Positions 1 to 64,000 of a DNA stretch of 64,000 nucleotides are shown in pieces. The notes beneath the pieces are model-generated. The model had not been told where the DNA came from. It was given only the letters and a program-made list of their open reading frames with translations, and searched no databases. Source of the DNA: Armatimonadota bacterium (GTDB lineage: Bacteria; Vulcanimicrobiota; JACPDS01; JBDRKI01); NCBI GenBank assembly GCA_043814095.1, contig JBDRKI010000054.1, positions 14,666-78,665 on the forward strand, read 5' to 3'. Position numbers and translations under genes: made by a program. Within the stretch, counting starts at the first letter, position 1. The number at the start of each line of letters is the position of its first letter.

Positions 1-739
1 TGCGGCTCGCGTGGTAAGTCTGCTGTATGTAATCAACATTTGACATCTCAAGATGGCTGGGCTTTACCGATCCCAATGCTCCTTCTCCCGCGTAGCCGAC
101 AATTGCCGGTCCTGAATTAGTGGTAGGCACAAATGTAGTCGCTCCCGCGGGTTTTAAGCCCGATGCGTTCGCAAAAGACGCGATCGCTACCTGGTAAATC
201 GGAACTTCGGTCGTAACCGCGTTTTTAGTTACCGGATCAACCATTGTCTCTGTGCCGTAGAGTATTCCGGCTTCATCAAATTTATATCCTGTATATCTTC
301 CGGAATATAATTTTGTTTCGGGATCTAAGCCCATCTCTATCGCTACCGGGTCGCCTGCAAGCTGGCCGTTCTCATCTAATTTATATCCTTTGACTTTTAA
401 ACCGTTCTGGGCTGTTAAGACACCGTCTTTAACCGAGAATTTGCCGTTTCTTGTGTAAGCATCATTTGTTCCGTCAGTGACAACAAAGAAACCGTTTCCT
501 TCTATTGCAAGATCCGTAGGAGATTTTGTCTTTGTAAGCTTGCCCTGTGAAAAATCAACTTCGGTAACGGCGTGTCTGGGCGCAGTTCCGCCGACGGGAA
601 CATATTCGCTGTAAACATCTACAAATTGAGTGTTAACAGCTCTTGCGCCGGGAGTATACATGTTCTGCATATTTTCATAATATGCTTCCATCTCCTGCTG
701 GCTGTAAACCTGCTGGTTATAAATTACATCGTTAAACAT
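1..739 (-). CDS. Flagellar hook/basal-body rod protein (FlgE/FlgG family), 3' end cut by window edge
   Basis: Translated by hand (not in ORF track): MFNDVIYNQQ...DFSQGKLTKTKSPTDLAIEGNGFFVV...YTRNGKF...QVAIASFANASGL...LEMSNVD; SD AAGGGGG upstream of ATG at 739. Confidence 0.85.
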   Translation of the reverse strand, partial: MFNDVIYNQQVYSQQEMEAYYENMQNMYTPGARAVNTQFVDVYSEYVPVGGTAPRHAVTEVDFSQGKLTKTKSPTDLAIEGNGFFVVTDGTNDAYTRNGKFSVKDGVLTAQNGLKVKGYKLDENGQLAGDPVAIEMGLDPETKLYSGRYTGYKFDEAGILYGTETMVDPVTKNAVTTEVPIYQVAIASFANASGLKPAGATTFVPTTNSGPAIVGYAGEGALGSVKPSHLEMSNVDYIQQTYHASR

Positions 740-844
740 AATTAATTCCCCCTTTTTATGATAAGGAGTAAGCCCTACATCCGGATACCTGTCTGTATGA
801 AAAACACAGCCAGATAAGGAATATATGCCTTTTCTTCTGATTAT

Positions 845-915
845 ATTATAGCATTAAAGGTGCGTGATTTTGTTAACAAAATGTTAACAAAATGTTAACA
901 AAATGTTAACATTTT
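845..915 (-). promoter_or_regulatory. Sigma70-type extended -10 (TGcTATAAT) with four tandem 11-bp TGTTAACA boxes over and upstream of the -35 position
   Basis: TGTTAACAAAA at 871, 882 and 893, TGTTAACATTT at 904; minus-strand TATAAT at 850-845. Confidence 0.7.
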
Positions 916-936
916 ACCCTTTATATAATCCTTATT

Positions 937-1821
937 TCAAGCTATTTCTTCCACCAGTTCGGCGGAAATGCCAGATAATACTAAATTCTGGCCCTTTAAA
1001 GCCTCTGAAAGCTCTTTCTCACTGCCTGATATTATGTCTTTTACCACTTTTGATGTGGTCTCAAATTTAGCCGAAACTTTGTTATCCTTTACTTCAAGTA
1101 TGACTTTTAACTGGCCCAGGTATTCCGGGTTCATCCTTATTACTATTTCTTTATCTTTCGCGCCGACGCTTCTTATAAGTATCCGGTCTATAACCTGCTT
1201 TATAACTTCTTCTCTTTTTAAGTCTTTGTTAATTTTAACTTTCTCAAAAACATTCATTTTCTCGGTGTCTTTTTCTTTTGATTCCATTGTTGAGGCGGAG
1301 GTCTTTATTCCTTTTTTCTCCCTTGCCAGTTTATCAAGAAACATTCCAAGCTGTGATTCATCATGCATCCTAATAAGTTTTTCAACTTCTTTTGAATTAA
1401 GGTCATTGATATTCAAACCGCGGGCAGAGAGCATATCTCTTAATTTCGCGGTATCTACTTTGCCTGTATCTAAATCTTTTATTCCTATCATCTGTTTTTC
1501 CGATATGCTTAATGCGTCGGGATTTTTTATTATGAGCTGGTATAGGTAATTTAAAAGAGATGAGAGCCCGAAATCGTTCTGCTGCATTGACTTTGCGAGC
1601 TTTTCAACCTTCTCCTGGTTTTCTTTTGCCTTGGACTCATCATGGATAAGCTTATCCGCCTGTTTCGTGTCTTTTTTTCCCGATGCATCTTCTGTCTTCT
1701 CTTTTAAAAGAGAAGAGAACTGTTTGTCGTCTTTTACCTGATTTTTCTCTTCAAACTTTATCTTGTTCTCGTTCTGCAGAGAAAAAAGTAAAGATGTAAT
1801 ATCGTTTCTGTTGTTATGCAT
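937..1821 (-). CDS. fliK: Flagellar hook-length control protein FliK-like
   Basis: C-terminal T3S4/Flg_hook motif IRMNPEYLGQLKVILEVKDNKVSAKF; position in the flagellar operon. Confidence 0.8.
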   Translation of the reverse strand: MHNNRNDITSLLFSLQNENKIKFEEKNQVKDDKQFSSLLKEKTEDASGKKDTKQADKLIHDESKAKENQEKVEKLAKSMQQNDFGLSSLLNYLYQLIIKNPDALSISEKQMIGIKDLDTGKVDTAKLRDMLSARGLNINDLNSKEVEKLIRMHDESQLGMFLDKLAREKKGIKTSASTMESKEKDTEKMNVFEKVKINKDLKREEVIKQVIDRILIRSVGAKDKEIVIRMNPEYLGQLKVILEVKDNKVSAKFETTSKVVKDIISGSEKELSEALKGQNLVLSGISAELVEEIA

Positions 1822-1847
1822 AATAATGCCTCCTTGTATAATAATAC

Positions 1848-2426
1848 TTAACCCTGTTCGCTTTTAAATTTTTCGTAATACCCTATTACTTTGACAACAT
1901 AATTTCTTGTTTCGGAATAAGGCGGCACCCCGCCGTATCTTTTAACTGCGCCGGGTCCGGCGTTATAGCCGGCAACGGCCAGTTTAACATTCCCGTTAAA
2001 TCTTTCAAGAAGGCCTTTTAAATATCTTGTGCCTCCGAATATATTCTCCCTGGGATCATAAGCGTTTTTAACGCCCAGTGATTTGGCGGTTTCGGGCATA
2101 AGCTGCATTAAACCCATTGCCCCGCACCATGATCTCGCTGTCGGCTTAAAGTTGGATTCCTGTTTTATTACAGCCCTTATTAAAGCCGGATCAACCCCGT
2201 ACTCTTTTGATGCTTCGTTTATAATATCGGCAAAATCGCCGGAAACCTGAACGAATTCTTCTTTCTTTGCGACTCCTTCAATCTGGCTAACGCTGTTTAA
2301 TATAGATGAAAAATTAATGCCTGATGTGGGCACAACGGGCTTTGTTGTTTGTTCAAACCCGCCGAATTTGTTCTGTATGCCCTGAATCTTTGAGTTAATC
2401 TGCCTCATTCTTTCAAATATGCTCAT
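1848..2426 (-). CDS. Soluble lytic transglycosylase (SLT domain)
   Basis: [33 protein letters not shown] and ETRNYV motifs. Confidence 0.92.
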
Positions 2427-2890
2427 GATTCCTCCCTCTTTTCTTTCCTCGCGTATTTCATTGTAGCCAGCTCGTCTATAAACTTTCTTTCTTCCATGTC
2501 CGCTTCTTTATCAAATTCTTCTTTTTTCTTTTCTTTCAATCTTTCATAAGTCTTGCGCTCCTGCGCGGCTTTAATAAGTATCTCTCTCTGCTTTTCCGCG
2601 GCGCGCCTTGCGTCTTGGACGCATATTTTCTGGTGTTCTATCCTGTCTTCCAGTCTCTCAAGATGCAGTTGGTACATCTTAAGTTCATCTATGTCAAGAC
2701 CGCCCTTGCTTTTTTTCTTTTTTATATATTCAACGCTGTTTCTCTTGTCTTCCTCAAGCTTTCTCAGTTTTTCTTCTTCTTTTTCAAGCTTCCTGAAGCA
2801 GGCCGCGAGTTTTTCTTTTTCCTCGTCTTCTTTTTTCTTTTTCAGTATCAATATGTTTTCTAATTTAAATTTAAATTTCTTTGATTTCAT
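2423..2890 (-). CDS. fliJ: Flagellar export protein FliJ
   Basis: [11 protein letters not shown]-terminus, charged coiled coil, IDELA C-terminus, directly after fliI. Confidence 0.85.
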
Positions 2891-2934
2891 ATAATTATAT
2901 AATCATCTCTTTTAAATTTTAATATTTTATCAAA

Positions 2935-4266
2935 TTACCGATCCATTAAATCTATAAGTTTATCTATTGTTTCCTTATAGACACTGGGCTCTGCCTTTTT
3001 CTGGCATAAAAATTCATGCACGGACTTTATCATCTTCTTCGCGTAATCCACATCTGAGTTAGACCCGTCTTTATAGGCGCCTATATTTATAAGGTCTTCT
3101 TTTTCTTTATAAGTGGCAAGCACTTTCCGCAAGTCCCCTGCCGCGTCCTGGTGTTCATCCTGTGCAACTTCCGGGAAAAGCCTGCTCACACTCTCAAGAA
3201 CATCAATCGCCGGATACCTGTTCTGCGCCGCAATCCCTCTTGACAGTACGATATGGCCGTCAAGTATTGATCTTACCGTATCGGCAATGGGTTCGTTCAT
3301 GTCATCGCCTTCCACAAGCACCGTATATATCGCGGTTATGGATCCTTTTGTAGAAGTGCCGCTGCGTTCCAAAAGCTTAGGCAGAAGCGCGAACACGCTG
3401 GGCGTATAGCCACGCGTTGCAGGGGGCTCGCCCACGGCAAGTCCCACTTCACGCTGCGCCATGGCAAACCTTGTCACCGAATCCATCATAAACATCACGT
3501 CATAACCCTGATTCCTGAAGTATTCGGCTATCGCGGTTCCCACATAAGCGCCTTTCATCCTTACAAGAGCGGGCTGGTCGCTTGTGGCGCAGACCACTAC
3601 CGATCTTTTTAATCCTTCTTCTCCGAGATCCGTTTCTATAAAATCACGCAACTCTCTGCCGCGTTCCCCGACCAGCGCTATCACATTAACGCTTGCGGTT
3701 GTATTTCTCGCTATCATGCCAAGGAGCGTACTTTTTCCTACACCGCTTCCCGAGAAAATACCTATCCTCTGGCCTTTGCCGAAGGTAAGCAGTCCGTCTA
3801 TCGCCCTTACGCCGGTTGCTATAGGATCTTTTATCCTGGGCCTTGTTATGGGGTTGGGCGGTGAATTATATATGGGATATTCTTCTTCCGTTTCTATAGG
3901 GCCCTTGCCGTCAATGGGATTCCCCAGCCCGTCAATAACTCTTCCAAGAAGGCCTTTACCCACATTGACAAGAAGCGGCCTTCCGGTAGTGCGCACCTCG
4001 CACCCGGGACCTATGCCCGACATCTCGCCAAGGGGCATAAGAAGCACTTTATTATTCTTAAACCCCACGACTTCCGCGTGGATGGGTTTTTTGCCCTCTG
4101 TGGGGTAAACATTACAAAGATCCCCCACCCTTACTTCCGGGCCTTCTGATTCCACGATAAGGCCTATCACCTGGCTTACTTTGCCGTGTACTTTTATAAG
4201 TTTGGAACTGTGGAGGGCTTTATAATACTTGCTTAAATCAAGCTGTTTTTCATTCGGATTCTTCAT
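2935..4266 (-). CDS. fliI: Flagellar/T3SS export ATPase FliI (alternative TTG start at 4290)
   Basis: Walker A GSGVGKST, GERGRE, MDSVTRFAMAQRE and LDGHIVLSR. Confidence 0.95.
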   Translation of the reverse strand: MKNPNEKQLDLSKYYKALHSSKLIKVHGKVSQVIGLIVESEGPEVRVGDLCNVYPTEGKKPIHAEVVGFKNNKVLLMPLGEMSGIGPGCEVRTTGRPLLVNVGKGLLGRVIDGLGNPIDGKGPIETEEEYPIYNSPPNPITRPRIKDPIATGVRAIDGLLTFGKGQRIGIFSGSGVGKSTLLGMIARNTTASVNVIALVGERGRELRDFIETDLGEEGLKRSVVVCATSDQPALVRMKGAYVGTAIAEYFRNQGYDVMFMMDSVTRFAMAQREVGLAVGEPPATRGYTPSVFALLPKLLERSGTSTKGSITAIYTVLVEGDDMNEPIADTVRSILDGHIVLSRGIAAQNRYPAIDVLESVSRLFPEVAQDEHQDAAGDLRKVLATYKEKEDLINIGAYKDGSNSDVDYAKKMIKSVHEFLCQKKAEPSVYKETIDKLIDLMDR

Positions 4267-5080
4267 CGTAATTTTTGCTCGCTTCTTCAAAAGCTATCTC
4301 AAGTGCTTTTAACTGGGTTTCTATAGTGGCATCCACATTGCCCAGGTTAGTGCTTACCCTGCATCCCCCGCGCGTCATAGAAGGGTCTCCTTTTACGGTT
4401 AATATTTCAAGGTCCACCATGCCTGCGAAAATTTCTTTTCTTTCTTCCACTATTTTTTTATCTTCCGGGTTTACATAAACCGTTACTTGTTTTGTGCTTG
4501 ACCCTTTGGCAAGGTCAACTGCTTTGGTTGCCACGGCAAGAACAACTTCCGGATTTATTTTAATCTCTTCTTCCAGAATCTCCTTGACACAGGCAAGAGT
4601 AAGGTCTGCTATCTCCTGCTTTGCGTTCTCCATTATCAGGTTTCTTTCTTCTATAAGCTTATTAAATACGTCTTTAAGATTATCCGCAAGACCCGCAAGC
4701 TCCCTGCGGCCTTCGGCTTTTCCTTCTTCTATGCCCTGCTTCCTGCCTTCCCTCTGAGCTTCTTCAAAACGCTCATGCACAAGCAGCTTGGCAGAGTCAA
4801 TAATTCTTTTGGCTTCCTGCTTCGCGTTCGCGTAGAGCTGCGCGACTTTTACTTTCGCCTGCTCCATTATTTTCTGCGCGTCCTGGGTGGCCTGTTTCTC
4901 CGGGGTATGAACCTTTTTGGTTATCCCGTCAAGCTTCTCCTTAACCTGCTTTGTTTCTTCCGGGGTTACGGGAATCTTCGTAAACTCGGCTTTTTTAACA
5001 TCGATATCTTTTTTAATCGCGGACTTTTTCATATCATCCGGCTTTTCCGGTGTACCGCCCACGCCTTTAATAATTGACAC
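4250..5080 (-). CDS. fliH: Flagellar assembly protein FliH
   Basis: GxxxG repeats (EGRKQGIEEGKAEG), VYVNPED and GGCRVSTNLGNVDATIETQL. Confidence 0.9.
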   Translation of the reverse strand: MSIIKGVGGTPEKPDDMKKSAIKKDIDVKKAEFTKIPVTPEETKQVKEKLDGITKKVHTPEKQATQDAQKIMEQAKVKVAQLYANAKQEAKRIIDSAKLLVHERFEEAQREGRKQGIEEGKAEGRRELAGLADNLKDVFNKLIEERNLIMENAKQEIADLTLACVKEILEEEIKINPEVVLAVATKAVDLAKGSSTKQVTVYVNPEDKKIVEERKEIFAGMVDLEILTVKGDPSMTRGGCRVSTNLGNVDATIETQLKALEIAFEEASKNYDEESE

Positions 5081-5106
5081 GAGACGACCTCCATGAAACT
5101 TTATTC

Positions 5107-6066
5107 CTATTTCACAAACCTTATCTTACCTAAGGCGACCAGCCCTCTTAATATATTTCTTATCTGCTGCTTCGCGGCTATAATCCTGTCATGGGAAACA
5201 CTCTCAAGACTCATGGCATCCCCGCGCAGGGCTTTGGCCGTATCAGGCGGCAGAACATTGTATATCCGTTCGGACAGAACAAGCGAAGAACCCTTAATTG
5301 CCATCGCTATGTCCTTAATATCCGCGAGTCTTAATACCTGCTTTAAAGAAGCTTCATCAACCTTTTCAATGTCTTCATACACGCAGAGATTTCCTTCAAT
5401 ATCATTCGCGAGCTTGGGCGCTTCTTTAACTATGCCTGATATAATCTTCTGTTCGGTATGCCTGTCCGTACCGCTTAATATATCCACCAAACGCTCTTTG
5501 CTTTCTTTAAAATCCGCTCTTCCTTCAACTATGTCTAGCACGCGTTCTTCCAGGACTTTTTCTATCTCCTCTAAAATATCCGGAGGTATTTTATCAATAT
5601 CGGCAAGCCTCTTTGCAACATCACTCTGTAATGAACCCGGAAGCTCCGCCAGAATAGACGAGGCTTTTGAAGAATCAAGCTGGGAAAGTATAACCGCTAT
5701 GGTCTGCGGGTGTTCTTTCCTTACCACCCTTGCCAGCTGAGCCGGGTCTATTTTGTATAAAAACCCCAGCGGCTTATTAATAGAAGAAGCTTCAAAAGCA
5801 GAATCTTGTGAAGCTCCCTGAGTAAACGGACTAGTAAAAGTAACTGTGCCTTCTTTTCCGACTTCCAGTATATTAGAGGTCTCCAAGAATTCGTTTAAAA
5901 TGCTTTCTTTTACTTCTTCCGGTATATTTTTTAGTTTGTTTAATTCTTCCTGTATCTCGCTCTGGGTTGTGCCCAGATCCTCCATGATTTGATTCGCAAC
6001 TTCAGGAGGCAGAGTTGTCAGCAATATAGCTGCTTTCTGTTTGGCCGTAAGATTATCCTTATTAAT
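5107..6066 (-). CDS. fliG: Flagellar C-ring protein FliG, atypical; probable ATT start at 6066 (ORF-track TTG start at 6024)
   Basis: In-frame NLTAKQKAAILL upstream of the TTG; EHPQTIA motif; C-domain aligns by eye without gaps to FliG-C; located between fliF and fliH. Confidence 0.85.
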   Translation of the reverse strand: MNKDNLTAKQKAAILLTTLPPEVANQIMEDLGTTQSEIQEELNKLKNIPEEVKESILNEFLETSNILEVGKEGTVTFTSPFTQGASQDSAFEASSINKPLGFLYKIDPAQLARVVRKEHPQTIAVILSQLDSSKASSILAELPGSLQSDVAKRLADIDKIPPDILEEIEKVLEERVLDIVEGRADFKESKERLVDILSGTDRHTEQKIISGIVKEAPKLANDIEGNLCVYEDIEKVDEASLKQVLRLADIKDIAMAIKGSSLVLSERIYNVLPPDTAKALRGDAMSLESVSHDRIIAAKQQIRNILRGLVALGKIRFVK

Positions 6067-6073
6067 TTTAAAT

Positions 6074-7675
6074 TCACCTCTCTCTATCGGCCAACCAGGT
6101 GCTCTTTAAAAGTTCAGCAACTCGAGTGGGTTTCTCCTTTGCCAGCATTTCTAACTTAAAAGCGGTACTTGTTCCTGTATTCTCGCGGTTCCCCGCATCT
6201 ATCTGTGTAGCTGAGGGTATGTTCTGGGTGTTAAACCTTACTTCGGGTATAACATTTCTCTGTCTCAGCATGAAGTATGCCGCTATTATTATCAGCATTA
6301 ACATCGGTGTTAAAGCAAGTGTCAGGAGCAGTGCGCTGTTTAACGCGGGATTCGCGCTTACCGGATTAGCGGGTACTTTGCCGCTTATCAGATTTTCTCT
6401 CATATTCTGGAATAAAGCAGATGAGAAAGGTATGCTTACAACAGCTACTTTATCTCCTCTTGCTTCATCTATGCCGATAGCGCCTGCCACTAATTCTTTA
6501 ATATTGCCTGCTTCGCTCGGCTGGAGGTTGTCCACCGCTACGCTTGCCGTTATTCTCTTAATTTCCCCGGCGGCCGTTACAGTTCTTTTTGTAACTTTAT
6601 CTACAGCGTATGTAGACTTATCGGACTTCTTCACATATTGACCTTGAGATCCTTTTAAGTCTGTTGCTCCTCCTATCTGAGTAGCATCTTTGGCTTCGGG
6701 CATATTGGAGAACGATTCCTCGGAAGTATCTTCCTTGGCTTTTACCGTGCCCTCTACATTGGCGGGACCGCCGTATGTTTCTGATGTCATATCGCTCTGT
6801 GAGTTATCAAACTCAACATTTAAAGCTACGGTATATTTGTTGGGGTCCAGCACGCCGTTTAATGCTTCTCTTACTTTTTCCTTGAGTCTATTCTCGTAGG
6901 CGATCGCTTTCTCCTCCCCAACCGGCTGCATTGCCATGCCTTCTTTGCCGAGGTATTTTGTGTCAACGGCGTAAGGAACGCCGTCCATTCCTATAATCTT
7001 AACGTTTTCCACCGGCAGGTTGCGTACTGAGTTTGCCACAAAGTGGGCAATACCTGCAACCTGAGCGGGATTTAATCTTTCATAACCGGGCTGGAGTTTT
7101 ACCATAACCGCGGCTGTTGCCTGATTATCATTTCCGAAAAGTACTTCTTTAGGGGTAGTGATTTTAACTATGGCGTCCGCGACACCCTGTATCTCTCTTA
7201 TGCCGTATATAAGCTGGGCTTCCAGTTTTTCTTTATTGTTCTGCTCCAGTTCCTGAGGAGACTGGGGCATAAAACCCTCTTTTGGCGCGGATATCGCAAC
7301 AGGAGTCCTGGGCAGGCCGTATAAAGCAAGGTCCATCCTGGCTTTATTTAACTGCCCGGGAGAAACTAAAATAGTTCTTCCCGTAGTATCAATCTCATAA
7401 GAGATTTTCATTGTCCCCAGTTTATCCGCTATAGCCTTAACGTCATTGGGGTTAAGCTCGGAATAAAGAGGAACAAAAGTGTTGACTTTAATAAATACAT
7501 TGATAATTAAAGCCAATGCTATAATCCCCACTATCACCGAGGTGCCTATGAGTTTCTGTTTCGGCGTAAGCGACTTGAGTTTATCAAGCAGCCCTCCGAA
7601 AAAGGAACCCGCGCCCTGAGGACCCTGGGTGGGCAGTCCGCCCGTTCTTAAATTTGTTTTGATATTAGTAGCCAT
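6074..7675 (-). CDS. fliF: Flagellar M-ring protein FliF
   Basis: Two TM segments, PLYSEL, ATAAVMVKL, AIGIDEARGDKVAV and C-terminal VAELLKSTWL. Confidence 0.9.
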   Translation of the reverse strand: MATNIKTNLRTGGLPTQGPQGAGSFFGGLLDKLKSLTPKQKLIGTSVIVGIIALALIINVFIKVNTFVPLYSELNPNDVKAIADKLGTMKISYEIDTTGRTILVSPGQLNKARMDLALYGLPRTPVAISAPKEGFMPQSPQELEQNNKEKLEAQLIYGIREIQGVADAIVKITTPKEVLFGNDNQATAAVMVKLQPGYERLNPAQVAGIAHFVANSVRNLPVENVKIIGMDGVPYAVDTKYLGKEGMAMQPVGEEKAIAYENRLKEKVREALNGVLDPNKYTVALNVEFDNSQSDMTSETYGGPANVEGTVKAKEDTSEESFSNMPEAKDATQIGGATDLKGSQGQYVKKSDKSTYAVDKVTKRTVTAAGEIKRITASVAVDNLQPSEAGNIKELVAGAIGIDEARGDKVAVVSIPFSSALFQNMRENLISGKVPANPVSANPALNSALLLTLALTPMLMLIIIAAYFMLRQRNVIPEVRFNTQNIPSATQIDAGNRENTGTSTAFKLEMLAKEKPTRVAELLKSTWLADRER

Positions 7676-7707
7676 AATTATTCACGCCCCTTTATGAATA
7701 AATTAAA

Positions 7708-8025
7708 TTATATCTGCATCTGCATCAGCGTTTTGAAATCCATCGCCAATGAGCTCATGACTTTCGTTGCCAGTTTTAAAAGCACATCTGCTTTCGCGTT
7801 TTCAATTGAAATTCTATGCAGATTGTCAATATCTCCCGTAGCAAGATCTCCCGCCAGTTTGTCGGGAGCCGCAACGGCTTCCGTTACTTTGGATAATTCA
7901 TTCGTTAAGAATGATGCAAAACTGCCTTCTCCCGAAGCAACGGGACTCGTTGAATTCTGTGTAAAGATACTCGAAAAATCGCCTAACGGCTGTATCGGTT
8001 GTATCGGTAAAAACGGACTACTCAT
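7708..8025 (-). CDS. fliE: Flagellar hook-basal body protein FliE
   Basis: SFASFL...LATGDIDNLH...LMQMQI C-terminus; between flgC and fliF. Confidence 0.85.
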   Translation of the reverse strand: MSSPFLPIQPIQPLGDFSSIFTQNSTSPVASGEGSFASFLTNELSKVTEAVAAPDKLAGDLATGDIDNLHRISIENAKADVLLKLATKVMSSLAMDFKTLMQMQI

Positions 8026-8040
8026 ATTAAATCCCCCTCC

Positions 8041-8496
8041 TTACGCGTTTCTTCCTATATCTAACGCTCTCATTGCCATATATTTTGTAGCGTCAACAAC
8101 GGCGGCATTTGCTTCATAAGCTCTGCTTGCCGTTATGAGGTTTGTCATTTCTTCTATTATATTAATGCTGCTTTTCGCAACATACCCTTTCCACTTGCCT
8201 TCTGTTATCGCAAGCGGGTTGTCGGGATCATATACATATTTAGTTTCTGAATCTACTTCCGTAATACCTGCAACTTCGACGCCCGAACCGGATGAAAGAC
8301 CGGAGCCCATGGATGCCTGCACGAAAGGAGGCAGGAACTGCGCGAAAGTCGGGGCCCCTTCAGGCCTTATAATCGCAACCTGCTTCTTGCTTCCGGGAAC
8401 ATTGCCGTGAGCTATATTGTGGCTTATAACATCCATCTGGGTCTGGGCCACATTCATTCCCTGTGCCGCTGCGTCAAATGATTTAAATATACCCAT
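8041..8496 (-). CDS. flgC: Flagellar basal-body rod protein FlgC
   Basis: ISHNIAH, YVYDPDNPLA, GYV and EEMTNLITASRAYEAN...ALDIGR. Confidence 0.9.
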   Translation of the reverse strand: MGIFKSFDAAAQGMNVAQTQMDVISHNIAHGNVPGSKKQVAIIRPEGAPTFAQFLPPFVQASMGSGLSSGSGVEVAGITEVDSETKYVYDPDNPLAITEGKWKGYVAKSSINIIEEMTNLITASRAYEANAAVVDATKYMAMRALDIGRNA

Positions 8497-8517
8497 AAGA
8501 TTCCTCCTTAAACACCA

Positions 8518-8910
8518 TTAACCCTGGAACATGCTAAGTACGGTATTTAATCTAGAAAACATTTTTCCAATACCCTGTGAAACTATAGTCTGGTACCATA
8601 TCTGGTTCTTCGCGAGATTTGACATCTCTGTATTAATATTAACTTTACCGCCTGTGGAGTAAACGGCCGGCTGGATGCTTGCCAGATCATTGAGAATCAT
8701 TCCTCCGTTATATGAGGCAAGCTGGCAGCCGTTATTGTTTTCCGCCTGCGCGATATAATCTTTCATAATATCTTCAAACGCAACCGCGCGTGAAGTATAA
8801 TTAGGCGTATTAATGTTAGCAATGTTATTTGATATAACATCATTGCGCAGGCTTGCCGCGTCCAGCGCTTTTGTTAATATTTCCAGATTCATGTTGCTGA
8901 AAAGATCCAT
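8518..8910 (-). CDS. flgB: Flagellar basal-body rod protein FlgB
   Basis: KALDAASLRNDVISNNIANINTPNY and VNINTEMSNLAKNQIWY; ATG at 8910 has SD AAGGTGGTG. Confidence 0.9.
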   Translation of the reverse strand: MDLFSNMNLEILTKALDAASLRNDVISNNIANINTPNYTSRAVAFEDIMKDYIAQAENNNGCQLASYNGGMILNDLASIQPAVYSTGGKVNINTEMSNLAKNQIWYQTIVSQGIGKMFSRLNTVLSMFQG

Positions 8911-9010
8911 AATTTTTACACCACCTTTTGTACTTTTATAGTACAAACATATATGTAATAATACACAACTTTTACCCCTCCCGAGAGAGGTGTTCTTTTC
9001 TTCTGTCTAT

Positions 9011-9069
9011 ATAATACAACATTTATATTAACATTCTGTTACAAAAATGTTAACAAATTGTTAACATTT
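9011..9069 (-). promoter_or_regulatory. flgB operon promoter with four phased TGTTAACA-like boxes (11-bp period)
   Basis: TATTAACA at 9026, TGTTACAA at 9037, TGTTAACA at 9048 and 9059; minus-strand TATTAT at 9016-9011. Confidence 0.65.
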
Positions 9070-9191
9070 CGGCCCTTTTAATTTTTTTTTTGAGTGCAAA
9101 AAAAGGCTAAAAGTTAGATATTTTCCTTATTTTAAGCTGTTTTTTAAGAAAAAACATGGTTCTTTTTTGAAAATCCCCCCAAAAAAAATTT

Positions 9192-10433
9192 TTACGCTTT
9201 TGGTTTTATAACGGCAAAAGCGCAGTTTTCCATGTCAATGTACTTATCCGCGATCTCGCGTATATGCCTCGGCGTGATCTTATTCACGGCCGCAGAAAAC
9301 TCACAAGAGTAATTAAAACCCCTCCCTACCAGTTCATGGTAGGCGTAATCCGACGCCTTACTGGCCTTTCTCTGCTCCTGAATACTTTTAAGACCCAGCA
9401 GGTATCTTTTGTAAGTTTCAAGTTCCTTATTTGTTAATTCTTTGTATTTTAATTTATTTAACTCCTGAATAAGAATTGATTCGGCAAGCTCAAGCTTATC
9501 GGGGCTTGTTCCCAGAAAAACTTTAAAAACTCCCGTATCCAGATACGCTTCATAATCGGCATCCACCATATACGCAAGCCCGTAATTGTCCCTGAGCTCT
9601 ATAAAAAGCCTTGAGCTCATGCCGGACAAAAGATGCTCCAGAACTTCAAATGCCGGATAATCATCGCTGTTTATGTCCGGCGCGAAAAATCCCAGGCACA
9701 TAACAACCTGCTTTTTATCCCTTTCAATAATGACCTGCCTCTTGCCTATCGGAAGTTCGGCGAACGGTGATGCCGGCCTTTCCACGTTTCTTAATTTTGT
9801 CATTTTTAATTTCTCAACTATATGCTCTTCAACATACTCAGTCTTAAAATCGCCCACTATACTTATAACAAGGTTGTCGGGGCTGTAAAAATTTTTATGC
9901 CAGTTAACCAGGTTTCTCCTGTTAATTCTGGCAACCGATTCAAATGAACCCGAGATAAGCATGCTGTAGGGATGGTTCTGGAATAAGGCTTTATCGCATT
10001 CATCTTTGCAGAATTCGGTAACGTTATCCATGCTGTTGTATATATTCGCCAGAATAATTTTGCGCGTTTTCTCTATCTCGTCCTGCTTAAAGGCGGGAGA
10101 CGCGACAACATCAAGAAATATATCAAATCCTTCAATAAAATTTCTTGACAGAATATTCATTGAAAGCCCCATGGAATCTTTACTGGTAAACGGCTCTATG
10201 TCCGCGCCTAAAAACTCCAGGTCTTTTGAAAGTTTTATATTGTTTCTTCCGTTTGTGCCCTTAAGCAGCATTTCCTGGCAGAAATGCGACACCCCCGCGT
10301 TATTAAAAGTCTCGTATCTTGTACCGCCGTTAGCGTACAAAGAAACCGAAATAATCGGGGAAGAATGATCTTCCGTTAAAATCAGCCTTATGCCGTTCGG
10401 GAGCTTGCGTTTTTTAACAACTGTTTTCTGCAT
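9192..10433 (-). CDS. M16 (pitrilysin/MPP-like) peptidase, probably the non-catalytic subunit
   Basis: LPNGIRLIL start; HxxEH is degenerate (HFCQEM); SSRLFIELRDNYGLAY. Confidence 0.85.
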   Translation of the reverse strand: MQKTVVKKRKLPNGIRLILTEDHSSPIISVSLYANGGTRYETFNNAGVSHFCQEMLLKGTNGRNNIKLSKDLEFLGADIEPFTSKDSMGLSMNILSRNFIEGFDIFLDVVASPAFKQDEIEKTRKIILANIYNSMDNVTEFCKDECDKALFQNHPYSMLISGSFESVARINRRNLVNWHKNFYSPDNLVISIVGDFKTEYVEEHIVEKLKMTKLRNVERPASPFAELPIGKRQVIIERDKKQVVMCLGFFAPDINSDDYPAFEVLEHLLSGMSSRLFIELRDNYGLAYMVDADYEAYLDTGVFKVFLGTSPDKLELAESILIQELNKLKYKELTNKELETYKRYLLGLKSIQEQRKASKASDYAYHELVGRGFNYSCEFSAAVNKITPRHIREIADKYIDMENCAFAVIKPKA

Positions 10434-10455
10434 TTACAAACCCTTAATGTTTTTT

Positions 10456-11715
10456 TTACTTGGGCAGATATACCGCGACAGAGCAGTTCTCCCTGTTCAG
10501 GTAATCCTGAGCCACTTTGCGCATGTCTTTTGCTTCTACTTCCAGCATTCTTTTCGGGAACTCCTCGGAAAGCATACAGTCGCCGGCTATCTCGTAATAA
10601 CCTATGTTCTCGGACTGCTCCTCAACCGCTTCCTGGGAAAAAATATAGTCGCTTAAAAAAAGATTCTTGGCTTTCTTTAATTCCTGGTTCGGTATAAGCT
10701 TATATTTTACTTTATCAATTTCTTTAAATATTTCTTCTACGGCTTTTTTAACGTCTTCTTTATCAAGGTTGGCTTCTATTAAAAAGAGCCCCGGATAATT
10801 ACCCGATAAAATCCCGGTATAAATATAGTTAACAAGCATCTTTTTTTCTTTCAGAACCACATTAAGGCGCGAGCTTAATCCTTCCCCCATGGCGACAGCG
10901 AGAAGGTCAAGAGCGTATATGTCCCTGTGCAGGAGGGTGGGTATATGGAACGCCATCATAAGGTAAGCTTTTTTAACGTCCCCTGTATATTCTTTGTACC
11001 TGAATCCTGCCTGGCGGGGTTCGTCGGCGTCAAATAAGTTTACCGATAACGGAACATTTTTAAGCCCCCCGTATAAATTGGTTACTGATTTTATAACTTC
11101 TTCGCTTTTTATGTCCCCCACTGCCGTTATTACTATGTTATTCGGAACATATTTTTCCGTATAATATTTTTTTAAAGTGTTTTTATCTATCTTGTTCAGA
11201 ATATCTTCGTATCCCAGTATTGAATGCCTTAAAGGATGTTTTTTATACGCTTCTTCCAGCAGCTTGTCAAACAGGAAATTAGAGGGCGAATCCATGCCCA
11301 TTTTTATCTCTTCTAAAATAACTTTTCTTTCTTTTTCTATGTCGTAATCATCAAAAATGGGATTTAAGACCGCGTCTGTCTGTATGTCCAGGGCCACGTC
11401 AAAATACTTGCTCGGGACAACAACCCAGTAGTTGGTAAACGTATAAGAAGTTGATCCGTTAAGATAGCCGCCCAGGGCGTTTATCTGGCGCGATATCTCG
11501 CCAAGCCCTCTTTTGGGAGTTCTTTTAAAAAGCATATGTTCTACAAAATGGGAAATCCCCTTAAGATCTTCCGGCTCGTCAATTGAACCTGATCTTATCC
11601 ATACCCCGAAACAGGCAACCTTGGCCGGATATATTTCTTTTGTGATAATTGTTACCCCGTTGGGCAGCTGCATCCTTATAATATCCGATGTCAGGTAAGC
11701 TTTTTCTAAAAACAT
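10456..11715 (-). CDS. M16 zinc peptidase, catalytic subunit
   Basis: GISHFVEHMLF (HxxEH), LNGST, ERKVILEE and SSRL. Confidence 0.9.
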   Translation of the reverse strand: MFLEKAYLTSDIIRMQLPNGVTIITKEIYPAKVACFGVWIRSGSIDEPEDLKGISHFVEHMLFKRTPKRGLGEISRQINALGGYLNGSTSYTFTNYWVVVPSKYFDVALDIQTDAVLNPIFDDYDIEKERKVILEEIKMGMDSPSNFLFDKLLEEAYKKHPLRHSILGYEDILNKIDKNTLKKYYTEKYVPNNIVITAVGDIKSEEVIKSVTNLYGGLKNVPLSVNLFDADEPRQAGFRYKEYTGDVKKAYLMMAFHIPTLLHRDIYALDLLAVAMGEGLSSRLNVVLKEKKMLVNYIYTGILSGNYPGLFLIEANLDKEDVKKAVEEIFKEIDKVKYKLIPNQELKKAKNLFLSDYIFSQEAVEEQSENIGYYEIAGDCMLSEEFPKRMLEVEAKDMRKVAQDYLNRENCSVAVYLPK

Positions 11716-11749
11716 GTTTTTTCCTTGGATCTTTATTTTAAAATAATCT

Positions 11750-11824
11750 TTTCTTGTTTGTTGTATTTATTCCTTTTATTATGTATACATTTAAATAAAA
11801 GGATAATAGTTATTCTGATAGAAT
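11750..11824. promoter_or_regulatory. Divergent pair of sigma-H-like promoters
   Basis: AGGA-N17-GAAA on minus (11774-11750) and AGGA-N17-GAAT on plus (11800-11824). Confidence 0.65.
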
Positions 11825-11835
11825 TTTTTATTATT

Positions 11836-12903
11836 ATGCTCTCTACTATTAAAACATATATAAATAAACTATTCAACAGGGAATATATACGTAAATTTAA
11901 AAGTATTTTTGTTAAAAGATTCATATTCTTTTATATTATTTTTATTATTTTACTTATTTATTTAATTTCTTTAAGTCTGAATTACATAAAAAGCTTTAAT
12001 TTTGAAGCAGGAAAAGAAAGATATATACTACTCTTTAACAAAGTGCCCAGTTCAATATTAATATTAAACGACAAAAACCCCGCGCCAAGATATGTATTTA
12101 CAAACTCCCCCGGTGTTATAATTAATAATTCCTTCTCCGGCAAAACTTATTTTCTCTCTGAAGACGGGCATATATATTCCATTGACCTTAAAAATGAAAG
12201 ATTCCCGTCAACTTACATGCTGAATTTCAACCCCGCCAGTGGTGTTTTCACTTCCCCGGCGACTTTATATATATCAAATAAAAATGAACCCTTTATATAC
12301 CATTATTCCATGCTTAAAAGAAAAGTCATAGACCGGCTTAAATTTAAAAATTCCCAGTCTTATTTCGCTACCGATCAAAATAATAAAAAAGTTGTATCTT
12401 ATGAAGAAAAAGATAAAAGTTTAAATATTGTTAATGTACGCTATAACGAATTTATAAAAAACATACCTTTGAATAAGGATATTATAAAAATGCTGCCGTC
12501 CGGTTATTCTCAAAAGTTATACATTTTAACTCCCGGCAGCGGTTTTATAATCTTCAACATAGACTCTATGGCTGTTGAAAAGAAGTTTAATATAGGAACA
12601 AACATTGTTGACTTTGACACAGGTAAAGGCAGGCAGTCCGGTGATCTGATATTCGCAATAGATAAAAGCGAGAATAAATTATATATTTTAAAATCTAATA
12701 AAATCATTAAAGAACACATACTGGGCAAACAAAATCCATCCCTTATATCATTAAGCCCCGAAGGATACTGCGTTTATATATATTACGGCGGGACAAATGA
12801 AGTAGAAAAGATTAACCTGAAAAATTCAAGAGTGTTAAAAACTTACAAGCTTAATCCCATAAAGCCTTCACAGCTTATGGTTCTTCCGGCGGATGAAAAT
12901 TAA
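11836..12903 (+). CDS. Membrane-anchored YVTN/beta-propeller-like protein
   Basis: N-terminal TM, then blade-like repeats (e.g. ISLSPEGYCVYIYYGGTNEVEKINL); ATG 11836 preferred over the upstream TTG because the promoter motif lies at 11800. Confidence 0.55.
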   Translation: MLSTIKTYINKLFNREYIRKFKSIFVKRFIFFYIIFIILLIYLISLSLNYIKSFNFEAGKERYILLFNKVPSSILILNDKNPAPRYVFTNSPGVIINNSFSGKTYFLSEDGHIYSIDLKNERFPSTYMLNFNPASGVFTSPATLYISNKNEPFIYHYSMLKRKVIDRLKFKNSQSYFATDQNNKKVVSYEEKDKSLNIVNVRYNEFIKNIPLNKDIIKMLPSGYSQKLYILTPGSGFIIFNIDSMAVEKKFNIGTNIVDFDTGKGRQSGDLIFAIDKSENKLYILKSNKIIKEHILGKQNPSLISLSPEGYCVYIYYGGTNEVEKINLKNSRVLKTYKLNPIKPSQLMVLPADEN

Positions 12904-14021
12904 TAAACATTCTGCCAGGTTACTGCCTCAACCGAACCGGTTGAACTGCTCCCCAATAAACTTGCAAGATTGGCATCGTAAATTACCTGCGCGGTACCTC
13001 CGGTAGTCACTATAAATCCTATAGCCGCCCCGTGAAGGTCGCTCGTCCCCCTGAAATCAACAGTTGCGCTGGGAAGATAAACTCCGAAAAAAGAGTTTGA
13101 TCCTCCTTGTATATTAGCCGCAACACAGCCTGTTGTGCCGTAAAAAATACACTGGGTAGCGTCCTGAGAAGTATTTGATACGCTCAGTCCTGTTAATTTT
13201 AAATTCCCGTTAACGTATATATAAACAGGGCCTGAAGCTATGGCAATTTTTCCCTTGCTCTGTAAATCAATACTTGTAAACGAATAAGTGCCTGCGGTAA
13301 GCGTTACCGTGTCTCCCTCGCTCCCGCCGCCGGATAACGATATAGAACCGTATTTGCCGGGCGAAAGAGTGCATGTTGTAGAAATATTTTCGCCGCTCGG
13401 TGAGGAAGCCAGAGGATCTTCAACTAAAGGTTTTGCTTCTCCCGCGTTGGTTTTTGTTTCACCCGTGACGGTTGAAGAACCGTCTACCGTTAAAGAAGTC
13501 GTGTTCGTGCCTATATCGCCTACGACATCGCTGGTACCGCCTATAGATATGCTGTTATACCCGAAAAGAGCGTAATTCCACGGAGGGGTTAAACTGGAGA
13601 TATCTGTCTTTATCATCGCGCCTATTCTGTTTATTCTGCCGCCGCACTTGCCGGTGCCGATTACATAAGCGCATCCGGCCGGAACAACCACGCCGTCTGC
13701 TCTTGTAACAGCCGCTGAACCAAGCAAGTTATTGGTAGAATCATAAGCGCCTGTCCCGAATGTAATTGTGTATGTGGCACTGACCTCGGATAAAGCCGCA
13801 TTATTAAAACCTGTAGTCCATGCGGGGTTTGAATTTAAACTATCCATAGCATTTGCGATGCCCGCTTTTGCCGCATAGCCGGCAATTACGGTATCCCTGT
13901 AGCCGCTTACGGTTCTTAAGTTAAATATACCTATTGAGCCTACTGATACGGCAATTACGATTAAGATTAACAGTATAAGAAGGCCTACAACAAGAGCTAT
14001 GCCTTTTTGATTCTTTTTCAT
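12900..14021 (-). CDS. PilX-like type IV minor pilin with large C-terminal beta-rich domain, paralog 2
   Basis: Class III signal KKNQKG|IALVV lacking Glu5; AGYAAKAGIANA PilX motif. Confidence 0.75.
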   Translation of the reverse strand: MKKNQKGIALVVGLLILLILIVIAVSVGSIGIFNLRTVSGYRDTVIAGYAAKAGIANAMDSLNSNPAWTTGFNNAALSEVSATYTITFGTGAYDSTNNLLGSAAVTRADGVVVPAGCAYVIGTGKCGGRINRIGAMIKTDISSLTPPWNYALFGYNSISIGGTSDVVGDIGTNTTSLTVDGSSTVTGETKTNAGEAKPLVEDPLASSPSGENISTTCTLSPGKYGSISLSGGGSEGDTVTLTAGTYSFTSIDLQSKGKIAIASGPVYIYVNGNLKLTGLSVSNTSQDATQCIFYGTTGCVAANIQGGSNSFFGVYLPSATVDFRGTSDLHGAAIGFIVTTGGTAQVIYDANLASLLGSSSTGSVEAVTWQNVY

Positions 14022-14037
14022 AAATTATCCTTCTGTC

Positions 14038-15165
14038 CTAATATATATTCTGCCAGGTTATTACATCAAGATAACTGCTGCCGCCGCTTACTAAAGTAGC
14101 AAGATTGGAATCATAAATTATCTGAGCGGTACCGCCGGCCGCCGCGGTCTGGCCTACGGCAGATCCGTGAAGGTCGCTCGTCCCCCTGAAATCAACAGCA
14201 GCGCCGGGCGTGTAAATTCCGAAATATGCGTCCGCTCCTCCGCGGACATCTACCGAGGTGCAGCTGGTCGTGCCGTAAAACAGGCACTGTGTGGCGTCAT
14301 GAGATGTGTTTGTCACGCTCTGACCGGTTAATTTTAAATCGCCGTTAACGTATATATAAACAGGGCCTGAAGCTATTGCAATTTTTCCCTTGCTCTGTAA
14401 ATCAATACTTGTAAACGAATATGTGCCGGCGCTGAGTGTTACTGTTTTACCGGAAGAACCGCCGCCTGATAAAGATATTGAACCGTACTTTCCGGGAGGA
14501 ATACTGCAGGTACTGGTAACATCTCCTCCGCTTGGAGAAGAAGCCAAAGGATCTGTAACCGCGGGCTGGGCTTGATCCGCATTTGTATCCGTGCCGCCGC
14601 TTACCGTAGAAGCTCCGCCGACGCTTAAAGAAGTGGTATTTGTCCCTATATCGCCGACGACATCGCATGTGCCGCCGACAGAAACGCTGTTATACCCGAA
14701 AAGAGCGTAAAGCCAGGGAATACCGCCGCCGCTCGAGTTCATAGACATAACCGCGACCCTGCGAACAACCCCGTTGCAGTCGCCCGTACCTATTATATAA
14801 GCATGGGCGGCCGGAACGGTTATTCCGTCACTTCTTGTAACGGATGTTGAGCCGTTTAAATTGTTTGTGGAATCATATACCCCTGAACCGAAAGAGACGC
14901 TGTAAGTCGCGTTAGCGCTGGACAGAGAAACACTGCTGAAACCGGTTGTCCACGAAGAGTCCGAATGCATAGCGTCTAATGCCTGAGCTATCCCTGCTTT
15001 CGCGGCGTAATAAGCAACCGTAGAATCCCTGTGGTAGCTTACCGCTTTTAAATTGTATACGCCTATAGATCCTATTGATACAACAAGAACAACTAAAATC
15101 AATAGGAGCAGTAATGTAACCGCCAGCGCGATACCTTTCTGTTTTCTTCTTTTATACTTTTCCAT
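14038..15165 (-). CDS. PilX-like type IV minor pilin, paralog 1
   Basis: RRKQKG|IALAV; AYYAAKAGIAQA; collinear with 12900..14021. Confidence 0.75.
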   Translation of the reverse strand: MEKYKRRKQKGIALAVTLLLLLILVVLVVSIGSIGVYNLKAVSYHRDSTVAYYAAKAGIAQALDAMHSDSSWTTGFSSVSLSSANATYSVSFGSGVYDSTNNLNGSTSVTRSDGITVPAAHAYIIGTGDCNGVVRRVAVMSMNSSGGGIPWLYALFGYNSVSVGGTCDVVGDIGTNTTSLSVGGASTVSGGTDTNADQAQPAVTDPLASSPSGGDVTSTCSIPPGKYGSISLSGGGSSGKTVTLSAGTYSFTSIDLQSKGKIAIASGPVYIYVNGDLKLTGQSVTNTSHDATQCLFYGTTSCTSVDVRGGADAYFGIYTPGAAVDFRGTSDLHGSAVGQTAAAGGTAQIIYDSNLATLVSGGSSYLDVITWQNIY

Positions 15166-15220
15166 AACAGCATATTCTTTCTAAAAACATATAAAATAAA
15201 GTTAAAGATTGAGAACATAT

Positions 15221-15886
15221 TTAATTAAGCACATCAACACTGCTTACCGTAGTCATGGTGTTTTCTTTGCCGATTGATTCGTCTTCGGCCGTAACACTTA
15301 TATAAACCGGGTTGTCTGACGGAGTTCCATAACTTTTGATTGAACCATCCATCCAGTATAAATCAAAATCGCTTATATCATTAGCTATAACTTTATGAGA
15401 TAAACCCGACCCGCCTCCGGTTGCAAAATAGCTTGTAGTGTAAGTGGAAGAACTGTATGGAGCGCTCGCCGGGGTAACCGCTATTTCTTTTCTGTATATC
15501 ATGTTTTTAGCGGGGTTTTCCGGGTCCGCATACATATAATAACATATAAACTTCTGCCAGTAAGGCTGGCCTTCATATCCTGAGGTAGAATTATATTCTA
15601 CGGTATTATCGGTTTTCCTGGGAGACATAAACACAACGCCTTTAGGTGATGAACTGTAAAGAATAACCGAGTCCAGACTGGATTCAAAAAGCTCCCTGGA
15701 AAGCTGGTTAATGGCGTTAAGGGATGCCTGCTGGACCCATATATTTGATTTCGTGACATGGTAATATTTAATTGACGCGTTAAACACCATGTAAATGCCG
15801 GTAAACACAAGACCGAATAAAGCCGCGTACACCAGCATCTCAACAATAGTCGCGCCTTTTCTTTTTTTATTCTTCTCTTGCAACAT
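15221..15886 (-). CDS. PilW-like type IV minor pilin
   Basis: KKRKG|ATIVEMLV prepilin signal with Glu5; LSREL motif. Confidence 0.75.
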   Translation of the reverse strand: MLQEKNKKRKGATIVEMLVYAALFGLVFTGIYMVFNASIKYYHVTKSNIWVQQASLNAINQLSRELFESSLDSVILYSSSPKGVVFMSPRKTDNTVEYNSTSGYEGQPYWQKFICYYMYADPENPAKNMIYRKEIAVTPASAPYSSSTYTTSYFATGGGSGLSHKVIANDISDFDLYWMDGSIKSYGTPSDNPVYISVTAEDESIGKENTMTTVSSVDVLN

Positions 15887-16283
15887 CCGTCTCAATTTTC
15901 ACATACCTCTCGGGCCTGCTTGTCACGTAAACAATGACCACTATATTTTTTGTGGTAGCGGATACTACCGCCGCCTGAGTGTCAGGAGTAAAAGTAACGC
16001 TGTAAGTAAACTCTGTCGTGGTATTCGCGTCATTCACTATGCTTGTTAAAGTAGCTGTCCCTGAAGCTAAGCTCAAGCCGTAATCGTCAAAATCATTATA
16101 TATCGCCTGCTCCATCTTCTGCTGTGCCACGTGCGTCGCGAATAACATATCCTTGCCGTGCTTTACGCTTTTCATGCTAACGGGAAATACACCTAAAATC
16201 ATAAGGAAACCCACTGCCAGAATGGCAAGAGCTATCATAAGTTCAATTAAAGACGCTCCCTTTTTATTTTCATTCTTTCCCAT
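15867..16283 (-). CDS. PilV-like type IV minor pilin
   Basis: NKKG|ASLIELMIALAILAVG prepilin signal; AQQKME motif. Confidence 0.8.
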   Translation of the reverse strand: MGKNENKKGASLIELMIALAILAVGFLMILGVFPVSMKSVKHGKDMLFATHVAQQKMEQAIYNDFDDYGLSLASGTATLTSIVNDANTTTEFTYSVTFTPDTQAAVVSATTKNIVVIVYVTSRPERYVKIETDVAREE

Positions 16284-16296
16284 CTTAACTTTTTAT

Positions 16297-16411
16297 ATTG
16301 CACTTCCGCAATAATTTTCCTTTAAAAATATATTATAAAAATTCTTAAAATTAAAAATACTGTAAAATAAATAAATTTTTCCCTGCAGGAAAGTCGGCTG
16401 GAAATTAGAAT
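16297..16411. promoter_or_regulatory. Divergent sigma-H-like promoters
   Basis: AGGA-N17-GAAT on plus (16387-16411); AGGA-N17-CAAT variant on minus (16321-16297). Confidence 0.55.
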
Positions 16412-16420
16412 TTTCAGGTT

Positions 16421-18304
16421 ATGAGCTATAAACTGCGTATCGGTTCAATTGTAAAAGACAGATATGTTATAAAAGATATAATCTCCAGTGCCGAAATAGC
16501 TTCCGTTTACCTGGCTTACGATAAAAAGGTAACGGCAAAATTATGGATACTGAAAGAATTTACATTTGCCGAAGAACTCTCCGAAGAAGATATAAAAAAA
16601 CGCAGAGAGAAAATAGCCGAGGCAGTGGAAGCCCTGCGGATATATGAACATAAAAATCTGGCCAATATTCTTGATTATTTTGTATTCCACCAGAAAGATT
16701 ACATAGTAATGGAATACCTGGAAGGCCGTACTTTAGAAGAACTGTCTCAAAAAACTCTGGAATACTTCCCTGAAGAACAAATAGTAAAATGGGCATGCCA
16801 GATATGCGACGGCTTAGAATACTTAAATAACCGTCCAGTCCCGTATGTATTCGGCATTCTTGACCCATCAAGAATAATAGTTGAAAACAACGGTAATGTT
16901 AGGCTCTTAAACTACGGATTAAGCCGGCTTTTCGGGATAATAGAACCTGTTATCTTTTCCAAAGATACCGTTTACTTTTCTAAAGAACTTAACTCTTTCG
17001 CGTCCCTTTTAATATTTCTAACTACAAAACAAAAAACAACAGATATATCCGTCCTGGAAAATTATTCGATATCCGACCAAATGAAGAAAGACATAGCACA
17101 ATTTTCAAACCCTAAAGCTTTTATGGTTTATTCCTCATTTATAGACATAAAAATTATTTTAGAAAATCTTATCCCGAAGCCCTTTGTGCCCGATACCGCA
17201 ACCGTTAAGGCAAAGCGGGAGTTTAAAAAAATAAGTGAAAAAATTAAAATCAAACTGGACAACCTGCTTTTTACAGTTTCCGAACAGAAACCTCTCTATA
17301 TAGTGTTTGAAGCCGCCGGAATTATTTTTCTTGCGGTATTTTTATATATAACGCTAAACCCTTCATATAATTACACAAAAAAAAGCGAGACGGTTTACGT
17401 TTTATGCGGCGGCAAAGAGATAGTCTGTATAGACGCGCAGACCAAAAAAATTATTGATAAAATTAAACTGGATTTACCTGTAAATTTTATTAAAAGCGAC
17501 GTGTTAAAGGAAAAACTATACCTATCCGTATCAAACAACACTCACATAAATGAAATACGGCAGATAAACTGTTTAGATAATAAGCCGGATCCGGATATTA
17601 AGATAAAGGTGGATATTGATCCGCAAAACATACTTATAAATTATAAAAAAAACCTTCTGTATGTTTTAAACAGAAAAAGCAACAATATATCCGTAGTTGA
17701 TCTTGGTGAAAATAAAATGACGGGGATCCTGCCCACCGGGAAAAGGCCGTCTGACATAAAGGAAAGTCCGGGGCGGCCGTTCCTTTATGTGGCCAATTCG
17801 GCTTCGGACACAATATCAATATATGATACGGAAAAAAAAGAACAGGTAGACTTGATCCCCGCGTCGGGAATGCCTTACTTTCTTCTGCCGGTCAGAGAAG
17901 AAAAGAAAAATATGCTTTTCGCGGTATGCCGCAAATCCAATGACGTAAATATTTACCAGATTCACTATGATTATCAAAAAAACATGTCGCATAAAATGCT
18001 GGCTTATCTCAATACCGAAGGCGTAAAGCCATCTTCTATTTATCTGGATAAAGAAGGCGCCTTTCTTTACGCGGCAAACAGCGCGAGTAACGATGTATCC
18101 GTAATGGATCTGGCTGACAAAAAAATAAAAACAAAAATTTATGTGGGCAAGACGCCTGTTGACATGCTTTTTATAAAGCCTAATTACTTATGGGTAGTTA
18201 ATAATGAAGGCGGAAATATCGCCATAATTGACACTTTTGCCCATAAAGTCATGGAAAATATTTACGTTGGCAAAAACCCCACATGTATAACTTACGTGCC
18301 TTAA
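16421..18304 (+). CDS. Hanks-type Ser/Thr pseudokinase domain, TM segment and extracellular YVTN beta-propeller
   Basis: Kinase-fold motifs (LKE, YIVMEYLEG, QICDGLEYL) with degenerate catalytic loop and DFG; repeats such as LYVANSASDTISIYD and IYVGKNP. Confidence 0.8.
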   Translation: MSYKLRIGSIVKDRYVIKDIISSAEIASVYLAYDKKVTAKLWILKEFTFAEELSEEDIKKRREKIAEAVEALRIYEHKNLANILDYFVFHQKDYIVMEYLEGRTLEELSQKTLEYFPEEQIVKWACQICDGLEYLNNRPVPYVFGILDPSRIIVENNGNVRLLNYGLSRLFGIIEPVIFSKDTVYFSKELNSFASLLIFLTTKQKTTDISVLENYSISDQMKKDIAQFSNPKAFMVYSSFIDIKIILENLIPKPFVPDTATVKAKREFKKISEKIKIKLDNLLFTVSEQKPLYIVFEAAGIIFLAVFLYITLNPSYNYTKKSETVYVLCGGKEIVCIDAQTKKIIDKIKLDLPVNFIKSDVLKEKLYLSVSNNTHINEIRQINCLDNKPDPDIKIKVDIDPQNILINYKKNLLYVLNRKSNNISVVDLGENKMTGILPTGKRPSDIKESPGRPFLYVANSASDTISIYDTEKKEQVDLIPASGMPYFLLPVREEKKNMLFAVCRKSNDVNIYQIHYDYQKNMSHKMLAYLNTEGVKPSSIYLDKEGAFLYAANSASNDVSVMDLADKKIKTKIYVGKTPVDMLFIKPNYLWVVNNEGGNIAIIDTFAHKVMENIYVGKNPTCITYVP

Positions 18305-18339
18305 AATATTGATAAATCAAGCTTTATTTGCTAAAAGCC

Positions 18340-18367
18340 TTGACAAAACTATTTTTTTAAATACAAT
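18340..18367 (+). promoter_or_regulatory. Sigma70-type promoter
   Basis: TTGACA-N16-TACAAT upstream of 18433. Confidence 0.55.
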
Positions 18368-18432
18368 TAAGAATTAGGACAGTCTTTTTGCAAATAAAGC
18401 TTCAACGTTGTCTCCTAAAAGGAGAGATTTGC

Positions 18433-18870
18433 TTGAATAAAAGCAGTAAAAATCTCAGCAAAGCGGTATATATAATACTCATACTGGCTGTAATAGGGGG
18501 AGCTCTTTTATTTCCTTTAAAATACCAAAAAAACATTAAATCACAAAGCTTTGTAGCCTGTCCTATAAAAGGAACCTGCCTTTATAAATGCCCGAACTCC
18601 TGCGGATGGAAAACTTTTGAAAACAAATCAACCGTACTTCCTCTGGATTCGTCTGTAATGACAAAAGAAAATTCCAAGCTGGGTTTAATTTTATCAAAGG
18701 ATACCTGTATATATGTTACCGAAAACTCCGAAATAAAAGTGCGGCTGCGTCATAAAAGATGCGGGAACGCGTTGATCAACTTATACAAACTGGCAAAAAG
18801 AGATATAACAAACATACTCGGCAGGAAAAATTTTAAACTGACTAATCCCACTGTATTATCAACAATATAA
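18433..18870 (+). CDS. Small membrane-anchored protein, weakly FecR-like
   Basis: TTG start after SD AAGGAG; one TM; SVMTKENSKLGLIL...IYVTENSEIKV resembles the FecR N-region. Confidence 0.45.
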   Translation: MNKSSKNLSKAVYIILILAVIGGALLFPLKYQKNIKSQSFVACPIKGTCLYKCPNSCGWKTFENKSTVLPLDSSVMTKENSKLGLILSKDTCIYVTENSEIKVRLRHKRCGNALINLYKLAKRDITNILGRKNFKLTNPTVLSTI

Positions 18871-18942
18871 AGTCAAAATGGATTAACTAGAAATAGCGGT
18901 CAGGCCTTAAAAAAGCATGGCCTTTTTAATTTGGATTTTATT

Positions 18943-20025
18943 ATGAAAAAAGAAAGAGTAATTGTAGAACTAAGCGGCGGGGTGGATTCCTCCGTTGCCG
19001 CATACCTTCTTAAAGAATCCGGATATGATGTAATAGCCGTAACATTCAGCGTATGGAAGCCCGGTAATGTTTCTGATTGCGGTGAAAAAAACTGCTGTGA
19101 CGCGGAGACCGCGCTCGTGGCAAAAAGAGTCGCCGTACAGCTAGGGATACCCCATTATAATATCTGTCTTAAAGAGGTTTTTTACGATAAAGTAGTCAAA
19201 GATTTTATTGATAATTATAAAACAGGGCTGACTCCCAATCCCTGTGTAAGATGCAATCAATTTATAAAATTCAACCTGCCGGCCGGTAAATTAAAACACC
19301 TCTCCCCCTTTAAAACTGCGACCGGCCATTACGCCAAAATAATATATGATGAAAAAACCAAAAGATACAAACTTTATAAGGGAAAGGATATTAAAAAAGA
19401 CCAGTCTTATTTCCTTTACTGCCTTAGTCAGGAAGCGCTTAAAAACACTTTATTCCCCCTGGCTGATATGACAAAAGAAAACGTGAGAAAAACCGCACAT
19501 GAACAGAACCTGCCCACAAAATCAAAAAGAGAAAGCCAGGAAATATGCTTTGTACCCGGCGCGGATTACAAAAAATTCTTTGAAGATATGGAAATAACAT
19601 CCCCGAAAGGCGCCATTTTAGATAAAAACGGAGTTAAGCTGGGCGAACATAACGGGATATTAAATTACACCGTAGGACAGAGGCGCGGCATGGGTATATC
19701 AGCGGATAAACCCCTTTACATAATAAAAATTAACGCAAAAGAAAATACTTTGATCGCGGGTAAAAATAAAGACCTGTTTACCGATACTGTATGCGTTCGG
19801 GATATAAACTGGATAAGCTTTGATAAGCCCGACAAACAAATCCACGCAAAAGTGCGTATAAGATATAACATGAAAGAACAGGATGCCTCTATAAAGCCTA
19901 CGGGTAAAAATAAAGCCGAGGTTAAATTTAAAAACCCGGTAAGAGCCGTAACCCCCGGGCAGTCTGCGGTATTTTACGGCGGCGATGAGGTCCTCGGAGG
20001 CGGAATAATAACGTTAAGAGGATAA
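18943..20025 (+). CDS. mnmA: tRNA 2-thiouridine(34) synthase MnmA
   Basis: SGGVDSS, TPNPCVRCN, ATGHYA, KDQSYFL, ESQEICF, YTVGQRRG and PGQSAVFY. Confidence 0.96.
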   Translation: MKKERVIVELSGGVDSSVAAYLLKESGYDVIAVTFSVWKPGNVSDCGEKNCCDAETALVAKRVAVQLGIPHYNICLKEVFYDKVVKDFIDNYKTGLTPNPCVRCNQFIKFNLPAGKLKHLSPFKTATGHYAKIIYDEKTKRYKLYKGKDIKKDQSYFLYCLSQEALKNTLFPLADMTKENVRKTAHEQNLPTKSKRESQEICFVPGADYKKFFEDMEITSPKGAILDKNGVKLGEHNGILNYTVGQRRGMGISADKPLYIIKINAKENTLIAGKNKDLFTDTVCVRDINWISFDKPDKQIHAKVRIRYNMKEQDASIKPTGKNKAEVKFKNPVRAVTPGQSAVFYGGDEVLGGGIITLRG

Positions 20026-20075
20026 TCTCTTTAAATTAAGAAATATTTGCATTATTAATAAAAGGAATTAATACA

Positions 20076-20285
20076 ATGTATTTATCGTCTTCAGAAATAC
20101 ATCAATTAAATTTTCTTAAGAAGAAAAAACCTTCTGAGAGATTTCAATTAATGGTACAATTAATTGAAGAACAATTTGAAGCCATGAAAGCAGGGCTTAA
20201 ATATAAAAATCCCGGGATTGATGACGAGGAGCTTATGAAATGCCTGAAAACAAAAATGATAAAAATATATTCCTTGAAACTTTAG
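20076..20285 (+). CDS. Small protein, putative antitoxin partner of the downstream nucleotidyltransferase
   Basis: 69 aa, overlaps the next gene; AT-rich two-gene unit. Confidence 0.5.
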   Translation: MYLSSSEIHQLNFLKKKKPSERFQLMVQLIEEQFEAMKAGLKYKNPGIDDEELMKCLKTKMIKIYSLKL

Positions 20286-20812
20286 AATGGATATGCCGCA
20301 AATTAGAAACTTCTGATATCCCTTATATGATTACAGGCGGTTCTGCCGTGGGCTTTTGGGGATACATTAGAACCACAATGGATATTGATATTATAATTCA
20401 AATTCAAAGTAAAAAGGTTGAACAATTTTTGAAAGGCCTTGAAAACGAAGCATATATTAATATTGATGAAGCCGAAAAATCTATTCGCGATAAAAAAATG
20501 TTTAATATCATTCTCAATAAAAGCTGTTTTAAAATAGATATTATCCCCTTAAACGAAAAAGATGAATATGAAAAAGAAAAATTTAAAAATAAAGTTAAAA
20601 TTAATTTTCAAAGCAAAGAAATATTCATAATAAGCCCGGAGGATCTTATTATTTCAAAGCTTATCTGGAATAGACTGTCCGGCGGATCAGAAAGACAACT
20701 TAAGGACTGCGAAAGCATATATAAATTAAATAGTGAAAATTTAAATTTAGACTATATAACAAAATGGGTAAAAATATTAAAACTTGAAGAAACATTTAAT
20801 AAGATAGTTTAA
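20240..20812 (+). CDS. Pol-beta-superfamily nucleotidyltransferase (AbiEii/TA-like)
   Basis: YMITGGSA...RTTMDID, ISPEDLIISKL and RQLKD. Confidence 0.75.
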   Translation: MPENKNDKNIFLETLEWICRKLETSDIPYMITGGSAVGFWGYIRTTMDIDIIIQIQSKKVEQFLKGLENEAYINIDEAEKSIRDKKMFNIILNKSCFKIDIIPLNEKDEYEKEKFKNKVKINFQSKEIFIISPEDLIISKLIWNRLSGGSERQLKDCESIYKLNSENLNLDYITKWVKILKLEETFNKIV

Positions 20813-20824
20813 CTTCCGGCAGAA

Positions 20825-21298
20825 TCAACACACGGTACTCTCTTTTAAACTTAATTTCCTTAACTTCACACCGGCTTCATGGTAAAGGTTTTTAACCGCA
20901 TCTGAAACAGGATATTCATCGCTGTAAATAACTTCCTTTATACCCGCGTTTATTATCATTTTCGTACACATAAGACACGGTGAAAAAGTGGAATACAATA
21001 TGGAATCTTTTATGCTGACACCGTGATAAGCCGCCTGGGTTATGGCGTTTTCTTCCGCGTGCGAGCACAGGCATTCATCAAGCGCCGAACCCGAAGGAGC
21101 CATGCTGTTGCATCTGGGGCATCCCCCCTCATCACAGTTTCTCGTGCCTCTCGGCGTTCCGTTATAGCCTGTTGAAATAATTCTCTTGTCTTTTATTATT
21201 ACGGCGGCAACCTGCCTTTTCATGCAGTTGGAGCGTTCCGCCACTACCTTTGCTATATTTATAAAATATTCGTCCCATGAAGGCCTTTTTTTGATCAT
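20825..21298 (-). CDS. dCMP deaminase
   Basis: RPSWDEYF, STGYNG, HAEENAI and PCLMC Zn motifs. Confidence 0.92.
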   Translation of the reverse strand: MIKKRPSWDEYFINIAKVVAERSNCMKRQVAAVIIKDKRIISTGYNGTPRGTRNCDEGGCPRCNSMAPSGSALDECLCSHAEENAITQAAYHGVSIKDSILYSTFSPCLMCTKMIINAGIKEVIYSDEYPVSDAVKNLYHEAGVKLRKLSLKESTVC

Positions 21299-21843
21299 AA
21301 TTTCTTCCCCGTTAAAAAATAATCTATTTTTTTATAAAGCTCTTCTAATCCCGAGTTATTTTCTATGACATGATCCGCGAGCTCTATTGTTTTATCTACC
21401 TGCTGTTTAACCGGATCTGTATTATTAATTTCCCTTTTCTCATACGCCGTAAATTCCTCAAAGCTAACGGCATCTCCCTGCCTGTGGCGGCTGCACATTC
21501 TTTCATGCCTTATTTTATCATCCGCCCTTATCTCCACCAGGGTAAAGTTATCAATACTTCTTAACGAAGCCACTTCCGCGGGGTTTCTTATGGAATCTAT
21601 AACATAATCTTTATCTTTATTAATCTTGCTCAGAAGCCGGTCGGCAAGAACAGACGGCCCGAAATCGCCTCTGAGCTTATTGCCCATCTGTATAAGAGTT
21701 TCCCTTGATTCGGGAATATTCCGCAGGCTTAATTCCTCCCTTATCTCATCAGAAAGGGAATAGTATATAAAACCTTTTTTCTTCAGGTATTCGGCAAGCT
21801 CGCCCTTACCCGAACAGTTCCTGCCGGTTATGCCTATAACCAT
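21295..21843 (-). CDS. P-loop nucleotide-kinase-like protein (dephospho-CoA kinase/NMP kinase fold)
   Basis: IGITGRNCSGKG P-loop, VIDSIRNPAEV and ADHVIENN. Confidence 0.75.
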   Translation of the reverse strand: MVIGITGRNCSGKGELAEYLKKKGFIYYSLSDEIREELSLRNIPESRETLIQMGNKLRGDFGPSVLADRLLSKINKDKDYVIDSIRNPAEVASLRSIDNFTLVEIRADDKIRHERMCSRHRQGDAVSFEEFTAYEKREINNTDPVKQQVDKTIELADHVIENNSGLEELYKKIDYFLTGKKL

Positions 21844-21849
21844 AAATAC

Positions 21850-22437
21850 CTACCAATTTTCACATAAAATTTCATAATAATCCCGGGGATGATCGCATGC
21901 GGGGCAGACAAGAGGCGCTTCGGCTCCTTCATATACATACCCGCAGTTACCGCATCTCCATTTTACGGATTGCGTTTTCTTAAACACCGTATTCTTTTCT
22001 ATATTAGCAAGAAAAGCTCTGTATCTTTTCTCGTGCTGTTTTTCCGCGACGGATACGGCTTTAAAAACATCCGCTATTTCCTTAAATCCTTCTTCTTCGG
22101 CGGTTTTCGCGAATTCCGCGTAAAGGGTAGTCCATTCAAGGTTTTCACCGTCCGCGGCTTCTTTTAAATTTTCCGCGGTTCTTCCTATAACGCCAGCGGG
22201 GAATGCGGCGGTAATCTCAACTTCACCGCCTTCTAAAAATTTAAAGAATCTTTTCGCGTGCTCTTTCTCGTTATCGGCTGTTTCGGTAAATATATTGGAA
22301 ATCTGAATATACCCTTCTTTTTTCGCCTGTGAGGCAAAATAAGTGTAGCGGTTCCGGGCCTGGGATTCACCCGAGAAAGCTTTGAGAAGATTCTGTTCTG
22401 TTTTTGTGCCCTTTAATGACTTCACTTTTACCTCCAT
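21850..22437 (-). CDS. rbr: Rubrerythrin
   Basis: [24 protein letters not shown]-terminal CGNCG...CPAC. Confidence 0.95.
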
Positions 22438-22439
22438 TA

Positions 22440-22949
22440 TTATGCTCCTGCGGAAAGATGTATTTTTCTTTTGGCAAGCTCTTTGTCTGTAATAGCAATA
22501 CCGGCGTCTTCTTCGCCGTTTCTGTTTATCATCTCTATAACTTCCGAGGCGGACTCTTCTTCTTCTACCTGCTCTTTAACAAACCAGTCTAAGAATTTTC
22601 TTGTTTCTATGTCCTGTTCCTCATCCGCAAGCTTAACCAGGTCATTTATAAGGCCGGTAACTTTCTGTTCGTGCTTATATACCTCTTCAAACACATTTAA
22701 GGGTGAAGACCACTGCGCCTGGGGAGCGGGAATTTCCATCATTATGGCCCTGTAATCATTTTGCGCAAGATAATCGTAAATTTTCATGGCATGGGTAAGT
22801 TCCTCATAAAACTGCGCGCGCAAAAAATGCGAGAAGCCTTTCAACTTCATTGAATCAAGATACGCGGCCATAGCCAGATAAAGATAAGCCGAATAAAGCT
22901 CCCGGTTAATCTGCTTATTTAAAGCCTGTCCCATTTTTTCTTTTAACAT
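22440..22949 (-). CDS. ftn: Non-heme ferritin
   Basis: [26 protein letters not shown] and [10 protein letters not shown]. Confidence 0.93.
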
Positions 22950-22981
22950 AATAGCCTCCTGTTTTTTTTAAAAAAAATAAT

Positions 22982-23143
22982 TTATTCCTGTTCTGTGAAC
23001 AGATCTTTCGTTGCCCCGCACACGGGACAAACCCAGTCCGCGGGAAGCTCGCTAAAAGGCGTTCCCTCGGGTATATCGCTCTCGGGATCACCCAGTGTAG
23101 GATCATACACGTAACCGCATATGGAACATACATACTTTCCCAT
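22982..23143 (-). CDS. Rubredoxin (53 aa, intact)
   Basis: Hand translation [62 protein letters not shown]. Confidence 0.95.
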
Positions 23144-23146
23144 ATT

Positions 23147-23659
23147 CTATCCCTCCTTATTGATATAGGTTGGCGCCGTTTTCGGGGAAGTTCCCCTTTT
23201 CACTTCATGGTAATAAGCATAAGTCATGGGTTCTTCGCTGTTTAATATTTCGCCTTCTGCTACTTCTGCTAAAAATACGGTATGAGAACCCGCGTCAAAA
23301 CTGTTTACAACCTTTGCTTCTATATATCCTATTACATTGTCTAAAACTATCGGGGAACCCGTACTCCCTATTTTATAATTTACATCTTTGAATTTATCGG
23401 TATCTCTTCCTGACTTGAACCCGAACTGCCCTATTAATTTTAAGGGGGCTTCTTTTGAAAGAACAGACACGGAGAAAACTTTGCTTTCTTTTATATACTC
23501 ATGAGTTAAATTCTGTTTGTTTATGCTTGCGGCTATAGCCTGCGGCTCTGAGGTTATCTGCATAACAGCGTTCGCCGTCTGAGCATTTATTTTACCGTCA
23601 CTTACAGAACCCACAATATACATGCCGTAGCTTATCTTATGCAGAACGCTGGAATCCAT
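23147..23659 (-). CDS. Flavin reductase-like FMN-binding protein (like the N-domain of high-molecular-weight rubredoxin)
   Basis: ISYGMYIV, FGFKSGRDTDKF, GSHTVF and PMTYAYYH; start MDSS at 23659. Confidence 0.88.
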   Translation of the reverse strand: MDSSVLHKISYGMYIVGSVSDGKINAQTANAVMQITSEPQAIAASINKQNLTHEYIKESKVFSVSVLSKEAPLKLIGQFGFKSGRDTDKFKDVNYKIGSTGSPIVLDNVIGYIEAKVVNSFDAGSHTVFLAEVAEGEILNSEEPMTYAYYHEVKRGTSPKTAPTYINKEG

Positions 23660-23663
23660 AAAT

Positions 23664-25214
23664 TTACTCCTTACTCTTAGCTCGGCGCGGGCAAGGTTTG
23701 TCCCCGTCCCCGCACGGATGCCCGCATTCGGTAAAGGTGCTTTCCTCTGACTTATCTGTTTTAATTTCCTTATTTTTATCAAGATAGTTCCTTATCGCAT
23801 TATGCAGGGCGTCAGTGCCCAGGTTGGAGCAGTGCATCTTCTGCGGGGGAAGCCCTCCCAGGGCTTTCGCTATTTCATCTTTTGTTATCTTAAGAGCTTC
23901 TTCTATTGTTTTTCCTATTGCCATCTCCGAAACTATTGAAGAGACGGCAATAGCGGCGCCGCAATTATGCACCGCAAATCCTTTCACAAGATATGTATTT
24001 GGTTCAAAAGCAACCTGAAAATTATATACTTTCCCAAAGTAGGATTTTGTATCAATTTTTTTAACAGGAACTAAAAAATAACTATCCTTTGAATGAACAA
24101 ACCTATGCTTCCTGTCTAATTTAAATGATATTAAAAATTGGTGCGAATCGGATAATTTTCTTCCTTCTATAACACAGTTCTTCTTCCAAATTTCCCTTAT
24201 TGAAGCAAAAATTTTTCCCCTCGCAAGAATTTGCTGCATCTGCATCGCTAAAATTTCGGATGTAGTAGTAACTCTATAAGTCTCGCTGTCCGTGCCCCTT
24301 CTTTTATATTTATCTCCGTCTCCAAGCAAATAAGTTTTAAACATTTCCCATTGTTTTGCAAACGGCAAATAAAGAACATCTCGCGATAATTTTTTGGCTT
24401 TGGCATATTTTCCGCAATGTTCAATTAAAAAATCTGCCAATTTTCTGCTACATACATAGACTTCAGAAACATTGTTTCGTATGCGTTCTTGGGCTTTCTT
24501 TTTTGTACAATAAAATATTAGATTCTTTGTTTCATTTATCAATTTTTTTTCTGTTTTATTAAACGAAAAACATACTACACTATTATTTGCACTCATATAT
24601 CCTTCTGACAAATAATAACCCAAAAGCCGCATTAGTTTTAAATCAAAAGATTTAATATCTTTAGTTTGGATATTATAGCCATAAATCAAATAATCTCCTT
24701 TTTCTACATCCTTTGCCGGAATAAAATCAGGTTTTTGCAATAATAGATTCTTATGTTTTACTCTTAACCATTTACATTTTTTACTGGAATAACGAGCCCC
24801 CTTCACCCATTCTCTTTTAATGCACAATACGGGATGATTTGCAGTTAGAGAAAATGCGTTATAAGGTGAAACAAAAGGCAACATTCTAAGTAACTTGCCT
24901 TTAAATTTGCTTTCATAAGTTTCCGCAACAAATGTAGTTTTTCCCAAAGAATTGATAACTTTGTCGCCCTTTTCTATCTTATTTATCTGCTGCAAGCCGA
25001 CTGGATTTGTTATCACCTTTTCCGATGCCGGAAGACATCCGAAGGTTTTAAATTTCACGTCATCAAGCTTACCGTCTTTTACTTTTATGTAAAATGTCAT
25101 TATATCCCCGCACTGGGGATTCCCTACTTCACCCACGCCGTCCGCGCCGGGTATTTCCCCCACATTTCTGGGGTTCTGGAAATGATCCATAACTTTATCC
25201 GAATAAAAAGACAT
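23664..25214 (-). CDS. iscU: Fe-S cluster scaffold IscU/NifU-N interrupted by an intein
   Basis: Exteins YSDKVMDHFQNPRNVG..GNPQCGD..KFKTFG / CGAAIAVSS..LPPQKMHCSNL give a 158-aa spliced product. Confidence 0.93.
   Translation of the reverse strand: MSFYSDKVMDHFQNPRNVGEIPGADGVGEVGNPQCGDIMTFYIKVKDGKLDDVKFKTFGCLPASEKVITNPVGLQQINKIEKGDKVINSLGKTTFVAETYESKFKGKLLRMLPFVSPYNAFSLTANHPVLCIKREWVKGARYSSKKCKWLRVKHKNLLLQKPDFIPAKDVEKGDYLIYGYNIQTKDIKSFDLKLMRLLGYYLSEGYMSANNSVVCFSFNKTEKKLINETKNLIFYCTKKKAQERIRNNVSEVYVCSRKLADFLIEHCGKYAKAKKLSRDVLYLPFAKQWEMFKTYLLGDGDKYKRRGTDSETYRVTTTSEILAMQMQQILARGKIFASIREIWKKNCVIEGRKLSDSHQFLISFKLDRKHRFVHSKDSYFLVPVKKIDTKSYFGKVYNFQVAFEPNTYLVKGFAVHNCGAAIAVSSIVSEMAIGKTIEEALKITKDEIAKALGGLPPQKMHCSNLGTDALHNAIRNYLDKNKEIKTDKSEESTFTECGHPCGDGDKPCPRRAKSKE
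23964..25037 (-). mobile_element. Intein with LAGLIDADG homing endonuclease (358 aa)
   Basis: Block A CLPASEKV, block B TANHP, block C LLGYYLSEG, block E YLLGDG, block F VYNFQV, block G FAVHN|C. Confidence 0.93.
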
Positions 25215-25217
25215 ATA

Positions 25218-26642
25218 TTAAATCTCCTTCTCGCCTATCGCTTTTTCTTCCTTATTCAGGAAAATCATCTTTACCGGCTTGCCTTTATCGTCATAAACGT
25301 ATTTTATTATTGCCGCGCCCGACGACCTTAACTCTTTAAGTTTTCTGTCAGAACCGAAAAACCTTGCTTCGGTTATATCGCCTTTATCGTCATAAACGCA
25401 TGTCATAACGGCAAAACCCAGATCGGGTCTTTCCTTAAGCGCCTCGTCGGCGCCGAAAAATTCCACCTGCGTTATGTTCCCGTTTTTATCGTATTCCCAC
25501 TTCTGCCGGGCGACCCCGCAGAGAGCGTCTTCTTTTAATTTATCATCAGAGCCGAAATACCTTTCTTCTATTTTATTCCCGGCTTTATCGTACTTTGACC
25601 TTATAACGGCGTAGCCGGTATTTTTGTTTTCCTTCAGCTTTTTATCAACTCCCAAAAATTTCTTTTCTATCTCATTGCCGTCTTTATCGTACAGGGTAGC
25701 AACCACCGCGGCGCCGGTAACCTCGTCTTCTTTTAAGCCGCCTTTTTCATCAAGAGCCGAAACTTCCGTAAGATTGCCGAACTGGTCATATTTGCAAACC
25801 ATGCCGGCGGAACCGTGAATCTTATCAAGCTTGGGCTTCCCGTCAGCGCCGAAATATTTAACTTCCACGACATTGCCGTTAGCATCGTATTTAACCCGCA
25901 TTACTGCAACCCCGTAAACGGTATCTTCTTTTGGTTTGTTATTTTCGTCATAATAACTTGTTTCAATTTTATTACCGTATTTATCATATTTATAGGACTG
26001 TCTGGCAATGCCGATCTGGATATTTTCTTTTAATTTTTTATCCATGCCCAGATATCTTACTTCTTTTATGTTGCCGTCATTATCATAATTATATTCAAGC
26101 TCATATAAGCCGTTCTTGTCTATTATCCTGTTCCCGGAGGGGTCCATCCTTACGGATTTTATCCTGCGCCCGTCTTTATCGGTTATATAAAAATACTGGG
26201 CAACACCGTACCTGTCTTTTATTATTCCGCCGTTTTTGTCATGATTGGCTACAAGAAGCTTATGCTTGACAGGATCCCTTTTTATGGTAAGAAAATACAC
26301 GCCGTCGGAATTATAAACCGGACTGTCGCTTGAATCCAGATATATCCACTTCTCTTCTGCGGGAGAATATTCTATCTTTATACAGGCAGCTCCGAATTTC
26401 AGATCCGGCCTCGGCTTGCCGTTGTGAAAATAGTTAATTTTTACGGGTTTTCCTTCTTCATTAAATGCAATTTCATAACATCCTGTTTTGGAGGCCGTAT
26501 TTTCATCAACCTCATATTTTCCTTTAAGTTCATACTTATCATCTATATACAACTGCCGGTAATGCCCCGAAGAGGCGTAAGCCGTACTTATAAAACACAA
26601 AAAAACCGTTATAATTAATACCGTAAAAAGTATTTTTTTCAT
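25218..26642 (-). CDS. Secreted YD-like repeat protein
   Basis: Sec signal (..STAYA); nine ~33-aa repeats YDxxG(N/D/K)xxExx(Y/F)xGxDxKLKE. Confidence 0.7.
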   Translation of the reverse strand: MKKILFTVLIITVFLCFISTAYASSGHYRQLYIDDKYELKGKYEVDENTASKTGCYEIAFNEEGKPVKINYFHNGKPRPDLKFGAACIKIEYSPAEEKWIYLDSSDSPVYNSDGVYFLTIKRDPVKHKLLVANHDKNGGIIKDRYGVAQYFYITDKDGRRIKSVRMDPSGNRIIDKNGLYELEYNYDNDGNIKEVRYLGMDKKLKENIQIGIARQSYKYDKYGNKIETSYYDENNKPKEDTVYGVAVMRVKYDANGNVVEVKYFGADGKPKLDKIHGSAGMVCKYDQFGNLTEVSALDEKGGLKEDEVTGAAVVATLYDKDGNEIEKKFLGVDKKLKENKNTGYAVIRSKYDKAGNKIEERYFGSDDKLKEDALCGVARQKWEYDKNGNITQVEFFGADEALKERPDLGFAVMTCVYDDKGDITEARFFGSDRKLKELRSSGAAIIKYVYDDKGKPVKMIFLNKEEKAIGEKEI

Positions 26643-26666
26643 AAAATCCTCGCTTCGCGGATTTTG

Positions 26667-26903
26667 CTATATCCCGAGCTCATGGGATATAGCTTCTTTA
26701 TTAAAGCCCACGATCAATTTACCGTCTACATCTATAACGGGCACAGCGCGCTGGTTTGATTTTTCAATCATCTCCCTGGCGGCTTCCCGATCCGAAGAAA
26801 CATCTTTATTTTCAAAATCAATATTGTTCCGGCTTAAAAATTCCTTGGCCATTATACAGTAAGGGCATGTAGGGGTCGTATAAATCTTAACTTTTTTAGA
26901 CAT
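26667..26903 (-). CDS. Glutaredoxin-like protein (NrdH/YruB type)
   Basis: IYTTPTCPYC and VPVIDVDGKLIVGF. Confidence 0.92.
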   Translation of the reverse strand: MSKKVKIYTTPTCPYCIMAKEFLSRNNIDFENKDVSSDREAAREMIEKSNQRAVPVIDVDGKLIVGFNKEAISHELGI

Positions 26904-26925
26904 ATTTACACCTCTGCCTTTATTT

Positions 26926-27339
26926 TTATATCTGGACCTCGCTCATCCATCTGCCGTGAACATTGCAGAACTCAATAACCGTAAATTTTCCGCTTTCAAC
27001 CTTAAGATGGATTGAAAGCTCCGGATTTAAAGCAGCACCCGGTGCCATATGGTATCTTGCCATGAATTTATAATCATGGTAGATATCTATATATACTATA
27101 TAGTGCTTTTCTTCCATAACATGTATAATTTCGCCTATTTTTATCTGAGCATCAGTCTTAAAGTCTATAACCGGTATATGCTTCTTATCTCCTTCGGTTA
27201 AATTATCCGGATCTGCGGGTTTTTTAAAAGCATCCGGGGTCAGAACAAAACTTTCCTTTCTCGCCCCGCATACCGGACACTTTTCGGGCACTTCACCAAA
27301 AACGGCATGACCGCATACCTTGCATACAAAAATATCCAT
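26926..27339 (-). CDS. Superoxide reductase with N-terminal rubredoxin-like domain
   Basis: CKVCG...CPVCG; KHIP, HVMEEKHYI and CNVHG SOR ligands. Confidence 0.85.
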   Translation of the reverse strand: MDIFVCKVCGHAVFGEVPEKCPVCGARKESFVLTPDAFKKPADPDNLTEGDKKHIPVIDFKTDAQIKIGEIIHVMEEKHYIVYIDIYHDYKFMARYHMAPGAALNPELSIHLKVESGKFTVIEFCNVHGRWMSEVQI

Positions 27340-27351
27340 AACAATATCTCC

Positions 27352-27534
27352 TTAGATTATTATCGCAACAACCGGGCATTCCTCTGCTGCCTGCCTGCAG
27401 CAATCTTCAAGCTCCTTAGGAACCGCATCTAAGCGGACCACCGCCCTGTTGCCCTCTATCTCAAACATTTCGGGACATATAGAGACACATGTCCTGCATC
27501 CCACACATTTTATCCAGTCAACCTTTGCGCGCAT
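27352..27534 (-). CDS. Single-cluster ferredoxin
   Basis: CVGCRTCVSICP...AAEECPVVAI. Confidence 0.88.
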   Translation of the reverse strand: MRAKVDWIKCVGCRTCVSICPEMFEIEGNRAVVRLDAVPKELEDCCRQAAEECPVVAIII

Positions 27535-27549
27535 AAAAGTGTCTCCTTC

Positions 27550-27708
27550 CTACATCTTTTCAAACATGTCTTTGCCGACCCCGCACACGGGATAAACCCA
27601 GTCATCGGGGAGACTCTCAAAAGCCGTGCCCGGACTAACTCCGTTATCAGGATCCCCTATCTCAGGGTCATACACATACTGGCATACCGTACATAAATAT
27701 TTGTCCAT
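27550..27708 (-). CDS. Rubredoxin (52 aa) with third Cys ligand replaced by Tyr
   Basis: Hand translation [60 protein letters not shown]. Confidence 0.88.
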
Positions 27709-27728
27709 TTTCCCTCCTGGTATATTTT

Positions 27729-28943
27729 TTATCGTTTTTGCATTTCGTAAGTTTTATTTTTTACATTCTCCGCGAAATTCTTCCCGAATTCATAACATTT
27801 TTCAAGTTCGTTCCGGTCCGGAACATACTGCAGGCCTAATGAGGGCTGTATAATCTCTATTCCGGCAATTTTTAAAAATTCTTCTATTTGCTTCACCGCT
27901 CCCCCTGCCCATCCGTAAGAACCGAATGATGCTCCTATTCTATTTTTTGGCTTAAAGCCCTTTACAAGCTCCAAAAATCCCGCAAGATTAGGGAGCATGT
28001 TGTTATCATGGGTTGACGAACCGGCAATATACCCTCGACTTAAAAGCATATCCTTTATTACTTCCGTCCTGTCGGAAACATTTATATCGTAAAGCTTTAC
28101 GCTTACCCCCGCGGCGGTTATGCCTTCTACTATTTTATCGGCCATCTTCTTTGTGGCGCCCCACATTGTTTCATAAATAACCACGATATTTTCCCGGGGG
28201 TTGTTTTCAGCCCATCCGGCATACGCGTTTATTATCTTTAACGGATCTGCTCTCCATATAATGCCATGGCTCGGGGCAATCATCTTTATAGGGATGTTTA
28301 ATTTCTTAATCTCCTCTATTTTCCTTAAAACAAGACCGCTGAAAGGCCATAAAATATTAGCGTAATACTTTACCGCTTCCTCCATTAATGCGCCCTGGTC
28401 AACCTCATTATCAAATCTTCCGGATGAAGCATAATGCTGGCCGAACGCGTCATTGGGAAAGAGTATCTGGTCTTCGGCAATGTATGTAAACATGCTGTCA
28501 GGCCAGTGAAGCATTGGGGCTTCAATAAAGGTAAGGTTTCTTTTTCCTAAATTTAACTTATCTGCGGATTTTACGATATTAAAATCCCAGTCTTTAAAAT
28601 AATGTTTATACAGGCCTTCTTTGCATTTCGCCGTGCAGAAAATTTTCGCGCCGGGACAGTGCTCCATAATATGGGGGAGCGCTCCCGAGTGATCGTCTTC
28701 AACATGGTTCGCGACAACATAATCTATTTTTGAAGGGTCAACCACCTGCCTTATACTATCAATGAGCTTTTCTTTAAAACCCGCGTGCACGCCGTCTATC
28801 AATGTAATTTTTTCATCCATAATTAAATATGAATTATATGTAGTGCCCCTTCTTGTAGTATAGGTATGTCCGTGAAAGTTCCTTATATTCCAGTCAACAG
28901 CCCCTACCCAGTAAACATTTTCCGCTATTTTTACAGCTGACAT
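27729..28943 (-). CDS. fprA: Flavodiiron protein (FprA/ROO; O2 or NO reductase)
   Basis: [30 protein letters not shown] and FGSYGW. Confidence 0.95.
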
Positions 28944-28973
28944 TTTTATTTTCTCCTTTTTTGATTTACATAT

Positions 28974-29372
28974 TTATAAACATTTTTTGCATATGCCTTT
29001 GAAGTAGCCGTGAATCTCTTCTATTTTATTTCCTTCTATCGCCTTCTTCTTAATATGGGGACACGGTATATCTATATCTATTATCTTTCCGCACTTTTTA
29101 CATAAAAAATGATGGTGGGTTAATGTATCAGGATCGTACCTTGCCTCATCGGCGGTTATAGTCAATTCATTTATAATATTATTTTCAGCAAATGTATTAA
29201 GAGTATTGTAGATAGTGGTTTTTGAAATACCCGGTATCTGTTTTAATATATCATTATATATTCTGTCTGCCGTAGGGTGATCTTTTCTTCCCGTAATGTT
29301 CTTAAGGATAATACACCTCTGGTAGGAATAACTTATCCCTTTTGATTCCATAAGCTCTTTTAGGTCTTTCAC
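28974..29372 (-). CDS. perR: Fur-family regulator, PerR-like
   Basis: DHPTAD, TIYNTL, HHHFLCKKCGKIIDI and C-terminal CKKC; heads the oxidative-stress gene run. Confidence 0.8.
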   Translation of the reverse strand: MKDLKELMESKGISYSYQRCIILKNITGRKDHPTADRIYNDILKQIPGISKTTIYNTLNTFAENNIINELTITADEARYDPDTLTHHHFLCKKCGKIIDIDIPCPHIKKKAIEGNKIEEIHGYFKGICKKCL

Positions 29373-29388
29373 GGGGCACCCTCTCTGT

Positions 29389-29452
29389 TTGCAATGATTG
29401 CAATATTGTAACGATTACAAATTTATTATACCTACACATCTAGTTTTGTCAA
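29389..29452 (-). promoter_or_regulatory. Consensus sigma70 promoter followed by two 7-1-7 inverted-repeat operators (Fur/PerR-type)
   Basis: TTGACA (29452-29447)-N16-TATAAT (29430-29425); TTGCAAT-G-ATTGCAA at 29389-29403 and TTGTAAC-G-ATTACAA at 29406-29420. Confidence 0.8.
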
Positions 29453-29460
29453 GTTTAGAC

Positions 29461-32151
29461 TTAAAAAGTATCGTCCGAGAATTTTTTAAATCTTACCGGC
29501 TTTAAAATCTGCCCGGCAACAAGAGGAATTAAGCTCATCCCCAGAATAAGCATCCATCCTTTAAGTCCGGGACCTGTAAGTTTTAAAACCCGGCTCAATA
29601 CGGGCACATAAACCGCGCAGAGCAGAAGCCCGATACATAAAACTATTGAACCCCAGACATAAATATTTTTAGTAACGGAATTAACGAAAAAGTTTGAATC
29701 GTTATCGCGCATGTTAAAAACATGCCATAACTGGCTCATCGCCAGAACCATAAAAGAAACGGTTACGGCACCGCGCTCATGCATACCTAAAAAATTCATC
29801 GCGATAAATAAAGCGCCGAGCACCGAAACCGTTATTAAAAAACCGTATAAAGCCACACCCAACCAGTGTTTTTTTGTTAAAATCTGTTCGGTACTCTTGC
29901 GCGGCTTCTGATATTTTATATCAGGATCGCCCTCTCCTGCCCCCAGGGCAAGAGCGGGAAACACATCGGTCACAAGATTTAGAAACAGTATCTGAAGGGG
30001 CAGTATGGGCAGGGGGAGCGTTAAAACAGAAGCCAGAAAAACCGTCATAACCTCGCTTACATTGCATGATATAAGGTAGAAGACAAATTTACGGATATTA
30101 TTAAAGATAATGCGCCCCTGTTCAATGGCCGCGACAATGGTAGAGAAAGAATCATCTTTTAAAATCATATCCGAAGCTTCCTGGGCAACCTGCGTGCCCC
30201 GCTGGCCCATCGCGATGCCTATATCGGCTTTTTTAAGCGCCGGGGCATCATTCACTCCGTCCCCTGTCATCGCCACAACAGACCCGTTTTTCTGGTGGAT
30301 TTCTATAAGATCAAGCTTCTGTTTCGGTGTAACCCTTGCAAAAATCTTTGTCTCGATGATTTTTTCCCGGTCGCTCTGAGTCATCTCTTCGGGGGATATA
30401 AATTCCCTGCTTTCAACGACCTGCCTGCTTTCATCTTCAATAATCCCCAGAACCAGCGCGATATTTTTCGCGGTCTTAGACTGATCTCCCGTTACCATAA
30501 CAACTTCTATGCCGGAGCGTTTACACTGCTCTATCGCGCCTTTAACATCACTGCGCGGAGGGTCAAGAAGCCCCGCAAAACCGACAAATACCAGATCTTC
30601 ATACGGATTAACATCTTTATTTCCGGTAACTTTATACGCGAAAGCAAGAATTCTTAACCCCTGCTCCGCCATTGTGTCATTGCCCTTTATAAAATTTGCT
30701 TTATCCTCACCGGTTATTTCCGCAACCCCTTTATCGGTTAAAACCGAGCTGCACGCATTAAGTATGGACTCAGGCGCTCCTTTAACCGCGACATAATATC
30801 CGTCACTGTTTTTATGAAAAGTCGCCATCATCTTAATATCCGAATCAAAAGGCTCTTCCATTGCTTCAGGCATATCCTTAATAAGTCCGGCTCTGTCCAT
30901 ACCGGCTTTTAAGCCCGCTATTATAAGGGAGACTTCCAGAGGATCGCCGACAGGCTTGCCTTTGTCAAATGACGCATTATTACATAAGACACCTATCTTT
31001 AAAATTTCTTTAAGCCCGTTATCATCCGCGGGCTGAACAAGTCTTCCGTCTTTTTTAAATTCTCCTGAAGACCCAAGAGCATCGCCCGATACCGATATAT
31101 CCGATGAAGGCGTGATTATGTTTGTCACTGTCATCCTGTTCTCTGTGAGGGTACCGGTTTTGTCGGTACATATCACGCTTGTAGCGCCGAGGGTTTCAAC
31201 GGCGGAAAGCCTGTTTATAATGGCATTGCGCCGTGCCATCCGCAAGACGCCTCTCGCGAGCGCGATTGTGGCCACTATCGGGAGGCCTTCCGGTATAGCC
31301 GCAACAGCAAGAGCTATTGCTGTTTCTATCATTAAAAAGAGTTTTTTGCCCGTGAGAATACCGGCAACTGCCACTATGAAAGCGATAATAAGAGTTACCC
31401 ATATAAGCTTGCGCCCGAGCTGGTCAAGCCGCTTCTCTAAAGGAGTAACCTCTTCTTCCGCTTCTTCAACAAGCGCGGATATTTTTCCCAGCTCTGATTC
31501 CATACCGGTCGCCACAACAACACCTTGAGCGGAGCCCCTTGTTGCCGCAGTACCGCTGAAAAGCATATTTGTCCTGTCAACAACGGAAGAATCTTCTTTA
31601 ACCGGGTTTACGCTCTTGCCCACAGGGAGAGATTCACCTGTTAAGGTAGACTCGTCAATCTGCAGTTTAGATGCATGAACAAGCCTTATATCAGCGGTAA
31701 TAATATCCCCGCCCTCAAGTATTACAATATCTCCCGGCACAAGCTCTTGGGCGGGAATTTCTTTTACCTGCCCTGACCTTCTTACCTTTGTATTAACAAC
31801 GGTAAGCTTCCTTAACGCCTCCATTGACCGCACGCTTTTTAATTCGGTGAAAAATCCGATAAGTGTATTTATAATGATAACTGCTATAATAGCGGCACCC
31901 TCAAGCCAGTCCCCGAAAACAAATGCTACAACCGCGGCCGCCGCAAGAAGAGCTATGATTAAACTTTTAAACTGGCTTATAAATACTATCCACGCGCTTT
32001 TTCTTTTGGTTTCGCGTATGGCATTAGGACCGTATTCCTGCAGTCTCTTCCCTGCTTCCTCTTCAGATAAACCCGTATCCACAGAAACATCCAGTTCCTT
32101 AACTATATCTTCCCACGGCCTGCTCCAGGGAGAGCCGGACAATTTAATCAT
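29461..32151 (-). CDS. Cation-transporting P-type ATPase (P2A, Ca2+-type)
   Basis: LTGES, IPEGLP, ICTDKTGTLT, KGAPE, TGDGVNDAPALK and NLVTD. Confidence 0.93.
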   Translation of the reverse strand: MIKLSGSPWSRPWEDIVKELDVSVDTGLSEEEAGKRLQEYGPNAIRETKRKSAWIVFISQFKSLIIALLAAAAVVAFVFGDWLEGAAIIAVIIINTLIGFFTELKSVRSMEALRKLTVVNTKVRRSGQVKEIPAQELVPGDIVILEGGDIITADIRLVHASKLQIDESTLTGESLPVGKSVNPVKEDSSVVDRTNMLFSGTAATRGSAQGVVVATGMESELGKISALVEEAEEEVTPLEKRLDQLGRKLIWVTLIIAFIVAVAGILTGKKLFLMIETAIALAVAAIPEGLPIVATIALARGVLRMARRNAIINRLSAVETLGATSVICTDKTGTLTENRMTVTNIITPSSDISVSGDALGSSGEFKKDGRLVQPADDNGLKEILKIGVLCNNASFDKGKPVGDPLEVSLIIAGLKAGMDRAGLIKDMPEAMEEPFDSDIKMMATFHKNSDGYYVAVKGAPESILNACSSVLTDKGVAEITGEDKANFIKGNDTMAEQGLRILAFAYKVTGNKDVNPYEDLVFVGFAGLLDPPRSDVKGAIEQCKRSGIEVVMVTGDQSKTAKNIALVLGIIEDESRQVVESREFISPEEMTQSDREKIIETKIFARVTPKQKLDLIEIHQKNGSVVAMTGDGVNDAPALKKADIGIAMGQRGTQVAQEASDMILKDDSFSTIVAAIEQGRIIFNNIRKFVFYLISCNVSEVMTVFLASVLTLPLPILPLQILFLNLVTDVFPALALGAGEGDPDIKYQKPRKSTEQILTKKHWLGVALYGFLITVSVLGALFIAMNFLGMHERGAVTVSFMVLAMSQLWHVFNMRDNDSNFFVNSVTKNIYVWGSIVLCIGLLLCAVYVPVLSRVLKLTGPGLKGWMLILGMSLIPLVAGQILKPVRFKKFSDDTF

Positions 32152-32194
32152 AATACCGCCTCTTAAATATTTTATGTCATAATTTTATGTTTTA

Positions 32195-32252
32195 TTTCAT
32201 CATAAAACAATAAAAACCTTTCACAAAAGGAGAACTGCGCAAAATATAGAAC
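32195..32252. promoter_or_regulatory. Divergent sigma-H-like promoters
   Basis: AGGA-N17-GAAC on plus (32228-32252); AGGT-N17-GAAA on minus (32219-32195). Confidence 0.55.
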
Positions 32253-32286
32253 TTTAACGGTAAAAATTATAATAAGGAAGTTAAAA

Positions 32287-32994
32287 ATGTTTATTAAAAA
32301 AAATAAAATTGCCATTCTGGTTGTTTTTCTTTTGCTTGCCTGTAATTACGCAAACGCGGATCTTAGCTCAAATTTTACCCTGACACATATAAATATTGAC
32401 AGTCCGACAAACGGAAATCTATTCAAATACAAAGATCCTTTTCACGCCCACGCCTTCATACAGGGAACAGGCACAGGAACAATCCTGGGATACTGGTATA
32501 TGGATGACATACCTCTTGATTATTTCTACTGCAATATGACAAACGGAAGGACTGTGCAGATTTCAACAAAAAACAACCTCTTTACATCTGACGGGGGGTC
32601 GCATAACCTTTATATTAAGATAATAAGCCCCGACAACACGGTCTCAAACACCGTCTTTTATAATGTAACCGAAGCCTCTTCCAATACGGCGAAACTATTC
32701 GCACCTAAAATGGGAGCCGTATTTGCCGGAAAAGATCCTCCCCCTTCATTTCAATGGACACCTGTCCCCAATATGCTTAAATACAAAATTGCGCTTGTTG
32801 AAAACACGGACCATTTTGACGAGATTAACTGGCAGGATGTACCCGCAAATTCATGGACACCTTCTAAAGAATACTGGGAAAAACTTTCCCCTGGAACATA
32901 TTACTGGGCTGTTAAAAGCATCGGTACGGATAATCATGAATATCCCTTAAGCAAAGTCTCTTATTTCAGGATAATTGACAGTAGTTCTTTATAA
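32287..32994 (+). CDS. Secreted two-domain beta-sandwich protein (paralog A)
   Basis: Signal peptide; GYWYMDDIPLDYF domain plus FN3-like domain ending LSPGTYYWAVK. Confidence 0.7.
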   Translation: MFIKKNKIAILVVFLLLACNYANADLSSNFTLTHINIDSPTNGNLFKYKDPFHAHAFIQGTGTGTILGYWYMDDIPLDYFYCNMTNGRTVQISTKNNLFTSDGGSHNLYIKIISPDNTVSNTVFYNVTEASSNTAKLFAPKMGAVFAGKDPPPSFQWTPVPNMLKYKIALVENTDHFDEINWQDVPANSWTPSKEYWEKLSPGTYYWAVKSIGTDNHEYPLSKVSYFRIIDSSSL

Positions 32995-33018
32995 AAGTTT
33001 TAATTTTAAAATTATTTT

Positions 33019-33059
33019 AAAAAATCCTTGAGATTTTCTACAATTTTCAAGGATTTTTT
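33019..33059 (+). terminator. Intrinsic terminator-like hairpin overlapping a sigma-H-like -35
   Basis: AAAAAATCCTTGA / TCAAGGATTTTTT inverted repeat. Confidence 0.6.
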
Positions 33060-33114
33060 ATTTTAACATAGAAAAGCAAAATTATTGTATTAATTTGCGA
33101 AAGGAAGTCTTATT

Positions 33115-34512
33115 ATGCTGAAGATTTTAAATAGGAAATTATTCATTATTTATATTATAGTTCTGCTTTTATTCCTGTTCTTTTCATTCTCCGCAGTAAT
33201 GGCAGACGGGGTAATAACATCCACCACCCCGGGAAGCGGAGCAACCGGAGTTGCTCTTAACCAGGTAATAAGGGTAACCTTTGATAAGCCATGTGATATT
33301 GCTTCTGTCCCCGCTAATCCTTTAACAAATACAAACTCAGGAGGTGCGGTGCCGGGCGCGGTAAGCTTCGCGGACGCCAACAGAACTATGGTATTTACCT
33401 CTTCTTCCGGCTTATCCATTAATACCAATTATACAATGTGCGTTGCGGGAACCACTTTTACCGGGGGCGCTGAAAATCTCGCAGGCGCAACAAGTTTTAC
33501 ATTTACGACAATTAACACCCCCGCAAGCGTAAATGTTTCCGTGGTGCCGGATTCAACGCATATAGGCATAGACCAGCCCATAGTGGCAACATATATATTC
33601 ACGGAGCATACCGGAGTAAATATAAATATTACAAACTCAAGCGCTTCTTTTTTAAACAGCAGTATGAACATTATAGGAACGGCAAACATTCCCGTAAATT
33701 TCAGCATTCCCGGCGGGAGGCAGAGCCGCTACAGCGACCATGTTTATATCCCGAACAATGCAAAGAACAGCCTGCGCGACGGAAGATTAACTTACAGAAG
33801 GTATTTTTACGGCACCGATGCGGGCGGGAATTCCATAACGGTTTCCGGGGATGTAAACATTACGGTTACTTCGTCTTTAGGAGCTAAGTTTACCGTGACC
33901 CAGATTACCATAGATGTTCCTACCAATAATTCACTGTATAACCATCATGAATTTTTCTCAGGCAGGGCATTTATAGAGGGTACCGGGAGCGGGATAGTTG
34001 AAGGATACTGGTATATGGATGATATACCGCTTGATTATTTTTACAGCCATATGACAAACGGCGTAACTTTACAGGTATTTACCCAGAATAAACTTTTCAC
34101 ATCAAACTACGGCACTCATAAATTATGGATAAGAACAGTCTCTCCCAATCCCCTTGATTCAAACAAACTTTATTATTCCGTTACGGATGGAGTTCCGGGA
34201 GCTGTGGTATTAAGCACGCCCGCGAAAGGCAAAACCTTTGAAAAAGGAGATACTGTGCCGGCATTTACATGGTCAGCGGCATCAAACAGTTTAGGATACA
34301 AGATTGCGATTGTTACAGATAAAAAAGATTTTGACAAGGCCGAATGGATAGAAGTTAAAAACAACAGATGGGTGCCGTCTGTGGACTTCTGGCAGAAATT
34401 ATCACCCGGTACATACTACTGGGCGGTTAAAAACATAGGGCTTGATAATAAAGCCGGAGAAAGAAGCAAGGCTTTCTATTTTAAGATAAAAGAAAAAGCC
34501 AAGCGAAAATAA
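33115..34512 (+). CDS. Secreted Ig-like protein (paralog B): Big_5-like domain, second domain, then the shared two-domain module
   Basis: ITSTTPGSGATGVALNQVIRVTFDKP; GYWYMDDIPLDYF; LSPGTYYWAVK. Confidence 0.75.
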   Translation: MLKILNRKLFIIYIIVLLLFLFFSFSAVMADGVITSTTPGSGATGVALNQVIRVTFDKPCDIASVPANPLTNTNSGGAVPGAVSFADANRTMVFTSSSGLSINTNYTMCVAGTTFTGGAENLAGATSFTFTTINTPASVNVSVVPDSTHIGIDQPIVATYIFTEHTGVNINITNSSASFLNSSMNIIGTANIPVNFSIPGGRQSRYSDHVYIPNNAKNSLRDGRLTYRRYFYGTDAGGNSITVSGDVNITVTSSLGAKFTVTQITIDVPTNNSLYNHHEFFSGRAFIEGTGSGIVEGYWYMDDIPLDYFYSHMTNGVTLQVFTQNKLFTSNYGTHKLWIRTVSPNPLDSNKLYYSVTDGVPGAVVLSTPAKGKTFEKGDTVPAFTWSAASNSLGYKIAIVTDKKDFDKAEWIEVKNNRWVPSVDFWQKLSPGTYYWAVKNIGLDNKAGERSKAFYFKIKEKAKRK

Positions 34513-34527
34513 TTTGAGGGTCAATTT

Positions 34528-37500
34528 ATGATTATAAAAAAGCAGCTAGTAAGGCATATTGTAATCACAGCGGTTGTTCTGCTGTTTTTATTCGCCGCTT
34601 CCGCATTGCATGCGGAAGCGTTCCAGCTTGTAAGCAGTGACCCGGCTACCGGCGCGACGGGTGTCGCAAGAACAGCCACAATAAGACTGACATTTGACTA
34701 TGACTTAGCTCCTACAACCGTAGACCTTGCGGTCCTGCGCGATTCACAGGGAAATACTGTAAGCTATTCTTCAAACTACACATATCCCGGATATACGGTA
34801 TATTACACTACTTATCCTATGTCATACAACACAACTTACACATTTGACTTCAGCAATGTGAAATTTAATGATATGAGTTCCCAGGCAGGCGCAACATCCA
34901 TATCCTTCACCACAGTTGCGGCGCCGGTTATATCAAGCACAACGCCCGCAAGCGGGGCAACAGGCGTTGCTGTAAATCAAGCGGTAACGGTAAATTTCAA
35001 CAGAGCTTATGACGCAACAAGCGTCCCGGCAAGCCCCTTAACTAATTCAAATACTGGCGGGCGCATAGCGGGAGCATGGTCATATCCCAGCACTACCTCG
35101 GCAACTTTTACCCCTACCGCAAGATTAGATTACAACACCAATTATTTAATGGAAATGGCGGGCACAACCTTTAATGCGGGAGCCGAGACCTTAACGGGAA
35201 CAACAAATTTCAGGTTCCAGACATTAAATACCCCTGCGAACATAAATCTTACGGTAACGCCTTCTACCGCGTCCATTGCCGTAGACCAGCCCATAGCAGC
35301 CACCTATATATTCACGGAGACCACCGGGCGCAGTGTAACAATAACCAGGTCAACCGCGGACTTTTTAAACAGCAGCAACTCTATTGTGGCGCAGGAAAAC
35401 ATATCAAATAATTTTACCATCACAGGGGGCGGCCAGAGCCAGTACAGCGACAGGATGTATATACCCGACAGGATAAGAAGCAGCTTCCCTGACGGACAGC
35501 TTACTTACCGGAGAACTTTTTACGGCACGGACTCCGGAGGCAACGCTGTTACCGTATCGGCAGATGTTGCCGTTAACATTACATCATCTCTGGGAGCTAC
35601 ATTCAGTGTAAATAAAATAACAATTGATACGCCTACCAATAACACCATATTTAAATACCTGGGAGATTTCTCAGCCCGCGCGTTTATAGAAGGCTCCGGC
35701 ACGGGCGCGATTGAAGGGTACTGGTATATGGATGATATACCCCTTGATTATTTCCGTATAAATATGTTAAACGGCGTTACAACACAGGCATTTACGAATA
35801 ACCGGCTTTTCACGACCAACTACGGGGATCATAAGCTCTCAATAAGACTGATACAGCCGAATTCCATTGATTCAAACACAGCGCATTACAATGTAAGTAC
35901 GGGAGCTTCAAATATAGCGGAATTAAATACCCCGGCGAAGGGTGCGGCTTTCAGATACGCCGGAACCCCGCCCGCGTTTACATGGGCGGCAGTCCCTAAA
36001 ATACTGGGATATAAAATCGCGATTGTAAAAAATCCCAATGAATTTGAATCTGCGATGTGGCAGAGATCCAATAATAACTACTGGAAGCCGCTTGAAAGCT
36101 ACTGGAAAAACTTAGAACCCGGAAAATATTACTGGGCGGTCAAAGTAATCAGCCTTGACGGCAGGGATTCTCCCTTAAGTAAAATATTTTACTTCACGAT
36201 AAAAGAAGAGCTGACAAGTTCACGGAAAAAACCCGATGAAAAACTTTTAGCATACCTGCCGGACAGCAAAGATACAAATTTCTTCTTTGCCTCTCCGAGA
36301 AGCAACGGCAACAGCTTCGCTTACACGGCCGACGCGGAGGAAGAAGGCGAAAAAACGCCCCTTATCCAGGGGAACATGAACTCAACTTTTATATCAAGCG
36401 AAGCGCTTAACACAAGAACCCCTTTATACAACCGCACACACAACTTAACAATAAACCAGCCGTTTAAAAACGGGAGCTTTTCCTTTACCGGAAACTGGGC
36501 TACCAACCCGAACGATTACGAAGTCGGCACGCAGGTAAGCGACTATAATTTCTCGTTAAACTACGGACCGGGAAATGTATCTTTCGGAACACTCGGCTTT
36601 AACCAGTCCGAATTCTCGCTTTATTCGCAGAGCAAACCCGGAACTTCTGGCGACATACAGATAGGAAGCGCTAAGATATACTTTAACAGAATATCCGATA
36701 ACGGCAGGGACGCATTATACAAATCCGCCTCCGGCAAGCTTACCGAGATGGAATGCTGGGCCGTTGAACCGTTTAAAACAAGCGGGAGCGAAGCGCTTAA
36801 GGTGGTTTATCTCAAAGGCAAGGAAAGGCCGGATCTTGAAGTTCCCAATTCAACTTATATTAACCCGACCGACAGCAAAGTTATATCTTTTATGGCGCAG
36901 AAATCATTTCTTAACGATAAGTTTACCCTGGGAGGCGAGCACTGCAGGGGCTATTACAACAAAAACTTAACCCTTGATCTTACAAGATATGATAATGCTA
37001 CAAAGCTTGAAGCGGGTGCGCAGGCCGGAGATTTTGAATTTAATTCAAACTACAGGTATCTGGGGTCTAATTTCGGCACAATCGGCAACCCCTACCTTGA
37101 AAAAGACCAGTGCAGTTTTGAAAACTCCGCCGGCTGGAAGCTCGGGGAAGACGCAAGAGCAAGGTACCTGTTCGGCAAGACCTTTAACAAGCTGGATAAT
37201 TCCCCGTTAACGGTTGGAGCCCAGAGCAATAATAATGAAATCGGCATAGAACTCAACCCTAAAGGCAAAGGCTGGCCTTCAATGATATCCTTTAACCAAA
37301 GCTTAAATAATGTTAACACAGAGCCCACAGCATGGGCCAACTCGTCAATAACCGAAACAAGCACATCTGCCTATAACATGAGCTGGCCGGTAAGCGACAC
37401 TATAAGTTTAAATATGGGCCATACTTTTACCCACTACAACGATCTTTCAAACCAGAACTCCGATACCGCGACAAATTCGGTAAATATGGGCGCTATGGTT

Positions 37501-37866
37501 ATGGGTAAAAAATTCAGTCTCTCCTGCAACTACTCAAGCAATGTAAGCAGGAACCTCGATACAAGCATTGACAGCATATTCGGCTCTGTTTACCTTCAGG
37601 CAAACTACACCCTTATACCAAATAAACTTACGCTGAACCTGACACATTCAAAAAGCATGAGCGAAGGCACATGGTCCAAAAACAATAATGATATAACCGA
37701 CTTCAGGGTGGATTATAAGCTAACAAGCCGCATTATCAACCGTGACGAAGAATTCACAATTACAATGCTGTATAAACTCAAAAACACCGTTGATTTTATG
37801 TACCCTGACGTAAACGCGAGTTTGGGCAATATCGTGCTCCAGATAACAAACTTGTTTAATTTCTAA
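34528..37866 (+). CDS. Large surface protein (paralog C): two Big_5-like domains, shared module and probable C-terminal outer-membrane beta-barrel
   Basis: Two SxxPAxGATGVA repeats; GYWYMDDIPLDYF; ~500-aa C-region of amphipathic strands (YRYLGSNFGTIGNPY), terminal Phe. Confidence 0.7.
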   Translation: MIIKKQLVRHIVITAVVLLFLFAASALHAEAFQLVSSDPATGATGVARTATIRLTFDYDLAPTTVDLAVLRDSQGNTVSYSSNYTYPGYTVYYTTYPMSYNTTYTFDFSNVKFNDMSSQAGATSISFTTVAAPVISSTTPASGATGVAVNQAVTVNFNRAYDATSVPASPLTNSNTGGRIAGAWSYPSTTSATFTPTARLDYNTNYLMEMAGTTFNAGAETLTGTTNFRFQTLNTPANINLTVTPSTASIAVDQPIAATYIFTETTGRSVTITRSTADFLNSSNSIVAQENISNNFTITGGGQSQYSDRMYIPDRIRSSFPDGQLTYRRTFYGTDSGGNAVTVSADVAVNITSSLGATFSVNKITIDTPTNNTIFKYLGDFSARAFIEGSGTGAIEGYWYMDDIPLDYFRINMLNGVTTQAFTNNRLFTTNYGDHKLSIRLIQPNSIDSNTAHYNVSTGASNIAELNTPAKGAAFRYAGTPPAFTWAAVPKILGYKIAIVKNPNEFESAMWQRSNNNYWKPLESYWKNLEPGKYYWAVKVISLDGRDSPLSKIFYFTIKEELTSSRKKPDEKLLAYLPDSKDTNFFFASPRSNGNSFAYTADAEEEGEKTPLIQGNMNSTFISSEALNTRTPLYNRTHNLTINQPFKNGSFSFTGNWATNPNDYEVGTQVSDYNFSLNYGPGNVSFGTLGFNQSEFSLYSQSKPGTSGDIQIGSAKIYFNRISDNGRDALYKSASGKLTEMECWAVEPFKTSGSEALKVVYLKGKERPDLEVPNSTYINPTDSKVISFMAQKSFLNDKFTLGGEHCRGYYNKNLTLDLTRYDNATKLEAGAQAGDFEFNSNYRYLGSNFGTIGNPYLEKDQCSFENSAGWKLGEDARARYLFGKTFNKLDNSPLTVGAQSNNNEIGIELNPKGKGWPSMISFNQSLNNVNTEPTAWANSSITETSTSAYNMSWPVSDTISLNMGHTFTHYNDLSNQNSDTATNSVNMGAMVMGKKFSLSCNYSSNVSRNLDTSIDSIFGSVYLQANYTLIPNKLTLNLTHSKSMSEGTWSKNNNDITDFRVDYKLTSRIINRDEEFTITMLYKLKNTVDFMYPDVNASLGNIVLQITNLFNF

Positions 37867-37943
37867 AAATACATTTTCCCGCTTTTTTATAATTTAAATA
37901 TTATAAAGAAATACCACCTATTTTATACAAGGAGAAGTAAATT

Positions 37944-39203
37944 ATGGATCCGGAAAAAGAGAATATAACGGAAAGAATGCAAAAACTCGAAAAACTGCAG
38001 GAAATAACGCTGTTTTTAAGCTCTACTCTTGACCTTAATAATCTCATAGAAAGAATAATAAAAACGGCCAAATTAAATCTAAATGTGGAAGATTCTTCTT
38101 TAATGCTTCTTGACGAAGAAAAAATGGAGCTCTATTTCCGCTATATTGACCCGGAAAACATGAGTGAAGAGCAGTGCAGATCACTGAGATCAATAAGGTT
38201 AAAAATCGGCGAAGGTATAGGAGGGTTTGTCGCGAAAACAGGCGAGCCGCTGATTATATCGGATGTCCAGCATGATCCGAGGTTCTCCGTAAAGGGAGAT
38301 AAGTCCACCGGAAAGATAACTCAAAACATGCTTTGCGTCCCCATAAAATATAATAAAAATATTATCGGGGTGCTTGAACTGATAAATAAAAAAGACGGCA
38401 ACTTCACCGAAACAGACGTTTCCGACTCGCAGGCGCTCGCGAACATTGCCGGTGTTGCGATCCAGAACGCCAATCTTCACGAAAAAACCTTAAAAAGTTT
38501 AAACAGAATCACCGAACTTGAAGAATCAAAAACAAAATTCACGTCAATAATATCTCATGAGCTGAATACCCCTTTAACGGCCGTAAGGGGCTATGCCGAT
38601 TTATTCTCCGAAGAAATTGACGGGATACCGCCGGAAACCGCGAAAGAATATCTAGATACGATTATAAGGGAATCGTCGCGCCTCGCGGTCTTAATAAATG
38701 ACATTTTCATAATAAATGATATAGACTGTATACAGGAGCAGATGTCTTTGAAAGAGCACAATATACCCGAGATTGTAAATAAAACAGTGGAAAAATTTAA
38801 AGAAAATTGCCCCGGCCGGAAAATAACGGTATCTGCCGGCAAAGAAGACATAAAAGCGGTTATAGACAGCGATAAAATAGCTCACTGCTTAGAACATCTT
38901 CTTGATAACGCGGTTAAATTCTCAGGCGAAGATACCGTAATAAATGTAAATATTGAGAAAAAGGATAACTTCATAGAAATTACCGTTGAAGATAAAGGAT
39001 GCGGCATACCGGAAAATGAACAAAAAAACATATTCAATAAGTTCTACCAGGTTGATATGTGCTCCACCAGATGCTTTGAGGGAATCGGAAACGGCCTTTT
39101 TATATGCAAAAAACTGGTAGAAGCGCATAGGGGAGAAATAACCTGCAAAAGTACGCCGGATGTAGGATCGCGTTTTTTATTAAAATTTCCCGCGGAGCGG
39201 TAA
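37944..39203 (+). CDS. GAF-domain sensor histidine kinase
   Basis: GEGIGGFVAKTGEP and IGVLELINK (GAF); SHELNTPL, NAVKFS, DKGCGI and GNGLFI. Confidence 0.92.
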   Translation: MDPEKENITERMQKLEKLQEITLFLSSTLDLNNLIERIIKTAKLNLNVEDSSLMLLDEEKMELYFRYIDPENMSEEQCRSLRSIRLKIGEGIGGFVAKTGEPLIISDVQHDPRFSVKGDKSTGKITQNMLCVPIKYNKNIIGVLELINKKDGNFTETDVSDSQALANIAGVAIQNANLHEKTLKSLNRITELEESKTKFTSIISHELNTPLTAVRGYADLFSEEIDGIPPETAKEYLDTIIRESSRLAVLINDIFIINDIDCIQEQMSLKEHNIPEIVNKTVEKFKENCPGRKITVSAGKEDIKAVIDSDKIAHCLEHLLDNAVKFSGEDTVINVNIEKKDNFIEITVEDKGCGIPENEQKNIFNKFYQVDMCSTRCFEGIGNGLFICKKLVEAHRGEITCKSTPDVGSRFLLKFPAER

Positions 39204-39205
39204 AA

Positions 39206-40288
39206 ATGAAAAAATCATACGCTAACCTGCCCCTTCACGGAGGCAAAGCACCCGCATGGCTTTTCTCAAGGATGAGGCTCCTTGCAAGAGAGATAGCTAT
39301 AGCGATAGTCAGCGAATATAATTCAAAAGAGCTTTTAAACCGGCTTTCCGACCCTTTCTGGTTCCAGGCATTCGGATGTGTGCTGGGTTTTGACTGGCAT
39401 TCGTCAGGCGTAACGACAACGACACTGGGCGCTTTAAAAGACGGAACAAAAGAAATAGATAAAGACCTCGGCGTATTTATCGCGGGGGGGAAAGGCAGAA
39501 CATCAAGAGGCACGCCTCAGGAGATTGAGAAAATCATTGATAAAAATTCTTTAAGCCTTGAGGCGGAAAAACTTAAATATGCCAGCAGGATGTCCGCGAA
39601 AGTGGATTCTAACGCCCTTCAGGACGGTTTTTCCATTTACCACCACAACTTATTATTTACAAAAGACGGATCATGGTCGGTAATCCAGCAGGGCATGAAA
39701 GAAACTTCCCGCATGGCAAGACGCTACCACTGGCTTAGCGAAAACCTTAAGGACTTTGTCTGCGAGCCCCATCTTGCCGTATGCTGCGATAAAAAAACAA
39801 ATGTATTAAACCTTGTGGCAGAAGAGGGCAAAGAGAACAGATCGGCTTCGTGTTTTGTCGCGGGCGAGAAACCCGAAAAAATAATAAAAGATTTAAATAA
39901 GCTTAAAGAACTTACACTGCCTGAAAGACACCACATACTTTTAAGCGATATAAACCCCGAAAGACTTAAAACTATTTTCTTAAAAACCTACCTGGCTCAG
40001 CCCAAAAACTTTGAAGAACTTCTGGGCATTACAGGCGTGGGCGCTAAAACCATGCGCTCTCTCTCCCTTATATCAGAACTTGTATACAACGCGCCTGCAA
40101 GCATAAAAGACCCTGTAAGATTCAGCTTCGCGCACGGAGGGAAAGACTCTTTCCCCTATCCCGTGGACAGAGATACTTACGATCTTTCAATAGAAATATT
40201 AAATAAAGCGATTAATAAAGCAGGCATAGACCATACGGAAAAAATAAAGGCGTTTAAAAGACTGGGAAAATATAACCGGGAGAACTAA
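39206..40288 (+). CDS. DUF763 family protein
   Basis: LPLHGGKAPAWLF, DPFWFQAFGCVLGFDWHSSG and FAHGGKD. Confidence 0.88.
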   Translation: MKKSYANLPLHGGKAPAWLFSRMRLLAREIAIAIVSEYNSKELLNRLSDPFWFQAFGCVLGFDWHSSGVTTTTLGALKDGTKEIDKDLGVFIAGGKGRTSRGTPQEIEKIIDKNSLSLEAEKLKYASRMSAKVDSNALQDGFSIYHHNLLFTKDGSWSVIQQGMKETSRMARRYHWLSENLKDFVCEPHLAVCCDKKTNVLNLVAEEGKENRSASCFVAGEKPEKIIKDLNKLKELTLPERHHILLSDINPERLKTIFLKTYLAQPKNFEELLGITGVGAKTMRSLSLISELVYNAPASIKDPVRFSFAHGGKDSFPYPVDRDTYDLSIEILNKAINKAGIDHTEKIKAFKRLGKYNREN

Positions 40289-40289
40289 C

Positions 40290-42566
40290 ATGAAAAAAAA
40301 CATCTTTTTAAAAATACTTATTATACTCTTTAGTTTTTGTATTTTATCGGGATTAAGCGCTTTTGCCGATGACGCTCAAGACTATGCCCTTACCGCTTCC
40401 GAGCTTCCAGGCGGGTGGAAAATCCTTGAAGGCAAGTATTTAATTAATGATGACGATTATGTGCAGTTTGAAAAAAACACAAAATGGACAAGAAAAGGCA
40501 CGGCCGATTTCCCCCGTGAAAATTACGCGCAGGTTTTAGAAACAGATAATAAAATACGCATACTTGTCGCCGTTAATCTTTACCCCGACATAGAAACGGC
40601 AAGAAAAGCTCTTAACAACGATACGGGAACAAAAATGAACATAGCCGATGAAGGGCTTAAGGTTGATACTAAAAAAGGGGTCCATTTTTATGAATTCAGG
40701 ATAGGAAGATACTGTATAGGAGTAATATCCAGAATAGATAAAAGAGCCAAACAAACAATTGATTTAATACTGAAAAAAATAAAAGGCGCGCCTCTCTACA
40801 CGCCCAGCCCCGACCCGACAGACAATTACTCAAAAACAGAATATCCTTATGAAAAACCCTATAAAGAACCATATAAAGAGAAGAAACCCTTTAAAGTAAA
40901 TCCCTTAGCGGTTATCGCGGGCATACTGGGCGCAGCCGCGGGTCTTGCCGGCCTTATATACCTTTTAGCCAAGCTTGCGGGAGCAAAGGCCGCATCAATT
41001 ACACCTAAAAAACTGCCTGAAGTACAGTTTAAAAAACCTAAAAAAACGCCTAAAATACAGTTTGAGAAAAAAGCTAAACCTAAAATAGAGTTTAAAAAAG
41101 ATGAATCTTCCAAAGAAAAAGACAAGGATAAAGAAGAAAAACAGAAAGCGTTCTTTATAGATGTCTCCGCGAATAAGACAGACCTTAACGCGGACGGTAA
41201 AGATAGCGCGAAAATTACCGCTTATGTTACCGACTTTGAAGGCAACCCGGTACCCGGCATAGCAGTTCTTTTTACCGCATCAAGACCCAATAGATCCGTG
41301 CCCCCTTCCATGGCAACGGACTCAAACGGGACTGCGAGCTTTAATTATATTTCCTCCGCATCTTCAGGAACCCAGTTAATACAGGGAAGACTTGCTTCTG
41401 ACCCTTTGAAAGAATCCTCGGCAAGAATTGACGAAGAAAAAAGAAAGATAGCACAAATAGAGCTTGATATATCGCCGGAAGAAGTCCCTGCGGACGGCGA
41501 AAGTAAGGCCGAGGTAAGAATCTTCGCTTCTGACAATAAGGGGGGGACAGCTAAGAACGAAAAAATAGAGCTCTGGTTTAAAAATTATGACGGCAGCAAA
41601 ATTGAACCGGGAACCGTAATAACTGATGAAAACGGTGAGGCCCGCGCTGAATTTACATCCGGCAAACACCCCGGGGAACAGAAAATATCGGCAGCTTCCT
41701 TATCAGATTCAAATGTTGCAAATTCAATCTCTATACAGCTTAAAAAAGAAATATGTTATGAGGCAAGGGATTCCTGGACCAATTACGCGGTAAGGGTAAT
41801 CCTGCGCGAAGAAGGCATAAGAAAAGTAACAGATAAGGACATTGTATCCGCGAAAGTAATTGATCCGGCGGGAAATAAAACAGCTTCCGGCTTCGGTGAT
41901 GACCTTTTATCCTTAGCGGCCGTTATCGGCAATTACGGTGTAACGCCCGCCGATGAGATATTTTATAAACAGAGAGCGGATAAATGGGAAGAAGTGAATG
42001 AGAAATGCAGAAAATCACTGAAAGATCTTGAGAATGCCGGAACCATAGGTGATACTGTCCAGGCAATGTGCATTATATCCGTCCTTGCAGAAATCGGATT
42101 CTCCCTTGCGGGAGATAAACTTGCCGGTGACGCCATAGGCGGGGCAATGCTTAAATACTTCCCTGCCGTTATGAAAAAAGTGCGGGACGGCTTCTCTAAG
42201 GGATCGGCCGAAAACCAGGAAATTATCATGAAAAAAATAGAAAGGCAGAAAAAAGACATACACCATATGGAAAGATTGTCAAAAGAGATAGCGGATATAT
42301 GGAAAAATTTATCCTACAGCAGGGGCAATTCCAAAGATGCGGCTAAATGGATAGAAAAAGATTATGAATCGGATTTCTACATAAACAATATTCTTCTTCT
42401 TGAAGACGCTTTAGATGCCGGCAGAAAGGCCGGAATTCTTTCTGCCCCCGAAGAAGCAAAATACAACCTTGAACTTGAGGGTATAAGAACAAGGCTCGGC
42501 GCCGGGATGGATGATATTAACAAGATAAAGGAATTAAGGCAGAAAATAAGGTCGTCTATACGATAG
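40290..42566 (+). CDS. Membrane protein with two Big_1 (invasin-like) Ig domains
   Basis: Signal peptide, internal TM, LNADGKDSAKITAYVTDFEGNPVPG and VPADGESKAEV repeats. Confidence 0.65.
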   Translation: MKKNIFLKILIILFSFCILSGLSAFADDAQDYALTASELPGGWKILEGKYLINDDDYVQFEKNTKWTRKGTADFPRENYAQVLETDNKIRILVAVNLYPDIETARKALNNDTGTKMNIADEGLKVDTKKGVHFYEFRIGRYCIGVISRIDKRAKQTIDLILKKIKGAPLYTPSPDPTDNYSKTEYPYEKPYKEPYKEKKPFKVNPLAVIAGILGAAAGLAGLIYLLAKLAGAKAASITPKKLPEVQFKKPKKTPKIQFEKKAKPKIEFKKDESSKEKDKDKEEKQKAFFIDVSANKTDLNADGKDSAKITAYVTDFEGNPVPGIAVLFTASRPNRSVPPSMATDSNGTASFNYISSASSGTQLIQGRLASDPLKESSARIDEEKRKIAQIELDISPEEVPADGESKAEVRIFASDNKGGTAKNEKIELWFKNYDGSKIEPGTVITDENGEARAEFTSGKHPGEQKISAASLSDSNVANSISIQLKKEICYEARDSWTNYAVRVILREEGIRKVTDKDIVSAKVIDPAGNKTASGFGDDLLSLAAVIGNYGVTPADEIFYKQRADKWEEVNEKCRKSLKDLENAGTIGDTVQAMCIISVLAEIGFSLAGDKLAGDAIGGAMLKYFPAVMKKVRDGFSKGSAENQEIIMKKIERQKKDIHHMERLSKEIADIWKNLSYSRGNSKDAAKWIEKDYESDFYINNILLLEDALDAGRKAGILSAPEEAKYNLELEGIRTRLGAGMDDINKIKELRQKIRSSIR

Positions 42567-42930
42567 AAACTTTAGTATTTGCCGTTATTATCTTCCCTTC
42601 TTCGGGGATAATTTTAGATACTTTAAGTTTTATATTTTCAAATACAAGAGTCTGCCCTTCTTCTGTCTTTTTACCCATTAAAAATGAAGCAAGTTCATCT
42701 GATCTTGCTTCAAGAATATTTACATCTGCGGATTCTATGTTAAATTCTATTATTTCAATATCCGGTTCTTCTTCTGTTGCGGAAGAGCTTACAATCCTTA
42801 TCCTTGGCCTACCGTAAGAAGAAACAGAAGTTTTTTTATTCCTCGGCTTTAATAAAAAATAAATCATTACCGCCGCGCAGATAATAAGAATAAGTAAAAT
42901 GAATATAAAAACAATAAATCCGATCATCAT
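42556..42930 (-). CDS. Membrane-anchored hypothetical protein with CDC48 domain-2-like segment
   Basis: N-terminal TM; FLMGKKTEEGQTL...KVSKIIPEEGKIITANTKVSI. Confidence 0.5.
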   Translation of the reverse strand: MMIGFIVFIFILLILIICAAVMIYFLLKPRNKKTSVSSYGRPRIRIVSSSATEEEPDIEIIEFNIESADVNILEARSDELASFLMGKKTEEGQTLVFENIKLKVSKIIPEEGKIITANTKVSIV

Positions 42931-42941
42931 AAGCCCGTCCC

Positions 42942-43964
42942 CTATCTTATTTTCTTGGAATAAGCGTCAGTCCAGCCTTTTTCTTTTGCTGTTTTCTGAT
43001 TTTTAACCGCTTGATCTTTATTATCGGCAACGGAAACCACCACTATATAATAGCCCGGCTTTAACGCGGGATAATCGGAAGAGAGCAGTATATCAGGAAA
43101 AAATCCCTGCCTGTAAGCCTGCCATTTTTTATCCTGAGCCACTGCCTGGTCTTTTGTGCTTGCGATTATCGTAAACCACATATGTTCGGGCGCCGATAAA
43201 ACTTTATATTTTATAATATAATTATGTCCCCCGCCTATATACCAGAGATGTATCTTTGAGCCCATATCCGCGATTACGGGCCACTCTTTGCCAGGGAGGC
43301 GCTCCCTTTCCTTAAAATACTGCTCCTGCTCTTCTTTAGTTAAAAAATCAAGGCTCGGGGTTATACTGAAAATCCTTGTTTTTTTGTCAGCGGTTCTAAG
43401 AGTAACTTCGCATGAATCAGTGCCTATAACTGCCTTTATAATCCTGCCTTCTATCTGGCCTATATTTAATTTATTCTCATTCTGAGGAACGGCCTGAGCA
43501 GCTGGTTTTTCTTCCTCAAATATCTTCTCCTCCACGGTCTCAGAAACCACAGGTGCGGCAGAAGTTTCTTCACCGGACTGCTTCTTCGCGAAAAGCCCGG
43601 TACTCCTTGCAAAAAATAAAACAAGAACAATTACCGCAGCCGCGCATACCAGCATTGCAACAATTTTTGAAAAGCTTAATCCTGATTTTTCTTTGTGTTT
43701 TTCATGATGAACTTCCGCAAACGGTTCTTCTTTTTTAAACTCTATTTTTTCTTCAGTCTCGGTAATTGATATGATTGTCTCTCCTGTTATTACGCCCTGA
43801 CCGGGAGACAGATTCGCCGCTTTAAGATAAATACCGTTAAAATCTAAAACTTCACCTTCCTGTATATGCCTGCCGCTTAAGAAAGTGGAAAGTCCCTCCT
43901 GGGCCAGCTTAATTCTTTCAAGATCAGTTCTGTATACCTTAAGTTCTAAAGACTGAATATTCAT
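42942..43964 (-). CDS. Membrane protein with N-terminal CDC48 domain-2-like segment and SPOR-like C-terminus
   Basis: SD GAGGTG before ATG 43964; central TM; SDYPALKPGYYIVVV...GWTDAYSK. Confidence 0.55.
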   Translation of the reverse strand: MNIQSLELKVYRTDLERIKLAQEGLSTFLSGRHIQEGEVLDFNGIYLKAANLSPGQGVITGETIISITETEEKIEFKKEEPFAEVHHEKHKEKSGLSFSKIVAMLVCAAAVIVLVLFFARSTGLFAKKQSGEETSAAPVVSETVEEKIFEEEKPAAQAVPQNENKLNIGQIEGRIIKAVIGTDSCEVTLRTADKKTRIFSITPSLDFLTKEEQEQYFKERERLPGKEWPVIADMGSKIHLWYIGGGHNYIIKYKVLSAPEHMWFTIIASTKDQAVAQDKKWQAYRQGFFPDILLSSDYPALKPGYYIVVVSVADNKDQAVKNQKTAKEKGWTDAYSKKIR

Positions 43965-43998
43965 AATATCCACCTCATTAATATTTTATAAATAATGA

Positions 43999-44023
43999 TT
44001 TCTACAACAAAAATAATATTCCT
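43999..44023 (-). promoter_or_regulatory. Sigma-H-like promoter
   Basis: AGGA-N17-GAAA. Confidence 0.55.
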
Positions 44024-44034
44024 ATAATTTATAC

Positions 44035-45324
44035 TTATTTAGCCAGATCTGTTATTTTCTGCAAATCCTCAAAACTTATATGCGGGGATTTATACATTCT
44101 GTAAGTATTATTATGCAGAAGAGGGTCTGCATTATCAGAAAGCATTTTATCCCCCATAAGAGTATGAGGTATTGGTGAAAACTGTGTCAGCTTTACTTTT
44201 ATTTTAAACGTTTTTACAAATTCAACCGTCTTTATAATTTCTTCATAAGTCTGTCCCGGCAGACCTGTCATTACATACACCCCTATATCTTTAGCGGAAA
44301 AGCCCGCAGATAAAAGGTTATTTACGGCTTCTTCCAGATCATTATTTGTTACTTTCCCGCCTGTCTCTTTCTGAAGAGCAGGGTTCTGTGTCTCAAGACT
44401 CAGCCGCATGGTTTTAAACCCTGATTTTTTCAAAAGATATGCAAGCTCTTTATCTATATATCTTGCATGAAGCCCGTTGGGGGTATGAAAATTTATGTCC
44501 AATCCTTTCTTAATTACACCTTCCAGTATCTTTATAATATGATTTTCTTTATTAAAAAAAAGAGCGTCATCATAAAAAGCAATATTTTTAATACCTCTTT
44601 TATAATACGATTCCACCTCATTAATAACTTCATTGTAATCCCGCTGACAAAACTTATCATATAAAAAACTTGAAGCGCAGTAACTGCACCTAAACGGGCA
44701 TCCCCTTGATGTAAGAATACAGGCATATTCTAATTCCGGATAAAGATAATACGCAGGAACAATGTCTTTGACAATATTAATGTCATGGGTATGCCCTGTT
44801 AATTTAGCAATAAGTTCAGAGAATTCTTTGAAGTTAAATTTCTTAATTACATAATCAGTACCGGAGAACTCTTTTGCATGATCATAGCAGAGAGAAGCAT
44901 ATATCCCCCCTAGCACAACAGGCACCCCGGGAAAGGCCTCTTTTGCAATCTTAATAACTTCAAATGCCCCTTTATACCAGTATGTCATAACTGATGTAAC
45001 TAATATAACTTCAGGAGCGGAGATACTTCTTAATTCCTCTTTAAAAGCTTCTAAAGAAATACCGTACCTTTTATACTTCCTGGGTATGTCTTTATAAAGA
45101 TGGGGTTTTTCTATTTCTTCATGATAATATTTGCCTGTGCCGTAGAGATCAGATTCTGTTTTGCTCTTTAAAGATATGTGGTTTCTGTCCGTACAATCAA
45201 TAAAATTTATATCATATCCCGATTTTTTAAGAAAATCGGCCGCATAAAGAAGGCCTAAAGGCTTAAGCCAGAGATCATACGCTTTAAAGTCATATATCCA
45301 TGGATTTATAAGGAGAATGTTCAT
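44035..45324 (-). CDS. B12-binding domain radical SAM protein
   Basis: ILLINP, PLGLLY, VVLGGIYAS, TSRGCPFRCSYC and FYDD. Confidence 0.9.
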   Translation of the reverse strand: MNILLINPWIYDFKAYDLWLKPLGLLYAADFLKKSGYDINFIDCTDRNHISLKSKTESDLYGTGKYYHEEIEKPHLYKDIPRKYKRYGISLEAFKEELRSISAPEVILVTSVMTYWYKGAFEVIKIAKEAFPGVPVVLGGIYASLCYDHAKEFSGTDYVIKKFNFKEFSELIAKLTGHTHDINIVKDIVPAYYLYPELEYACILTSRGCPFRCSYCASSFLYDKFCQRDYNEVINEVESYYKRGIKNIAFYDDALFFNKENHIIKILEGVIKKGLDINFHTPNGLHARYIDKELAYLLKKSGFKTMRLSLETQNPALQKETGGKVTNNDLEEAVNNLLSAGFSAKDIGVYVMTGLPGQTYEEIIKTVEFVKTFKIKVKLTQFSPIPHTLMGDKMLSDNADPLLHNNTYRMYKSPHISFEDLQKITDLAK

Positions 45325-45372
45325 ATATTGTAAAAATAGAAGCTTCCGCAGGATTTCATAAAAAACATAGCA

Positions 45373-45615
45373 TTATGCCACTTTATAATTTTTTCCAAAC
45401 GGTTCAAAATCAGAGGTTTGCTGTCTTTCCAGTTTGGCTCTGATCTCTTCAAACTTTCTTACGACATCTTCAGAATATAAGCGTTCGCCGCAATGCATGC
45501 AAACTTCCGCCTCTGCTTTCAAAATAGCGGTATCATTGCCGCCGCGAATTATTTTTTCAACTTCTTTTTTAATTAATTCCCCCCCGCACACAGGGCATTT
45601 TTCAAACGGCTTCAT
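45373..45615 (-). CDS. YgiT/MqsA-type zinc-finger protein (putative antitoxin)
   Basis: CPVCGG...VCMHCGERLY. Confidence 0.85.
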   Translation of the reverse strand: MKPFEKCPVCGGELIKKEVEKIIRGGNDTAILKAEAEVCMHCGERLYSEDVVRKFEEIRAKLERQQTSDFEPFGKNYKVA

Positions 45616-45974
45616 TTTGGCTTTCTCCTTTCACACCAATCAATCCATCTTTCCGGATCAGGTCTGTAAACAGTAATCAAAACTGCCCAACCGCTATTAT
45701 TATACGCCTAAACACTGTGCACCGGATCACCATTAAATGTTTTGCCGTATATAAGACAACTGGGATAGGGTTTATCCTTTATATACTCTTCTACAATCTC
45801 CCCGTGAATAACGGAAAAGTATACTTCATTAAAAGTTATACAATCCGCCTGAGCTTCTTCATCAGCATGATCGGTAATTTTAATTTTATTTAATCTAATC
45901 GCGTTGATAATATTATCAATATTCGCGCTTTTTTCCTTAAAACCATATTTTCTCAATAATAACAAATTTTCCAT
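45612..45974 (-). pseudogene. DUF4258 (RelE-like) putative toxin interrupted by in-frame TAG
   Basis: ITDHA...DKPYPSCLIYG...PVHSV-TAG(45710-45708)-AYNNSGWAVLITVYRPDPERW...; the extended frame ends in an ATGA overlap with the zinc-finger gene. Confidence 0.8.
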
Positions 45975-45993
45975 TATGTGTAAAGAAAACTTT

Positions 45994-47142
45994 TCATAAC
46001 AAACTCAACTGCTGATACTTTTTTAGGTCGGCTAGTTTTTTGCCGTTGATTAATATAAATGGTTCTGCTCTTTTTATGACAGCTCCTGTCTGCTTCAATT
46101 CATCGGAAGTCGTAAATCTGTTTCTCCTGCGCAGTTTGGCTATTTTCTGAGCCGATACGGGACCTATGCCCGGTATCCTTATCAACTCTTCCATAGGCGC
46201 TTTATTTATCTCCACGGGAAACCTGTCCTGAGATTTCAACGCCCAGTTAAGTTTAGGATCAAGCTCAAGCGAAAGATTATTGCCGGCCTCAAATACCAGC
46301 TCTTTATTTGAAAAGCCGTAAAACCGCATAAGATAATCTGCCTGATACAAGCGGTGCTCGCGGGTTAAGGGCACAAGCGGGTTGTTTTCCATAGGCGTGC
46401 CGGGCACCGGTTGAAAAGCCGAAAAATAAGTGCGCCAGAGTTTAGTTTCTTTATACAGAGCATCTGAGGCATCAAGAAGTTCTTTATCCGTCTCCTCTCC
46501 TGCCCCTACCAGAAACTGGGTTGTCTGGGACCTTGCCCTTATGCCGGGTTTGCCCAGAAAACCGCCTATGGTCTTTAATGATTTTACAAGATCTGAATCA
46601 AATTTTTTCTCAGGGGCTATCTTATCAAGATGGCTCTGGGAGCAGGATTCTAAATTAAGGGATACCCTGTTCGCGAGCCTCATTGCTTTTTCTATAAGGG
46701 AGGCTGCCGCGCCGGGCAGAACCTTTATATGAATATACCCTTTAAATTGATACTTATACCTTATAATCTCAGCTGTCTTAACCATCTTCTCCATTGTGGG
46801 GTTAACGCCCCACGCAGCCCCTGAAGATAAAAATAATCCGAATACTTTCCTTTTATAAAACAGATCCATAAACCCGCGGGAAAGCTCGGAAGGAGTAAAG
46901 CTTAAGCGGCGGCAGTCAGACCCTGCCCTATTAACACAGTACCTGCAATTATTCTCACATTCATTGCTTAAAAGAATCTTTAATATAGGCAGTATGCCGC
47001 CGTTAGGCAGAACCGCTGGATATATCCAGCGGTGTTCGGAATCTTTAAAATCCCTTTTCCTTCCTTTGTCAACACAGGACGTAAGACATACATCATACCT
47101 TGCTGATTCTCCCAGTATCTTTATCTTCTCAAATGTATCCAT
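45994..47142 (-). CDS. Putative DNA modification/repair radical SAM protein with C-terminal HhH
   Basis: CENNCRYC, GLFLSSG, GYIHIK, REHRLYQADYLMRFYGF and RIPGIGP. Confidence 0.88.
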   Translation of the reverse strand: MDTFEKIKILGESARYDVCLTSCVDKGRKRDFKDSEHRWIYPAVLPNGGILPILKILLSNECENNCRYCVNRAGSDCRRLSFTPSELSRGFMDLFYKRKVFGLFLSSGAAWGVNPTMEKMVKTAEIIRYKYQFKGYIHIKVLPGAAASLIEKAMRLANRVSLNLESCSQSHLDKIAPEKKFDSDLVKSLKTIGGFLGKPGIRARSQTTQFLVGAGEETDKELLDASDALYKETKLWRTYFSAFQPVPGTPMENNPLVPLTREHRLYQADYLMRFYGFSNKELVFEAGNNLSLELDPKLNWALKSQDRFPVEINKAPMEELIRIPGIGPVSAQKIAKLRRRNRFTTSDELKQTGAVIKRAEPFILINGKKLADLKKYQQLSLL

Positions 47143-47312
47143 AATTATCCGCCGCTCATTTAGCATACAAAGTGAATACTTCTGTATACTTTATTCTGTA
47201 TGATACACCCCATATCCTCTTTTTTCTTTAAACTTGATTAAAAACCGCCATTTATACTATAATAAAGCTGTTATAAATGCAAAAAGAATAAAGACTCTTT
47301 TTGGGGAAACTT

Positions 47313-47819
47313 ATGTTAATTAACACAAATTTAGGAACATTTACCGATCCCTTAATATCTATCGGTTCTAATAAAAAAAAAGTAATACATAAACCTATCT
47401 ATAAAGAAAAAATAGGGCGTGCCAGTGTGGTTAAGTATGAAACTTCTTCCAAAGGCCAAGTCAAGATATATAAATATATAATTAAGCCCGGGAGCAGTTT
47501 AATACAAAGAAAAATACAGCTAAATATAGCTACAGATAAAACAAATATAAAAATATTTGTTCATACTTACAAGACTCCTGAGATATCTGTTTCTGAAAGA
47601 TCTCCTATATATTGCTATAGCTGTACCCTGAAAAAATCTAATGGTAAATACATAGTTACCCAAAAACCTTATTATACCCATACCGGCAACCTACTGGATA
47701 ATAATCAAAAATCGGATATGTCTAAACTATTAAATCTTATACTTCTTTCCAAAAAAGATAAAAACAAAACACATAAAACCATATTACATATAATCAAAAA
47801 AGCGGTAGATACGCTTTAA
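47313..47819 (+). CDS. Hypothetical basic protein
   Basis: AT-rich ORF of about 168 aa with no recognisable motif. Confidence 0.4.
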   Translation: MLINTNLGTFTDPLISIGSNKKKVIHKPIYKEKIGRASVVKYETSSKGQVKIYKYIIKPGSSLIQRKIQLNIATDKTNIKIFVHTYKTPEISVSERSPIYCYSCTLKKSNGKYIVTQKPYYTHTGNLLDNNQKSDMSKLLNLILLSKKDKNKTHKTILHIIKKAVDTL

Positions 47820-47934
47820 TAATAAAAATATAGAATTAATTATCCTTCAGTGCTTTATCATTTCCCCATAAATATCCATTTTTCCCATAATTAAACTTCA
47901 AAAATAATGCTTCCTTAATTCGCAAAACCTTTGC

Positions 47935-47959
47935 AGGAAATTTATTGTCCCTGCTGAAA
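47935..47959 (+). promoter_or_regulatory. Sigma-H-like promoter
   Basis: GCAGGA-N17-GAAAT upstream of 48005. Confidence 0.55.
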
Positions 47960-48004
47960 TTTAAAAAATAGGTATTATATTTTTAGAGAAATAAAGGAGG
48001 AAAA

Positions 48005-49150
48005 ATGATTAGCACGACAAGCAACACAACAAGTATCGTATTGAGGCTGAGAAACATGGTAGATGCAAATGAGGCGTATAAAATAGAGCTTGAAAAATGC
48101 ATTACAGATGCAAACTGGACGCCCCCCTACCGCGACACCCCTATCTCCAATCTAGACGGCTTCTATGAGTACCTGGATAAAATGCTGGTCACCACACCCG
48201 TTGATGCGACATTCAGCGACCTGTTCCACGGACTCTATTTCATTATCAGCCAGAGGGGCAATAAATTTCAGAAAGATCCAAAATTTGCCGATTTTAAAAA
48301 CTGGATGATAATATACGCCCAGCAGTACGGTGCTTTCCTGAACAGCCCTCAGTCAGCCAATGACCTGCAGTCATTTATTGATGACAAGGGCTTTGTAATT
48401 GAAAATTTCATGGTTCCGCCGGGCGGCTTTAATAATTTTAATACTTTTTTCTGCAGGCATATTAAGCCCGGCAAGCGCCCTATCGGCGCTAAGACTTTAG
48501 CCTACGAGAATGCCGCCACAGGTCTTGCCCCAAACCCAAAGGAAGACCCAAACGAAATACACAAAAACATGGCTGACGATAAAGTAATCACAGTGCCGGC
48601 AGACAGCGTATTTAGGGGTTCGTGGAAAATAAGCGAAAAGGACACAATTACCGTATCCAAAGGCAATACCTATAAGATCGAAACATTATTAAAACACAGC
48701 AAATATGCAGACAGATTCAAAAACGGCATATTCACCCACAGCTACCTGACGGTTTTAACTTATCACAGATACCATACGCCGGTAAGAGGCACCGTTTTGG
48801 AAACAAGTGTGCTCTCCGGAGATGTCTTTGCCAGCGTCACCAAAGACAAACAGGGACATCTGGGGGCCTCTGACGGCACCGATTACCAGTTCACACAGGA
48901 ACGCGGCCTACTGGTCTTGGACTCCCCTGTGGGTCTGGTTGCCTGTCTGCCGATCGGCATGGATGTCATTTCATCCTGTAATTTCAGCGTCGACGAAGGC
49001 GACTATCTGAACAAGGGCGACGAATTCGGTAATTTCCTGTTTGGCGGTTCCGACATGATAATGCTGTTCGAACGGGACGACATCGATATACAGGTAACAG
49101 AAATAGGTAAACTGTACAAACTGGGTCAGGTGTTCGGCAGAGTCAAATAA
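48005..49150 (+). CDS. Phosphatidylserine decarboxylase-family pyruvoyl proenzyme
   Basis: FNTFFCRHIKPGKRPI, PADS, YHRYHTPV and KGDEFGNFLFGGS (self-cleavage site); SD AAGGAGG. Confidence 0.85.
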   Translation: MISTTSNTTSIVLRLRNMVDANEAYKIELEKCITDANWTPPYRDTPISNLDGFYEYLDKMLVTTPVDATFSDLFHGLYFIISQRGNKFQKDPKFADFKNWMIIYAQQYGAFLNSPQSANDLQSFIDDKGFVIENFMVPPGGFNNFNTFFCRHIKPGKRPIGAKTLAYENAATGLAPNPKEDPNEIHKNMADDKVITVPADSVFRGSWKISEKDTITVSKGNTYKIETLLKHSKYADRFKNGIFTHSYLTVLTYHRYHTPVRGTVLETSVLSGDVFASVTKDKQGHLGASDGTDYQFTQERGLLVLDSPVGLVACLPIGMDVISSCNFSVDEGDYLNKGDEFGNFLFGGSDMIMLFERDDIDIQVTEIGKLYKLGQVFGRVK

Positions 49151-49177
49151 ATAAAAATCAGTTTGAGTATTTTTTAT

Positions 49178-49223
49178 AAACCTTGCAACTTATGGGACAA
49201 TCCATAAGTTGCAAGGTTTTTTT
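49178..49223. terminator. Intrinsic terminator between convergent genes
   Basis: 18-bp perfect stem AAACCTTGCAACTTATGG / CCATAAGTTGCAAGGTTT plus T-tract. Confidence 0.85.
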
Positions 49224-49287
49224 ATTTTTTCAGATAAGCTTTTACCTGTTTTTATTATAATTTCTTTATATCGCAAAATCAAAGCCG

Positions 49288-49821
49288 CTACTGCACTTTA
49301 AATCCCGAGAAAAGCGCCTGAGCGATTATACCCGCGATAGGCGGGAATATAAGGGTGCATACAAGCCTTATAACCACAAATCTCCAGCCTAAGATCCCCA
49401 CTTCAAGCGGTATCCTGGCAACAGCCCAGAGCGACCAGCCGGTTAAGAAAGCCACTATGGTTCCTATGCTCGCGCCTGCGGCTAAAAATCCTGCTGCTAT
49501 AGGAAGATTAATAAAAGGACCACCCGGGCAGAGGCCGCCCGCAATGGCGCCGAAAAATATACCTTTCAGCCCGGATTCTGTCCCGACCCATTTTAATAAT
49601 AATTCCTGCGGGATAAGAAGCTGGACCATACCCCCTACCACCAGCGCGAAAAAGAGCAATGGCAGCATCTGTAAAGACATGCTGACGGCGTACTTAAGCC
49701 CTCCTACATGATGCCCCTGTCCTTTAAAATATCCTACAGCAAGTAAAATAGCAGCTAAAACACCCATTATTATTGTAGGCATTAACATATTAATATCCAC
49801 CTTCTTTTTCTTTTTATCCAT
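49288..49821 (-). CDS. Predicted permease (ArsP_1/DUF318-like)
   Basis: Multiple TMs; WVGTESGLKG and CPGGPF. Confidence 0.7.
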   Translation of the reverse strand: MDKKKKKVDINMLMPTIIMGVLAAILLAVGYFKGQGHHVGGLKYAVSMSLQMLPLLFFALVVGGMVQLLIPQELLLKWVGTESGLKGIFFGAIAGGLCPGGPFINLPIAAGFLAAGASIGTIVAFLTGWSLWAVARIPLEVGILGWRFVVIRLVCTLIFPPIAGIIAQALFSGFKVQ

Positions 49822-49830
49822 AATAATATC

Positions 49831-50322
49831 CTAACTGATGATTGAATCCTGTTTTATGATACCGGTATATTCCTTCCACTGAATAAATCTGGGGAAAAAT
49901 ATCACCATTACACATATTGAATAAAAAAGGAACGCGTATAAATCCCTCATGGTTAAGGTAAATAGATATACAATAAAGCCGTATATTATAAAAGATTCAC
50001 AGAAAGCATATGTTATAAGGGCGGTTGTTCTCAGTTTATTAACCAGGGCATTAAAGCTTTCCCCTTCTTTCTTTTTAAGCATAGATTCTCTTAAAAACTT
50101 TAAGACTACGGCGCCTGCCAGAGCAGCTACAAAAAGAGCCGTCCTTATAATCATTACAGCCTTAGTATCTGTAGTTATGGGAAGTTTTATCTCCGAAAAA
50201 GGGCCGATCCCCATGCTTATTAAGTTGGCTATAACGATATATACAGCAAAAGATACTATAAAGGCTATCCCTATAACAACCGTTGTATTATATGCTTTTT
50301 TAAGTTCCGCTTCATGGTTCAT
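49831..50322 (-). CDS. Hypothetical membrane protein (about 4 TM)
   Basis: Hydrophobic segments; AFCESFIIYG. Confidence 0.55.
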   Translation of the reverse strand: MNHEAELKKAYNTTVVIGIAFIVSFAVYIVIANLISMGIGPFSEIKLPITTDTKAVMIIRTALFVAALAGAVVLKFLRESMLKKKEGESFNALVNKLRTTALITYAFCESFIIYGFIVYLFTLTMRDLYAFLFYSICVMVIFFPRFIQWKEYTGIIKQDSIIS

Positions 50323-50421
50323 ATGCCCCTCCCTTATTTTTAATAATTATTTCTCTATATATTATTATTTCTCCCCCTAATGCTTTTTGAAGGGTTTTTA
50401 ATATACATTTTAGAAGATACT

Positions 50422-51426
50422 ATGCATAAATTTAAAGAACGGCAGGTAAAAACTATGCATAAATTTAGGGTGATTTTACTGGCAATACTTATTCCTCTTT
50501 TCATAGCTTCCGTAATATTTTTCTATATCTATAACTCCCCGCAGAACCAGATATCAAGAAAGATTAAAGATGTCGTAAAAGAAGAAGGGGTGCTCCTTGA
50601 AGAAGTAAAAAAGCTTACACTTGAAGATGCTGAAAGATTTATCTATGAAAGCCGGCAGATCAAAAACCTTATTATGTCCGAAGATTTTTCCATAAACAAT
50701 ATAGATCTTGCGGGTATATCAAAGATAAACAAGAAGATACTCGGCGAACTTGAACTTTTTAAAGATAAGATAAGGACATGCCGGGATAAACTGGGTGTTA
50801 TTCTGCTGGAACCGGAGCAGAATCTTGAAAAATTCCAGGATCTAATAAGCCGCTGCAACTATTCTCTTGACCTCTTAACATATTTCGCGGTAAATTACGA
50901 GCAGGCCATATCAATAAATGAAGTCATAGTGGAAGATTTTGAAAAATTTGCATTATCCGAGAGCCAGGAATATATATTAAAGCCGATGGACAGGTATTTC
51001 CAGCAAGCGGCTTACTTTAAAAACCAGTTTATAAAAAACTATAATTATACCGTATCACTTATGGATAATATAAAGAAGCCGGAAGAAGCCCGGGCAATGA
51101 CAAAACCCGTTGAAGAAAATATAAAAACCCTGCTTGACGCCATAATCGCCCAGAACAATAAAATAATCGCGAATATTAACCAGGATGTAAATAACGATTC
51201 CATTAAAGATCTTATCGTGCTCGTTCAAGGCGAAGACGGCTATTATACAAGGATATATGACTTTAAAAACGGTAAATACGAACAGATCTGGGAGCATAAG
51301 ATTGAAGGAACGCCTCCGGGCGGTTTATACGTAAGGCACTTAAGCTTAACCCCTGAAATAGTCTTAAACCCCACAGGGCCGGTATTTAAATATAACGGAA
51401 CAACTTTTGAAGAATCCTATAAATAA
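50422..51426 (+). CDS. Hypothetical membrane-anchored helical protein
   Basis: N-terminal TM and long ORF; start uncertain (50422 or 50455). Confidence 0.55.
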   Translation: MHKFKERQVKTMHKFRVILLAILIPLFIASVIFFYIYNSPQNQISRKIKDVVKEEGVLLEEVKKLTLEDAERFIYESRQIKNLIMSEDFSINNIDLAGISKINKKILGELELFKDKIRTCRDKLGVILLEPEQNLEKFQDLISRCNYSLDLLTYFAVNYEQAISINEVIVEDFEKFALSESQEYILKPMDRYFQQAAYFKNQFIKNYNYTVSLMDNIKKPEEARAMTKPVEENIKTLLDAIIAQNNKIIANINQDVNNDSIKDLIVLVQGEDGYYTRIYDFKNGKYEQIWEHKIEGTPPGGLYVRHLSLTPEIVLNPTGPVFKYNGTTFEESYK

Positions 51427-51467
51427 GAAAATAAGTAAATTACTTAATTAATTGAGCAGATAGACAT

Positions 51468-51504
51468 AAAAAACAGGGAGAGTACGTATTCTCCCTGTTT
51501 TTTT
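51468..51504. terminator. Bidirectional intrinsic terminator
   Basis: AAAAAACAGGGAGA / TCTCCCTGTTTTTT between convergent genes. Confidence 0.85.
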
Positions 51505-51515
51505 GTTTTAAAATC

Positions 51516-52571
51516 TTAATTTTTCTGAAGAACTTTTTCCTTCATATGAACGGTTCTTATCGGGAACGGGATCTCTATGCCTTCTTTGTTATATCTTTCA
51601 TGAAGCCGTTTCACGAACTCATGTTTGAGGACATACCTGCTTACAAACTCTTTCGCGCGCAGTATAACGGTAAAGTTAATGCTGAAATCATCAAAGGTAT
51701 GATACCTTATAAAGGGCTCAAATGAAGCTACGCCGCCTTCAACTTCCTTTAAAGTCTGCTTGGCCACATCTATGGTTACTTTTTCAACCTTCTCTAGGTC
51801 GCTGTCATAACTGACACCAACGTCAATAAGCACGGATAATTCTGTTTCGGGAAGACTGTAGTTTATAATAACCGCGGAAGCCAACTTTGAATTCGGGACA
51901 ATTATTATATTGTTCGGCAGAGCTCTTATGGTTGTTTCTCTCCAGGTTATATCCACAACATAGCCCTTGGTAACTGTATCAATTTCCACATAATCGCCCG
52001 GTTTTATCTTTTTTGACATGATTATATAAAAGCCGGAGAAAAGGTTGGAAAGGGTATCCTGCATTGCAAGGGCCACGGCAAGTCCTCCAACGCCCATAGC
52101 GGTAAGTATCGGGGTAATGGATATCCCCAGATACTGCATTATTATAAGCGCTCCGACAACAAAAACAATAATCTTTATTATGTTGGAAAAAATAGTCGTA
52201 GACGGGAGTATCCCTTCCATCTTCCTTGTATAAAGATAAATCAGCCCTACTATAATACTAGCTGTTACCTTTGTGGTTGAAAGTATAAATAATACTACAA
52301 GCGTTTTATGGAATATGGCAGCAACATCAGGAAGCATGGGACAGAAATCAACTGCAAGATAGATGCCCAGTATGGAAAGCCAGAGAACCGCCCTGCCCTT
52401 TATTGACTTAATTATTATATCGTCACCCTGCCATTTTGTATGTTCGGCAAGGCGCTTTAACTGCACGAGGACAATTTTTTCTATGATTATCCCCGCTATA
52501 TATCCGCCCAGAATAAAAGCTATGGGTATAAGGTAATGTTCGCGCGGTATATCTCTTATAATATCAATCAC
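51516..52571 (-). CDS. MscS-family mechanosensitive channel
   Basis: GVGGLAVALAMQDTLSNLFSG, VPNSKL and GIEIPFP. Confidence 0.92.
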   Translation of the reverse strand: MIDIIRDIPREHYLIPIAFILGGYIAGIIIEKIVLVQLKRLAEHTKWQGDDIIIKSIKGRAVLWLSILGIYLAVDFCPMLPDVAAIFHKTLVVLFILSTTKVTASIIVGLIYLYTRKMEGILPSTTIFSNIIKIIVFVVGALIIMQYLGISITPILTAMGVGGLAVALAMQDTLSNLFSGFYIIMSKKIKPGDYVEIDTVTKGYVVDITWRETTIRALPNNIIIVPNSKLASAVIINYSLPETELSVLIDVGVSYDSDLEKVEKVTIDVAKQTLKEVEGGVASFEPFIRYHTFDDFSINFTVILRAKEFVSRYVLKHEFVKRLHERYNKEGIEIPFPIRTVHMKEKVLQKN

Positions 52572-53038
52572 TACTGGTTAGCCTCCTCGTAACGTACATA
52601 TAAGCGGCCCAGGGAGAAAGATTCCCCTTCCTGCTGGGAAACATCAGGCATGGAGCAGTGCCACTGCACTATCTGCCACTTTCCTTTGATATTCTCCATG
52701 ACACAGGTAAGCCTTCCGGTATACCTCATCTGGTCGCCCGCTATAATAGCATGAGCGGCAACATCAGAATAAACCCAGGCGGTTGTGTCTGAGGCGGAGA
52801 TAAGGTATGAACCGAACTCTATTGAGAGTGTTTCCGACTGGAACCAGTTCCTCTCTATCTGCTCTCTCACCCCAGCGATACCCATGCGGACCTCGTCTTT
52901 GCCGGTGCCTACGAAGATAAGTTCTTTGTCCATTGCGAATAAAGAAATCAGTCCTTCTATGTCCTTTTCACCGTAAAAGCGCGAGAATTTATCAAGGACG
53001 GCAATTATTTCGGCTTCTACCTTTGATGTAGCTTTCAT
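52571..53038 (-). CDS. NTF2/SnoaL-like protein
   Basis: GTGKDE and GRLTCVMENIKGKWQIVQWHCS. Confidence 0.8.
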   Translation of the reverse strand: MKATSKVEAEIIAVLDKFSRFYGEKDIEGLISLFAMDKELIFVGTGKDEVRMGIAGVREQIERNWFQSETLSIEFGSYLISASDTTAWVYSDVAAHAIIAGDQMRYTGRLTCVMENIKGKWQIVQWHCSMPDVSQQEGESFSLGRLYVRYEEANQ

Positions 53039-53176
53039 AATTCCCACCTCCTCTTATTTTTTTCTTCTGGGTTATGTGTTTATTTCCCTCTTAATTATAT
53101 TGTACACCTTTAAAGGAAAAATTCAATCCTAATCTAATTATTATATATATTAAGATTACCCCTAAAAAGGAGACCT

Positions 53177-53983
53177 ATGAAATGCAATAAATGCAGTTTT
53201 GAGTTCACATCCGATAATAAATGCTGCCCCTTATGCGGAAACTGCGACACAGGAATTACCTCTTCTTCCGGTTTCGCCAGCTTTATCGTTGCCGTATTAA
53301 TACTTTCTATTATCGCTTACGGTATATTCTTCTTTATTTCAAAAAACAAAACCGCTAATTCAGAGCTTAATGAAATAATCTCCGCTTTCAGCGAGGTCTT
53401 CCAGTCAAAGGAAAAACTTGCAGAAAAACATTTCAGTAAGGGCTGGGATTATTACACAAAAGGAAAATTAAATGAAGCAGCGATTGAGTTTAAAAAAAAC
53501 GTTGAATTAAACCCGAAAAATGATTCAGCTTACAATAATCTCGCGGTAATTTACCTGGATAAAAAAATGCCTGAGCGCTCTGCGGAATTCTGCAAAAAAG
53601 CCATAGAAGCCAACCCTCAAAACCCAAAACCTTATTATAATTTAAGCCTGGCTTATCTAAGACTGAATAAACCCGATGAAGCTTTAAAAGAAGTTAATAA
53701 AGCCATAGAATTAAACCCCGATTACACTTACGCCTATTATAATCTCGGGGCCATTTACAATAAAAAGAACATGCCGGACAAAGCAATAGAAGCATGGAAA
53801 AAAGTCATAGAGTTAAAACCTGATTACGGTAAAGTACATGCTGAACTTGCAGTTGCTTACTACCGGAAAAAAGAATACAAACCCGCTCTGAAACATTATG
53901 AAAATGCAGTTAAATACGGCGTTAAAGCCGATCGCGATTTTTTAAAGGAAATAAAAAAGCATATACCGGGAAAACAAGAATAA
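53177..53983 (+). CDS. Zinc-ribbon, TM and TPR repeat protein
   Basis: CNKC..CPLCG, TM, then repeats such as AYNNLA and AIELNPDY. Confidence 0.85.
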   Translation: MKCNKCSFEFTSDNKCCPLCGNCDTGITSSSGFASFIVAVLILSIIAYGIFFFISKNKTANSELNEIISAFSEVFQSKEKLAEKHFSKGWDYYTKGKLNEAAIEFKKNVELNPKNDSAYNNLAVIYLDKKMPERSAEFCKKAIEANPQNPKPYYNLSLAYLRLNKPDEALKEVNKAIELNPDYTYAYYNLGAIYNKKNMPDKAIEAWKKVIELKPDYGKVHAELAVAYYRKKEYKPALKHYENAVKYGVKADRDFLKEIKKHIPGKQE

Positions 53984-53987
53984 ACTT

Positions 53988-54827
53988 ATGATCAATCAGA
54001 ATAATAACACAAACAGATGGTTTGTATTTTTCATAACAGCGGAAATTATACTCCTTATTCTTGCCATCCCTTTTATCTTCAAACTGCTTGGTATAAACAG
54101 CACAACCCCTGTTCATGTTTTCCTTAAAGATTATGAATATATATCAATAGCCGCTCTTATAATATGGGCAGTCCTTGTAATAATCTTCATAATCTTCTTA
54201 TTTAAAAAAGGAGTTTTAACGTTCACTGCTCCTGAAGATTTGTGGCAGTCCCATATGGAAGAGATATTTTTTAAAATGAAAATATCCGTTGATAAAAAGA
54301 AAAAATTCTTAAGTACCTTTTATGAGGGAAATTATCAGAACCTTAATTTAAGATGCTCCCTGCATACAGGAGATGAAAACTCTCCCAATTTTGTGGATAT
54401 AAAGGTATATCATTCACATCCCCTTAACCTGGGGCTAGTGATAAGAAATAAAGGGGTTGTAAGGTTTGAAGGCGGTGAAGGCAGGGATATCTTTGCCAAA
54501 ACGATACATGTAACGGATCCCCAGACAGATAATATGATAGATATATATGCAAAAAATAAAGATACCCTTGAAAGCATGCTTTTTAATATGAATATACTTG
54601 AACCCTTAAGCAATATGATTAACAGCTTAACAAAAATGGGTGTTAAGCCCAGCATGTTTGAGAAAATGTTCGGCGGGAAAAGCGGTTTTTACATGACTGA
54701 CAAATATATATCCGTGAGGATTAAAGAAGACTCCGTATTAAGACTCAATTTTGAGAGCATAGAAACCTTGATCAAAAATGCATATAAATTAAGTATTGCT
54801 TTTACGGCTAATATGCCTGCAATGTAA
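53988..54827 (+). CDS. Hypothetical membrane protein
   Basis: Two N-terminal TMs followed by a soluble domain. Confidence 0.55.
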   Translation: MINQNNNTNRWFVFFITAEIILLILAIPFIFKLLGINSTTPVHVFLKDYEYISIAALIIWAVLVIIFIIFLFKKGVLTFTAPEDLWQSHMEEIFFKMKISVDKKKKFLSTFYEGNYQNLNLRCSLHTGDENSPNFVDIKVYHSHPLNLGLVIRNKGVVRFEGGEGRDIFAKTIHVTDPQTDNMIDIYAKNKDTLESMLFNMNILEPLSNMINSLTKMGVKPSMFEKMFGGKSGFYMTDKYISVRIKEDSVLRLNFESIETLIKNAYKLSIAFTANMPAM

Positions 54828-54830
54828 TTT

Positions 54831-56210
54831 TTAAAATTTCAAAAGACCCTTTATCTTCTTATAAGACATTTTATAAGGGGGGTACCTAAGCTTAATATCA
54901 AAAAGAAATGGCTTTTTAAACACACTTTTAAAATGGGTAAAAGTATCAAAAGTCGCTTTCCCGTGATAAGCGCCCGTCCCGCTCTGGCCAACACCGCCGA
55001 AAGGAAGCTCTAATGTCGCCGCATGGGTAAGAGTTTCGTTAATACTTACTCCTCCTGAAGAAGTAAGGTTTAATACTTTTTCCTGTTTTTCTTTATCATT
55101 TGAAAAAATATACAACGCAAGAGGTTTAGGTCTTTTATTTAACTCTTTTATGGCTTCATCAAGGTTATCATATTCCATAACAGGCAGTATAGGCCCGAAT
55201 ATCTCGTCTTCCATAATTTTTGATGACCAGGATATATTATCAATAACGGTAGGAGCTATATAAAGCTCACCCTTATTTACATCGCCCCCTGCTATAATAT
55301 CGCCTTCTTTAAGGAGGGAAACAAGTCTTTCAAAATGCTTTTCGTTAATAATTCTGGGATAATAAGGGCTTTCTATCGGTTCCTTACCGTAAAACTCCAC
55401 AATTACTCTCTTAAAATACGCCAGAAACTCCATTTTTATATCTTTATGAACAAGCAGATAATCAGGGGCTATACAGGTCTGGCCGGCGTTAAAAAATTTG
55501 CCCCATGCGATTCTTCTTGCCGCATGTTCAATATTAACATCTTTATCAACTATGCAGGGGTTCTTACCGCCCAGTTCAATCGTTAAAGGAGTAAGATGCT
55601 CCGCGCAGGAGGCCATAACTATTTTCCCCACATTTGTACTGCCGGTAAAAAATACATAGTCAAATTTTTCTTTTAAAAGTATAGATGATGTTTCAGCGTC
55701 ACCTTTTATAACCTTAATATATTCCGGCTTAAAATATTCATCTATTATCCTACTTATTAAAGAAGATGAATTAATCGAATATTCCGACGGCTTTATAATA
55801 CAGCAGTTTCCAGCGGCTGCCGCCCCTATAAGGGGTGAGAATGTAAGAAGAAAGGGATAATTCCACGGACTTATTATCAATACATTCCCGTAGGGTTCCG
55901 GATATATGAAGCTATCCCCGGGCATCTGGAGAACAGGGGTCCTTGCCTTTTTAGGGGAAGCCCACTTCTTTAAATTTTTTACCGTAAAATCTATTTCATT
56001 TATAACAAAACCTATCTCAGCGGCATATGCCTCAAATGAAGGTTTTCTAAGATCTTTTCTTAATGCTTCAAGAATATTTTCTGCATTACATTCTACCGCT
56101 CTTTTTAAGAGCTTTAACTGCTCTATCCTGAAAGTAATATCCCTGGTTATCCCTGTTTTAAAATATTCTCTCTGTTTTTCTATAATATTTAAAATATCTT
56201 TTGAGTGCAT
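54831..56210 (-). CDS. Aldehyde dehydrogenase (ALDH3/YwdH-like)
   Basis: PWNYP, FTGS, ELGGKNP, NAGQTCIAPDY and EIFGP. Confidence 0.95.
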   Translation of the reverse strand: MHSKDILNIIEKQREYFKTGITRDITFRIEQLKLLKRAVECNAENILEALRKDLRKPSFEAYAAEIGFVINEIDFTVKNLKKWASPKKARTPVLQMPGDSFIYPEPYGNVLIISPWNYPFLLTFSPLIGAAAAGNCCIIKPSEYSINSSSLISRIIDEYFKPEYIKVIKGDAETSSILLKEKFDYVFFTGSTNVGKIVMASCAEHLTPLTIELGGKNPCIVDKDVNIEHAARRIAWGKFFNAGQTCIAPDYLLVHKDIKMEFLAYFKRVIVEFYGKEPIESPYYPRIINEKHFERLVSLLKEGDIIAGGDVNKGELYIAPTVIDNISWSSKIMEDEIFGPILPVMEYDNLDEAIKELNKRPKPLALYIFSNDKEKQEKVLNLTSSGGVSINETLTHAATLELPFGGVGQSGTGAYHGKATFDTFTHFKSVFKKPFLFDIKLRYPPYKMSYKKIKGLLKF

Positions 56211-56219
56211 ATTTGCCGC

Positions 56220-56894
56220 CTATATTGTTAATAAAAGCTCGTTCTCCTTAAGCCATTTCCTGCGCTTTTTGTAATCAGGAAGTATGGACTCAACCGCCTT
56301 CCAGAACTTTTTAGAATGGTTCTTGACCTTTAAATGAACAAGTTCGTGCACGACAACATAATCAATAATCTGCATAGGAGCCATGGCCAGGAAAAAACTG
56401 AAATTAAGGTTACCCTTAGAGGTGCATGAGCCCCATCTCTTAGAAGCGCTTGTAATCTTTATATTATTATATTCAAACCCGTAATATGAAGAATAAAAAC
56501 GCACTCTCTGGGCTATTATCCTGTAAGCATAGTTTTTATACCACTTAACAAAAAGCTTCTTTGCTTCTTTGCTGCTTTCTTCTTTGAGTATAAAACAGTT
56601 GTCGGTAAATATTAAAGGGTGTTTTATCTTATCAGTTACAAATAACTTATACTTTTTCCCTGCGCATAAAAACTCTTCACCTGTTATAAATTCCCTGGAT
56701 GCAGTTTTCGTATTTTTTTCTTTAATGCGACTCTGGTGCTTTATAATCCAGGTGTTTTTCCTGCGTATAAAATCATGTATCTCCCTCTCCGGGGTATTAT
56801 AGGGAGCGCGCACAATTAAACAGGCGTCCCTGTTTACCTCAAGGGAAAGCGTCCTTCTTTTTGATTTTATTATTTTGTCTATTTTGACATTCAT
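56220..56894 (-). CDS. YgjP/DUF45 SprT-like metal-dependent hydrolase
   Basis: RWGSC and YVVVHELVHL...NHSKKFW. Confidence 0.9.
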   Translation of the reverse strand: MNVKIDKIIKSKRRTLSLEVNRDACLIVRAPYNTPEREIHDFIRRKNTWIIKHQSRIKEKNTKTASREFITGEEFLCAGKKYKLFVTDKIKHPLIFTDNCFILKEESSKEAKKLFVKWYKNYAYRIIAQRVRFYSSYYGFEYNNIKITSASKRWGSCTSKGNLNFSFFLAMAPMQIIDYVVVHELVHLKVKNHSKKFWKAVESILPDYKKRRKWLKENELLLTI

Positions 56895-56900
56895 ATTAAC

Positions 56901-58169
56901 TCATTTTGCGTCAACAAGACGTTTATATTCTTTCTCAGACGCGCTTTGCGCTTCAATCCGAATGCTATTAACCTCATCGAAATGTTCCCTTAAAAGCTTT
57001 ATTATCGTAGGATCAAGTTTTGACTCGTCAGACATTTTCTGTAATATCTCAATAGTTTCTTCCGGAGTTTTTCCTTTGCTGTAAGGAGAATCCTCCATTA
57101 CTGCCACAAAAACTTCCGCAATGGCCATTATGCGGGACTCCATGGAGATATAGTCGCCTTTTACATGAAATGGATATCCCGTACCGTCTAAAAATTCATG
57201 ATGGAATGAAGCCCAGGTATTTATAACATCCAGACCTTTAATTCTTTCTAATATCCTGTAAGTATAATAGGGGTGTTTTCTGGCCACAGCAAGCTCTTCT
57301 TCTGTCAGCTTTTCCGACTTTTCCAGAACTTCTAACGGTAAAATCAGTTTCCCGAGGTCATGAAGATACCCGGCCACTTTTATCATTTTACACTCCATCT
57401 CGGAATAACCGTAAAGCTTTGCCAGAGCTTCTGCGACAGCGGCGACACCGTTGGAATGGGTTGCTGTATAATGGCTTCTAAAGTCAACTATTTTGGAAAA
57501 AAATCCGGTTAAATTTATAAGGCTGTCAAAGTTAAGTTCAACATCCCCAAGATCCGCTCTCCTTGCCAAAATCATATTTATCGCCGGGGATGTAACATCC
57601 ATCCAGAAATACTCCCTGCCTGCCAGATTTTTAAACGCTTCTACAAGTTCGGGTTTAAACTTGACATCAGACTGCTCCAAAATTTTATCAACGATCTCCT
57701 TAACCTGGGTAAATATTTCCCTGTCTTTTTTTATTAACACGGAAATCCTGTCAGCAAGATGTATAATATGGCTTTCTAAAGGAACCTTTTCGCCTTTAAC
57801 TTTAGCGCCCTCGCCTTTATTCCACGGGGCATGATGGAAGCGTATAAATTTTGCAATATCACGCAGAGGTTCAAAATCATTTAACAGGATATAACCCGCT
57901 TCGGCATGCCTGTATATATCAGTGCTTTTCTCATCAAAATCCAGAGCATTCAGTCTTTCTTTAATCGAAAGCGCCCCTACATCATGCAGCGCTCCCGCAA
58001 GAACTATCCTGCCCTGTTCTTCTTCCGGCAATCCTATTTCCGCGGCTATCCTGAAAGCGATATATGCCACACTCATATGATGGTTAAAAAGAGCGGGATT
58101 AACCAGATCAACCGCCTCTGATATAGACATTACAAGATCAAATTCTGAGACTTTAGGTTCTGTTAACAT
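56901..58169 (-). CDS. Tandem HD / HD-GYP domain protein
   Basis: LHDVG; LHDLGK; HHEFLDGTGYP. Confidence 0.88.
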   Translation of the reverse strand: MLTEPKVSEFDLVMSISEAVDLVNPALFNHHMSVAYIAFRIAAEIGLPEEEQGRIVLAGALHDVGALSIKERLNALDFDEKSTDIYRHAEAGYILLNDFEPLRDIAKFIRFHHAPWNKGEGAKVKGEKVPLESHIIHLADRISVLIKKDREIFTQVKEIVDKILEQSDVKFKPELVEAFKNLAGREYFWMDVTSPAINMILARRADLGDVELNFDSLINLTGFFSKIVDFRSHYTATHSNGVAAVAEALAKLYGYSEMECKMIKVAGYLHDLGKLILPLEVLEKSEKLTEEELAVARKHPYYTYRILERIKGLDVINTWASFHHEFLDGTGYPFHVKGDYISMESRIMAIAEVFVAVMEDSPYSKGKTPEETIEILQKMSDESKLDPTIIKLLREHFDEVNSIRIEAQSASEKEYKRLVDAK

Positions 58170-58297
58170 ATTAACCTCTCTTTATAAAACTTACATTCTT
58201 TCTTTAATGAACCGAACGCCCCGTTTCATAATCCATCAATATCACCTCTTAAATCCATATTCCTATTTCTTTAAAGAGATAAAAAAACCTGTTATTT

Positions 58298-58329
58298 AAA
58301 AAAGCAAAGCTTCTACGCTTTGCTTTTTT
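58298..58329. terminator. Intrinsic terminator hairpin
   Basis: AAAAAAGCAAAGC / GCTTTGCTTTTTT downstream of the flavoprotein gene. Confidence 0.8.
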
Positions 58330-58357
58330 AAATAAACAAACTGTTAAATAAATATAC

Positions 58358-58939
58358 TTAACTTTTAGATGCCGCAGCCAGGTTCTTTATAAGTCTGCTT
58401 CCCGCTTCTTCCGCTTTTTTCATAAGCTCAGTATTTTTACCGGCGTCTTCTTTTTCCATAAGGCCGCCCCCGATTATAACGTCTTTTACGCGGAATCCTA
58501 AAAATTCATACATCTTAACAGTATGATCAATATAGGGCTTAAATGTATTTACATCTGGCTGGCCCTGTGTGAATACAAGGATTGTATCCTTGCCGCCGCC
58601 CAGCCGTGTTTTAAAATCAGGGCCCAGAAACGCTAAAAACCTGTCAACCATAAGTTTTGTCTGGGCGGACATCTGGAACATGTATATGGGGGAACCTATC
58701 ACAACGGCATCAGCGTCTTTAATATCGGAATATATTTTCTGCATATCGTCTTTAATCGCGCATGCTTCATGCTCCCTGCAGTAATAACACGCCTGGCATC
58801 CCTTAATATGCATCATATTAAGATTGAAAAAATTAACTTCAGAAGCTCCTGCTTTCTCACATCCTGTAAAAACCTGTTTTAATAATGTTTCAGCATTCCC
58901 GCCTATGCGCGGGCTTCCCACAAAACCAACAACTTTCAT
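58358..58939 (-). CDS. Iron-sulfur flavoprotein / NADPH-dependent FMN reductase family
   Basis: GSPRIGGN, CQACYYC..CAIKDD and GSPIY. Confidence 0.9.
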   Translation of the reverse strand: MKVVGFVGSPRIGGNAETLLKQVFTGCEKAGASEVNFFNLNMMHIKGCQACYYCREHEACAIKDDMQKIYSDIKDADAVVIGSPIYMFQMSAQTKLMVDRFLAFLGPDFKTRLGGGKDTILVFTQGQPDVNTFKPYIDHTVKMYEFLGFRVKDVIIGGGLMEKEDAGKNTELMKKAEEAGSRLIKNLAAASKS

Positions 58940-59069
58940 GATAGCTGCCCCCTTTTTAAATTTGCTTGCTATAGCTTCTATTTATTATGATTTAACCCTT
59001 TTTAATAAGGCTGAAAAATAAAAAACAAGCTCAAAAAGCCTGTTTTAATATTACTTGCGGACAAAAATA

Positions 59070-60368
59070 CTACAGATCGGCGACCCTGCCTCCCGCAACA
59101 GTATCAACTCTCCATAAAACATCGCTGGGATACGCTTTTATATGAACATTTCCGCTTATAAAGTCTTTTATTTTAGGATCACTTAGGGAATTTTTTAATT
59201 TTTCCACATCGTTTCTCGCTATATCCAGAACTTCATCCATCGTCTTTGATCCGAATTTATTCTGGTAGACAACCCACTGTATTTTAATGTCGGGATTTGT
59301 GTTATATAAATTTACAAGGTAATCACTGAAAATTTTAAGATCATACTCAGTATGCACGCTCTCAAACATTACCGAATCCGTATTCTTATAAATATCTTTA
59401 ATCGTCTGTCTTGTTTTTGCATCAGGAGAAGAACAGTATGTGCCGTTATTATCAACATACTTATCCGGGTCAAGCCCCACATGCCACTGGTTATCTTCAA
59501 GCCCTTTCCCCATATCAAACCCTCTGTTAATGGTAACAGCTGAATCTTGATCATTTCCTTTTGCGTATTTAATCATATCCCCTATGATATTTATATGGTT
59601 ATTCATTCCCCTTTCATATTTTTTAACTGAATCTATATTATCAGCTTTCTGCCTGTTTATAAGATAGAGATTATCAGCATCATCAATAAATACGCCTTTG
59701 ACTCCTTTTTTATATGAACCGGCTATCTGCCCTTTTAAAAAACCGCTCCACACTTTATATACAAGAGAATCGCTTACATCAACTCTTAATGCGCAGATTT
59801 TATCCTCTCCCTGAAGAGGCGGAGTAAAAATCCTCTCCCTTTTTTCCCTGTTAACTTTGCCTTCTTTATCGAGATAATACAATTCCTTAAATTCTTCATT
59901 ATCCTTAATGAATTCGGCAAATTGCCTTTCCTGTTCGCTTAATTCCTTAATATTTTGAGGGTTTACGGGATCTTTAGCTTCCTGGCTTCTTGCAACACCG
60001 CTTGAACTTACATACCCCTGCACCTTAAAATTATTTTTACCCATGCCCTTTGCGGCATCCATAGCCCTTTTTATTCCTTCGGCGGTTACATAATCGGATG
60101 TGGCATCTACCACCAGAACTGAAGCACTTTTCATAAGTTTTTTTAATTCATCATCCGGGGGCATATCCCCATTAAGAGCTCCGTGATAATTAGAAACTCT
60201 TTTAAAAGAAGAATCTTCCTTTTTGGAATACAACCCCTGTTTTACATCTTCAAGCCCGCTTATCAGTTCTTCCCTTCCGCGGGAATCTGTTTTTCCGGCA
60301 GAACTTGAACCAATATCGCCAATACTGCTTACCCCCGACAATCCTATTTTTCCGATAAAATCAGACAT
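59070..60368 (-). CDS. Possible GH114/GH166 (PelA-like) glycoside hydrolase
   Basis: GYVS, GVKGVFIDDAD, INRGF and DSVMFES in the order seen in that TIM-barrel family. Confidence 0.45.
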   Translation of the reverse strand: MSDFIGKIGLSGVSSIGDIGSSSAGKTDSRGREELISGLEDVKQGLYSKKEDSSFKRVSNYHGALNGDMPPDDELKKLMKSASVLVVDATSDYVTAEGIKRAMDAAKGMGKNNFKVQGYVSSSGVARSQEAKDPVNPQNIKELSEQERQFAEFIKDNEEFKELYYLDKEGKVNREKRERIFTPPLQGEDKICALRVDVSDSLVYKVWSGFLKGQIAGSYKKGVKGVFIDDADNLYLINRQKADNIDSVKKYERGMNNHINIIGDMIKYAKGNDQDSAVTINRGFDMGKGLEDNQWHVGLDPDKYVDNNGTYCSSPDAKTRQTIKDIYKNTDSVMFESVHTEYDLKIFSDYLVNLYNTNPDIKIQWVVYQNKFGSKTMDEVLDIARNDVEKLKNSLSDPKIKDFISGNVHIKAYPSDVLWRVDTVAGGRVADL

Positions 60369-60575
60369 AAACTTATAATCAGCAGTATATGCTGCCTCCT
60401 AATAATATTATAAAATTAAATTAAAGAAATGAATATCGGTCAAAAGGAGTATTTTAAAAAAACACGGGAAATATATAAAATAAATGGTCGGAGCGATGCG
60501 CCGCGGGGGACGCCCCTCCTGCCTGCTCCGGCTTTAAAGCTCCTTTTTTCCCATGCTAAATCCTTCCTGAGTTAA

Positions 60576-60600
60576 AGGAACACTCGCCTTATAAAAGAAT
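60576..60600 (+). promoter_or_regulatory. Sigma-H-like promoter
   Basis: AAAGGA-N17-GAAT upstream of 60643. Confidence 0.6.
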
Positions 60601-60642
60601 ACTTATTTAATTGGATTAACCTGCAAAATTTTATCCGGAGTT

Positions 60643-62379
60643 GTGCATATGGAGAAAACTTCTAATAAAAGAGTAGTAATTCTATTTTTCATTCTAGCCT
60701 TGATAATCATATTAACTGTTAAATTCATATTTTACCAAAATTTTACCACCTTTGTTAAAAATTCCAAGCAGGCTATACATACACTTGAAATTCTTATAAA
60801 GATTAAGCGGATACAGGATATGTCCTTAAAGGCGGAGATCGGCAAACATGAATTTGTAATAACCGGTAAAGATAAATATTTAAGAGCTTATTATTCTCTA
60901 AAGAAAAATGTAGATTCAGAAATTGACGAACTCCAAAAATTAACAGAAGATAATTCCTTTCAAGAAAAACAAATTAAAGAACTCCGTGACCTGATAGATA
61001 AAAAACTTACTGCTTTTGAAAAATGCATAGCCCTAAAAAAATCCGGAGAATCTGATATTAATACGCAAATATCCATTACGGATGAGGATGAAGCTATTTC
61101 CAAAGACATCGTAAAAATTACTGCGGACATAAAAAAAGAAGAACAAGATTTATTTGAGAAAAGAGCCTCTATGGCTTATGAAAACGGCATCAAGGCCATG
61201 CGGGGCGCCTTCGTCGGGGGAGGATTAAGCATACTGATTCTCATCATAATTTTTTACATACTTATAAGAGAAATAAAACAACGCGAAAATTATGCGGAAG
61301 AATTAAAAATAAAAGACAAGGCCATGCAGTCATCAATAAGCGGCATAATTCTTGCGGATCCGGACGGAAAGATAAATTATGCAAATGATTCATTTCTTAA
61401 AATGTTCGGTTATGATGATATCAATGAAGTTGCCGGAGATAATATTTCTAAACTAACTAAACCCGAAATATTAGAGGAAACCATTAAAAAAGGCAGCTGG
61501 GTATATGAATCGGCAGCCCCCAAAAAAGATGGATCTTTAATAGATTTAATGATCTCTATAAGCGCGGTTAAAAATGAATCCGGGGATGTTATATCCTTGA
61601 TGGGCTCTTTTTCCAACATAACCGAATATAAACACATAGAAAAAGAGATGGTAGAATTAAATGAAAAACTGGTAAACAGCTACGCAATGACAAAAACAGC
61701 CAATAAAGAACTGGAATCGTTTTCTTATTCTGTTTCCCACGATTTAAGAAGCCCTTTGCGCGCCGTTCACGGTTTTGCCCAGATCCTTAAGGAAGAATAT
61801 ATACATGAAATGCCATCAGAAGCCCAGCGGTATATGAATTTAATAATTGATAACACCGAACAAATGGGGCTTTTAATAGACGACCTTCTTAAATTTTCGC
61901 GCCTCAGCCGTCAGAAACTCAAGAAACAAAACATTAATACCAACAATATGGTGCGGCAAATAATTAAGGATATGAGTTATGAATTTGAAACAGGAGGCAC
62001 GGAAGTATCCGTTGGTGAACTTCCCTCCTGTTATGCTGATGAAGTTTTACTAAAACAGGCCTGGATAAATCTTATATCCAATGCTGTTAAATTCACAAAA
62101 GGCCAAGATAATGCAAAAATAGAGATAGGCAGTTATAAAAAAAGCGATGTTGATGTATATTTTATAAAAGACAATGGCGCAGGATTTGATATGAAGTACT
62201 ATGACAAACTTTTCGGAGCTTTCCAGCGCCTTCACCTGCCTGAAGAATACGAAGGCACAGGCGTGGGACTGGCTCTTGCGCAGCGCATAATACACCGCCA
62301 CGGAGGATACATCTGGGCTGAAGGAGAACCAGATAAAGGTGCAATATTTTATTTTATTTTAGAGGGAGGCACTTTATAA
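60643..62379 (+). CDS. CHASE3-PAS sensor histidine kinase
   Basis: Two TMs flanking CHASE3 (FVITGKDKYL), PAS, SYSVSHDLRSPL, DNGAGFD and GTGVGLA. Confidence 0.92.
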   Translation: MHMEKTSNKRVVILFFILALIIILTVKFIFYQNFTTFVKNSKQAIHTLEILIKIKRIQDMSLKAEIGKHEFVITGKDKYLRAYYSLKKNVDSEIDELQKLTEDNSFQEKQIKELRDLIDKKLTAFEKCIALKKSGESDINTQISITDEDEAISKDIVKITADIKKEEQDLFEKRASMAYENGIKAMRGAFVGGGLSILILIIIFYILIREIKQRENYAEELKIKDKAMQSSISGIILADPDGKINYANDSFLKMFGYDDINEVAGDNISKLTKPEILEETIKKGSWVYESAAPKKDGSLIDLMISISAVKNESGDVISLMGSFSNITEYKHIEKEMVELNEKLVNSYAMTKTANKELESFSYSVSHDLRSPLRAVHGFAQILKEEYIHEMPSEAQRYMNLIIDNTEQMGLLIDDLLKFSRLSRQKLKKQNINTNNMVRQIIKDMSYEFETGGTEVSVGELPSCYADEVLLKQAWINLISNAVKFTKGQDNAKIEIGSYKKSDVDVYFIKDNGAGFDMKYYDKLFGAFQRLHLPEEYEGTGVGLALAQRIIHRHGGYIWAEGEPDKGAIFYFILEGGTL

Positions 62380-62828
62380 TGGATACTGAACAAGCTGTTG
62401 AAATTTTATTGATTGAGGATAATCCTCATGATGTTGAATTAACACTGCATGCTTTCAACTCTCAGAACCTTGCAAATAAAGTACATGTGGTAAGAAATGG
62501 AGAAGAAGCCTTAAATTTTATTTTTGGAGAAAATTTAGAAGGAGAAGATCCTATTGAAAAACATCCAAAATTAATTTTGCTTGATCTCAAGCTGCCTAAA
62601 ATTGACGGACTGGAAGTTCTGCAAAAGCTGAAAGGCGATTCCAGAACAAAATCTATACCCGTAGTAATGCTTACTTCATCAGCGGAAGAAAATGATATGA
62701 TTGAAAGCTATAAGCTCGGTGTTAACAGCTATATAGTAAAACCTGTAGATTTCAAACAATTCAATGAAGCAGTAAAAAACCTCGGGCTTTACTGGGTATT
62801 ATTAAATCAATTTCCCGGCAAAATTTAA
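62379..62828 (+). CDS. Single-domain response regulator (Rcp1-like)
   Basis: IEDN, LLDLKLPKIDG, LTSS and YIVKP. Confidence 0.93.
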   Translation: MDTEQAVEILLIEDNPHDVELTLHAFNSQNLANKVHVVRNGEEALNFIFGENLEGEDPIEKHPKLILLDLKLPKIDGLEVLQKLKGDSRTKSIPVVMLTSSAEENDMIESYKLGVNSYIVKPVDFKQFNEAVKNLGLYWVLLNQFPGKI

Positions 62829-62881
62829 AAAGCGGAGGCAGCGCCTGTTTTAAAAAATATATTAAAGAGGCTTAAAACAGT

Positions 62882-63982
62882 ATGAATGAAAAAATTATTA
62901 AAATATTGCTGGTAGAGGATAATCCTAATGATGCTCTTCTTATTAAAAAAAACTTATTAAAAGACAACTTGGAATTAAAAACTAAAAACCGATTTGAAGT
63001 TGAGCATGTTAAAAAACGCATAGAAGCATTAAAGTTGCTGGAAGAGAAAAAATTTGATTTAATATTATCCGATCTCGGCCTGCCTGACAGCTCAGATCTT
63101 GATACTCTCGAAAGCTTACATGATAAAGCGCCGAAAACCCCTGTGGTAGTATTAACAGGTCTCGATGATGAAGATATAGCTATAAAAGCCGTGCATGGCG
63201 GGGCGCAAGATTATCTGCTAAAAAACAATATAAATCATGAGCTACTGGTACATTCCATCCTGTATGCTATAGAGCGTCAGCGTTTATTACAGGAAATGGA
63301 GGCCATGAGAGAAGAGTTTTTAAGCACCCTGACACATGATCTTAAAAGCCCTCTTGTAGCTATGTTGGGCTATGTTGATTTAACAACAAGTCCTCAATGC
63401 GAAGAGGCGTCGGATCAAAAAGAAGAATATATGCAGTTAATAAAACAAAGCGGCAAGCTTCTGCTTAATATGATAAATAATATTGTTGAAGCTTGCAAAA
63501 TAGATGCCGGAAGACTGCAGCTTAAACTTGAAAATTTCTCCATTGATGATATTTTAAAAGAAACTCACAGAACTTATGAATCATTGGCTATTTTAAACAA
63601 TATCACATTAGAATTTCCTTCTGCAGAAGATATATGGGTAAATGCGGACTATAATAAAATAAGGAACGTATTACACAACCTTTTAAGCAATTCTTTGAAA
63701 TTCACTCCTTCCGGAGGAAAAATAACCCTCTCAATAATCCCAAAAGATAAAGAGATAGAAGTATCCATATCCGATACGGGCTGCGGTATTCCTGTTTCCG
63801 AACAAGATAAAGTTTTTGAAAAATATTCTCAAGGCAACACGGAAGAATACGGTACAGGCCTGGGACTTTATATAGTAAAAAACTTCCTGCAGGCCCATGG
63901 CTCCAGTGTTCGCCTGGAAAGCGAACCCGGCAAAAGCACAAAAATTTGCTTTAACCTGCCAAAAGGCAATAAGCCGGAATAA
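62882..63982 (+). CDS. Receiver domain-histidine kinase hybrid
   Basis: VEDN, SDLGLPD; THDLKSPL, NSLKFT and GTGLGL. Confidence 0.92.
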   Translation: MNEKIIKILLVEDNPNDALLIKKNLLKDNLELKTKNRFEVEHVKKRIEALKLLEEKKFDLILSDLGLPDSSDLDTLESLHDKAPKTPVVVLTGLDDEDIAIKAVHGGAQDYLLKNNINHELLVHSILYAIERQRLLQEMEAMREEFLSTLTHDLKSPLVAMLGYVDLTTSPQCEEASDQKEEYMQLIKQSGKLLLNMINNIVEACKIDAGRLQLKLENFSIDDILKETHRTYESLAILNNITLEFPSAEDIWVNADYNKIRNVLHNLLSNSLKFTPSGGKITLSIIPKDKEIEVSISDTGCGIPVSEQDKVFEKYSQGNTEEYGTGLGLYIVKNFLQAHGSSVRLESEPGKSTKICFNLPKGNKPE

Positions 63983-64000
63983 ATGGCCGGAGAACCTTAT

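Follow-up and report, generated by a model that had tools for sequence, protein, structure and literature searches.

Spirochaetes carry a second, non-canonical FliG (FliG1) beside the FliG2 of their working flagellum. All Buchnera lineages are without fliC, motA and motB, and PMC8109811 regards their basal bodies as probably repurposed for type III export. Injectisomes have been argued to derive from a flagellum that gave up motility, as put forward by Abby and Rocha 2012 (PMC3459982). Surveys have pointed to rotor proteins in the absence of a filament as an open puzzle, and we know of no conserved, selectable system that has been linked to them. Here we analysed a window of 64,000 nucleotides from a contig of an Armatimonadota bacterium that carries part of a 19-gene flagellar-type cassette, of which no description was found in the literature searched. 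An earlier note on this DNA had proposed from the FliG sequence that the cassette encodes a non-rotary, flagellum-derived apparatus, and our analysis supports this proposal, as the genome (G000) contains one fliG and lacks motAB and flagellin.

The FliG of the window has the three-domain FliG_N/FliG_M/FliG_C architecture and fold, as found with both Pfam (FliG_M 6e-28, FliG_C 5e-21, FliG_N 3.2e-12) and Foldseek, and its C-terminal domain corresponds to positions 5107..5400 on the minus strand. All top Foldseek matches of the AF2 model were FliG proteins, and the C-domain of the model superimposed on 1qc7 with a TM score of 0.85-0.90 and an rmsd of 1.2-1.3 Å. The best solved relative was T. maritima FliG (1lkv, E 1.5e-38), with a gap-free alignment of the C-domain. 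Against the NCBIfam fliG equivalog TIGR00207 the protein reached 169.3 bits, which is below the cut-off of 226.7. The listed open reading frame, starting from a TTG at 6024, did not cover the whole gene: the stretch LTAKQKAAILL of the conserved, FliF-binding N-terminus is encoded upstream of this codon in the same open frame. No ATG, GTG or TTG was found in the part of the frame encoding this stretch, and the true start is probably an ATT at 6066, which follows the Shine-Dalgarno-like stretch GAGAGGTGA. Both LTAKQKAAILL and EHPQT align with E. coli FliG and with the related FliGs described below, and they are predicted to provide the FliF and FliM contacts, respectively. The earlier reading of the FliF-binding N-terminus and the EHPQ motif as intact was thus borne out.

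The torque residues were assigned by alignment of the window FliG to E. coli K-12 FliG (b1939 of NC_000913.3). Only two of the five torque-helix charges (K264, R281, D288, D289, R297) are kept, and each residue call of the earlier note held, as did its description of an LCVY hinge and an absent Gly-Gly linker; both of these switching features, the linker and the MFxF hinge, are missing from the protein. Position 281 separated the window FliG and its relatives from all other FliGs examined. An arginine was found in 60/60 FliGs from other phyla and 17/17 ordinary FliGs of the same phylum (77/77 together), and also in 68/68 FliGs from metagenomes that fall outside the divergent clade, whereas D or E was found in 34/34 clade members, 12/12 metagenome members and 120/120 of the closest homologues. 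This pattern exceeds chance. R297 was not diagnostic, since P occupies this position in 7/17 ordinary FliGs of the same phylum. The features are collected in the table.

Table. Features of the flagellar-type cassette within the window, with the FliG residues and motifs discussed in the text.
Feature	Position	Strand	Evidence or remark
flgB (proximal rod), first operon gene	8518..8946	-	Pfam Flg_bb_rod 1.8e-08; syntenic in 12 related loci
flgC (proximal rod)	8041..8496	-	Pfam Flg_bbr_C 2.3e-12
fliE	7708..8025	-	Pfam FliE 2.1e-12
fliF (MS ring)	6074..7675	-	Pfam YscJ_FliF 4.8e-37; NCBIfam fliF 152 bits, above cut-off 129.75
fliG, clade-specific divergent form	5107..6069	-	Pfam FliG_N/M/C
FliG EHPQ motif, middle domain, kept	5704..5715	-	alignment to E. 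coli FliG
FliG KESKE at Gly-Gly linker site	5494..5508	-	clade DGK[ED]; other FliGs GG
FliG hinge LCVY, where E. coli has MFLF (MFxF)	5377..5388	-	alignment; clade consensus LCDF
FliG torque-helix region	5194..5295	-	alignment to E. coli K-12 FliG
FliG K264 -> K	5295-5293	-	alignment to E. coli K-12 FliG
FliG R281 -> D	5244-5242	-	alignment to E. coli K-12 FliG
FliG D288 -> G	5223-5221	-	alignment to E. coli K-12 FliG
FliG D289 -> D	5220-5218	-	alignment to E. coli K-12 FliG
FliG R297 -> S	5196-5194	-	alignment to E. coli K-12 FliG
fliH	4250..5080	-	Pfam FliH 3.9e-24
fliI (export ATPase)	2935..4290	-	Pfam ATP-synt_ab 2.1e-91; NCBIfam FliI_clade2 675.2 bits, above cut-off 629.8
fliJ	2423..2890	-	Pfam FliJ 1e-19
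lytic transglycosylase (SLT)	1848..2426	-	Pfam SLT 1.6e-31
fliK-like (hook-length control / substrate switch)	937..1821	-	Pfam Flg_hook 9.1e-13
FlgE/F/G-family axial protein, 273 aa	2..739	-	Pfam LlgE_F_G_D1; NCBIfam FlgEFG_subfam 142.9 bits, above cut-off 70.25

The divergent FliGs, which come from MAGs titled Candidatus Xenobia, UBP9 or Eremiobacterota, formed a monophyletic clade (SH-aLRT 100) with a stem length of 1.44, and the branch of the G000 FliG itself was long (1.43 substitutions per site). In this quick LG+G4 tree with long branches, the divergent clade and the ordinary Eremiobacterota FliG formed an open polytomy. The dN/dS of the clade fliG was 0.013-0.07 for the whole gene and 0-0.05 for the C-domain, based on pairs with dS ≤ 1.5 (in 5 of 12 pairs dS was saturated for the gene or the C-domain, and these values were excluded); the ranges describe the clade at large. 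Proteins of the sub-lineage of G000 itself (P0002-P0008) are 66-72% identical. A metagenome scan for DNA of relatives of the window fliG returned none closer than 50% identity. Strong purifying selection acts on FliG in this clade, and the C-domain of the protein is strongly conserved, including an invariant C-terminal helix. The changes in FliG are not decay: an acidic 281 and a modified linker have become fixed throughout the clade under strong purifying selection, and the C-domain is re-specified. The earlier statement that FliG had lost its torque residues was therefore right in that the residues are changed, but they are not simply lost.

The order of the cassette is flgB-flgC-fliE-fliF-fliG-fliH-fliI-fliJ-SLT-fliK-flgE-like-fliM-fliN-fliO-fliP-fliQ-fliR-flhB-flhA. 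All 19 open reading frames are intact and the operon is contiguous on a contig of 78.7 kb, with fliM, fliN, fliO, fliP, fliQ, fliR, flhB and flhA identified by Pfam to the left of the window. The FlgE/F/G-family gene, the C-terminal end of which lies beyond the left edge of the window, occupies the place of flgE in ordinary operons. A second locus encodes a FliK-like protein, a small FlhB-C-like protein, FlgF, FlgG and an FlgJ-type rod-binding protein. According to Pfam the export gate and ATPase complex are complete (FlhA, FlhB, FliP, FliQ, FliR, FliH, FliI, FliJ), and the MS ring, C ring and rod set is present (FliF, FliG, FliM, FliN, FliE, FlgB, FlgC, FlgF, FlgG). FlhA, FliI, FliP, FlhB and FliF pass the NCBIfam flagellar equivalog cut-offs, and FliG, FliM, FlgF and FlgG score below theirs. 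FlhB has kept the NPTH motif, and the P-loop of FliI (GSGVGKST) was read intact in the translation, with no match to a stricter Walker A pattern. Judged from these sequences, the export core looks functional. The lytic transglycosylase, which had 'flagellar assembly lytic transglycosylase' as its best NCBIfam match (109.9 bits, under the cut-off), is probably a wall-cutting partner for rod assembly. The CheY-binding motif LSQxxIDALL at the N-terminus of FliM is absent in G000 and in nine other cassette FliMs, whereas the ordinary FliM of another genome of the phylum (G014) has it.

The same gene order, free of motAB, was seen at 12/12 loci fetched from other families, some of which are cut off by the edge of a contig or window or have FliO under the tblastn threshold, and it is kept across at least 10 families. 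In the ordinary operon of G014, motAB are found between flgE and fliM. Conserved neighbours were also sought as possible cargo. None of the three proteins encoded downstream of flhA (a metzincin, one of 950 aa and one of 130 aa) had a counterpart at the other 12 loci, and the M16 peptidase pair upstream of flgB recurred only in G034, so they were set aside.

All evidence presented here comes from MAGs, and the MAG of the window is 98.97% complete in 129 contigs. A search for sequencing runs listed two DNA runs with small shares (0.08 and 0.05) and no RNA run. It has a single fliG (one FliG_C match over the cut-off). No match in G000 was obtained with MotA_ExbB (PF01618), MotB_plug (PF13677), MotA_N (PF20560), Flagellin_N or FliS; such absence calls depend on profile sensitivity, and MotA_N missed several genomes that have MotB. 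A tblastn search of G000 with an ordinary operon of the same phylum recovered every core gene, and no counterparts of flagellin, FliJ, FliK, FlgD, FlbD, MotA, MotB or FlhF/G. In five genomes that carry only the cassette, FlgI, FlgD, FlgH and FliD_C were each found in 0/5; the L/P rings expected of a diderm are thus missing despite the presence of Omp85 in 5/5. The Flg_bbr_C matches in these five genomes were only FlgC, FlgF, FlgG and the hook-like protein, with no FlgK among them, and the hook/filament set of G000 is limited to the 273-aa FlgE/F/G-family protein. The checks proposed earlier, for a second fliG, motAB, flagellin, fliD and flgK, thus all came back negative. Two other options raised at the time fail for G000, namely a co-evolved stator with compensatory charges, for which neither profiles nor tblastn found a stator, and a paralogue of the FliG1 type, since the divergent FliG is the only FliG of the genome.

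Several stator candidates were followed in related genomes. A MotA_ExbB gene near the rod locus of G034 has ExbD as its partner and was rejected for this reason. In genus g19 (G022, G027, G031), weak matches to MotB_plug were assigned to ZorB beside ZorA of the Zorya defence system, a context that was checked in two of the three genomes: the G027 protein reached 195 bits to ZorB1 and adjoins a 1382-aa ZorA, and G022 has the same pair.

Across the phylum sample of 151 genomes, 43 carry only the divergent, low-scoring FliG type, and 41 of these have no Flagellin_N, no MotA_N and no FliS over the cut-off. Flagellin, MotB and FliS follow the ordinary FliG across the sampled genomes. The remaining two, G020 (67% complete) and G030 (89%), have only the divergent FliG and yet carry flagellin and MotAB, which we attribute to a putative ordinary fliG that stayed unassembled, because three congeners of G030 carry both systems. 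In 18/151 genomes the cassette is accompanied by a separate ordinary flagellar set, in which FliG has R281 and adjoins its own motAB. The earlier note had named motile relatives with the same substitutions as counter-evidence. Relatives that combine these substitutions with motility genes exist, but they do not refute the proposal because each of them has this separate R281 FliG next to motAB. The cassette is close to universal in about 14 families (for example f19 16/16, f5 16/19, f10 5/5, f18 5/5) and occurs in dozens of genomes of 2-9 Mb, the MAG titles of which name soil, groundwater, rumen and gut.

Taken together, the cassette likely encodes a type III export apparatus or basal body of flagellar descent that is old, non-rotary and kept by selection. 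The products of the cassette and the second locus would assemble into an export gate of the flagellar type with its ATPase complex, into MS and C rings, and into a complete rod that ends in a short hook-like tip. A stator, filament, junction proteins, caps, L/P rings and a CheY docking site are not supplied by these loci, and with stator, filament, caps, L/P rings and CheY site missing the machine most likely does not rotate. It is probably a type III export apparatus or a static envelope structure. FliG may survive as an adaptor that holds the C ring on the MS ring and, via the C ring, the FliH/FliI export ATPase, and the conserved acidic torque helix may now have a binding role. The axial part would stay beneath the outer membrane, because the L/P rings are missing in an Omp85-bearing cell. 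A pure adaptor role leaves the strong conservation of the FliG C-domain and its invariant C-terminal helix unexplained, and this conservation would fit a further partner as well, perhaps a force generator from a family outside those searched.

A machine that still rotates, in which a stator of an unrecognised family complements the reversed residue 281 and turns a filament of an unrecognised protein such as a hook-like polymer, would agree with the high conservation of the C-domain and torque helix in the clade and with the change at 281 being a clean charge reversal, unlike random drift. Retention of the FliK ruler and of the NPTH switch in FlhB also hints that export follows an ordered programme. 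We consider rotation unlikely, as no MotA/ExbB/TolQ-family gene was found in G000 or G003, no candidate membrane pair lies within the cassette, and the candidates in G034 and g19 belong to the other systems named above; in addition, the hook cap, junction proteins, filament cap and FliS are all missing and the CheY docking site of FliM is gone. A further reading is a regulatory or checkpoint device rather than a cargo exporter, in which the finished rod and hook-like structure releases a secreted inhibitor and switches on a regulon in the manner of FlgM/FliA. A sigma-70-family gene of FliA size (regions 2, 3 and 4; about 266 aa) directly follows the flgF-flgG-rod-binding genes in G010 and G034, and in G000, G010 and G034 the second locus is flanked by genes of the HD-GYP type (HD_5), but G000 itself is without this sigma factor, and such a device is in our view quite unlikely. 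A tblastn search of G000 with the sigma factor of these relatives matched only a dnaG-adjacent gene that has regions 1.1 to 4 and is RpoD. The checkpoint reading is compatible with a non-rotary export apparatus rather than opposed to it.

The long FliG branch of G000, and the fact that this genome has lost more than its relatives (D288 changed to G, a linker without glycine, no FliA-like sigma factor), could point to a decaying relic of a flagellum that is being lost. This is very improbable given 19/19 intact open reading frames, the gene order kept across at least 10 families, the low dN/dS of the clade, an export core that passes strict equivalog cut-offs and a near-constant presence in about 14 families. 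It is hardly credible that the missing motility genes are an artefact of assembly or binning; G000 is in 129 contigs and flagellin genes, which are often multi-copy, assemble poorly, but the genome is nearly complete, motAB, flgD and flbD are missing inside a contiguous operon at the place where the ordinary operon has them, and the pattern recurs in 41 independent genomes, some of them in 20-40 contigs.

On a wider scale, we regard it as an evenly balanced question whether the non-rotary cassette represents a third independent branch of flagellum-derived machines, old, largely vertical and near-universal in Xenobia-type Eremiobacterota families, which gave up rotation, filament and chemotactic control and kept the C ring and full rod, in which an acidic 281, a rigidified linker and an invariant C-terminal helix re-specify the FliG C-domain for a new partner or role, and which runs in parallel with a true flagellum in some genomes. 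The cassette is a defined gene set, and an internal control is available because some cassette genomes also carry an ordinary flagellar set. It makes testable what a C ring that nothing turns is for, which features of FliG serve assembly and which serve torque, and how a flagellum converts into another machine.

Compared with the known systems, the cassette resembles spirochaete FliG1 in having a FliG that differs from the canonical FliG of the motor. Unlike FliG1, the divergent FliG is the sole FliG in G000 and is accompanied by a complete basal-body gene set of its own. With ordinary flagella, both the Bacillota/Spirochaetota-type operon and the ordinary Eremiobacterota flagellum, the cassette shares the flgB-to-flhA order, an export core above the flagellar equivalog cut-offs and the three-domain fold of FliG. 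It differs from the ordinary operon by the absence of flgD, flbD, motA, motB and fliL from the interval between fliK and fliM and of all genes past flhA, and from ordinary FliG and FliM in the reversed R281, the altered Gly-Gly linker and MFxF hinge, and a FliM without the CheY-binding N-terminus.

The loss pattern of Buchnera, with basal-body genes kept and fliC and motAB gone, is matched by G000. In comparison with the Buchnera aphidicola basal bodies described in PMC8109811, the export gate, the rod and the MS/C ring proteins, among them FliG, FliM and FliN, are kept in both systems. The Buchnera set is what remains of an enterobacterial flagellum in an endosymbiont genome of 0.6 Mb, in contrast to the multi-megabase cassette genomes. 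It keeps FlgD, FlgE and FlgK with enriched FlgH and FlgI (PMC8109811), whereas FlgD, FlgH, FlgI and FlgK were not found in the cassette genomes. In contrast to the Buchnera remnant, the cassette has kept its synteny in many families, purifying selection on it is strong, and in some genomes an ordinary set exists beside it. The separate old clade and this coexistence speak against a recent reductive origin from the only flagellum of the host.

The likeness to the injectisome is that of a flagellum-derived export machine in which motility was given up. Among the cassette genes there were no secretin, needle or translocon genes. Unlike the injectisome, the cassette keeps FliG, FliE, FlgB, FlgC, FlgF and FlgG, and its FlhA is of the flagellar type (792.9 bits vs 612.5 for SctV). 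The cassette would have departed from the flagellum independently of the injectisome and with less remodelling, and, if the third-branch reading is true, it would represent in living cells the 'motility lost, export kept' stage that has been proposed for injectisome origin.

Alignment to E. coli K-12 FliG (from NC_000913.3, whose residue numbering is used here) placed K, D, G, D and S in the FliG of the window at the positions of K264, R281, D288, D289 and R297. The MFLF hinge was replaced by LCVY and the GG linker by KESKE, and the EHPQ motif was retained. The earlier note had read these substitutions, the changed hinge, the missing linker and the intact EHPQ motif by eye, and the alignment bore them all out. 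Pfam recognised FliG_M (6e-28), FliG_C (5e-21) and FliG_N (3.2e-12), and the closest solved structure was 1lkv, which comprises the middle and C domains of T. maritima FliG (E 1.5e-38), with a gap-free C-domain. An AlphaFold2 model based on 120 homologues had a mean pLDDT of 76, reaching 85-94 for the middle domain and the C-domain. The highest-ranking Foldseek hits were all FliG structures, and the C-domain model matched 1qc7 with a TM of 0.85-0.90 and an rmsd of 1.2-1.3 A; the model predicts an intact fold. On the 5' side of the listed TTG the fliG frame remains open and encodes ...KINKDNLTAKQKAAILL, the conserved FliG N-terminal start, and this stretch contains no ATG, GTG or TTG through the conserved N-terminus. 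An ATT that is preceded by GAGAGGTGA and lies right after the fliF stop, 8 nt away, is the likely start; a public gene call (P0001) uses an ATA.

Coordinates of the features in the window and, where a contig or locus is named, outside it
Feature	Location	Strand	Remark
fliG, listed ORF	5107..6024	-	305 aa, TTG start
fliG frame open 5' of TTG	6024-6087	-	
fliG, likely start	6066	-	ATT
fliG, start in P0001	6087	-	ATA
fliF stop	6076-6074	-	
M16 peptidase pair	9192-11715	-	directly upstream of flgB
Type IV pilin-like cluster	12900-16283	-	PilX_N, two DUF7305, N_methyl
NifU-like protein	23664-25214	-	516 aa
HD-GYP-type (HD_5) gene	56901-58169		
Metallopeptidase-like ORF	L201 11090-12571 (source genome, contig C27)		493 aa
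Zorya pair of G027	L202 4368-9307		ZorA 1382 aa
Paired FliG_C matches	G065:C41:9213-11054		1.5 kb apart
Free-standing FliG_C match	G078:C2:3693890-3694168		139-aa open frame, 86 bits

The acidic replacement at 281 was found throughout a clade of related proteins. In the 120 closest homologues from a search space of 5.8 billion proteins, position 281 was acidic in every case (E 86, D 34), 264 was K or R, 289 was D or E, 288 varied, 297 was P or S in 114, and the hinge was LCDF in most. Records carrying such a FliG bore the titles Candidatus Xenobia, UBP9, Candidatus Bruticola or Vulcanimicrobiota (= Eremiobacterota); rumen and gut MAGs account for several of them, and a few are evidently mislabelled. 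The next best matches (<= 35% identity) were FliGs of the ordinary type in Bacillota, Fibrobacterota, Spirochaetota and Desulfovibrionaceae. Aligning FliG across relatives, as the earlier note had proposed, separated a set of 111 sequences completely: 281 was acidic in 34 of 34 divergent FliGs, in which DGK[ED] replaces GG, and R in the other 77, namely 17 ordinary FliGs of the same phylum (with GG and MFxF) and 60 from other phyla and E. coli (with GG). An independent metagenome sample gave the same division (acidic in 12/12 of the clade, R in 68/68 of the remainder). R297 does not distinguish the groups: P replaces it in 7 of 17 ordinary FliGs from the phylum. The divergent FliGs formed one clade (SH-aLRT 100, stem 1.44 substitutions per site) in a quick LG+G4 tree that had long branches flagged and left the position of this clade relative to ordinary FliG of the phylum as an open polytomy. 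Within the clade the sequences cluster by genome family, in line with vertical descent. The dN/dS was 0.013-0.07 for the gene as a whole and 0-0.05 for its final 110 codons (clade pairs with dS <= 1.5; 12 pairs, 5 with a saturated value excluded). The C-domain is thus being maintained, not abandoned, and acidic 281 is a clade character, not decay. One contig of G065, a genome of the phylum, holds two divergent-type FliG_C matches, possibly a tandem fliG duplication inside a cassette, and G078, which has an ordinary flagellar set, encodes a short frame matching FliG_C only. Many Fibrobacteria- and Fibrobacter-titled MAGs (L051-L098) encode ordinary FliG with the K-R-E-D-R pattern; cultured Fibrobacter is not known to be motile.

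The divergent FliG is encoded in a 19-gene operon without motAB, referred to here as the cassette. According to Pfam, the minus strand of the window carries flgB, flgC, fliE, fliF, fliG, fliH, fliI and fliJ together with an SLT lytic transglycosylase, a FliK-like gene and an FlgE/F/G-family gene; fliM, fliN, fliO, fliP, fliQ, fliR, flhB and flhA follow beyond the window on the same contig. Gene order was identical in 12/12 loci from other families, of which four end at a contig or window edge and four have FliO below the tblastn threshold. In G014, a relative with both the cassette and an ordinary flagellar set, the ordinary operon has additional genes between flgE and fliM, MotB_plug among them. 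FlhA (792.9 vs 772.1), FliI (675.2 vs 629.8), FliP (275.1 vs 217.45), FlhB (377.4 vs 349.25) and FliF (152 vs 129.75) scored above their NCBIfam flagellar equivalog cut-offs, whereas FliG (169.3 vs 226.7), FliM (196.7 vs 219.6), FlgF (162.8 vs 178.5) and FlgG (170.1 vs 252.75) scored below theirs. FlhB retains NPTH and FliI, read in the ORF translation, its P-loop. On these family scores and motifs the export machine is preserved as such and looks functional, and rotor, switch and distal rod have diverged from their families. The N-terminal LSQxxIDALL motif, which binds CheY-P (PMC7693769), was absent from cassette FliM in the source genome and nine others examined; the ordinary FliM of G014 reads ILSQEQIDALV.

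A second locus of the source genome (contig C55) holds a 496-aa FliK-like and a 96-aa FlhB-C-like protein, FlgF, FlgG, a TPR protein and a rod-binding protein of the FlgJ type. The flgF-flgG locus was also found in G003, G010, G034 and G049, which like the source genome carry the cassette only, and in G010 and G034 a FliA-sized sigma factor lies directly 3' of the rod-binding gene. HD-GYP-type (HD_5) genes flank it in the source genome, G010 and G034 (L018, L101, L102), which may hint at cyclic-di-GMP control; a further one lies in the window. An M16 gene occupies the site upstream of flgB in G034 (L007) as in the window, and not at the other loci. An ORF with weak ATLF / Peptidase_M90 matches is unrelated to the cassette. 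The window also encodes a NifU-like protein in which LAGLIDADG_3 separates two NifU_N stretches, and which from its domain order looks like an intein-interrupted NifU/IscU.

Across 151 genomes of the phylum the FliG_C scores were bimodal (110-144 bits vs 66-100 bits, the source genome scoring 66). The fetched low-class loci had D or E at 281 (14/14) and the high-class ones R (17/17). High-class FliG was present in 47 genomes, 18 of which also had the low class; 43 had the low class alone. Flagellin_N, MotA_N and FliS over cut-off were lacking in 41 of these 43; G012 gave a sub-threshold FliS match (20.5 bits). MotB_plug was absent in 38 of the 41, and the other three, of genus g19, matched at 27-29 bits. 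These matches were rejected as stators, because in the two checked, G027 and G022 (L203), they are due to ZorB next to ZorA, a Zorya-type defence pair; in G027 the ZorB scores 195 bits and the ZorA ends in a long coiled-coil tail. Two low-class genomes, G020 (67% complete) and G030 (89%), depart from this pattern in possessing flagellin and MotAB with no ordinary FliG detected; both systems occur together in three congeners of G030. In G076, ordinary FliG, MotB and FliS were found, and flagellin gave no match. Overall, flagellin, MotB, MotA_N and FliS follow ordinary FliG, not divergent FliG.

The earlier note had named a second fliG, motA/motB, fliC and fliD as genes to look for. The source genome (98.97% complete) has one FliG, and profile searches of it gave zero matches for MotA_ExbB, MotB_plug, Flagellin_N, MotA_N and FliS. 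With the ordinary flagellar region of G014 as tblastn query, every core gene was matched in the source genome, and no match was obtained for two flagellins, FliJ, FliK, FlgD, FlbD, MotA, MotB or the genes 3' of flhA. FlgI, FlgD, FlgH and FliD_C were each found in none of the five cassette-only genomes (the source genome and the four sharing its second locus), where Flg_bbr_C matches were limited to FlgC, FlgF, FlgG and the hook-like protein. Omp85 was present in all five, so these cells have an outer membrane. No MotA/ExbB/TolQ-family gene was found in the source genome, which has Omp85/BamA, or in G003; both would be diderms that lack TolQ and ExbB. MCP genes occur in all five (four over the family cut-off), two of them on contig C70 of the source genome. 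A type IV pilin-like cluster lies near the flagellar operon, and type IV pili may provide the actual locomotion of the cell.

FliG-N binds FliF, FliG-M binds FliM and FliG-C meets MotA via charged residues (PMC7693769, citing Lloyd and Blair 1997). As no stator family member is present in the genome, nothing known could turn the ring, and as junction, filament and cap proteins and FliS are missing, the ring would have no known part to turn. From this gene content we infer export and lack of rotation: the cassette probably forms a basal body that does not rotate and has retained type III secretion for export. At minimum its own rod, hook-like and FliK proteins would be exported. FliG would act as an adaptor, holding the C ring at the gate and the ATPase through FliN/FliH, and the axial part probably stops beneath the outer membrane, because L/P rings are lacking in a diderm.

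The adaptor role alone does not explain the strongly conserved acidic torque helix and the invariant C-terminal helix, and these are the chief argument for still considering an unknown partner; set beside the missing stator and filament families, a stator and filament of an unrecognised kind are unlikely. Slightly less likely still is a regulatory checkpoint device, which would be compatible with export by a non-rotary basal body. The low dN/dS leaves little room for a decaying relic, which we consider very improbable, and a MAG artefact is hardly credible beside the same absences in 41 genomes. The non-rotary export apparatus proposed in the earlier note is thus supported, and widened from a one-gene quirk to a system of the whole clade: given the uniformly acidic 281 and the dN/dS, the cassette is best described as a flagellum-derived, motility-less basal body, clade-wide and selectively maintained.

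No description of the cassette was found in the literature searched, which covered few subscription journals. [quoted passage not shown] Ca. Eudoremicrobiaceae were screened with TXSScan by Paoli et al., whose text, as excerpted, reports no such system (PMC9259500). Neither flagella nor flagellin are present in the cultured Vulcanimicrobium alpinus, which moves by means of type IV pili (PMC9758169); if genome G011 is its like, it belongs to the cassette-free part of the phylum. The closest analogue of the cassette comes from Buchnera, whose basal body lost fliC, motA and motB and has been proposed to serve export instead (PMC8109811). Unlike the cassette, as far as that source was drawn on, it keeps FlgD, FlgE, FlgK, FlgH and FlgI, has another origin, and is the only, shrinking flagellar set of its cell.

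What the first reader, a model, noticed from the sequence alone, without database searches (positions are those of the whole stretch)
23664..25214. Homing-endonuclease intein splits IscU at an Fe-S-ligating cysteine inside a PerR-led oxidative-stress gene run
Seen: a 358-aa intein (25037-23964; Cys1, TxxH, LAGLIDADG-type blocks, terminal HN) sits in KFKTFG|CGAAIAVSS. The +1 splicing nucleophile is therefore the second conserved IscU Cys. The gene lies in a co-oriented run of ROS-defence genes behind a Fur-family gene with tandem operators. Established: that Cys ligates the cluster in IscU, most bacterial inteins sit in replication/repair proteins, and the Mycobacterium tuberculosis SufB intein is a precedent for redox-sensitive splicing of an Fe-S scaffold. 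Inference: scaffold maturation may be gated twice, by induction under peroxide and by splicing that proceeds only when Cys1 and Cys+1 are reduced. I cannot tell offline whether this insertion site is already catalogued.
Basis: partly seen in the sequence, partly recalled or inferred. Interest (0 to 1): 0.8.

Follow-up and report, generated by a model that had tools for sequence, protein, structure and literature searches.

The report
Mobile intein splitting the only IscU scaffold
The only iron-sulfur scaffold gene (iscU/nifU) of this uncultured bacterium is interrupted, just before a cluster-binding cysteine, by a genuine self-splicing, self-spreading intein that recurs in many uncultured bacteria and archaea, and nothing yet shows that it acts as a redox switch.

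Summary
Observation confirmed. ORF 25214-23664(-) encodes a 516-aa NifU_N/IscU protein. A 358-aa class-1 intein (25037-23964) with an intact LAGLIDADG endonuclease splits it at FG|C, and the +1 Cys is the second cluster ligand.

It is not unique. At least 177 protein clusters carry this intein in IscU, and all 121 aligned proteins share the site. A junction DNA pattern found 21 species genomes across Bacteria and Archaea. The scan has met IscU inteins in at least five other genomes. I found no paper describing one.

Points added here:
- This is the genome's only NifU_N gene, and no SufBD was found, so splicing is obligatory.
- The same-order relative has an empty site, and 0 of 60 phylum relatives hold the intein.
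- Intein GC is 32% against 47% in the exteins.
- Its nearest non-IscU relatives are SufB inteins at EG|C.

The Fur-family-led oxidative-stress run, with a consensus promoter and tandem operators, is real. It accompanies the intein in only 1 of 21 other loci. Redox gating remains untested speculation.

The parts
23664..25214 (-). iscU/nifU precursor gene, 516 aa plus stop (NifU_N scaffold split by an intein)
   Evidence: Open frame. PF01592 at 152.7 bits in two stretches. TIGR03419 NifU_clost at 185.6 bits against a cut-off of 187.9.
25038..25214 (-). N-extein, residues 1-59, with ligand Cys35 and Asp37 (CGD at 25104-25112), ending KFKTFG
   Evidence: Aligns to 4eb5_C residues 2-60. C35, G36 and D37 are invariant in 61 sequences. 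Coordinates.
23964..25037 (-). 358-aa class-1 intein with LAGLIDADG homing endonuclease (CLPASE...GFAVHN)
   Evidence: Foldseek top hits are endonuclease-bearing inteins: TliVMA 7qsu at E 1.2e-19, then PI-SceI, PI-PfuI and PI-PkoII. GC is 32.2% against 46.8% in the exteins.
24834..24845 (-). Intein block B, TANH (T124, H127)
   Evidence: Invariant in 61 of 61 sequences. Coordinates.
24600..24626 (-). LAGLIDADG motif 1, LLGYYLSEG (acidic residue E204)
   Evidence: G199, Y201 and G205 are invariant and E204 is at least 90% conserved..
24315..24341 (-). LAGLIDADG motif 2, FKTYLLGDG (acidic residue D299)
   Evidence: G298, D299 and G300 are at least 90% conserved..
23664..23963 (-). C-extein, residues 418-516 plus stop. 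It starts with Cys+1 (the second cluster ligand, CGAAIAVSS), contains H461 and C462, and ends in a non-conserved Cys-rich tail
   Evidence: Aligns to 4eb5_C residues 58-126. C418, H461 and C462 are invariant. The tail has pLDDT below 50.
29425..29452 (-). Consensus sigma-70-type promoter (TTGACA, 16 nt, TATAAT) of the gene run
   Evidence: 12 of 12 matches. Sequence read.
29389..29420 (-). Two tandem 15-bp 7-1-7 palindromes (TTGTAATCGTTACAA and TTGCAATCATTGCAA), Fur-family operator-like
   Evidence: These are the only zero-mismatch matches in the 2.5-Mb genome.
28974..29372 (-). Fur-family regulator gene (PerR-like, below the curated cut-offs)
   Evidence: PF01475 at 85.3 bits. The best NCBIfam models are PerR: 93.8 bits against a cut-off of 180.
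21850..28943 (-). Tightly packed co-oriented run: flavodiiron protein, rubredoxin, ferredoxin, desulfoferrodoxin-like, glutaredoxin, YD/RHS-repeat protein, iscU, flavin reductase, rubredoxin, ferritin, rubrerythrin
   Evidence: ORFs and gaps. Pfam assignments.

Best explanation
This is a genuine, splicing-competent class-1 intein carrying an intact LAGLIDADG homing endonuclease. It sits immediately before the second cluster-ligand cysteine of the genome's only U-type Fe-S scaffold.

Inferred from the chemistry of class-1 inteins: Cys60 makes the N-S acyl shift, Cys418 (+1) takes over the N-extein by trans-thioesterification, Asn417 cyclises, and an S-N shift leaves a 158-aa IscU in which Cys418 becomes a cluster ligand. 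The freed 358-aa endonuclease cuts intein-less iscU alleles at the FG|CGAA coding site, and repair copies the intein in (homing).

Shown here: the element belongs to one intein lineage that occupies this IscU site in many uncultured Bacteria and Archaea. It is patchy among relatives and compositionally foreign, and its nearest relatives outside IscU are SufB inteins.

It persists because only precise loss is tolerated at a ligand cysteine and because the endonuclease can reinvade. Its position in an oxidative-stress operon is a feature of this genome, not of the intein. No regulatory role is shown.
For: - Anatomy. All catalytic residues are present, and C60, T124, H127, H416, N417 and C418 are invariant in 61 of 61 sequences.
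- Fold: the AF2 model has pLDDT 86.4 and pTM 0.79. Its best PDB matches are endonuclease-bearing inteins (7qsu E 1.2e-19, PI-SceI, PI-PfuI, PI-PkoII) and I-DmoI, and the two exteins together match IscU 4eb5_C with TM 0.86.
- Same site everywhere: 121 of 121 aligned proteins have G|C and HN|C.
- Spread: 177 clusters reach E<=1e-90 on the intein alone, and all 120 listed carry PF01592 plus PF14528. The junction pattern found 21 species genomes: Omnitrophota, Planctomycetia, Clostridia, Caldiserica, Aerophobetes, Patescibacteria, Thermoplasmatales, Methanobacteriota, Nanoarchaeota and Aenigmatarchaeota.
- Mobility: 0 of 60 same-phylum relatives have the intein. The same-order genome G001 has the uninterrupted site EVKFKTFGCGAAIAVS. 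Intein GC is 32.2% (GC3 27%) against 46.8% in the exteins (GC3 49%), and only 2% of equal-sized windows are as low.
- Obligatory splicing: there is one NifU_N gene and no SUFBD_core in a 98.97%-complete genome, and a NifS above its curated cut-off lies elsewhere.
- Relatives: the top non-IscU hits are SufB inteins at 30-40% identity over about 350 aa. In a quick tree the IscU inteins form one group (SH-aLRT 94), which joins 10 SufB inteins in a clade with support 97.
- Context is not linked to the intein: ROS genes lie near iscU in 1 of 21 other loci and nifS in 11 of 21.
Against: - No experiment shows splicing or endonuclease activity here. Pfam's Intein_splicing model scores below its cut-off (19.4 against 35.8).
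- Several facts would fit a co-opted, conditional intein equally well. It is the only scaffold. It sits in a Fur-family or PerR-like oxidative-stress operon. Its relatives include the SufB intein type, for which redox-sensitive splicing is published. Two non-catalytic cysteines (C147, C255) are at least 90% conserved in the IscU clade but are absent from the 10 SufB inteins aligned, though the one PFOR-beta intein also has Cys at the C255 column, and I cannot explain them.
- The tree is a quick search with SH-aLRT only, because the careful search did not finish. Its rows were chosen as best hits to the query, so 'sister to SufB' partly reflects the sampling.
- The junction-pattern count of 21 is a lower bound from a strict pattern.
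Confidence: 0.8

Rival explanations
1. Conditional protein splicing. The intein has been co-opted as a post-translational gate. Oxidants, nitrosative agents or thiophilic metals modify Cys1 and Cys+1, or the clade-specific Cys147 and Cys255, and stall splicing. The operon induced under stress would then build a pool of inert precursor, which matures into scaffold only when the cytoplasm is reducing again.
For: - Cys1 and Cys+1 are both cysteines and are invariant.
- Its closest non-IscU relatives are SufB inteins. Published work reports ROS- and RNS-sensitive splicing for the M. tuberculosis SufB intein (statement read in PMC6195587; architecture in PMC8891592).
- The gene lies behind a PerR-like regulator among ROS-defence genes.
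- It is the only scaffold gene.
- C147 and C255 are conserved only in the IscU clade.
Against: - Nothing in the sequence can show redox dependence. Any class-1 intein with Cys1 and Cys+1 can be oxidised in vitro.
- The ROS context accompanies the intein in only 1 of 21 other loci, and the usual neighbour is nifS.
- The patchy distribution, the empty site in the same-order relative and the foreign composition fit a selfish element without any added function.
- The conserved endonuclease motifs indicate selection for mobility.
Confidence: 0.15
2. A dead or non-splicing insertion. On this view iscU is inactivated in this genome and Fe-S assembly runs by another route.
For: Pfam Intein_splicing scores below its cut-off. 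iscU is unlinked from nifS here, unlike 11 of 21 other loci.
Against: - The frame is open for 516 aa, and every catalytic residue of intein and scaffold is intact and conserved.
- No other NifU_N gene and no SufBD were found in a 98.97%-complete genome.
- The exteins are 69-74% identical to the intein-less G001 orthologue.
- An RNA library holds contigs at least 99% identical to parts of the gene, including the intein. This is a weak hint only, because they are contigs without strand information.
Confidence: 0.03
3. An assembly chimera, in which the intein DNA was joined to iscU by mis-assembly of a metagenome.
For: The intein's GC is 14 points below that of the exteins, and the genome is a 129-contig assembly.
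Against: - The same in-frame architecture, with the same junction residues, occurs in 120 other proteins from several sources and in 21 named genome assemblies.
- A 151-nt contig of DNA run X3 (25004-25154, no differences) crosses the N-terminal junction. That run may be related to the source sample, so it is not counted as independent.
Confidence: 0.01

Closest known systems
SufB (Pps1-type) inteins of the SUF Fe-S scaffold, including the published Mycobacterium tuberculosis SufB intein
   Same: Both are class-1 inteins of about 358-359 aa with Cys1, block-B His, terminal His-Asn, Cys+1 and an intact LAGLIDADG endonuclease, inserted in an Fe-S assembly scaffold directly before a conserved cysteine (PMC8891592 passages). 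Environmental SufB inteins are the nearest non-IscU relatives of the window's intein, at 30-40% identity and E 4e-67 to 6e-43. They share the CLPxxE start and the YL[VA][KR]GFAVHN end.
   Different: The host protein is unrelated (SufBD core against NifU_N) and the site differs (hY[IVN]EG|C[TS]AP against KFKTFG|CGAAIA). The IscU clade has two conserved extra cysteines (C147, C255) that the 10 SufB inteins aligned lack. I did not compare the M. tuberculosis sequence itself, so its membership of the same clade is inferred from matching architecture and lengths.
Archaeal and yeast endonuclease-bearing inteins with solved structures (TliVMA/PhoVMA 7qsu/7qst, PI-SceI 1vde, PI-PfuI 1dq3, PI-PkoII 2cw7)
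   Same: They share the two-part fold of a HINT splicing domain plus a LAGLIDADG endonuclease. Foldseek gives probability 1.00 and E 1e-19 to 1e-11, and phmmer hits PI-PkoII at E 7.7e-07.
   Different: Sequence identity is only 9-16%. Their hosts are V-ATPase, RNR and DNA polymerase, not an Fe-S scaffold.
Intein-less clostridial/archaeal-type NifU/IscU (TIGR03419; A. fulgidus IscU 4eb5)
   Same: The exteins align end to end with it, and the ligand set is conserved: C35, D37, C418, H461, C462. A NifS partner is present in the genome.
   Different: The window's gene is interrupted by 358 aa at the second ligand Cys and is not adjacent to nifS.

Membership tests
Class-1 intein (HINT splicing domain) | Nucleophile (Cys/Ser/Thr) at intein position 1 | tested here: met
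   Cys60, present in 121 of 121 aligned proteins.
Class-1 intein (HINT splicing domain) | Block B TxxH | tested here: met
   TANH at residues 124-127. T124 and H127 are invariant in 61 of 61.
Class-1 intein (HINT splicing domain) | C-terminal His-Asn followed by a +1 Cys/Ser/Thr | tested here: met
   H416, N417 and C418, each in 121 of 121.
Class-1 intein (HINT splicing domain) | In-frame insertion that is absent from orthologues (empty site exists) | tested here: met
   The same-order genome G001 has a contiguous EVKFKTFGCGAAIAVS. Solved IscU chains align across the gap.
Class-1 intein (HINT splicing domain) | Match to the curated splicing-domain profile | tested here: not met
   PF14890 scores 19.4 bits against a cut-off of 35.8. 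Many homologues do carry PF14890 in the precomputed lists.
Class-1 intein (HINT splicing domain) | HINT fold | tested here: met
   An AF2 model with pLDDT 86.4 matches solved inteins at E 1.2e-19 to 1e-11 with probability 1.00.
Class-1 intein (HINT splicing domain) | Protein splicing actually occurs | not testable with these tools
   Needs expression followed by a western blot or mass spectrometry.
LAGLIDADG homing endonuclease | Two LAGLIDADG motifs, each with the acidic residue before the final Gly | tested here: met
   LLGYYLSEG (E204) and FKTYLLGDG (D299), both at least 90% conserved. They are also kept in 14 of 15 (E) and 14 of 15 (D) aligned IscU, SufB and other inteins.
LAGLIDADG homing endonuclease | Curated profile above its cut-off, and the fold | tested here: met
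   PF14528 scores 40.6 bits against a cut-off of 22.5. Foldseek matches I-DmoI and I-Tsp061I at probability 1.00.
LAGLIDADG homing endonuclease | Cuts the intein-less allele | not testable with these tools
   Needs a cleavage assay on the empty site.
IscU/NifU_N Fe-S scaffold | NifU_N profile above its cut-off | tested here: met
   PF01592 scores 152.7 bits against a cut-off of 22. The equivalog TIGR03419 falls just below its cut-off (185.6 against 187.9), as expected for a split match.
IscU/NifU_N Fe-S scaffold | Three ligand cysteines plus the conserved Asp and His | tested here: met
   C35, D37, C418, H461 and C462 are invariant in 61 of 61. C35, C418 and C462 fall on 4eb5_C residues 33, 58 and 102 by the alignment offset. 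That these three are the cluster ligands in that structure is recalled knowledge.
IscU/NifU_N Fe-S scaffold | Cysteine desulfurase partner in the genome | tested here: met
   NifS TIGR03402 scores 561.6 bits against a cut-off of 530.75, on another contig.
PerR (peroxide-sensing Fur-family repressor) | Fur-family domain | tested here: met
   PF01475 at 85.3 bits.
PerR (peroxide-sensing Fur-family repressor) | Curated PerR equivalog score | tested here: not met
   The best models are PerR, but at 93.8, 82.6 and 66.6 bits against cut-offs of 180-200. The Fur models score lower, at 55.8.
PerR (peroxide-sensing Fur-family repressor) | Peroxide-responsive derepression, and operator binding | not testable with these tools
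   Only the 7-1-7 palindromes that follow the promoter, within 5 nt of its -10 hexamer, are seen. They have no zero-mismatch copy elsewhere in the genome.
Conditional (redox-gated) protein splicing | Splicing rate depends on the redox or metal state | not testable with these tools
   Only the prerequisite, Cys1 and Cys+1, is present.

The most novel reading that the evidence does not exclude
IscU and SufB inteins form one lineage that specialises on the sulfur- and cluster-handling cysteines of the two unrelated Fe-S scaffolds. The IscU branch, with its own conserved cysteine pair C147/C255, would be a thiol- or metal-sensitive latch. In anaerobes whose only scaffold carries it, scaffold would be released from a stress-induced precursor pool only once the cytoplasm is reducing again. 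Protein splicing would then be a physiological checkpoint of Fe-S biogenesis.
Probability: 0.15. Interest if true: 0.7.

Novelty: new member of a known kind. Interest (0 to 1): 0.4.

Why it matters
Inteins are mostly known from replication and repair proteins (abstract of PMC4760082, seen in the listing). The one well-studied intein in Fe-S assembly is the mycobacterial SufB intein.

An intein lineage at a ligand cysteine of IscU has three consequences:
- It extends the catalogue of intein host sites. It is widespread in uncultured Bacteria and Archaea, and I found no description in print.
- It gives a natural case in which the cell's whole Fe-S supply depends on protein splicing, because this genome has one scaffold gene and no SUF.
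- It offers, in harmless environmental organisms, a relative of the SufB intein on which conditional splicing can be tested.

The IscU-SufB intein relationship also raises a testable question: how does a homing endonuclease jump between two unrelated genes that share only a G|C-x-A site?

For genome annotation, these 480-650-aa 'NifU-like' proteins should be read as intein-bearing IscU.

Tried and rejected
- The search for related loci with the whole protein mostly returned intein-less IscU. The 80 loci kept included only 6 full intein-bearing genes (L001-3, L007, L024, L028; Methanomassiliicoccales type, 29-31% identity) and one partial (L040). I replaced it with a junction DNA pattern.
- A genome-wide search for the operator pattern, to define a regulon and so tell PerR from Fur, gave zero-mismatch matches only at the window's own two boxes. 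One-mismatch matches (20, against 9 for the reversed control) were not clearly enriched. No regulon could be defined.
- The careful maximum-likelihood tree did not finish in two 300-s runs, so only the quick tree is reported.
- RNA evidence: metatranscriptome run X1 holds five short contigs at least 99% identical to parts of the flavin reductase gene, the iscU C-extein, the intein interior, the YD-repeat gene and the grx gene. These are contigs without strand or depth meaning, and DNA carry-over is possible, so they do not show an operon transcript. Parts without cover mean nothing.
- The habitat label (groundwater) rests on small shares (0.09-0.10 of the words) that I then laid. I do not build on it.
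I read the operators directly instead.
- The Topilina 2015 paper on the SufB intein is not held. I relied on statements about it in PMC6195587 and PMC8891592.
- InBase could not be consulted. File 1 of the PMC4760082 supplements was not searchable and might list host genes that I could not see.
Full report
**1.

The minus-strand frame 25214-23664 is open for 516 codons. Pfam finds the NifU_N scaffold domain in two separated pieces (152.7 bits against a cut-off of 22) with a LAGLIDADG_3 domain between them (40.6 bits against 22.5). The Intein_splicing profile scores only 19.4 bits, below its cut-off of 35.8. NCBIfam's clostridial-type NifU equivalog scores 185.6 against a cut-off of 187.9, again as two stretches.

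Against solved structures, A. fulgidus IscU (4eb5_C) aligns to residues 4-62 and 418-488 with chain residue 58 on query Cys418. The only intein hit by sequence is PI-PkoII, at E 7.7e-07.

The insert is therefore residues 60-417, which is 358 aa at window 25037-23964. It begins CLPASE and ends GFAVHN, and the exteins read KFKTFG | CGAAIAVSS. By the alignment offset, C35, C418 and C462 fall on chain residues 33, 58 and 102. That these are the cluster ligands in that structure is my recollection, not a call.

**2. It folds as an endonuclease-bearing intein**

An AlphaFold2 model built on 61 homologues has mean pLDDT 86.4 and pTM 0.79. Only the C-terminal tail (residues 485-516) falls below 50.

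Foldseek against the PDB ranks endonuclease-bearing inteins first:
- TliVMA 7qsu at E 1.2e-19
- PI-SceI, PhoVMA, PI-PfuI and PI-PkoII down to E 1e-11
- free-standing LAGLIDADG enzymes (I-DmoI, I-Tsp061I) for the central domain

The two exteins together superpose on IscU 4eb5_C with TM 0.86 normalised by the target and rmsd 2.0.

In the 61-sequence alignment C60, T124, H127, H416, N417 and C418 are invariant. The acidic residues of both LAGLIDADG motifs (E204 in LLGYYLSEG, D299 in FKTYLLGDG) are at least 90% conserved. Both the splicing chemistry and the endonuclease therefore look intact and under selection. That it splices and cuts is inference.

**3. It is one member of a widespread allele**

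A search of 5.8 billion clustered proteins with the whole precursor returned 1311 hits at E<=0.001 among 8000 scored candidates. All 120 listed (474-649 aa, 51-70% identity) carry PF01592 plus PF14528. In a MAFFT alignment of these 120 plus the query, all 121 have Gly-Cys at the N-terminal junction and His-Asn-Cys at the C-terminal one.

Scoring the intein part alone gave 177 clusters at E<=1e-90 among 2175 candidates, and again all 120 listed are NifU_N proteins. This is a lower bound, because the search depends on shared words.

A degenerate DNA pattern across the intein/C-extein junction found 21 of the species genomes in genome contigs:
- nine titled Omnitrophica or Omnitrophota
- three Planctomycetia
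- two 'uncultured bacterium'
- one each of Clostridia, Caldiserica, Aerophobetes, Patescibacteria, Thermoplasmatales, Methanobacteriota, Nanoarchaeota and Aenigmatarchaeota

Six Methanomassiliicoccales-type loci carry a more distant version, at 29-31% identity.

The scan's own notes list IscU inteins in at least five other genomes, at this cysteine or at the first ligand cysteine, each with 'no paper found'.

My own full-text searches found no description of an intein in IscU or NifU:
- intein + IscU
- intein + NifU
- intein + Fe-S cluster + scaffold + insertion site
- inteins + iron-sulfur cluster assembly + metagenom*
- intein-containing / Omnitrophota / candidate phyla

The main text of the large intein survey PMC4760082 mentions neither NifU nor IscU, and neither does its supplement file 2.

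**4. It behaves as a mobile element in this genome**

With the intein as query, 0 of 60 relatives (one same-order genome, the rest same-phylum) have a match. By contrast, 19 of 21 genomes (the window's own plus 20 relatives) have a NifU_N gene.

The single same-order genome, G001 (75% complete), has an uninterrupted iscU whose site reads EVKFKTFGCGAAIAVS, identical in protein to the window's joined flanks except for the first residue.

The intein is compositionally foreign. Its GC is 32.2% (GC3 27.1%), against 46.8% (GC3 49.1%) in the exteins and 40.1% in the window. Only 2% of 1074-bp windows are as low.

**5. The cell depends on it**

The genome (2.5 Mb, 129 contigs, 98.97% complete) has only this one NifU_N gene. 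No SUFBD_core match was found, although the control search rang in 14 of 14 reference genomes. One NifS above its curated cut-off (561.6 against 530.75) lies on another contig beside unrelated genes.

So, as far as family searches can see, every Fe-S cluster of this organism must pass through a scaffold that exists only after splicing. This argues strongly against a dead insertion. It also means that expression cannot be confined to peroxide stress.

**6. Relatives of the intein**

The intein alone was searched against 1.84 billion representatives. It gave 3368 hits at E<=0.001, 1029 at E<=1e-10 and 32 at E<=1e-30.

After the IscU representatives, the best full-length matches are almost all SufB proteins by Pfam. 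P0125-128, P0130-133, P0135 and P0136 score E 4e-67 to 6e-43, and P0153 (also SufB) scores E 1e-29. One pyruvate:ferredoxin-oxidoreductase-beta-like protein (P0129) is the exception among them. Further down come a thioredoxin-reductase-like protein and diverse other hosts.

The junctions read as follows:
- SufB: hY[IVN]EG|C[TS]AP
- PFOR-beta-like: GIG|CGS
- TrxR-like: CAT|CDAP

All share the CLPxxE start and the YL[VA][KR]GF.VHN end. Pairwise identity to the window's intein is 30-40% over 337-355 aligned residues.

I built a quick IQ-TREE of 52 intein segments: every fifth of 117 IscU inteins, which gave 24 rows, plus 28 others chosen from the hit list. The careful search did not finish.
- The 24 IscU inteins form one group (SH-aLRT 94).
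- Ten of the 11 SufB inteins form another (97).
- Both, together with the PFOR-beta intein and two divergent IscU inteins, form a clade (97).

Because the rows were picked as best hits to the query and the root is only the midpoint, I read this as 'one origin at the IscU site, nearest kin in SufB'. It does not give a direction.

The published M. tuberculosis SufB precursor has a 252-aa N-extein, a 359-aa intein with Cys1, block-B His67, His-Asn and Cys+1, and an intact endonuclease (PMC8891592 passages). This is the same architecture as the 808-837-aa environmental SufB proteins found here. I did not compare its sequence.

**7. The gene run and its regulator**

Pfam confirms the following, in order:
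- a Fur-family protein (28974-29372)
- a flavodiiron protein
- rubredoxin
- a single-cluster ferredoxin
- a desulfoferrodoxin-like protein
- glutaredoxin
- a YD/RHS-repeat protein that starts with a signal-peptide-like hydrophobic stretch (my reading of the translation)
- iscU
- a flavin reductase
- rubredoxin
- ferritin
- rubrerythrin

All are on the minus strand with gaps of 2-32 nt. A kinase-like gene and a dCMP deaminase gene follow them.

The only strong promoter-like site is a 12/12 consensus at 29452-29425. Two 7-1-7 palindromes follow it, the first starting 5 nt after its -10 hexamer, and they have no zero-mismatch copy elsewhere in the genome.

The regulator's best NCBIfam models are PerR types (93.8, 82.6 and 66.6 bits) ahead of Fur (55.8), but all fall far below the cut-offs of 180-220. 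'PerR-like' is a fair guess, not a demonstration.

This context does not travel with the intein. In the 21 junction-pattern loci, tblastn with the window's proteins finds fur, FDP and rbr near iscU only in L099 (Planctomycetia). nifS lies in the locus in 11, and in 6 of 6 Methanomassiliicoccales-type loci. Several of these loci are short, so absences are soft. G001 has none of the run's genes in the 8.9 kb downstream of its iscU, and its contig ends upstream.

**8. How it most likely works**

Shown:
- the anatomy and fold of the intein
- conservation of the catalytic residues
- presence/absence polymorphism and foreign composition
- its status as the sole scaffold gene

Inferred from established intein chemistry: a four-step class-1 splicing reaction with Cys60, Cys418 and Asn417 yields a 158-aa IscU and a free endonuclease, which homes into empty FG|CGAA sites.

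The insertion before a ligand cysteine is what one expects of inteins. The +1 nucleophile must be Cys, Ser or Thr. The endonuclease also needs an invariant DNA target, and imprecise loss at such a site is lethal.

**9. The gating idea**

The prerequisites exist: Cys1 and Cys+1, kinship to SufB inteins, and a published report that the M. tuberculosis SufB intein is highly sensitive to ROS and RNS (statement in PMC6195587).

Two features remain unexplained. Cys147 and Cys255 are at least 90% conserved in the IscU clade. The 10 SufB inteins aligned have other residues at both columns, though the PFOR-beta intein also has Cys at the C255 column.

But nothing computed here speaks to redox dependence, and the operon link is specific to this genome. 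As proposed, the two gates also oppose each other in time. The most coherent version is a stress-induced precursor pool that is released on recovery. I give it about 15%.

**10. Verdict**

This is a real intein in a host gene and at a site that I could not find in print. It is an ordinary type of element, it is widespread in public data, and this scan has met it repeatedly. I class it as a new member of a known kind.

Its value lies in three things: the sole-scaffold dependence on splicing, the kinship between IscU and SufB inteins, and its use as a harmless model for conditional splicing of an Fe-S scaffold.

Noticed in passing
Proteins P0064, P0095, P0097, P0100, P0102, P0106, P0111, P0115. 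P0111's longest contig has the length of L104's contig (27861).: Some IscU proteins of 624-649 aa carry two inteins. One is a mini-intein of about 150 aa before the first ligand cysteine (GNP[VI]|C...LHN|CGD). The other is the LAGLIDADG intein at FG|C. Two of the three ligand cysteines of IscU are therefore intein sites in nature.
   Followed up: partly
Window 24774-24776 (Cys147) and 24450-24452 (Cys255): Two non-catalytic cysteines inside the intein are at least 90% conserved among 61 IscU inteins. The 10 SufB inteins aligned have other residues at both columns, though the one PFOR-beta intein has Cys at the Cys255 column. Their role is unknown, and their distance in the model could not be measured.
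   Followed up: partly
P0159 and P0129: Related inteins sit in a thioredoxin-reductase-like protein, between the two cysteines of a CAT|CD motif, and in a pyruvate:ferredoxin-oxidoreductase-beta-like protein at GIG|CGS. Several members of this intein neighbourhood therefore sit at cysteines of redox or Fe-S proteins.
   Followed up: no
G000:C55:58144-58443 (L083) and G000:C36:109174-109740 (L084/L086): The genome holds a second LAGLIDADG intein, in a long protein that reads like a ribonucleotide reductase (TNPC|ITGDS...VVSN|CGEQP). That is my reading of the translation, and I ran no family search. There is also a free-standing 240-aa LAGLIDADG ORF.
   Followed up: partly
Window 25218-26642 (-): A 474-aa YD/RHS-repeat protein with an N-terminal hydrophobic stretch that reads like a signal peptide lies between the glutaredoxin gene and iscU, and ends 3 nt before the iscU start. 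It is an odd passenger in an oxidative-stress run.
   Followed up: no
Window 23667-23762 (-): The IscU C-terminal tail (KTDKSEESTFTECGHPCGDGDKPCPRRAKSKE) holds three extra cysteines. It is not conserved in the homologues and is modelled with pLDDT below 50.
   Followed up: no
G000:C48:72288-73457 (L087:1489-2658): nifS is unlinked from iscU in this genome and lies beside unrelated genes. It is in the same locus as the intein-bearing iscU in 11 of 21 junction-pattern loci and in 6 of 6 Methanomassiliicoccales-type loci.
   Followed up: partly
Window 23147-23782 (-): The longest ORF of the flavin-reductase gene overlaps the iscU 3' end by 119 nt. The start at 23659, 4 nt after the iscU stop, gives a 170-aa protein that matches Flavin_Reduct from profile position 2, so it is the more likely start.
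   Followed up: partly
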